DNA of 30,216 bases, from positions 1-30,216 of the forward strand of contig JBBQYG010000034.1 of NCBI GenBank assembly GCA_038208905.1, read 5' to 3'. Source of the stretch: Candidatus Sumerlaeia bacterium (GTDB lineage Bacteria; Sumerlaeota; Sumerlaeia; SLMS01). Shown piece by piece: positions 1 to 30,216 of this stretch; position 1 is the first letter of the stretch, and each line of letters opens with the position of its first letter. Below the pieces are notes generated by a model that was not told the origin of the DNA, searched no databases, and saw only the letters and a list, made by a program, of their open reading frames with translations. The position numbers were made by a program, and so were the translations under genes.

Positions 1-668
1 AGTGGTGTGGGAAACGGACTCCAGTACCCAGGTATATACCCCGCCTGCAGGATGTTGCCCTGGTCGTCATGGGTTGTCAGCTTGACCGCAAACTCCTCCA
101 GCTCGCGCCACGTGCGCGGTGGGCGCTCCGGGTCCAGCCCCGCGGCGCGAAAGTGCTCCTTGTTCCAATAGAACGCCTCGTTGGCGGAGCCCGTGGGCAC
201 GGCAAACGTGCGGCCATCCCACTTCATCTCCTCCCACAACGCGGGAAAGATCGCGTCTCGGTCAAACCCGTCGCGCTCCATGAACTCGTCCAGCGGCATC
301 AGCGCGCCGCGCGTGGACCACTGGGCGACAGAGCCAAAGTACTCAAATAGATCCGGCGGAATCTTGCCCACCGCGGCCGTCAGAAACTTCTGCTCGATTT
401 CCATGAACGGCAGGCCAACGGCATTCACGTGGACTTGATCCTGCGACTCGTTGAACCACTGGGGAACCGGAGGATCCACATCCTCTGAACCGCGCACCTG
501 CCACATGGTAAGCACAGTGCGGTCGCCATGGTCGAGTCGCGGCGAACGCACGAAGAGCAACAGCCAGATACCCACAAGCACCAGCAGCCCGAGACTGGCA
601 CGATGAGAGAGGCGCAGCGCCCCCGCCCACCAGCCCGCGCGAGTCTCCTGGGTGCGGGGATTCTCCAT
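1..668 (-). CDS. ABC transporter carbohydrate solute-binding protein (family 1), N-terminal part, runs off the window edge
   Basis: Not in the ORF track; translated by hand from ATG at 668, which overlaps the upstream TGA (TGATG): MENPRTQ...LGLLVLVGIWLLLFVR...TVLTMW...PPDLF...GALMPLDEFMERDGFDRDAIFPALWEEMKWDGRTFAVP...FYWNKEHFRAAGLDPERPPRTWRELEEFAVKLT. These are typical SBP family 1 motifs, with an N-terminal hydrophobic anchor. Confidence 0.88.
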   Translation of the reverse strand, partial: MENPRTQETRAGWWAGALRLSHRASLGLLVLVGIWLLLFVRSPRLDHGDRTVLTMWQVRGSEDVDPPVPQWFNESQDQVHVNAVGLPFMEIEQKFLTAAVGKIPPDLFEYFGSVAQWSTRGALMPLDEFMERDGFDRDAIFPALWEEMKWDGRTFAVPTGSANEAFYWNKEHFRAAGLDPERPPRTWRELEEFAVKLTTHDDQGNILQAGYIPGYWSPFPTP

Positions 669-2476
669 CACGCGTCGTCCCCCGGCCACGAGCCAGCCAC
701 GCAGGCCGCGCGCGGCTTCATGGAGGCGGCCACCACCATCAATGGCCGACCCGAGGGCGAAACAAGCCGGAACGCATCGGCCGCGGCGGGAATGACGAAT
801 GTCTCCGCATAGGAATACTCCCGCGACCCGGCACCGGCGCACTCCACGCGCACCGTATCGCCCTCGACCAAGCTAAGGACAATGGCTGAGTTGAGCGTCT
901 CCACATCGATGGCATTGCCGAACTCGTAGCGGTGCACGTCATAGAAGTGGTGCGCATGGGTGGGCAGATGCACCACGCGCCATCCCTCGCCGGACTTGAT
1001 GACCGCGGGACGGGAGATCAACTCGCGCCTTGCAGATTCGCCGCGACGATCGAAGTAGAGATTGTCGAAGGCTCGCGCCACGTTCAACGGGCGCGGCTGC
1101 CCGTTCAGGTCCAGACGCATCCAATCGTACATCTTGAACGTGAAGATATACGGCGTCGCGCTGATCTCCAGCACCAGGCTGTCGATACCGGAGCAATGCA
1201 CCGTGCCGTTGGGAATAAGGAAGAGGTCGTGCTTCCGCGCGGCGTGGCGGAGCACGAAGTCATCGATGTTCACCGGCGCGCCGGTGGCGATGCTGCCCTC
1301 CAACGCCACGCGAAACTCCGCCGGTTTGATATCCTCCCGGAATCCCAGATAGACCTCCGCGCCCGGCTTGCAATCCAGGATATAGTAGGTTTCATCCTGG
1401 GTGAAGGTCTCGCCAAACTCCCGCCGTATATACTCGGGGCGCGGGTGGCACTGAACCGACAGGTTGCCGCCGGCGAAGGTGTCGAGGAAGTCGAAGCGTA
1501 TGGGAAACTCATAGCCGAAAGCCTCGGCGCAATCGCCCAGGATGGCGCGGTGCTCCTGAAACATCAGCAGGTCGAATGGGAACTCCAGCATAACGCCCTC
1601 GTGCTCCAGCAGCATGCCGTTCTCGGGCGAGATCAGCTCTAAGGACCAGGCGTAACTCGGTACATCGCCGGAGAGACCATCCACCCTTTCGCGAATCCAT
1701 TGCCCACCCCAGGGGCCGGGCTCGAACCAGGGGCGCGCGCGGAAGGGGCCGCGCGCCATGCGCGCGATCTCCCCGCGGAGGAGGGCGCCATCGATGATCC
1801 GCGGGTCGCCATGGCGCTGGCCGTCCACAAAGGCGTCGATCCGCGGCAGCAGGCGTGCCTTCTCCCTGTTGAGCACAGGCCAATCGACGAAGTAGAATCG
1901 CCTGTACTGTGCCGCGGGGTGTGGAGCGCGCTTTCCCAGCGAGCAGACAGTACCCGCGCGGCTGCGGAACTGGATCTCGTTCTTGGGTATATCTATATAG
2001 ACAAGGAAGGCCGAAGCATCCAGCAGCCCCGCGCCGGTGCCCACAACCACGACGGGCCCGGTCGCAGCGTCCACGGCGCGGCGAAGTCCTCCGGGGCGGA
2101 AGAACGCCTCCAGCGGCAGGGGGCAGCGGCGGCCAAACACGGGATCGCCTCCCCCGAGGAAGGGCTCAACCATGGCATCGAGATCCGCTTCAGGGAGGAG
2201 AAAATCGGCGGTGCGAATGATCTGCAGCCCAATGCCCTGCGTTTGTGCCTCGCGGCGGAGCGACTCGGCAACCTCGTCCCAGTCCACGCCAACGAATCCA
2301 TCCACCAGCACCACGCGATGTGGGGCCATTCGCGCCAGCAGTGAGGCATAGCCTTCCTCGATGCGGCCGCTCGCGATCGGTTGCGCCGGATAGATGTCAT
2401 AACGACCTGTCGGCGGCGCCGCGGGTCGGCGCGCGGGGATCAGGTGTTGCGTCGTTTTTCGCCGTGGGGGCGCCAT
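668..2476 (-). CDS. Class I mannose-6-phosphate isomerase-like cupin protein with N-terminal extension (602 aa)
   Basis: PWFEPGPWGGQW, FPIRFDFLDT, NLSVQCHP...QDETYYILD, LIPNGTVHCSG and VLEISATP...YDW match PMI type I cupin metal-binding motifs. Translationally coupled to both neighbours. Confidence 0.85.
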   Translation of the reverse strand: MAPPRRKTTQHLIPARRPAAPPTGRYDIYPAQPIASGRIEEGYASLLARMAPHRVVLVDGFVGVDWDEVAESLRREAQTQGIGLQIIRTADFLLPEADLDAMVEPFLGGGDPVFGRRCPLPLEAFFRPGGLRRAVDAATGPVVVVGTGAGLLDASAFLVYIDIPKNEIQFRSRAGTVCSLGKRAPHPAAQYRRFYFVDWPVLNREKARLLPRIDAFVDGQRHGDPRIIDGALLRGEIARMARGPFRARPWFEPGPWGGQWIRERVDGLSGDVPSYAWSLELISPENGMLLEHEGVMLEFPFDLLMFQEHRAILGDCAEAFGYEFPIRFDFLDTFAGGNLSVQCHPRPEYIRREFGETFTQDETYYILDCKPGAEVYLGFREDIKPAEFRVALEGSIATGAPVNIDDFVLRHAARKHDLFLIPNGTVHCSGIDSLVLEISATPYIFTFKMYDWMRLDLNGQPRPLNVARAFDNLYFDRRGESARRELISRPAVIKSGEGWRVVHLPTHAHHFYDVHRYEFGNAIDVETLNSAIVLSLVEGDTVRVECAGAGSREYSYAETFVIPAAADAFRLVSPSGRPLMVVAASMKPRAACVAGSWPGDDA

Positions 2477-3453
2477 CAGGAGTCCTTTTGCGATAGCTGT
2501 GGCGGGCGCGAAACCATGCGGGCAGCGCCGAGAAGGGCAGCCTCCTCAAACAGAGCGGAGGGACGTAAGGGAAAATCGAGACCGCCCGCGGCCATGGCGC
2601 GCGTCAGGGATGGTCCAAAGAATCGCCATGATCGCGCGACACTGCCACCAATCACGATGCCGAGGGGACGAAACGCCCGCGACCACGGGTCGAGGAACTC
2701 CGCCAGCAACTCGCCATACTGCCTGAACACCTCCAGCGCGCGCGCGTCGCCGCCGGCGGCGCGCGCCGCGATCTCCCGGGGTGACTCCGCGCGATTCCCA
2801 CCATTGGAGTTGTGCAGGGCCAGCAGCCCCCGACCAGAAAAGTGATCCTCCGCCGTGGCGCCGCGAAATGGCGCGTTGTACAGCCATCCATCGGGCGGCA
2901 CGTCGCCGCCCGTGGTTGCCACTTCTTCGCCGCGCAGGAAGGCGGACCCAAAGCCCGTGCCCAGGGTGATGCCCATGGCGTCGGGCATTCCGGCGAGCGC
3001 ACCTCGCCAGCACTCGCCCAGGAGAAAGCACTCCGCGTCATTGGCAAATTGGATGGGTACATCAGCGGCGAGCGCCAGGCGCTCGCGCACCTCTGCCCGG
3101 ATATTCCTGCCATAGAGGGACTCGTACTTGCCCAGCCCGCGAATCAGGCTGATGCCGCCGGGATAGTCAAAGGGTCCCGGCATGGCAAAGCCGACCCCAC
3201 CCAGTCGCGCGCCACCGCAGGCATCGCGCGCCTCGGCGAGTGCTCCGCACCACCGGTCCAGAATCGCCGCCGCGCTGGCGCCGCTGTCCACCGGCGCGTC
3301 GCGCCGACATCCCGGCATGGGTTCCCCGGTGGCGGCATCGATGGCGGCGCAGGAAATGTGAGTACCCCCGACATCGGCGCCCAGCACGATGCGCGATGTC
3401 GGGGGCGGGCTGACTGGTCGCCCCCCCGGAGGGAAGACTTGAACGATATGCAC
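2476..3453 (-). CDS. ROK family sugar kinase (glucokinase-like)
   Basis: LGADVGGTH phosphate-1 motif, GFAMPGPFDY, FANDAECF, GITLGTGFGS and VIGGSVA. Start moved from 3702 (which overlaps the pilin gene) to GTG 3453, downstream of AGGAGCAGGAAAG. No HTH, so a kinase rather than a repressor. Confidence 0.88.
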   Translation of the reverse strand: MHIVQVFPPGGRPVSPPPTSRIVLGADVGGTHISCAAIDAATGEPMPGCRRDAPVDSGASAAAILDRWCGALAEARDACGGARLGGVGFAMPGPFDYPGGISLIRGLGKYESLYGRNIRAEVRERLALAADVPIQFANDAECFLLGECWRGALAGMPDAMGITLGTGFGSAFLRGEEVATTGGDVPPDGWLYNAPFRGATAEDHFSGRGLLALHNSNGGNRAESPREIAARAAGGDARALEVFRQYGELLAEFLDPWSRAFRPLGIVIGGSVARSWRFFGPSLTRAMAAGGLDFPLRPSALFEEAALLGAARMVSRPPQLSQKDS

Positions 3454-3495
3454 GTGTGCTTTCCTGCTCCTGTGGGGGATGCCCCCCGGGGGCAC

Positions 3496-3509
3496 TGTGT
3501 ATGCACACA
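3496..3509. promoter_or_regulatory. Candidate operator palindrome TGTGT-ATGC-ACACA upstream of the ROK gene
   Basis: AT-rich inverted repeat in a GC-rich intergenic gap; resembles the box at 5357-5369. Confidence 0.4.
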
Positions 3510-3574
3510 TTTCACGCACTTTGTCCCGCGGCGGGGCTGGCGTGCGCGGGATTTCGTGCGTTGCGGCTTCCCGG

Positions 3575-4225
3575 CTAGAAGGTGCGGTTGCCCGGGCCTG
3601 CCACAACCACGTCGCCTTCGCTGATGGTGCCGTTGGTCGGGTCATAGATCGCCGTGGGCCCGGCTTGGAAGGCCGGCAGGAACGTGGGGAACTTGGCCGC
3701 AAAGGTGGCCTCTCCGAAGATCAGGTACTCGCCCAGATTGGACTTCTGATTGGGACCCGAGCTGGAGAGCGTCCATAGAAACGGCGTGGCGGCGGGATAG
3801 AGCGGGTCGCCCACCCGGGACGCGAGGATCAGGTCGCGCCACTGCTGCCCGAAGTAGCGATACTGGGATACCCTGTTCAGGTTGTCGGTCTTGTTGGGAA
3901 ACACGTTCGCCGGCACCGAGGTCAGATAGGCAATCGGCGTCGTCATGCGGGTCAGCGCAACGTCACCGTCGTTAACGCCAACCTTGGACTGCCAGAAGTT
4001 GCGATCCAGTGGATAGCGGTTGTTGTCAACAAAGTAGGACTCCAGCGCGGTGACCACCGTGCGCATGTCCGCGCGGGCGCGGGAAACCTTGGAGCGCGTC
4101 TGCGCCTCCAGGAAATTCGGCACGGCGATCGCCGCCAGGATGGCGATAATCGCCACGACGATCAGCAATTCGATCAGGGTAAAGCCAACCCTGCTCCTGA
4201 ATGGATACTTCATGGGCGGGGACAT
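3575..4225 (-). CDS. Prepilin-type N-terminal cleavage/methylation domain protein (GspG-like pseudopilin); start may be 4213
   Basis: G|FTLIELLIVVAIIAILAAIAVPNF class III signal with E+5; ALESYFVDNNRYP; GspG-like SSGPN; C-terminal YDPTNGTISEGD. Confidence 0.92.
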   Translation of the reverse strand: MSPPMKYPFRSRVGFTLIELLIVVAIIAILAAIAVPNFLEAQTRSKVSRARADMRTVVTALESYFVDNNRYPLDRNFWQSKVGVNDGDVALTRMTTPIAYLTSVPANVFPNKTDNLNRVSQYRYFGQQWRDLILASRVGDPLYPAATPFLWTLSSSGPNQKSNLGEYLIFGEATFAAKFPTFLPAFQAGPTAIYDPTNGTISEGDVVVAGPGNRTF

Positions 4226-4246
4226 CCTTTCGGGTCTGTGTGGAAG

Positions 4247-4289
4247 GTGCCGCCATGCCCGCGGTCTGATGACCGGGGCATGGCGGCAC
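4247..4289 (-). terminator. Strong intergenic stem-loop (partial terminator or mRNA-stabilising hairpin)
   Basis: GTGCCGCCATGCCC-g-CGGTC-tgat-GACCG-GGGCATGGCGGCAC forms a 19-bp stem with one bulge; only a weak U-tract follows on the minus strand. Confidence 0.6.
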
Positions 4290-4312
4290 GAGTTTCACTC
4301 GCTGGGCACGGT

Positions 4313-5215
4313 CTAGTACATCATCCAGTCATTGACGGAGGTGACAGCGTTGAAGGGTTGCAGGTACTGGTCGGACTGACCGGCTGCGGGCGAATTTGGA
4401 TCCTCGCGGGCGCCTTCCCAGTACAGGTTGTCGATATAGAGGCTGGCGCTGGTGGCGCCATTGACGGTCAAGCTCCAGCCATTGCCGTCCTTGCTGGCCC
4501 CGCCCGTGAAGGGGATGGTCACAGACGGAGGTGCGCTGGTGGGGACGAGGTCGGTGGCGTAGAAATACGCGCCAGCGGCGCGCGCCGGCGGCTGTGTCCG
4601 GTCGCGCGGGTCGGCTTGGGGGGTCCCCGATACGCCAAGCTGAATCGTCAGCAACTTCCACTGGCTGGCGTTGGTCAGCGTGGCGATCGTGCTGATGCCG
4701 CCATTCGGGGGCAGGGGGGAGGCCCCAGCCAGGGCCGTTGTGCTGACCACCGCATTCCCGGCGCCATCGGCATCAATCGACACGTTGAACGTATGCACGA
4801 CGCTGTTGATGGTGTTGGTGTACGTCCACGTGGCGATATTCCCCGCGGTGGCCGGGATCGGGTCCACGTTGATGGCATACTGAAAGTATATCCAGTCGCC
4901 GTGCGCCTGGCCGTCATAGCCATCCGCCACCACCACGGACTGGCTCGCGTTCAGGCGATAGCTCCCCGTCCCCTCAAACGCCTTGTTGGTGACGCGGGTA
5001 CCCGTCCGGGTCAGCAAGGTGCCGGTAAGCGTAGCCAAGCCATCCCCGTCAAAGGGATCAACGGTGCCACTGGCGGCGGAACCATTCCCCTGGGTAAAGG
5101 AAGTCACGTTCTCAAAATCCTCGTCGATCCAGACGTTGGCCTGAGAGGCGCTCGTCAGGCCGAGGACAAGCCCCAGGGCCAGCGCGAGGTGAAGCAGCTT
5201 TCCGAATGAACTCAT
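4313..5215 (-). CDS. Secreted beta-rich hypothetical protein (300 aa), possibly lectin/jelly-roll, with C-terminal TSVNDWMMY tail
   Basis: ATG 5215 follows GAGGAG; Sec signal MSSFGKLLHLALALGLVLGLTSASQA|; mature N-terminus IDEDFE and late LYIDNL are typical bookends of jelly-roll/CBM-like folds. Confidence 0.8.
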   Translation of the reverse strand: MSSFGKLLHLALALGLVLGLTSASQANVWIDEDFENVTSFTQGNGSAASGTVDPFDGDGLATLTGTLLTRTGTRVTNKAFEGTGSYRLNASQSVVVADGYDGQAHGDWIYFQYAINVDPIPATAGNIATWTYTNTINSVVHTFNVSIDADGAGNAVVSTTALAGASPLPPNGGISTIATLTNASQWKLLTIQLGVSGTPQADPRDRTQPPARAAGAYFYATDLVPTSAPPSVTIPFTGGASKDGNGWSLTVNGATSASLYIDNLYWEGAREDPNSPAAGQSDQYLQPFNAVTSVNDWMMY

Positions 5216-5356
5216 GTTGATAAACTCCTCAAGTGGATTTGGCAGGGGGTGAAGGGTTTCCCGGACTGTTCCGGCTGGACTCAGCTTCCTTCGGACTTTT
5301 GCATCCCCTGTGGGAGGTAAGATGCGGATACCACAAGGGGGCATCAGTGCCGCGAA

Positions 5357-5384
5357 GTGAATATACACACCCCGGTTTGGTCAA
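5357..5384 (-). promoter_or_regulatory. Candidate promoter/operator of the sugar locus (TTGACC followed by palindrome GTGTATATTCAC)
   Basis: Minus strand reads TTGACCAAACCGGGGTGTGTATATTCAC. The -35-like hexamer is good but its spacing to TATATT is only 13 nt. Confidence 0.35.
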
Positions 5385-6085
5385 GGCCTTTCTTGGAACG
5401 TCATACCCCCCCGCAAGCACCGCTGCCGGCGGTGGTCGGGAACCACTTCCACCTGACCAGCATCCCCGCCACCCCAGAAGCGCTCGCCGCTGGAATGTCC
5501 CCTCTAGAGTGACTCTCGAAAGTCCCTGTCGTATTCCAACGTAGCTTGGGCGTCTCGCCCGAGCCCCGTCGCCCCCACACTCGGGCAAGATGCCCACGAT
5601 ACTCTTTTACGGCGTCCTCCATCGCGACAAGACTTTCGAGAACCGCTCGAATCAAGGCAAAATGCCCAGCCGCCCCCCGCCGAAGCTCTGACCGCCAAGG
5701 CAAAGGGGCCGGTTCACTCGATGGAGCGCCAGATTGATTCGACGCTGGCTTTTCGAACCAGTCTTACAGGTACATGACGTTCACGCCGAAGGGTCTTCTG
5801 CGGGAATTCGACGAGGCGAAGCTGGTAGTGGCACGGATGCGCACGCCCCGCTACGTGCCGGGCAAAGGGCCGACTGCGCGGCACAATCCCGGCAGGCCAT
5901 CGGCCTTACAAAGGGGAAACGATGTTTACGGGAATATTCTGGCAGGACGCTTACGGCCCGCTCCGCCACGGCGCGACGGCTGTCCACGGCGACCACCCGC
6001 GCGCGGTGCCGCGCTCCGGCATCCTTTTCGTGTGGCGTTCACCCATCATATCACCCTTCCAGGCCCACCTATTCCCTCCCTCGCC

Positions 6086-8623
6086 TCACCCCAAATCCCG
6101 CCTCCCCAGCAGGAGCGAATTCCCCACGACACTGACGCTGCTGATAGCCATGGCGGCGCCGGCGAAGATGGGGGAAAGGAGGCCCATCGCGGCGTCGGGT
6201 ATCAGCACGGCGTTGTTGGCAAAGGCACAGAACAGGTTCTGGCGAATCTTGCTCTTGGTGGCGCGGCTGAGGCGGATCGCTCGTACGACGCCGAGGAGTT
6301 TGCCGGAGACAAGCGTGATGGCGCCGGTCTCCATCGCGACGTCGGTGCCCGTGCCCAGGGCGATGCCGAGGTCCGCCTGCGCCAGCGCGGGCGCATCGTT
6401 GACGCCGTCGCCGACCATGGCCACCTGGTGTCCGGACTTCTGGAGTTCCTCGATCTTGCGGGCCTTGTCCTCGGGCTTCACCTCCGCGATGACGCGGTCG
6501 CTCTTGATCCCCACGGCCTGCGCAATCGCCGCCGCGGCCCGTGCATTGTCCCCGGTTAGCAGCCACACTTCGAGCTTCTCCGTTTCCCGGAGAGCGTGGA
6601 TCGCCTCGGCGCTCGTCTCCTTCACTTTGTCCGCGATGGCGATCAGCCCGAGCAGCTTCCGCGCGCCGAGGTCGGCCACAGAGATGACGGTCTTTGCCTC
6701 CCCTTCAAGTCGCGAGGTTTCCGAGAGCGCCACCTCCGGGAAGGCGATCTCCTGGGCCATCGTGGCGTGGGGAGAACCGATGAACAGGCGCGTCCCCTCC
6801 ACGACCCCCTCGATGCCGCTGCCAGTCGTGCTCTTGAAATCGGAGAGCGGGAGCAGCTCGATCTTTCGCTCCTTCGCCGCATTGACCACCGACTTGGCGA
6901 GGGGATGCTCGCTCCCGTTTTCGGCGCTCGCCGCCAGGGCGAGGAACCGCGACTCGTCCAGTGCTCCGTAAATCCGTATCTCTGTTACGGCGGGTTTCCC
7001 TTCGGTGATCGTTCCGGTCTTGTCGAGCACGACGACGTCGATCTTGCGCGCGCGCTCGATCGCCGTCACGTCGCGGATGAGGATACCCTCCTTCGCGCCG
7101 CGCCCCGTGCCGACCATCAGCGCGGTCGGCGTCGCAAGCCCAAGCGCACATGGGCACGCGATGATCAGCACTGTCACCGCGTTCGTCAGGCCTGCGACCC
7201 AGGCGCCGCCAACAAGGCCCCAACCCAGAAGCGTCAGGAAGGCGATGACCATCACCACAGGGACAAAGACGCTGGAAATCCTGTCCGCGAGCTTCTGAAT
7301 TCCTGCCTTCCCCTCCTGCGCGCGCTCCACCATCTCCACAATGCGCGCCAGGGCGGTCTCCTTCCCAACTCGCGTCGCCCGCACGCGGAGCATTCCGCCC
7401 CCGTTGATCGTCGAACCAAACAGTGGATCCCCCGTTGCCTTCTCAACGGGCATCGATTCGCCCGTGATCATCGACTCGTCCACTGCGGACGTTCCGCCGA
7501 CGATTTCGCCGTCGGTTGGAATCTTCTCGCCCGGCCTCACGACCATGACATCGCCGACACCGATCTCCTCCGCGGGGATTGATATTTCCTTGCCGCCTCG
7601 CTCGACATGGGCGGTCTTCGCCGAGAGCTCCATCAGCGCGCGGATCGCGGCCCCGGCGCGCATCCGTGCGCTCGCCTCCAGCCACTTCCCCACCGCAACC
7701 AGCGTCAGGATCACCGCCGCGCTCTCGAAATAGACGTGCCCTCCCGCGAAGGGGCTTCCGATCCACTCGGCGATCTGGACAACCGCGGAGAGTCCATAGG
7801 CCGCGCCCACGCCGAGCGCGACGAGCGTATCCATCGTGGAGTGACCGTGAAGCGCCGCCTTCCCCGCGTTGCGGAAAAAGGGCGCCCCCAGATAGACAAC
7901 GGCGGCGGTCGCGAGGACGAACGACAGGACTTCCGAGCCGGGGAAGTGAATCCCATGCCCGCCGACGTGCCCGCTCATTTCCAGGACGACGATCGGAACC
8001 GATAGAATCGCACCCGCTATCCAGCGGCGCCTCCACCCGGCGGCATCCTGCACGTGATGGTTTTCGCCGTGGGCTTTCGAGCCGTGTTCCCCGTCCTGCC
8101 GTTGCGCCTTGTATCCCGCCTTCTCCACGGCGGCGACCGCCTGCGAGAGAACATCCGCGCGGTCTGCTCCATCGACCAGAGTGACGCTCGCGCGCTCGGT
8201 GGCAAAGTTCACCCGCGCGGCGCTGACTCCCGGCACGCCCTTGAGGGCGCGCTCAACCTTGGCAACGCATGACGCACACGTCATCGCCTCGATTCCAAGT
8301 CGCAGGTCGGCTTCCGGCAAATCGGGCTTGGTCGGGACGCTGGCTGTCGCCGCAGCACCACCCGGCGTCTCGCAAACTTCATCATTCACGCTGGCTGTAT
8401 AGTCCGTTCCTTCAAACGCCTTGGAGAGCGCCTCCTGCGTGACCGTCGCATCGGCCTCCACTACCGCTTGTTTCGCTTCGAGCGACACCTCCGCCGAGGC
8501 GACCCCCGGGATCTCCTCCAGCGTTTCCTTCACGCTTCGCACGCAGTGCCCGCACGACATTCCCCCGATGGAGAGCGTCATGGTCTGCGCCGTCGTTGGC
8601 TTGTCAGCAGTCGTATTTGCCAT
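6086..8623 (-). CDS. copA: Copper-translocating P1B-type ATPase
   Basis: Two HMA domains (GMSCGHC, AMTCASC), [45 protein letters not shown]. Confidence 0.95.
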
Positions 8624-8832
8624 TATGCAATGGTCGCCCGAAAGCCCTTCTTCTCCACCGCCGACGTCAGAAGCGCGAGGTCAACCGGCTGCGAAGCATC
8701 CACCTCCGCCCGCCCCTCGGCGAGCGACACCCGCACGTCCACCACCCCCGGCACCCCCATCAGCGCCTTGGTCACGCTGTTCGCGCAACCACCACACGTC
8801 ATCCCATCGATTTTCAGCGGCTGCGTCGTCAC
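8623..8832 (-). CDS. copZ: Copper chaperone, single HMA domain
   Basis: GMTCGGC motif; GTG 8832 lies 7 nt after AGGAGG (the ORF track starts at 8838); stop overlaps the copA start (TAATG). Confidence 0.9.
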
Positions 8833-9247
8833 GGACACACCTCCTACTCAAATCTGGCACACCGGTTCTACCCTCATTTGAGGCATGGATCGGGCCAACC
8901 GGTCGGCGGGGGACCACAAGACCCCATACGTCGGCATGGTGCGAGGCAAGCTGGTTGGGGCCCTATGGCATTTCGCAATTCCCTATCGCCGAATTCCAGA
9001 GGCCGACAGGGCGAGCCATCGCCATGATCCGGTGGCGGAGCGGCCAGACTCCTTCTCGTCGATGAGGCTCCAATCGGCGACGGCTGTTGCGCCCGAAGTA
9101 ACAGCAAGACCGGTCCAATTGGGGGGAGGCCCAAAACAAGGTAGAATCTTACCTACTACGGCACCAAATGGCGTTCGTCGCAATGATGCCTATGGGAGGT
9201 GATAATTAAACCTCGTCGTAGGGGTTTCCCCCGGATCATTTAAGGGC

Positions 9248-9274
9248 TTGCATCGTCCGGTGGATCGGTACTAT
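9248..9274 (+). promoter_or_regulatory. Possible sigma70-like promoter of the giant surface protein
   Basis: TTGCAT-15 nt-TACTAT about 210 nt upstream of the start; the spacing is short. Confidence 0.3.
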
Positions 9275-9482
9275 TACCCTCAGGAATCGACCTTGATGGT
9301 CGTGGATTGTCAGTGCCACCATGCAACCATAGGAGATGCCCAAGGCCCTGCATCTTTTCCCCCCCCGAGGAAACTCGATTCCCCCCCGCGATCAGGGTCC
9401 AACTGATCGCGCCTTCCAAGCCAAACCGACCGGAAGCCACTTTTTGGCGACCAGTCACCTTCTCCTCCAAGGAGCCACAAAG

Positions 9483-12400
9483 ATGAAGGCATTCTCGACT
9501 CGGGTCAAATCGGGTCTGGTTACGCTGGGTGTACTTGCTGTTACAGCGCTGAGCGGCATGGCGCAGGGCCAGATCGTTCTGGCATCGGATTCCGCCGCCG
9601 CAGCCACATATGCCACGGACTTGGCGAACGGCGCCAATGGCGGCTCGGGCTTCAGCGCTTGGGCGCTCACGCCGAATCCCGACACTGGAACCGCAGGATT
9701 CTTCACGTTCACTTCCGCCGATAACGGCGGCGCGGCGACCATCGATACCAGTTCGCTCTCCTGGGGGCTGTTTGCCAATAGCGTCGCCACGGCGTCCGCC
9801 GTCCGCCCCTTGACCACGGCGATGAAGGTTGGCGACACCTTCCGCATCAAGCTCGACAACGGCAACGTCGCCGCCACCCGCAGCGTCGGCTGGGGCCTTC
9901 GCTCCTCCGGCACGAACCGCGTGGAATTCATCTTCGCCGGCGGCGGCACGGAATACCAGCGCATCGACAACGCCGGCACCAATGCCATCACGGGCTTTTC
10001 CTTCACGAACCAGGCCGTCGACTACGCCGTGACGATCACGGGAACGAACACCTACTCCGCCACGATCACGCCGGTTTCAGGCGGGCCCTTCACGGTGAAC
10101 GGCACCCTCGCGGCGTCCGGCTCCATCAACGAACTGCGCGTCTACAACTTCTCGGCCGGTGGCGCGCCGGCGGACAACCTCTTCGCCAACTCCATCTCCG
10201 TCACCGACAACGCGCCAACCCTCTCAACCCTCGCCCGCGTGACTTCCTCCTCCAACAAGTTCGCGCAGGTCAACTTTACGGCTAGCTTCACCGAGCCGGT
10301 CAGCGGATTGACCGCCAGCAACTTCGCCCTGGCCACAACGGGCAGTGTGGCGGGCGCCTCGATTCTCGCGGTCACCCCCAACGGCGGCTCCGCTCCCCAG
10401 CAGACCTGGAACATTCTGGTCGATACGGGCTCCGGCTCTCCCGGCACCGTGGGCCTGAACCTCGCCAATAGCACTGCGGTCGTTGACACGGCTGCCCAGG
10501 CGCTCACCAACAGCACCCTGACCGGTGAAGTGTACAGCATTGATCGCAGCCTCGTTCGCACCTGGACGGGCGGCGCCGACGCGGGCCGCGGCGACTTCTT
10601 CATCGGCACCTCGACAGGAAGCCAACCGGCCGCCGACTACGCGACGCTCGAGACCTTCCTGCGCGACTTCAATGGAACCCGTCAGCTCCGCATGAACACG
10701 GGAACAGTCACCGTTGCCACAACCACCGTCACCACGGCGGCTGGTAACTTCCTGACAGACCCGGGTCTTGCCGGCGGACTCGTGGCGGGCGATAGCGTCT
10801 TTCTGGGCGGTAGCGCCACCGGCACGGTTGCCTGGGCCGGCAATACGGTCACAGGAACGGGCACTGCCTTCACGAACGAAGTCGCTATCGGCGACATCAT
10901 CATCGCGGGCGGCAACGTCCGCACGGTGACGGCCGTTGGGAGCGCGACGAGCCTCACTTACTCGGGCGCCACGGCGACCGTGGCGGCTGCTACCGTCATG
11001 ACAGTCCAGCGCACGCGCACGGTGACGGGTACTCCCACCGCCACCACCTTCACGATCAGCTCGGGCGCCGCCAACATCACCACGGCCATCAGCCTCGCGG
11101 GCACCCGCCCGGTGACCACCACGGCCATGGTCGGCAACACGAACCTCTACCTGCTGAGTGATCTGACCGAGGCGGCCAATCTGGCTATCGGCAAGAACAC
11201 CGGGGGCTTTAACCTCCGCATTAAGCCCTTCGCGGGAACCACCCCAACGATCAACCTCACCGGAGCGATCGCCAATCTGGGATGGAGCAGCCACTTCCTG
11301 GTCGGCACCGCGGCGTTCGGCAACTTCTACAGCCTCATTGCCACGAACAACGTGATCATCGACGGATCGAACCTGTTCAACGGTACGACCCGCGACCTGA
11401 CGATTGTCAACACCGCCGCCGGTACCGAAGGCGCCGTGGGCATCGTTCGCGCGGTCGGCAGTTCCACGGGCTTCCAAGTTCGCAACACCAACATCGCGCA
11501 GTTTTCCGCTACCGGTGGAGCCGCTGGTGTCCAGTTCACCGGACGCAGCCAGGACGGCAGCACCAACCTGCTGCCCAACAACGGCGTGGTGGACAACTGC
11601 TTCATCACCGCCCTTTCCCAAGTCGGCGGAACGCAAGGTGTCGGCGTTGTGACCAGCGGGTCGCAGAACCTCGTTACGGCTGTCGGCATGACCGGCCTTC
11701 AGGTCACCAACAACCTGATCTACGTGGGCCAGCGCGGCGTGACACTCGCCATCAACGCGGGCACCACGATTACCGGCAACACCTTCCGCTTCACTAACCG
11801 TGTAGCCGCCAGTTCCCCGTCCGGCGTGGCCATCGTTGGCTACAACGGCGCCACGGGCTTCACGATGGACATCAACAATAACATGATGGACCGCGTGGAG
11901 TTTATTCAGGCGGCAGCCGGCGGTGCCCTTGGTCTCGTCGCCATCAGCTCCGGCCCCACAGGCTCGGTCACCATCAATATCCAGAACAACTTCATCGGCG
12001 GTTACATCGCGACCAGCGGGACCGCGGCCGACGGCCTGATGAATGCCATCAACCTTTCCACGGGTGTGGCAAACCCCAGCTTCGTCATCAACGTGGATCA
12101 CAACTCAATCGTTCTGCCCGCCACCACGGTTCTCACCGGCGTCACGGCGGGCCGTGTGGCCGCCATCGCCGCCACCAGCGCCGTGGGTACCTACACGCTC
12201 AACGTGCGGAACAACAACATCCGCATGGGCACCACCACAGCCACCACCTCCCATGGCATTTTCATCGCCAAGACCGTCAACACCACGGTCAGCGGCAACA
12301 ACCTGTCCATCAACTCTCCCGCCAACTACGCCCTCATCGGCGCCAGCACCTTCGCCACCTTTGCCACCTATCAGGTAGCGGACGGCGCGGCGCAGAACGT

Positions 12401-15400
12401 TGACAGCTACCCGAGCGCGACCTTCCCCCGCTGGGCCAGCGCCGGTGACAACCAGCTCGCCGACCTGCACTACACGGGCACACCCGCCGGCCTCAACGCC
12501 GCCGCTTTGGTCGGGGGTGTCACCACCGACATCGACGGCGATACCCGCACCGTCGGCAATAACCTCCCCGGTGCCGATATCATAGGCGCCGCGGCCACCA
12601 ACTACAACTGGGTGGGTGGCACGACCGGCCGTTGGTCGATCGCGTCGAACTGGTCTCCCGCTCGCACCACAGCGCGCTGGAACGACATCCTGGTCTTCGA
12701 TGGCGTCACTGCGGCAGTCACCGGCGTTCGCGATTCACACATCGGCGGACTTCGTCTGATCAACAACGCCAACGTTACTCTGTCGACGAACGGCAGCAAC
12801 GCGATGACGGGTTCGGGTGGCTTTGAAACCGGGCACCAGTCTCGCCTCCTCATTACCAACGTCAAGAACTCCTCCACCCTTCCCCCCACGGTCGCGAACA
12901 GCGACTTCCTCGTCTCGGCCGGCTCCACGCTCACCTTCGGTGGATCGACGACCGTGTTCGTCGACATCTCCGGCGGCGCGTTTGGCTACGTCGCTGGCGA
13001 TGTCGTTTTCGCCTCCACGGCCGCGAACAACGCGATGCGCATTCTCAATCGCACCGCGAGCGGCACACTGTTTGACAACGGATCAACCTGCGCCATGGCT
13101 CCGACCTCTACCGGTGGCCAAGGCGGCTTCGGTCTCGTCTCGACAGAAGGCATCAACCAAGGTGTTCAGTTCGCCTCGGGATCGCACTACCATCAGGGTG
13201 CCACCAAGGCGGGAGTTCGCAACGGCGGCACGGGCAGCTCGCCCTTTGTCTCCGGCGCCCCCAACGGCCTCCTCTTCTTCTCGCCGGGCGCCAGCTACAC
13301 CACTTACGACCTCGGCCCGGCCGTCAGCGGCCGTACCTTCGGCTCATTCATCTGGCGTGGCGCGAGTGCCGTTTCATCGACCGGTAGTGGAACCTTTACC
13401 TTACAGAACGACCTCATCAGCCGTCCCAGCGGGAGCACCGTGGCGGCCTACACCATCGGCCTGACCACCGGTACAGGCAATGCCGTTCTCGTGAACGGCA
13501 ACCTCCTGATCGAAACGGGCGCCGGCGCCATCATCGACGGCGGCGTCCCTGTCGCGGCCAACTCCGTCTTTGCCGTCCGTGGCAACATGACCATTCAGGA
13601 CACGGCGCTATGGACGCCCAACACCAGCGCCAATCGCGTCTATCAGTTCGACGGCTCGGCTCTCCAGAATATCAATCTGGCCGGCAAGACCTACCCGAAC
13701 GCCACCTTCAACAACTCAACCGGCTTCACGCTCACTGGCGCCGGAACCGTGGGCGGCATCCTCACGCTCACCAGCGGTGCGGTCGCCACCACGGCATCCA
13801 ACAGCCTCACCCTGAGCAACGACGCCAGCATCGCGCTGGTTCGGACCTCGGGCACCATCAGCGGTCCGTTCACCCGCGGCATCAACGCGGCCACGACCAG
13901 CTACACTCGCGACTTCCCCATCGCCACGGGCGCCGTCTTTAGCCCCGTTTCCCTCAACATCACCGCCGCCGGCACCGGCATAGGCTCACTCACCGCCGAG
14001 GCCATCTCCGGTTCCGTTGCCAATGTCCCCGCCAGCGCCACCGCCATCACGAGGCGCTGGACCCTTACGCCGGCAACCATCGCCGGCTATGCCGCAACGG
14101 TCGCCTTCCAGTATGACGACACCGATCTGGGTGCCATCACCGAAGGAAACCTGATCGCCGCATCCTACAACGGAACGTCGTGGACCCAGTATTCCACGAG
14201 CATCAATGGCAGCACCAATACGGCCACCGTTGCCGGTGTCACCGCGGCCCAGATCGCGGGAGCACAGTACTGGACGCTCTATGTGCCCAGCGCTGCCGCC
14301 GGTGTCTCCACTGTGTCCCTTCCCTTCGGCAACGTCGGTGCCGGGTCGACCTCCGACCTCACCTTCGACGTCACCAATACGGGCACGGCAGGCTTGAGCG
14401 TTTCCGCCCTGAGCCTCACCGGCGCCGACCCGTCGGCCTTCTCCATCGTCTCTCCCGCAGTGCCGTTCGGACTCACGGCACCGCCAAGCACCCAGCAGAC
14501 CGTCACGGTCCGCTTCTCTCCGTCGGGCGTCGCCACCTACAGCGCCACGCTCACAGTCACCAACAACTCGGGAACCAACCCGACGGTTTCCCTCACCGGC
14601 GCGGGAACGTGTAGCTACAACGTCTCCCCGGCAACCACCCAGAACCTTCCGGCCACAACGGGAAGCACCTCCGCCGTGTCCGTCACCACAACCAGCGCCT
14701 GCACATGGGACGTCACAGGCATCCCGAGCTGGCTGACGCTCACCAGCCCTGGAAGCCTCCCCGCCACCGGCAACGGCTCGGTGATCTTCACCGTCGCCGC
14801 CAATACGGGAATCGCCCGCAGCGCCACAGTCACCATCGCGGGCACAACCGTCACCTTCAACCAGGCCGACGGCTGTACCACAAGTGCCGCCCCGACCACC
14901 CTTCCCGTTGTCGCCATTGGCGGAACCGGTCTCTCCGTTGCCGTCACGGCAAGCGGGAGTGGTTGCACCTGGACGGCTGCTGAAACGCCTGATGCCGCCT
15001 GGATCACCAACCTGACGGTTGGCGGCACAGGCTCCGGAAACGCCACCTTCGACGTGGCCGCAAACACGGGCATCGCCCGCAGCACGACCCTTACGGTGGC
15101 GGGCACCACGGTCACCATCAACCAGGCCGACGGCTGTAGCCTCAGCGTCGCACCCGGCACCATCAGCGTCGGACCCAACGGCGCCTCCGGCGTCTCGGCC
15201 GCAGTGACCGCAAGCAGCGGCACCTGCACCTGGACGGCGGCGGAAACTCCTGATGCCGCCTGGATCACCAACCTCACGGCGGGCGGCACTGGCTCCGGCA
15301 GCGCGACCTTCGACGTGGCGGCCAACGCCGGCGCCACCCGGTCGGCCACGCTCACCGTCGCTGGTCAATCCGTCACCGTCACCCAGTATGCCACCACTGC

Positions 15401-16142
15401 CTCCGCATCGCTGGACTTCGGCTATGTGAAGACAGCAGGCGCTGGCGGTTCACCGGTCTCCCTCAATGTCGTCGTCACCAACGATAGCGGCACCACCATC
15501 AACTACAACGTCACCTCCGCGGCGCCATACTCCGCGTCGGCGACCTTCGCCGCCACACCGGGCACGTCCAACCTGGCAGTCCAGTTCGCCCCGACGGCGC
15601 TTGGCTTGGCCACGGGCACGGTGACGCTCACCCCCAACCCGCCAAACGCCCAACTCCCTAACCTCACGACGAACGTCTCCGGCAACGGCTTCTCCGTCAT
15701 CCAGGGCATCAGCGCCGACATCGACGGCGCCACTGGTGGCACCGTCACCGTCGGAGCTGGCGGCACCTTCACCAACTCGAAGTTGATCGTCCCCCCCGGC
15801 GCCTTCACCGGCACGCGCACGATCGTCATCGAGCAGGCCATCGTGAATGCCGGCAACCGCACAGCCATCGAGATCACCGTCACCCCATCCACCGCCTTCA
15901 CCAACCCGGCGACCCTCGAAATCGAGTTCGAGAATCCCACCGACGTCACCAGCGGGATCCTCAACAACATGACAGTCGGCCGCCTCAACCTGGGCATCTA
16001 CAACATCGTCGGCGGCGGAACGCCCACCCTCATCAGCGGCAACCGGCACAAGGTCACCTTCGCCACAACGACCTTCTCCACCTACGCCGCCATACCGGGC
16101 GCCACCTCCATCGCCGACTGGAACCTCATCAACCAGGAGTAA
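9483..16142 (+). CDS. Giant secreted multidomain surface protein/adhesin (2,219 aa): Ig-like, beta-helix, two ASH/choice-of-anchor-D-like, three BACON and ZU5-like domains, C-terminal TSIADWNLINQE tail
   Basis: ATG 9483 follows AAGGAG; Sec signal MKAFSTRVKSGLVTLGVLAVTALSGMAQG|; T/G/A/S/N-rich. Motifs: FTEPVSGLTASNF (Ig), NNxI repeats (beta-helix), TTDIDGDTR, LPFGNV...TNTG...VRFSP (ASH), CTW...ANTGIARS (BACON), GGTV...LIVPPGAF...FSTYA (ZU5-like). Domain names are by motif recognition only. Confidence 0.88.
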   Translation: MKAFSTRVKSGLVTLGVLAVTALSGMAQGQIVLASDSAAAATYATDLANGANGGSGFSAWALTPNPDTGTAGFFTFTSADNGGAATIDTSSLSWGLFANSVATASAVRPLTTAMKVGDTFRIKLDNGNVAATRSVGWGLRSSGTNRVEFIFAGGGTEYQRIDNAGTNAITGFSFTNQAVDYAVTITGTNTYSATITPVSGGPFTVNGTLAASGSINELRVYNFSAGGAPADNLFANSISVTDNAPTLSTLARVTSSSNKFAQVNFTASFTEPVSGLTASNFALATTGSVAGASILAVTPNGGSAPQQTWNILVDTGSGSPGTVGLNLANSTAVVDTAAQALTNSTLTGEVYSIDRSLVRTWTGGADAGRGDFFIGTSTGSQPAADYATLETFLRDFNGTRQLRMNTGTVTVATTTVTTAAGNFLTDPGLAGGLVAGDSVFLGGSATGTVAWAGNTVTGTGTAFTNEVAIGDIIIAGGNVRTVTAVGSATSLTYSGATATVAAATVMTVQRTRTVTGTPTATTFTISSGAANITTAISLAGTRPVTTTAMVGNTNLYLLSDLTEAANLAIGKNTGGFNLRIKPFAGTTPTINLTGAIANLGWSSHFLVGTAAFGNFYSLIATNNVIIDGSNLFNGTTRDLTIVNTAAGTEGAVGIVRAVGSSTGFQVRNTNIAQFSATGGAAGVQFTGRSQDGSTNLLPNNGVVDNCFITALSQVGGTQGVGVVTSGSQNLVTAVGMTGLQVTNNLIYVGQRGVTLAINAGTTITGNTFRFTNRVAASSPSGVAIVGYNGATGFTMDINNNMMDRVEFIQAAAGGALGLVAISSGPTGSVTINIQNNFIGGYIATSGTAADGLMNAINLSTGVANPSFVINVDHNSIVLPATTVLTGVTAGRVAAIAATSAVGTYTLNVRNNNIRMGTTTATTSHGIFIAKTVNTTVSGNNLSINSPANYALIGASTFATFATYQVADGAAQNVDSYPSATFPRWASAGDNQLADLHYTGTPAGLNAAALVGGVTTDIDGDTRTVGNNLPGADIIGAAATNYNWVGGTTGRWSIASNWSPARTTARWNDILVFDGVTAAVTGVRDSHIGGLRLINNANVTLSTNGSNAMTGSGGFETGHQSRLLITNVKNSSTLPPTVANSDFLVSAGSTLTFGGSTTVFVDISGGAFGYVAGDVVFASTAANNAMRILNRTASGTLFDNGSTCAMAPTSTGGQGGFGLVSTEGINQGVQFASGSHYHQGATKAGVRNGGTGSSPFVSGAPNGLLFFSPGASYTTYDLGPAVSGRTFGSFIWRGASAVSSTGSGTFTLQNDLISRPSGSTVAAYTIGLTTGTGNAVLVNGNLLIETGAGAIIDGGVPVAANSVFAVRGNMTIQDTALWTPNTSANRVYQFDGSALQNINLAGKTYPNATFNNSTGFTLTGAGTVGGILTLTSGAVATTASNSLTLSNDASIALVRTSGTISGPFTRGINAATTSYTRDFPIATGAVFSPVSLNITAAGTGIGSLTAEAISGSVANVPASATAITRRWTLTPATIAGYAATVAFQYDDTDLGAITEGNLIAASYNGTSWTQYSTSINGSTNTATVAGVTAAQIAGAQYWTLYVPSAAAGVSTVSLPFGNVGAGSTSDLTFDVTNTGTAGLSVSALSLTGADPSAFSIVSPAVPFGLTAPPSTQQTVTVRFSPSGVATYSATLTVTNNSGTNPTVSLTGAGTCSYNVSPATTQNLPATTGSTSAVSVTTTSACTWDVTGIPSWLTLTSPGSLPATGNGSVIFTVAANTGIARSATVTIAGTTVTFNQADGCTTSAAPTTLPVVAIGGTGLSVAVTASGSGCTWTAAETPDAAWITNLTVGGTGSGNATFDVAANTGIARSTTLTVAGTTVTINQADGCSLSVAPGTISVGPNGASGVSAAVTASSGTCTWTAAETPDAAWITNLTAGGTGSGSATFDVAANAGATRSATLTVAGQSVTVTQYATTASASLDFGYVKTAGAGGSPVSLNVVVTNDSGTTINYNVTSAAPYSASATFAATPGTSNLAVQFAPTALGLATGTVTLTPNPPNAQLPNLTTNVSGNGFSVIQGISADIDGATGGTVTVGAGGTFTNSKLIVPPGAFTGTRTIVIEQAIVNAGNRTAIEITVTPSTAFTNPATLEIEFENPTDVTSGILNNMTVGRLNLGIYNIVGGGTPTLISGNRHKVTFATTTFSTYAAIPGATSIADWNLINQE
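14610..15389 (+). repeat. Three tandem BACON-like repeats of 87-88 aa
   Basis: Units start at Cys codons 14610, 14874 and 15135. Units 2 and 3 share CTWTAAETPDAAWITNLT-GGTGSG-ATFDVAAN with near-identical DNA. Confidence 0.85.
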
Positions 16143-16170
16143 CCCACCACTCCCACACCTCCCCAACACA

Positions 16171-16216
16171 GAGAGCGCCCCGGGATCATCTTCGATCCCG
16201 GGGCGCTTTCCTTTTT
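16171..16216 (+). terminator. Rho-independent terminator
   Basis: GAGAGCGCCCCGGGATC-atcttc-GATCCCGGGGCGCTTTC followed by CTTTTT, about 30 nt after the stop codon. Confidence 0.88.
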
Positions 16217-16330
16217 GTGGACGACGCAGAAGAGCCCTCATCGAATGCCACGCCGCACCAACGGCAAGGCACACTGCTTCGGAACCACGCCCCGAAACGC
16301 CCGTAAATCTTGGATTGTCAGCGATTGAAC

Positions 16331-16406
16331 TGGAGCGGGAAACGGGATTCGAACCCGCGACCCTCAGCTTGGGAAGCTGATGCTCTACCAACTGAGCTAT
16401 TCCCGC
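16331..16406 (-). tRNA. tRNA-Gly (anticodon CCC)
   Basis: GCGGGAATAGCTCAGTTGGTAGAGCATCAGCTT-CCC-AAGCTGAGGGTCGCGGGTTCGAATCCCGTTTCCCGCTCCA: 76 nt, canonical cloverleaf, encoded CCA. Confidence 0.97.
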
Positions 16407-16436
16407 TCGGTATTGGCCGTCGGCCAAGTGGGAGGA

Positions 16437-16464
16437 AGGGTACGTCGGGGCGGGGTTGGGTCAA
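16437..16464 (-). promoter_or_regulatory. Likely sigma70 promoter of the tRNA
   Basis: TTGACC-16 nt-TACCCT, about 30 nt upstream of the tRNA 5' end. Confidence 0.5.
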
Positions 16465-16549
16465 GGGGGATTGGGTGGTGCCGAAGGTCTTGCCCGGGGG
16501 GCGGGCCGGGTGGGAGCGATGGGGGCATCCTCGGGGCTTGGGCGGTGGC

Positions 16550-17905
16550 ATGATGGGGCGTTTCGGATGGATTGCGGTGCTGGTGGCGATGCTCGCGGGG
16601 GGCGCGTGGGCGGGGGAGCCTGTGCGGGGCGAGGATGGGCGCGTGGTCGTGGATTTCTGGCACGGGATGGGTGGCGATCAGGGACGCGCGATTAACGAGA
16701 TCTCGGATCTGTTCAACAAGTCCCAGGAGAAGTATCGCGCGGTGGCGGTGTATCAGGGTCGCTATGATTCGCTGGCCCAGAAGCTGATCGCGGCGTGCTA
16801 TGCGCGGCGCAATCCCGCCGTGTCCCAGATGTATCCAGGCTGGTCCACGCGGTTTCATCGCTTTGGGTATCTAAAGACGATTACGGAGTTTGCGGCGGAT
16901 GACGCCGATTTTCGCGAGAAGGCGCTGCCGGATTTCTATCCGGTGATGCTGGAAGAGAACACGATGCCGAATCCGGCGTCGGGCGAGCTGGAGGTCGTGA
17001 CGCTGCCGTTCAACAAGTCGGTGTATGTGCTCTTCGTGAACCAGACGCGGATGGAGAAGCTGGGCTGGACGCATCCGCCGCGGACATGGGCGGAGTTCCG
17101 CAAGCTGGCCGAGGAAATGACGGTGGTCCCCGAGGGCGGGGGAGCGCCGACCACGTATGGCTTCGCCACGCGGACGTTTATCGAGGACTTCACGGTGCAG
17201 GCGTTCTCCGCGGGGACTCAGCTTCTGGACGAGGAGTCGGGCGAAATCCTGGTGGATTCGCCGGCGGCGGTGGCGGCGCTGGACTTTCTGCACTCGATGG
17301 TGATGGAGCCGGAGCCGGTTAGGGGAGCGGGCGAATCGGAGAAGCCCGCGAAGCGCATTGGCTATGTGGAGAGCGGCTACCTGAACGCGGTCTTCGGGTC
17401 GGAGCGCATCGGGATGTATATCGCCTCCACGGCGTCGTTCCGCTACAACGACCAGGCGGTGGGGAACAAGTTCATCTGGAGCTGCTATCCAATCCCGTCG
17501 CGCGATGCGGAGACGCCGGGAAAGACGCTGATGCAGGGGACCAATGTCGGCATCTTTGCCGGCCTGCCGGCGGAGACGGAGGCGGGCGCGTGGGAGTTCG
17601 TAAAGTTCCTGACGAGCCCGGAGATGACGGCTCTATGGGGAATGCGGACGGGTTACATGCCCGTGCGGCGAAGCGCGGGGGATCTGCCGGAGTTTCGCGC
17701 CCACCTGGAGAAGGACGTGCGCTATGCCAACGCGATGGGCACGCTGGAGAACGCAGCCTACGAGCCTCGGCTGATCTACTGGGAAACCGTGCGGTCGGCG
17801 CTCTCGCGAGAGGTGGACAGCGTGATGTTTGACCGCCGCAGCACCGCCGACGCGCTGGCCGCGGCCCGGCGCGCCATCGAGGACGCCAAGCTGCACGCGG
17901 ACTGA
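16550..17905 (+). CDS. ABC transporter solute-binding protein (UgpB-like, family 1)
   Basis: Signal peptide ending AWA; VDFWHGMGG, YQGRYD, LPFNKS...LFVN, PRTWAE, GAWEFVKFLTS and TGYMPVR. Start moved from 16310 because that reading crosses the tRNA. Confidence 0.9.
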   Translation: MMGRFGWIAVLVAMLAGGAWAGEPVRGEDGRVVVDFWHGMGGDQGRAINEISDLFNKSQEKYRAVAVYQGRYDSLAQKLIAACYARRNPAVSQMYPGWSTRFHRFGYLKTITEFAADDADFREKALPDFYPVMLEENTMPNPASGELEVVTLPFNKSVYVLFVNQTRMEKLGWTHPPRTWAEFRKLAEEMTVVPEGGGAPTTYGFATRTFIEDFTVQAFSAGTQLLDEESGEILVDSPAAVAALDFLHSMVMEPEPVRGAGESEKPAKRIGYVESGYLNAVFGSERIGMYIASTASFRYNDQAVGNKFIWSCYPIPSRDAETPGKTLMQGTNVGIFAGLPAETEAGAWEFVKFLTSPEMTALWGMRTGYMPVRRSAGDLPEFRAHLEKDVRYANAMGTLENAAYEPRLIYWETVRSALSREVDSVMFDRRSTADALAAARRAIEDAKLHAD

Positions 17906-17912
17906 CCGCGCG

Positions 17913-19880
17913 CTATGCCTTGTCTATCAATCTATACACCGGCATCGAGGCGAGGGGGACGCGCTCCTCGATGACGCAGGGGCCCTCGACGAGGCGCTCC
18001 TCGAAGCAGTGGCTCCATTTGCCCGGCGGGAGCCAGGTCGCCTTCTGGCCGCCGGGATTCGCCACGGGGGAGACAAGGTACTCGCCACCGAGCATGTATT
18101 GAAGTGGCCGGCGATAGGCTTCCGCGCTGCCGGGAAACTCGTAGTACATGGGGCGGCAGGGGCCGACTCCGGTCCTGTGCGCCTCCCGGGCGAGGGCGCG
18201 GAAGTACGGCAACAGCTCCTGCCTTAGCAGCAGGAACCGGCGCATGATGCCGAGCGCCTCCTTGCCGAATTTCCAGGGCTCGCGGATGCCATGGTCGCTG
18301 TGGAGGCGCATGATGGGACTGAGAGCGCCGAACTGGACCCAGCGCACCATCAGGTCGGCGGGGGGCTTGTTGAGCTTGTCGTCCTCGCCATTGCGAAAGA
18401 AGCCGCCGATGTCGTGGGACACCCATGCGAGGAGGCTATTGCCGGCCATCGGCGTCAGGCGGACTTCCTGCTCAAGAACGCGCCACTGCGAAACGGTGTC
18501 GCCGGTGAAGTGAATCGTGGAGCGATGCGCGCCCAGACCGTGGGTGCGCGACAGCACGAGATCGGGCTTGGCCGAGCGACCCGGGCGCCCGCGCAGGGTG
18601 TATATCTCGTTGAGCCACGCCGTCGCGTCGCGCCCCGCATTGTCCTTCAGCGTGCCGTCCACCCACCACATGTCGCATCCGCCATCCTTCTCGATGGGGC
18701 GGTGAAAGATGTCGAAGTACGCCTCGGCATGTGCGCGGTCAAACATGTCGATCGGCTGGCAGTCTTCGTGAAACCACGTGGGCGCGGTTTCCTTGGTGGT
18801 GATCGCGGGTGTGGCGCCGGTGCGCTCCATGAATTCCGGCAGGCGCGTGTCCCGGCGCGGTATATACGCGGGGTGGACGTTGAAGGCGCTGTGCAGTCTG
18901 TTCTCCCTCAGCCAGTCGCGAAAGCGCGTCGGCTCGGGAAACAGGCGCGTGTCCCAGTCGAACCCATGCCAGAACAGCCGGTGCCAGTCCGTGTCCACCA
19001 CCACCGCGTCCAGCGGCAGGCCGTGCTTTTCAAAGTCCTTCTTGAGCTGATGGTACTGCTTTTCGCCCATGCGCCGATAGCAGGAAAACCAGGTGCCCAG
19101 TACCCAGTCGGGCAACCGCGGCGCGCGGCCGAGCAGGTCGGTCAGCCGGGCGACCCCCGCCTTGAAATCGCTACCATAGGGAATGAGGTAGAGCACCTGA
19201 GGCTGTATCGACGGGCGTTGGCCGATCCAGTTCTCCGCCGAGTTCCACGGCAGCGAATCGTCGAGAATCACCGTCAGGCCGGAGCGGGAGAGCATCCCCG
19301 GCGGGATCGTGCGGACTCGGTCCGCCGCGTCGCGGACGGCCTTGGGCCAGCTCTTCAGGACCTGGGGCTTCTCTCCGTGTATATACCGCCGGAATTCGGG
19401 AAACCACTTCTTCTCGTCGAGCGGATCCATGATCGCCACGCGGACCGCATCGCGAACGGCATCGACCAGGTGGGTCGGGCTGACGACGTGGGAATCGAAA
19501 CCCGCCATGGGATCATAGGGAGCGACGCCCTCGCCGCAGAGCGATTCCGAGAGCATATCGAGCCCGAGGTACGAACCGCCAAGGTTCTCGTGATCCTTGT
19601 CGCCGGGCTTCCAGCTTTTCGCCTCTCCGCCGATCTCCCACTCCACCAGAAGGTTCTTCGCGGAGAGCGCCTTGCCATCCTGCCGTAGGCGCACGGTGAC
19701 GCCGCCGTGCCGGAGAACGATCTCCCCCGACGCGGCGCGCGACTTCGCAGGCATGAAGGTCTCCGGGTGACGCACGGCGAACGTCGCGCCCGGGGTTGTC
19801 ATCCCATCGGGAAGGCACGCAATTCGTATGATGTTGCCGGAAACGGCGAGGGACTTCTTCCATGCGGCGGGTTTGGACAT
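17913..19880 (-). CDS. Glycoside hydrolase family 31 (alpha-xylosidase/alpha-glucosidase-like), cytoplasmic
   Basis: PLDAVVVDTDWH, FDWDTRLFP, MWWVDG (nucleophile), HFTGDT (acid/base), SHDIGGF, RWVQFGALSPIMRLH, RPMYYEFP, QYMLG; no signal peptide. Confidence 0.92.
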   Translation of the reverse strand: MSKPAAWKKSLAVSGNIIRIACLPDGMTTPGATFAVRHPETFMPAKSRAASGEIVLRHGGVTVRLRQDGKALSAKNLLVEWEIGGEAKSWKPGDKDHENLGGSYLGLDMLSESLCGEGVAPYDPMAGFDSHVVSPTHLVDAVRDAVRVAIMDPLDEKKWFPEFRRYIHGEKPQVLKSWPKAVRDAADRVRTIPPGMLSRSGLTVILDDSLPWNSAENWIGQRPSIQPQVLYLIPYGSDFKAGVARLTDLLGRAPRLPDWVLGTWFSCYRRMGEKQYHQLKKDFEKHGLPLDAVVVDTDWHRLFWHGFDWDTRLFPEPTRFRDWLRENRLHSAFNVHPAYIPRRDTRLPEFMERTGATPAITTKETAPTWFHEDCQPIDMFDRAHAEAYFDIFHRPIEKDGGCDMWWVDGTLKDNAGRDATAWLNEIYTLRGRPGRSAKPDLVLSRTHGLGAHRSTIHFTGDTVSQWRVLEQEVRLTPMAGNSLLAWVSHDIGGFFRNGEDDKLNKPPADLMVRWVQFGALSPIMRLHSDHGIREPWKFGKEALGIMRRFLLLRQELLPYFRALAREAHRTGVGPCRPMYYEFPGSAEAYRRPLQYMLGGEYLVSPVANPGGQKATWLPPGKWSHCFEERLVEGPCVIEERVPLASMPVYRLIDKA

Positions 19881-19900
19881 GGGGGCCTCCTGATGACCGG

Positions 19901-21433
19901 TCAGCGAGTGGAGACGAATCGACGGTGCCGCGCGAACACAGGGCGGAGCGCCGCACTCAAGTCGTTGTGAATGCCAAGGAGCTCGCGATATGCTTCCACG
20001 CGGCCCGCATCGGGCACGGCACGGGTCGTTTCATCCATCTTCACATGGATCGCGCACAAATCGGCGATGGATGCGCCGGCGTCGCGCTCGCGCTCCACCG
20101 CCCAGCGGGCCTGAATCGCCGCGCCCAAGGCGGCGCCCTCCGCCTCCGTTGTGCAGACGACGGGCGTGTCAAAGGCGTCGGCAAGGATCTGGCGCCAGAT
20201 GGGGCTGCGCGATCCGCCACCGGTCAGGCGGACTTCCTTCGGCGCGATGCCCATCTCGCGCATCCGATTGAAACCATAGGCGAGGCCCAGCGAGGGACCC
20301 TCCATCGCGGCGCGGGCAAAGTGTTCCACCGTGTGCGTCGCTTTGCTGTAGCCCAGCCACACGCCGGTTCCATCGGGGACGTCGGGGGTGCGCTCGCCCT
20401 CGAAGTAGGGGAGCAGCATCAGCCCACCGGCGCCCGGGCCGACCGATTCCGCCGAGCGGTTGAGCTTGAAATTGTTCAGGTTGAAGGTGCTCTTCACCAA
20501 CTGCGTCGCCGCCGTCACGTTCATCGTGCAGAGAAGCGGCAGCCAGTGCCCCGTCGAATCGCAGAACGCCGCGATCTCCCCATTTGCCTCGTCCACGATG
20601 GGCTCCTGGCTATATGCATAGACAGTCCCCGATGTGCCAAGGCTCACCGTCGCCACGCCGGGGAGCACGTTGCCCGTGCCGATGGCGCCCATCATGTTGT
20701 CGCCGCCCCCGGCGCTCACGGCGATTCCCGGCCTCAGGCCAAGCGCCGTCGCCGCCTGCGCGCGGAGCCGACCGACGATGCCGCCGGAGTGAATCAGCGG
20801 CGGGAACTTCGCCAGCAGTCCGTCGTCTATGCGCTGCATTGCCGGCTCGCACCACTGGCGCGTTCTTACGTCCAGCAGCCCGGTGCCCGAGGCATCGCCG
20901 TGCTCCATCGCCTGCTCGCCCGTCAGCCAGTAGTTGAGAAAGTCGTGGGGTAGGAGGATGCGATGGAGCCGGGCGAAGTTCTTTGGTTCGTGGCGCTTCA
21001 GCCACAGGATCTTCGACGCCGTGAATCCCGCCGGCGCCGCGTTTCCCGTTTCGCGGATCGCCGCATCGCGCCCGCCCGCGGCCTCGATCAGGTCGGCGGC
21101 CTCGGGCGCGGTGGACGTGTCGCACCACAGCTTCGCGGGCCGGATCGGCTCTCCCGCTCCATCGAGAGGGACGAAGCCATGCTGCTGGCCCGATACGCCC
21201 AACGCCTCCACGGCGGATCCCGGGAGCTTCGCCGCCCTCAGCGCATCGGCCGTCGCCGTGCAGAGTGCCTCCACCCACGTGTCGGGATGCTGCTCCTTGT
21301 GGCCGATGCCCAGGCCCTCGATCAGGCCATACTGCACTTGGCCGCGGCCCAGCACATTGCCCGCGTCGTCCACCAGGATCGCCTTGGTGGACTGCGTTCC
21401 GCTGTCGATTCCCAGATAGGCGCGCTGCGTCAT
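19901..21433 (-). CDS. xylB: Xylulokinase (FGGY family)
   Basis: LGIDSGTQSTK, GVSGQQHG, AKLWCD, GDASGT, GGGDN, SLGTSG, PYFEGERTP, GGGSRS. Confidence 0.92.
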   Translation of the reverse strand: MTQRAYLGIDSGTQSTKAILVDDAGNVLGRGQVQYGLIEGLGIGHKEQHPDTWVEALCTATADALRAAKLPGSAVEALGVSGQQHGFVPLDGAGEPIRPAKLWCDTSTAPEAADLIEAAGGRDAAIRETGNAAPAGFTASKILWLKRHEPKNFARLHRILLPHDFLNYWLTGEQAMEHGDASGTGLLDVRTRQWCEPAMQRIDDGLLAKFPPLIHSGGIVGRLRAQAATALGLRPGIAVSAGGGDNMMGAIGTGNVLPGVATVSLGTSGTVYAYSQEPIVDEANGEIAAFCDSTGHWLPLLCTMNVTAATQLVKSTFNLNNFKLNRSAESVGPGAGGLMLLPYFEGERTPDVPDGTGVWLGYSKATHTVEHFARAAMEGPSLGLAYGFNRMREMGIAPKEVRLTGGGSRSPIWRQILADAFDTPVVCTTEAEGAALGAAIQARWAVERERDAGASIADLCAIHVKMDETTRAVPDAGRVEAYRELLGIHNDLSAALRPVFARHRRFVSTR

Positions 21434-21437
21434 ATTC

Positions 21438-22424
21438 TCAGACCTTGATATTCATCCAGAAAAGGCGGATTGTCGGATCGCCTTCCTTGCGGCCCCAGCC
21501 AAACATTCCCCACAGGGGCCCGTGGGACGATTTCTTCGCGATCCCCTCGCCATCGGCGATGGTCTTGCTGGCCCAGAGGATTCCCCCGATCACCAATCGG
21601 TTGGATACGATCGAAACCAGCTTGGTCTCCGTCTGCTGCGTCGGCGTGTTCAGGTCCAGATCCTTATAAGTGCGGATGCTGCCACGATTGTAGTGATAGC
21701 CCAGGAAGCCAAAGAACGGGCCGTGGGATACCATCAGGTCGTTGGTGCCGTCGGGCTTTGGCGACTCGGCGCGAAAGCTCGTCCACAGGCCCAGCCCCGG
21801 CAATCCTCCCAGCAGCGCGGGCGCCGCCAGATAGCCATTGAACTCCGTGTTGGCCTGCTTGGCGTTGAACTTGGAGAAGAACGGCCCAAGGGTCCACAGG
21901 CTGGTGAACCAGGAGACCGACGTCCCTTCGTCCGCCTTCATTTGCAGAAGGCTGAAGAAGAGCGGGATGCCCGTCGCGTTCAGGTCGCCCTTATCCTTCA
22001 GCGTCCCCTCCTCGAAGCTGTTCGTCCACAGCGGCGTCCAAACGATTCCGCGCTTGCCAACGGCCTCCTCCTGACCCGGGACGAATTCGTACTCCGCGCC
22101 ACGGATGCGCAACGGAAGGAAGAAGAAGAACGTGCCGAGGTCGTTCCACGTGAAGCTCGTGTATGTCGCCGACTGGCGATCCGCGGCCACCTTGAAGTCG
22201 CGAAAGCCGAGGTTGAAGGGCAGCATCCAGAAGCGGGTGGAGTTGAATCCGAGCACGCGCTTGTCCGTCGCGTCGGCGGTCACCGTCGTCCATAGCGCCG
22301 GGTCCATGCGGCCGCCCTCGGGAATTTGCGCCCCGCGGAGTACGTCGGCCTGACGAAGGGTCTGGCAACCCGACGTGGCGAGAATTGCTACGAGCGCGAT
22401 GAAGATGGAAATGTAACGAATCAT
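21438..22424 (-). CDS. Hypothetical lipoprotein (328 aa), aromatic and beta-rich
   Basis: ATG 22424 overlaps the upstream TGA (ATGA) and follows GGGGAG; MIRYISIFIALVAILATSG|C is lipobox-like; repeated PLW/PLFF/PFF motifs. Confidence 0.75.
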   Translation of the reverse strand: MIRYISIFIALVAILATSGCQTLRQADVLRGAQIPEGGRMDPALWTTVTADATDKRVLGFNSTRFWMLPFNLGFRDFKVAADRQSATYTSFTWNDLGTFFFFLPLRIRGAEYEFVPGQEEAVGKRGIVWTPLWTNSFEEGTLKDKGDLNATGIPLFFSLLQMKADEGTSVSWFTSLWTLGPFFSKFNAKQANTEFNGYLAAPALLGGLPGLGLWTSFRAESPKPDGTNDLMVSHGPFFGFLGYHYNRGSIRTYKDLDLNTPTQQTETKLVSIVSNRLVIGGILWASKTIADGEGIAKKSSHGPLWGMFGWGRKEGDPTIRLFWMNIKV

Positions 22425-24430
22425 GCGGAGGAACTCCCCGGTTGTTGTGGGCCATTGGCCAAAGGTCCGGAGACGGTGCGCGAGCGAGGGGCGCGGGGAA
22501 AGAGCATTCTCCCGCCGATCGCCGCGATGATCGATAGGGCCATCGCCGTCAGGAACAGACCGACGCGGTAGCTGAAGGGGCGGTATTCCCAGCGGACCAC
22601 TTCGCCGATCGCCATTCCGTCGAGCGGAATCGATAGGCCCGGCGCCTTCGCGCGAAAGACTTCCCGGTCCCCCGACCACGCCACAAATCCCGGCATCACG
22701 GCGCCGGGAATCGATGTGGCGACGCCGCGCTTCGCCACCCAGGCGTTCATGCCAACGGCAGTCCAGGGCGCGGCATCTGTGGAGCCGTCCAGCGCCAGCA
22801 ACGAGCGCGGAGGATTCGTGAATCTTGCGACCACCGAGACGCCGTCGCCACCCTCCGCGTTGGCGGGAGCCAGGACGTGGCCGATTCTCCACGCGGCAAA
22901 CCACTCCTTGGTGTTGAAGCCCAGCTCGCGGTCGCGGGCTTCCTTGATGCCAAGGAATACGGGGTGATAACCGTTCAACGCGCGCCGCCCGTGCAGCATC
23001 GGGCGAAGCCCCAACTCGTTCGTCGCGTCGTGCGTCTCCCATTCGATACCGCGAAGGGCGATGAACTCGTCGGCCTCGGTCGATCGTATCAGGTAGGCCC
23101 GGTAGTCAGCCCATGAATGGCGGAGAAGGAAGGTTCGGTTCTTCGATGCAAGATCAGCGATGCAGGCCGCGAGGAGAAGCACGGCGAGTCCACCCGCCAT
23201 TGCGCGATTCGACTTCTGCCGCGCCAGTCTCCCCACCACATCCAATCCGACCCCCGCCAGCACCGCCACCGAGAGGGATGCCACACAGAAGAACGTGGCG
23301 GGGCTCCTGAACGAGCGAAATCCCGGCAGCCAATCATAGAGCACACGATAGAGCGGCGTATATCTCCCCAGCCCCACCAAAATCGCGATCAGCGCCAGCA
23401 CGGCGAACAACACCGCCGGGAGCGGCACGCGAAACCGTCGTCGATTCCTCCGCATCATGGAAAGCACCAGCCCCGCGAGCGCCAGCGCGAGGACCGGGCG
23501 CCCTGCATAGTCGCTGACGATGCGCTCGCCCCAGTCGCCTGTATAGACGTCGCCCTCGATGCTCGACCCCTTCCATCGCCGGGAGGCGAACTCCATCAAC
23601 TCGCCGGGGGGATAGCTCGTCTCAACAGCCTCCTCAAAACCCACCCCGCCCGCGCGGTTTGAGACCGCCGCCATCTCCATGCCGGGAATCATCTGGGCCG
23701 CGCCAAGCGCAAGCCCCAGCGTGGCCATTCCAACGTATGCCGGTATGGCGAGCCAGCGGCGCCGCCTCTGGAGCGCAAGGCTCCACGCCACCACCAGTCC
23801 CGATGTCGCCAGCGCCGCATAGGCGATCTGCGGATGCCCGCCCAGCAGCATCATGCCGATGGCGCCGCCTCCGGTCGCGATTCCGGGCCCGATGCGCCGT
23901 CCGCGCGCGATCATCACCGCGCCGGCCACAGCCCACGGCAGCCACCCCAGCGCCACCACCTTCTGAAAATGTCCCGCGTGGATCAGCGTCACCACGTGCC
24001 CCGTCAGCATCCACGAGGCGCCCACGGCAAGCGTTGCGGAGAACCTTAGCCCCAGCGCCCGCCCCAGCACCATGCCGCCAATCCCCGCGATCCACAGCGC
24101 CATCCACCAGCCCCACCACTGGGCGCGCGGATACTCGAAGAAGTGCAGCGGCCACACGTTGGGCGAGAATGGAGTCCAGAAGAACGCCCCCAGCGTGGGG
24201 ATGCCGCCCTGCACCTGTGCGTTCCACAGGGGGATGGCGCCGGGGAACCGCGCCAACTGCTGCTGCATCCACAGGTGCGCGGGCGCGTCGTGGAACACCG
24301 TGTCGCGGCCGTAGAGGAACCAGTCGCCGCCGAGCGGAACCTGCTGGCGAGTTCCCAGCGTGAGCTGCGCCCACGCCAGCAGCGCAAAGAGCACCGCGCC
24401 GCCCAGATAGTGCCTCGCCGTTCGCGGCAT
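22421..24430 (-). CDS. YfhO-like multi-pass membrane protein (GT-C glycosyltransferase)
   Basis: Many TM segments; PLWNAQVQGGIP, LLGGHPQ, LPGFRSFRSP and C-terminal YRPFSYRVGLFLT are typical of YfhO-family proteins. Confidence 0.8.
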   Translation of the reverse strand: MPRTARHYLGGAVLFALLAWAQLTLGTRQQVPLGGDWFLYGRDTVFHDAPAHLWMQQQLARFPGAIPLWNAQVQGGIPTLGAFFWTPFSPNVWPLHFFEYPRAQWWGWWMALWIAGIGGMVLGRALGLRFSATLAVGASWMLTGHVVTLIHAGHFQKVVALGWLPWAVAGAVMIARGRRIGPGIATGGGAIGMMLLGGHPQIAYAALATSGLVVAWSLALQRRRRWLAIPAYVGMATLGLALGAAQMIPGMEMAAVSNRAGGVGFEEAVETSYPPGELMEFASRRWKGSSIEGDVYTGDWGERIVSDYAGRPVLALALAGLVLSMMRRNRRRFRVPLPAVLFAVLALIAILVGLGRYTPLYRVLYDWLPGFRSFRSPATFFCVASLSVAVLAGVGLDVVGRLARQKSNRAMAGGLAVLLLAACIADLASKNRTFLLRHSWADYRAYLIRSTEADEFIALRGIEWETHDATNELGLRPMLHGRRALNGYHPVFLGIKEARDRELGFNTKEWFAAWRIGHVLAPANAEGGDGVSVVARFTNPPRSLLALDGSTDAAPWTAVGMNAWVAKRGVATSIPGAVMPGFVAWSGDREVFRAKAPGLSIPLDGMAIGEVVRWEYRPFSYRVGLFLTAMALSIIAAIGGRMLFPRAPRSRTVSGPLANGPQQPGSSSA

Positions 24431-24438
24431 CGCGCTGG

Positions 24439-25806
24439 TCAGTACTGGATCGGCTGGGCGGGCGCCAGCATCAGCAGGCGCGCCACGCGATTCAGCTCGT
24501 GGACGATCACACGGCGGCCCTCTGCGGAACCTTCGGTGTCCTGCGCGATCTGGTCCGCGATCAACTGCACGTCGCCGCGGACTTTGAAGATGTCCTTGAA
24601 CGTCACGTCGCGGGGATCGTCGAGGGCCAGAAACTCCCCCAGTTCGTCAAAGAACAGGAGCACCGGATCCGCGCGGTCGATCCGCGTGGTCAACGTGGTC
24701 ATGATCGTGGCGGCGGCGGCGATGGGATCGGACTCAAGGGCGCCTGTCATGGTCCAGAACATATCCGGCGGCGGAAGGGGCCGACGCGTCTCGAAGTCCG
24801 GCTCCAACACCAGGAAACCCGTGGCAGGGATGTCGCGGAGCGGTGGGCCGAGCGCGACAATTCCCTCCTCTTTTTCCACGGCCACCAGAAAGGGACGTTC
24901 GCCGGTGGCGGCCAGGTCCAAGTCGCGCACTCCGTCGGCGATACCATCGGGCGACACGATCAGCGCCACCTCGCTCGCCACGCCGCGCCGGTACAGCGGC
25001 ATCCAGGGGGCGTTGGGGGCAACCGCCTCCGCGGAGACGAGAAGGCCCGTGACAAGCTCGAATCGCTCTTCCTGAACGCGGGCGCAGATGGACTCGACGA
25101 AGTGTTCCAGTTGGCCCTGCCGCCAGCGCTCCATCGCGCGAAACTGGTCCGTCGTCGGATTCGTCAGGAATGCCTCCAGATCGAGTCCCAGCTCTGCCTG
25201 AATCCGGCGCAGGCTGCTATACCCCAGGTGGCTCCAGGTCTCCGGCGTGTCTCCCGATTCGGGAAAGCTCCTGAAGTCGAAAAACAGACCGTCCACCGGG
25301 TAGCCGTCCACCAACTCGGCCAAAAGGTTGCCAAGGTATCGGCGGTACTCGACGCTGGTCCAGCAGAACAGCCCCGGCGCCCCGCCTCCCGCATCGAATT
25401 GGTGGTTTCCCTGATAGTCGCGCATCAGCCACTCGCCATTGGCGCGGGCCAGCTCGCCCAGCTTTCCCGTCCCGGGAACTCCCGCAGCCAGGAAATCCAC
25501 CAGCAGCCAAACGGAGAACGGATACTCCCTGGTGATGGAGAGCGCCAGATGCCCGGGGCACCGGCCCCCGCGCAGCCGACCCGACCGACGCGTCTGGAAA
25601 AGCGATTCCCCCTCGAAAAATGCCGGGATCAGCACGGTATTGTACCCCCGCGCCTGAATCTCTCCCAGGGCGTTTCGCAGGTCGGTTTCGTCGGCCAGAA
25701 ACTCAGGCGGGACGAAGCAAGCGCGCGTTTGGAGCGCCAGAGCCACGGGCGCCTCGTTGAGGCGGGCGATTGCCTTTGACAGGCGAATTTCGGAGTCGGA
25801 TAACAT
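24439..25806 (-). CDS. Glycoside hydrolase-like 10 (DUF187) TIM-barrel protein, divergent
   Basis: GYNTVLIPAF, EWLMRD and YRRYLGNLLAELVDGYPVDGLFFD resemble GHL10 motifs; start assigned to ATG 25806. Confidence 0.6.
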   Translation of the reverse strand: MLSDSEIRLSKAIARLNEAPVALALQTRACFVPPEFLADETDLRNALGEIQARGYNTVLIPAFFEGESLFQTRRSGRLRGGRCPGHLALSITREYPFSVWLLVDFLAAGVPGTGKLGELARANGEWLMRDYQGNHQFDAGGGAPGLFCWTSVEYRRYLGNLLAELVDGYPVDGLFFDFRSFPESGDTPETWSHLGYSSLRRIQAELGLDLEAFLTNPTTDQFRAMERWRQGQLEHFVESICARVQEERFELVTGLLVSAEAVAPNAPWMPLYRRGVASEVALIVSPDGIADGVRDLDLAATGERPFLVAVEKEEGIVALGPPLRDIPATGFLVLEPDFETRRPLPPPDMFWTMTGALESDPIAAAATIMTTLTTRIDRADPVLLFFDELGEFLALDDPRDVTFKDIFKVRGDVQLIADQIAQDTEGSAEGRRVIVHELNRVARLLMLAPAQPIQY

Positions 25807-25870
25807 GCTGCACGGATGGCACCACAGTCGCCGCCGCAACCGCAATGGAATCGAGCAAAGCAACACCCAG

Positions 25871-28165
25871 ATGCCCGTCCCCGTAAAAGAGCGCTCTCCT
25901 GAACACTGGGAACCTGCTGCTCAAGGAACCGCGGGAATCAAGAATGAACGGCAGGCGAGCTTTGACTACCTCCCCAGCCTCGCCGCGGAGGAGGTGTCCA
26001 TCGAGAACCTCCTCGCCAAGTCGCCACCCGATGGGCACGACCTCATCCGGCGCGCTTGGGAGCTGGCCGACCGCCTCCACGCGGGTCAAGTGCGCCTGAC
26101 CGGGGAGCCCTACGTCCACCACCCGCTCACCGTCGCCACCTACCTTGCGGAATTGAACCTGGACGCTCCGACGATCGCGGCGGGCCTTCTGCACGATGTC
26201 CTCGAGGACACCGAGATCACCCTCGAGTCCCTCGCCCAGATGTTCCCCGACCCGGTTCCCCAACTGGTTCAGGGCGTCACCAAGATCAGCAAGATCAACT
26301 TCCGCACCACGCGCGAGGCCCAGGTCGAGAACCTGCGCATGATGCTCCTTGCCATGGCCAAGGACATCCGCGTCGTCATCGTCAAGCTTTGCGACCGGCT
26401 CCACAACATGCAGACCCTCAAGGTCATGGCTCCCGAGCGCCGGCTCGCCATCTCCCAGGAGACCGTGGACATCTACGCGCCGCTGGCCAACCGCCTCGGC
26501 ATGAGCGCCATCCGCTGCGAGATGGAAGATCTCGCGATGCGGTGGCTCCACCCGGAAGCCTACCGCCAGCTCGCCGCCAACGTCGCCCAGAAGCGCGCAG
26601 AGCGCAGCCGCCTGGTCGAGGAAACGATCCAGTTCCTCCGCGATCGGCTCGAACCCCACATCCCCGGCCTCCTCGTCACCGGGCGGCCCAAGCACTTCTA
26701 CTCCATCTACAAGAAAATGAAGTCACAGGGCCTTACCTTCGACCAGATCTACGACCTCAACGCCATCCGCGTGATCTGTCCCGAGAAGAACCAGTGCTAT
26801 GACATCCTGGGCATGATCCACGACGCCTGGGCGCCCATCCCGGGCCGCTTCAAGGATTACATCGGGATGCCCAAGAAGAACGACTACCAGTCTCTCCACA
26901 CAACGGTCGTCGGGCTGCGCGGCGCCATCACCGAGATCCAGATCCGCACGCGCAAGATGCACGAGGTGGCCGAGCTGGGCGTGGCCGCCCACTGGCGATA
27001 CAAGGAAAAGGGCGCCGAGCTGCAGGACGACTCCCGCCTGGAGTGGGTACGCAGGATCGGCGAGTGGATCACCGACTCCAAGGAGCCCGAGAGCCTGCTG
27101 GACGCGCTCAAGCGCGACGTCTTCGCCGACCACGCGCTGTGCTTCACTCCCAAGGGCGACGTGATCGAACTCCCCGCCAAGGCGACGCCGATCGACTTCG
27201 CCTATGCCATCCACACCAAGGTGGGTGAGCAATGCGTCGGCGCCAAGATCAACGGGCGCATGGTCAACCTGCGGCATCAGCTCCAGCACGGCGACGTGGT
27301 GGACATCATCACCGCCTCCAACGGCCACCCCTCGCGCGACTGGCTCCAGTACGCCGTCACGGGCCGCGCGCTGCAAAAGATCAAGCATTGGCTCAAGACC
27401 CGCCACATGGACGAGTGGGTCGAGCAGGGCCGCGCCTCGATCATGGCCGTCCTGCGCGAACGCAACATCCGCGTGGGCAAGGACGAACTCGATCAGGAGC
27501 TCGCCAAGCTCCTCCCCGCCTACAAGTACCAGAACATCAACGACGTCCTGGTGGAGATCGGATTCGGCTCCCTCAGCGTCCAGGCCGCCGTCGCGCGCAT
27601 GAACCCCGCGTGGACCACCACGCCCGAGCGCAAGCCGCCCCCCGCGATCCCCGGATCGACGCGCAAGGGGGCTGCCCGCGTCCGCAGCCCCAAGGACGAG
27701 GCCATCCTGATCGAGGGCGCCGAGGGCGCCCCCAAGGTCCTCGCCAAGTGCTGCTCGCCGATTCCCGGCGACGAAATCGTTGGCTTCATCCGCCGCGGAC
27801 GCCCCATCAGCATCCACCGCGAGCACTGTCCCACCATGATGAACGCCCGCAAGGACATGGAGGATTCCGCGCGCATCCTCCCCGCCATGTGGCACAACCT
27901 CGAGGACGGGAGATCCCACACCGTCACCCTCCGCGTCGAGTCCGAGGACCGCAACGGCCTCCTCAACGCCGTCACCGGCATCATCACTAACCACGGCATG
28001 TTCATCAAGACCTGCCGCACGAATTCCGATCTCGACCGTGGCACGGCGCTGCTACTGTTCCAAGTCACGGTTTCCGACACCGCGCAACTCGAGCGGTGTC
28101 TCACGTCCATCCGCCAGGAACGCGGAATCCTCGCCGCGGAGCGCCGCCGCGGCGGCCTGGCGTAG
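25871..28165 (+). CDS. relA: Bifunctional (p)ppGpp synthetase/hydrolase (long RelA/SpoT homolog)
   Basis: HAGQVR..GEPY, intact HD in LLHDVLED, KLCDRLHNM, GRPKHFYSIYKKM, RFKDY, YQSLHT, EIQIRT, TGS (TPIDFAYAIHT), CCSPIPGD, ACT. Exact start uncertain. Confidence 0.96.
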   Translation: MPVPVKERSPEHWEPAAQGTAGIKNERQASFDYLPSLAAEEVSIENLLAKSPPDGHDLIRRAWELADRLHAGQVRLTGEPYVHHPLTVATYLAELNLDAPTIAAGLLHDVLEDTEITLESLAQMFPDPVPQLVQGVTKISKINFRTTREAQVENLRMMLLAMAKDIRVVIVKLCDRLHNMQTLKVMAPERRLAISQETVDIYAPLANRLGMSAIRCEMEDLAMRWLHPEAYRQLAANVAQKRAERSRLVEETIQFLRDRLEPHIPGLLVTGRPKHFYSIYKKMKSQGLTFDQIYDLNAIRVICPEKNQCYDILGMIHDAWAPIPGRFKDYIGMPKKNDYQSLHTTVVGLRGAITEIQIRTRKMHEVAELGVAAHWRYKEKGAELQDDSRLEWVRRIGEWITDSKEPESLLDALKRDVFADHALCFTPKGDVIELPAKATPIDFAYAIHTKVGEQCVGAKINGRMVNLRHQLQHGDVVDIITASNGHPSRDWLQYAVTGRALQKIKHWLKTRHMDEWVEQGRASIMAVLRERNIRVGKDELDQELAKLLPAYKYQNINDVLVEIGFGSLSVQAAVARMNPAWTTTPERKPPPAIPGSTRKGAARVRSPKDEAILIEGAEGAPKVLAKCCSPIPGDEIVGFIRRGRPISIHREHCPTMMNARKDMEDSARILPAMWHNLEDGRSHTVTLRVESEDRNGLLNAVTGIITNHGMFIKTCRTNSDLDRGTALLLFQVTVSDTAQLERCLTSIRQERGILAAERRRGGLA

Positions 28166-28174
28166 AGCGCCACC

Positions 28175-29290
28175 CTAAGGCGTCCTCGCCCTCGCGATAT
28201 CCGAGCAGTCCAGCTTCCCATCCAGATTCAGATCGGTCCCTGCGGCAGCCATGCCGAGCACGCGGTCGACGATTCCGCGCGCGGGGTCGTCCAGCGCGCC
28301 CGGGGCCAGCGTATATCCAAGGTCCCTCAACAGTGCCCGCTCGAATCGGCGGAATGTGCGGTTGGCATAGTTGCGCGGAATCGCCGGCGTCATCAGCGCC
28401 GGGGCGCCGTCCTGACGCGCGGAGGAGTCCCAGTGGCTGATGCTGGAGCCCTGAACGAACCGTGTGGGCGTGTGAATTCCGGGGCAGAATCCGATCGAGC
28501 CGCCGACGTTGGAGGCGCAGAGGAACGCAGCCCCCTGGCCGCCGGCGAGGACGGAAGCGGGCACCTGGATCGTCGGCGGCGAGCCATCCCACAACCGGCT
28601 TCCGCTCGCCGCAAACAGCAGCTTGTCGTAGTTGGAAAACGTGAAGGTCGGGCTGGGGCCGCTCTGGATTGCGCTCGACCCCTGGGAGGTCGTCAGGCTG
28701 GCGACACCCAGTCCGTGGGCCGCCTCGTGCAGCAGCACGGTGAAGAGATCGTACTGATCGACGCGCGGATGTCCGATTCCCGAGTTCCATGTGGCGCCGA
28801 AATTCACCGTGATCTGCATGTCGGGAATCTCGGGAAACTGATCCACGCCGGTTGTTAGGCGCTCCAGCGAAAGGCCCCCCGTGAATCCATTGATGACCCG
28901 GTAGTAGGTGGAACCCGTTGCCAGCGTCGCGCTGCCGCTGTTCTCCGACGCCAGCGCCGCAACGTCCAGCACCCCATCGTTGTCGAGAATTGAATCCAGA
29001 TGCACGAGCACCGCCTCCAGCGTCGCGCGCCGCGTCGCGCCCTCCGCGGGATCGTCGAAGCCGATGCCCGTGTCCTGCTCCACGTCATCGTAACGGATGC
29101 GGAACTCGATCCCGCCGCCCGATCCGCGAAGGATCTTGGTGGGGGGGGCGGGTGCCGACTTGAACTCGCTGCTCTCCACATGACGCCATGCGCCGCCGAA
29201 TTGCATGACCGCCAGTCGCTCCGCCGAGGCGGCAGAGGCAACCGTCGCGGCGACGGCGACGGCGAGCAGTGCCTTTTCATGTCCCATCAT
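28175..29290 (-). CDS. Secreted zinc metallopeptidase (metzincin-like) with C-terminal dockerin/EF-hand-like tail
   Basis: Signal peptide ending ASA; LLHEAAHGLG, distal SSISHWD and ALMTP Met-turn; tail DLNLDGKLDCSD. Confidence 0.75.
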   Translation of the reverse strand: MMGHEKALLAVAVAATVASAASAERLAVMQFGGAWRHVESSEFKSAPAPPTKILRGSGGGIEFRIRYDDVEQDTGIGFDDPAEGATRRATLEAVLVHLDSILDNDGVLDVAALASENSGSATLATGSTYYRVINGFTGGLSLERLTTGVDQFPEIPDMQITVNFGATWNSGIGHPRVDQYDLFTVLLHEAAHGLGVASLTTSQGSSAIQSGPSPTFTFSNYDKLLFAASGSRLWDGSPPTIQVPASVLAGGQGAAFLCASNVGGSIGFCPGIHTPTRFVQGSSISHWDSSARQDGAPALMTPAIPRNYANRTFRRFERALLRDLGYTLAPGALDDPARGIVDRVLGMAAAGTDLNLDGKLDCSDIARARTP

Positions 29291-29392
29291 CAGGGGTCTC
29301 CCTCATCCCAAAGTCTACGCAGTGCCCCGATGCGCTGCGCCTATCGCTTAGCATGGTTGCTACCAGTCCTGCGACGGGCGCAACAAAGCCCG

Positions 29393-29893
29393 CTATCGTC
29401 CAAGAACCGCCCGCGCATCGGCCACCATTAACATCAGCGTCAGCGGCTCAATAGGCGACGGGGCGAATCCGTTCTCCACGTAGAACTCCTTCGCCTTTTC
29501 CGAAATCGCGTGAACCAGAATCGCACGAATGCCCGCCAGATCCGCGGCCTGCAGTGTGCGAAGCACGGCGTCCCGTAGCAGCGCCCGCCCTAGACCGCGC
29601 CCCTGGTGCGGGATGTCCACTGCCGGACGTCCCAGCACCATGACCGCTATCGGCTCTGGCATGTTTCGGCGCACCTTCCCCGTTGCGAGCGCCAGCGTGA
29701 CCGCCCCGGCGGCGAGGGAATAGTAGGCGACGACGCGGGATTCCTCGCAGGCGACGTAGGTACGCGACGCGCCAGATTCCAGATTCTTCGCCGCGCGGCG
29801 TCTAAGCCAATGGTCGAGTTCCGGCACGCCGCAGCCAAATCGCGACAGATCATGGTCGGGGGTCAACGGCTCCGGCGCCCTGATCGAGCTCAT
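29393..29893 (-). CDS. GNAT acetyltransferase, TacT/AtaT-like type II toxin family
   Basis: [36 protein letters not shown] acetyl-CoA motif, [20 protein letters not shown]. Confidence 0.88.
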
Positions 29894-30216
29894 ATTCTCT
29901 TCTTCTCGATGGTCTCATGGCGGAAAGAGAACAAGGGATTACCATTGATGTTGCTTACAGATATTTCACAACAGAACACAGGTCATTTATTGTGGCAGAT
30001 ACCCCGGGGCATGAACAGTATACAAGGAACATGGCTGTTGGCGCTTCTTTCGCAGATCTGGCTATTATTCTAGCCGATGCCACACAAGGGATACTTGTTC
30101 AAACGAAGCGTCATGCAAGAATTTGTTCTCTCATGGGTATTAAGCATTTTGTTCTCGCTGTGAATAAAATGGATTTAATCCATTTTGATCAGAATCGTTT
30201 TGAAGAAATCAAACAG
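29893..30216 (+). pseudogene. cysN: Headless internal fragment of sulfate adenylyltransferase subunit 1 (CysN/CysNC), running off the window
   Basis: Translated by hand: [52 protein letters not shown]...TKRH...AVNKMD. The N-terminal P-loop is absent and the codon usage is AT-rich. Confidence 0.88.

Follow-up and report, generated by a model that had tools for sequence, protein, structure and literature searches.

The window, the whole stretch of DNA that was analysed, comprises 30,216 nt of contig JBBQYG010000034.1 from a Candidatus Sumerlaeia bacterium. An earlier note, made from the sequence alone, had pointed to a C-terminal motif shared by two secreted proteins in it. One is encoded by a 300-aa ORF (P0001) and the other by a giant ORF (P0002), which spans 9336-16142 (plus). 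The giant protein proper, P0010, is P0002 from its Met49 and is 2,219 aa long. The features of these genes, and of the gene next to P0001, are the following.

3575..4225, minus: prepilin-type gene (GspG/PilA-like N-terminus), 216 aa, with an N_methyl match
4313-5215, minus: P0001 ORF, 300 aa
4313..4342, minus: C-terminal tail of P0001 and stop codon, conserved in homologues, pLDDT <50
4343..4414, minus: linker of P0001 (residues 268-291), poorly conserved, with many indels and low pLDDT
4415..5137, minus: folded cargo domain of P0001 (residues 27-267), a predicted jelly-roll beta-sandwich of lectin/CBM-like shape
5138..5215, minus: signal-peptide-like start of P0001 (residues 1-26), with S-Q-A as its last residues and N27 next, called by a heuristic only
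9480..16142, plus: predicted gene of the giant exported protein P0010, 2,219 aa
12588..14246, plus: domain X (P0010 residues 1037-1589), a predicted beta-helix with a beta-sandwich after it, from phmmer and AlphaFold2
14292..14573, plus: choice-of-anchor D / ASH-type Ig-like domain (NF012200, 57.9 bits against a cut-off of 45)
15633..16097, plus: final folded domain ahead of the tail, with homologues in the C-terminal regions of P0049 and P0150
16104..16142, plus: tail of the giant protein, T-S-I-A-D-W-N-L-I-N-Q-E, and stop codon, following a P-G-A linker

P0001 ended in A-V-T-S-V-N-D-W-M-M-Y-stop, with T-S-V-N-D-W-M-M-Y-stop closing the 300-aa ORF at 4313-4342 (minus). The giant ORF was closed at 16104-16142 (plus) by G-A-T-S-I-A-D-W-N-L-I-N-Q-E-stop, the C-terminus of the 2,219-aa protein P0010 being TSIADWNLINQE. 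A search of the window in six frames with [ST][ST][VILA].[DEN]W gave two matches, 3 and 6 residues ahead of the stop, at exactly the positions that the earlier note had given. The motif was absent from the ends of the other 13 complete window proteins that were translated, solute-binding proteins included, as the note had also claimed. A shared DNA element as the source of both tails was considered and rejected; only the T-S and D-W codons were common to the two.

Similar tails were present in relatives of both proteins (below), and 17 non-redundant tails were compared. The consensus was [STA]-S-[VI]-x-[DE]-W-x-[LMI]-hydrophobic, mostly with D at -1. These 17 tails are not independent rows, being drawn from two families, and the counts below are to be read accordingly.

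Position -5 from the Trp: S/T/A in 16/17
Position -4: S in 9/17
Position -3: V/I in 16/17
Position -1: D in 14, E in 2 and N in 1
Position 0: W in 17/17, by construction
Position +2: L/M/I in 17/17
Position +3: mostly F/I/Y

The protein ended 3 residues past the Trp in 4 of the 17, 4 residues past it in 11, 5 in one and 6 in one. The last residue was usually polar and was aromatic in just three tails. After the Trp, each tail had at most one K or R, and the residues ahead of the tail were rich in Pro, Ser, Ala and Gly. This agreed with the previous description of the tail as lacking a transmembrane helix and a basic end, and as far shorter than a T9SS C-terminal domain. The N-terminus was signal-peptide-like (hydrophobic and preceded by K/R) in 17/17 carriers, as called by a crude hydrophobic-window and K/R heuristic. 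The Sec-type N-termini ascribed to the two window proteins were seen by the same heuristic.

The cargo ahead of the tail was then compared. P0001 and P0002 showed no similarity by BLASTP (best E 4.7), and the profile of the P0001 family (A2) aligned with that of the domain-X family (A3) with an hhalign probability of 0.5%. The two families are, as judged from their sequences, unrelated, in line with the claim that the two window proteins have nothing else in common. The 200 aa upstream of the tail were also clustered by BLAST for 16 of the 17 proteins (P0005 omitted). They fell into three classes: the P0001 family (7), the C-terminal domain of P0010, P0049 and P0150 (3), and short domain-X proteins (6). 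The latter two classes have domain X in common.

For relatives of P0001, a word-indexed search (8,000 scored candidates of 165-525 aa) gave 7 at E ≤ 0.001, and a scan of species-representative genomes gave 99 pattern matches and 3 confirmed loci. One of these, L001, belongs to an Omnitrophota-titled MAG, and the other two, L002 and L003, belong to MAGs titled Sumerlaeota. The earlier note had mentioned similar tails on Sumerlaeota proteins, and the tail recurred in relatives that included these two MAGs. The note had also called the tag lineage-specific. Restriction to Sumerlaeota was not established, as one carrier lay in the Omnitrophota-titled MAG.

Ten sequences were aligned (A2), leaving out P0008, a fragment of 236 aa that ends short of the tail, and conservation was counted in 9 non-redundant rows after dropping P0003 (99% identical to P0001). 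The Trp was kept in 8/9, L/M/I at +2 in 8/9, an acidic residue or Asn before the Trp in 9/9, and Val at -3 in 7/9. The exception without Trp was L003, which ends S-A-S-D-S-L-Y-I-D. The mean fraction of the commonest residue was 0.54 in the tail, with a gap fraction of 0.00, and likewise 0.54 in the folded domain. In the 23-residue linker between them it was 0.32, with a gap fraction of 0.42; the linker contains a small conserved P-F-[DN] immediately ahead of the tail. The tail was retained in homologues down to about 32% identity and the linker was not conserved. The placing of the motif after a linker held for this family. The tail is conserved under selection. At the other end of the protein, the mature N-terminus was invariant as N-[VIL]-W-[IL]-[DN]-E-D-F.

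AlphaFold2 on the A2 alignment (mean pLDDT 68.3) predicted a jelly-roll sandwich to about residue 267, with residues 270-300 at pLDDT <50. Foldseek gave 188 matches at E ≤ 0.001 with a best TMq of 0.41, to concanavalin-like lectins and CBMs, which is a generic assignment. Searches of PDB sequences with the P0001-family and domain-X-family profiles gave 0 matches at E ≤ 0.1.

Word-indexed searches with the last 199 aa of the giant protein against proteins of 350-2000 aa, and with its residues 1990-2268 against proteins of 1247-3969 aa, found no other protein. No useful match came from a relaxed Pfam scan (E ≤ 5) of its last 169 aa, a metalloprotease-like ORF and three unknown ORFs. The last 1,200 aa of the giant protein were then run in an exhaustive phmmer search of 1.84 billion representatives, which gave 9,126 proteins at E ≤ 0.001, of which the best 150, the query included, were analysed. 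Most of these best 150 matched through the repeated BACON-like and Ig-like part. Eight of them ended in the Trp tail (P0049, P0072, P0094, P0111, P0112, P0116, P0127 and P0150). Together with the P0001 homologues, these showed that the motif extends beyond the two window proteins.

The carriers had in common a region of about 550 aa, designated domain X. It was present in 12 of the best 150 (local phmmer with P0127), and 9 of these 12, the query counted, had the Trp tail. The other three (P0103, P0119 and P0142) ended in a Trp-less L-P-V-x-L-x-x-[FL]-x-x-[DE]. The tail was found in 0 of the 138 proteins without domain X. Domain X had no Pfam or NCBIfam family in the scans and no relative of solved structure in the PDB sequence search.

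In the six short proteins, the tail started 0-4 aa past the end of the domain-X match. In P0150, P0049 and P0010, it lay 353, 468 and 630 aa after domain X, with other domains in between. The last of these in P0010 was 36-38% identical to its counterparts in P0049 and P0150 (BLASTP, E 1e-10 to 1e-37). The tail stayed terminal despite the inserted domains. It thus follows the C-terminus and not domain X. On the other hand, domain X is common to every carrier that was reached from the giant protein, so that independent support comes from only two unrelated families.

AlphaFold2 predicted for P0127 (mean pLDDT 86.5) a beta-helix and a C-terminal sandwich whose last strand spans residues 559-564, with residues 568-575 at pLDDT <50. 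The tail is therefore predicted to be disordered in both cargo families. The tail as a part of the fold was rejected on these values.

To estimate how often such an ending would arise by chance, a pattern was built from the P0001 homologues alone, S[VI].[DE]W.[LMI][FIYVM]. Its probability per position was 3.8e-7 at the protein composition of the window, which for the ends of the other 14 window proteins gave an expectation of 5e-5 matches. The end of the giant protein matched nevertheless. A looser pattern, [VI].[DEN]W.[LMI], occurred 9 times in the six frames of the window and the three related loci (162,854 codons). Four of the nine lay within 6 aa of a stop, and these were exactly the four tail-bearing genes. 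The other five were in frames of 26-68 aa or in an antisense frame.

The same was seen in the proteins related to the giant protein. Among the 149 non-query proteins of the best 150 of 9,126 phmmer matches (216,801 aa), [VI].[DE]W.[LMI] occurred 8 times, and all eight were within 6 aa of the C-terminus. The expected number was 3.15 anywhere and 0.015 at the ends. The terminal position is strict, and the sharing of the tail is far beyond chance.

It could still be supposed that there is no common function, and that convergence or chance produced a likeness between two family-specific C-terminal strands. The proteins examined included only two unrelated families, which speaks for this explanation. 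However, the tail is predicted to be disordered in both folds, the family-derived pattern was expected 5e-5 times at the end of another window protein, and the occurrences were strictly terminal both in the relatives and in the real genes (4/4). We consider it highly improbable.

The tail was compared with the known C-terminal signals. Sorting-domain models of Pfam and NCBIfam matched neither the tails nor the whole carriers; the match to a defined sorting-domain HMM that the earlier note had named as a refutation was thus not seen. In particular, TIGR04183 and PF18962 did not match P0001, P0002 or their last 49/79 aa at E ≤ 1, nor 11 carriers or variants at E ≤ 0.1. Pfam-A scans gave no family, the WxL domain included, at the C-terminus of any carrier. 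By membership in their models, the tail was neither T9SS type A nor WxL.

Fifteen homologues without the tail, picked by eye for their C-termini, were then scanned for sorting domains. T9SS type A was above cut-off in four (P0051, P0067, P0073 and P0155). MYXO-CTERM was above cut-off in one and just below in another, and nine had no sorting match. In homologues, then, the tail is replaced by known sorting domains. Such endings on homologous cargo elsewhere, T9SS type A or MYXO-CTERM, are what one would expect if the tail were a sorting signal.

Eight attributes of small C-terminal sorting signals have been listed by Haft (10.1101/2023.06.07.544157). By this list, the tail had attributes 1, 2, 3, 6, 7 and 8 and lacked 4 and 5. 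For attribute 1, 17/17 tails ended 3-6 aa past the Trp, and 8/8 pattern matches were terminal in the 149 proteins from the best 150 of 9,126. For attribute 2, two carriers lay within one 30-kb window. For attribute 3, the tail positions were conserved across the 17 non-independent rows from two families. Most carriers should have an N-terminal signal peptide (attribute 6), and all 17 did by the crude heuristic. Pairs similar in the signal alone (attribute 7) were seen as two unrelated families, and not as 'numerous pairs'. Homologues in other lineages without the signal or with another one (attribute 8) were those with T9SS type A (4/15) and MYXO-CTERM (1/15).

The two attributes that were absent are a strongly hydrophobic transmembrane segment after the motif (attribute 4), where the tail has 3-6 residues after the Trp, and a cluster of basic residues at the end (attribute 5), where it has at most one K/R. 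An intramembrane or membrane-anchored transpeptidase (sortase-like) mechanism therefore cannot be assumed.

LPXTG/sortase, PEP-CTERM/exosortase, MYXO-CTERM/myxosortase and GlyGly-CTERM/rhombosortase resemble the tail in that proteins with a signal peptide carry a short signature motif at their very C-terminus. These tripartite signals also occur several to a genome region, on dissimilar proteins whose homologues elsewhere have a different signal, according to the same source (10.1101/2023.06.07.544157). They differ in the transmembrane segment and Arg/Lys cluster that follow the motif, neither of which the tail has. T9SS type A (TIGR04183) is alike in that it is C-terminal, Sec-dependent and without a membrane anchor, and sits at the same place in homologous multidomain proteins. 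The T9SS C-terminal domain is, however, a folded beta-sandwich, and its NCBIfam model has 72 positions, whereas the tail has 8-12 residues and is predicted to be disordered. The tail is outside the tripartite class and the T9SS class, yet is like a sorting signal in every respect tested.

The WxL domain, the beta-signal of outer-membrane proteins and C-termini read by PDZ domains likewise place a Trp-x-Leu-like or aromatic/hydrophobic motif close to the C-terminus of an exported protein. With the beta-signal, a beta-barrel ends in an aromatic residue. The 17 tails and the AlphaFold2 models of the two cargo families did not fit this, with aromatic ends in three tails and carriers modelled as jelly-roll and beta-helix.

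PDZ domains of the Prc/Ctp and DegS types read C-terminal peptides. The hydrophobic/aromatic motif near the free C-terminus of exported proteins could accordingly be a quality-control signal or pro-peptide. It would be grasped by a chaperone or a C-terminal processing protease of the periplasm, and would act as a degron or a removable cap instead of an address. Against simple PDZ-type recognition of the end, the distance from the Trp to the carboxyl end varied between 3 and 6 residues; the last residue, too, was usually polar. In addition, the acidic-Trp core was conserved on only some of the exported proteins, unlike a general degron. We regard this function as very unlikely.

We propose instead that the tail is a new envelope tag that is read in trans, for export or surface attachment, and judge the chances of this to be about even. 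The short linear motif at the very C-terminus, with 3-6 residues after the Trp, would be the label, and a flexible linker would join it to proteins that leave the cytoplasm through Sec. After export, a trans-acting partner in the periplasm, in the outer membrane or at the cell surface would read the tag, and would either pass the cargo outward or hold it at the surface. The tag would do the job that is done elsewhere by T9SS C-terminal domains and PEP-CTERM/MYXO-CTERM, without a membrane-spanning segment. The existence of the partner, its site of action and the fate of the tail (cleaved or not) are what we infer. Of what the earlier note suggested, the shared terminal motif on exported and otherwise unrelated proteins was confirmed, and the sorting role itself is plausible and partly supported.

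Some observations ran against the proposal. The missing attributes 4 and 5, the support from two families only and the varying distance from the Trp to the carboxyl end count here as well. Among the signal-peptide proteins of the window and the loci, the tail was missing from the solute-binding proteins, from a metalloprotease-like ORF of 371 aa and, in L001, from two enzymes that look secreted. The Trp was lost in some relatives (L003, and P0103, P0119 and P0142).

The gene next to P0001 offered a candidate for the reader. The 216-aa prepilin-type protein scored 54.8 bits with the GspG model, which is under its cut-off. A prepilin-type gene of about 210 aa lay directly downstream of the P0001 homologue in 4/4 loci, at a spacing of 87-163 nt. 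The prepilin-type proteins of the loci with P0001 relatives were 49-67% identical, and 60-67% with respect to the two Sumerlaeota MAG loci. No terminator-like site was found between P0001 and the prepilin-type gene in the window. A complex prediction without controls, with residues 38-216 of the pilin-like protein (4 rows) and residues 252-300 of P0001 (10 rows), returned 'no answer' (scores of 0.00 and 0.00), which counts on neither side of the question of binding.

By analogy, the tail might be an export signal of a type IV filament or a T2SS endopilus, binding a pilin-like protein, which would drive the cargo through a secretin. Besides the conserved neighbour and the lack of a terminator-like site, there is a precedent in TcpF, whose disordered export signal, located at the N-terminus, binds TcpB, a minor pilin (PMC10120004). 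The signal of TcpF/CofJ in the type IV pili systems described there resembles the tail as a short disordered terminal address on a Sec-exported protein, and the P0001 family likewise has a pilin-type gene beside it. The TcpF signal is N-terminal and serves one cargo, whereas the tail is C-terminal and is found on several, and binding of the tail to a pilin is only a proposal. The giant protein, moreover, had no pilin neighbour. Pilin-like paralogues are very numerous in such genomes, so that adjacency is weak evidence. We consider the export signal of this kind quite unlikely.

The strands ahead of the tail suggested another possibility. The [VI]-x-D-W-x-[LMI] of the tail nearly repeated, 5-9 residues on, the strand [FL]-S-[DE]-W-[TV]-L that closes the fold in all six short domain-X proteins. 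The final strand of the last folded domain of P0010 is T-T-F-S-T-Y-A-A-I, and the T-F-S-T-Y-A-x that ends the fold in P0010 and P0049 has the same hydrophobic/aromatic spacing as the tail. Local Foldseek matches of the C-terminal sandwich were to the FIIND of NLRP1 (7crw_A; probability 0.99, 152 columns, E 0.098) and to a GAIN domain (8oek; probability 0.99, 178 columns, E 0.15), with TM-scores <0.3, and are a lead only. FIIND and GAIN folds both hold a terminal strand non-covalently.

The strand-like repeat and these matches suggested docking by strand complementation. The tail would mimic the final beta-strand of the sandwich that precedes it, and would insert into a neighbouring molecule or swap with the last strand of its own protein, giving polymers or mutual docking without a sorting machine. 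The intramolecular version does not fit the jelly-roll family, since the last strand of the P0001 jelly-roll, L-Y-I-D-N-L-Y-W, is unlike the tail. The E-values and TM-scores of the FIIND and GAIN matches also stand against strand complementation in general. We think such self-assembly unlikely.

Returning to the envelope tag, a more far-reaching form of it is possible, and here we lean somewhat against. The tail would be a membrane-anchor-free mini-tag of about 10 residues, of a new bacterial class of sorting or surface-docking signals, read in the periplasm or at the outer membrane in Sumerlaeota and neighbouring uncultivated lineages. The reader might be a pilin-like protein or, for instance, a beta-sandwich short of its last strand, which the tail would supply. 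The cargos would be many, from lectin-like proteins of 300 aa to adhesin-like giants of 2,000 aa.

To our knowledge, all known small sorting signals have a transmembrane helix that keeps the cargo membrane-bound until it is cut by a sortase-like enzyme, and the only widespread anchor-free signal is the T9SS domain, which is folded and tens of residues long. A disordered tag of ten residues, if true, would point to a different recognition principle. It would also provide a handle for finding the machine by phylogenetic profiling, and possibly a compact targeting or docking peptide. The tail would then predict a location in the cell envelope or outside the cell for 'hypothetical' proteins, and improve their annotation. 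Among the papers listed by a literature search, none described this tail motif, and nothing was found on how diderms outside the well-studied phyla bring large adhesin-like and glycan-binding proteins to the surface. In a text search of a paper on Sumerlaeota genomics (PMC8092238), secretion and type IV pili were each mentioned once, and the words C-terminal, sortase and outer membrane did not appear.

The distribution of the cargo was also looked at. Among the ESM Atlas look-alikes of two domain-X carriers, which fell in unnamed clusters, the commonest phylum was Bacteroidota, with the phylum known for only 5-9 members. This was a further reason why restriction to Sumerlaeota was not established. 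We take it as a weak lead on the cargo domain, and not on the tail. Several of the tail carriers had a low-GC-style composition.

The gene directly after P0001, the 300-aa tail-bearing jelly-roll protein, or after its homologue, encoded a prepilin-type protein of approximately 210 aa, with an N-terminal methylation motif and a GspG/PilA-like N-terminus, in all four loci (the window, L001 from a record titled Omnitrophota, and L002 and L003, both titled Sumerlaeota):

Window 3575-4225, minus strand: prepilin-type gene, following P0001.
L001 8366-8995: prepilin-type gene, following the P0001 homologue.
L002 10960-11595: prepilin-type gene, following the P0001 homologue.
L003 10945-11583: prepilin-type gene, following the P0001 homologue.

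The surrounding genes were those of sugar use, namely a ROK kinase, a PMI-like 600-aa protein, a solute-binding protein and permeases, and the neighbourhoods in L002 and L003 also held a mannosidase-like large ORF. As listed, the ROK-family ORF (window 2476-3702, minus strand) shares 128 nt with the end of the window's prepilin-type gene. The ORF's Pfam match begins at residue 107, and its true start is therefore probably further downstream.

Members of the P0001 family had a nearly invariant mature N-terminus, reading A-N-[VIL]-W-[IL]-[DN]-E-[DN]-F-[ED] (window 5113-5137, minus strand; the same site in all homologues). It lies immediately past the predicted signal-peptide cut, and forms a second conserved terminal element in this family.

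At the other end, the tail position was taken in some proteins by variants lacking Trp. Three proteins with domain X, a beta-helix and beta-sandwich region (P0103, P0119 and P0142), had L-P-V-x-L-x-x-[FL]-x-x-[DE] as their last 11 aa, and the L003 homologue of P0001 had S-A-S-D-S-L-Y-I-D in the tail position (L003 10811-10843). These variants may be another type of the tag, or decayed forms of it.

The tail motif also seemed to be pre-copied in the last strand of the fold, as [FL]-S-[DE]-W-[TV]-L within the C-terminal 25 aa of six short domain-X tail carriers (P0072, P0094, P0111, P0112, P0116 and P0127). The equivalent in the 2,219-aa giant protein was T-F-S-T-Y-A (window 16060-16139). In Foldseek, the C-terminal sandwich with this strand gave local matches, a lead only, to the NLRP1 FIIND and a GAIN domain. 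FIIND and GAIN folds undergo autoproteolytic cutting of a bond preceding the last strand; in the proteins described here, the candidate site for such a cut would be F-S.

A C-terminal module distinct from the tail is present in the same genome, on one ORF:

Window 28175-29290, minus strand: 371-aa signal-peptide ORF, with a weak match (27 bits, against a cut-off of 80) to the metalloprotease family NF038122.

Its calcium-loop or dockerin-like end reads D-L-N-L-D-G-K-L-D-C-S-D. A relaxed Pfam scan of this ORF returned FG-GAP alone (E 0.14).

Further features of the window were as follows:

Window ~16176-16217: GC-rich hairpin and T-run, between the giant gene and tRNA-Gly (CCC).
Window 16331-16406, minus strand: tRNA-Gly (CCC), 190 nt past the end of the giant gene.
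Window 21438-25866, minus strand: three large ORFs in a row, of 534, 669 and 475 aa, with an overlap, as listed, between the first and the second.

Because the tRNA occupies its stretch, the solute-binding-protein ORF listed from 16310 starts later than the ORF finder gives. The three large ORFs had no family in Pfam or NCBIfam; that of 669 aa looks like a multi-pass membrane protein.
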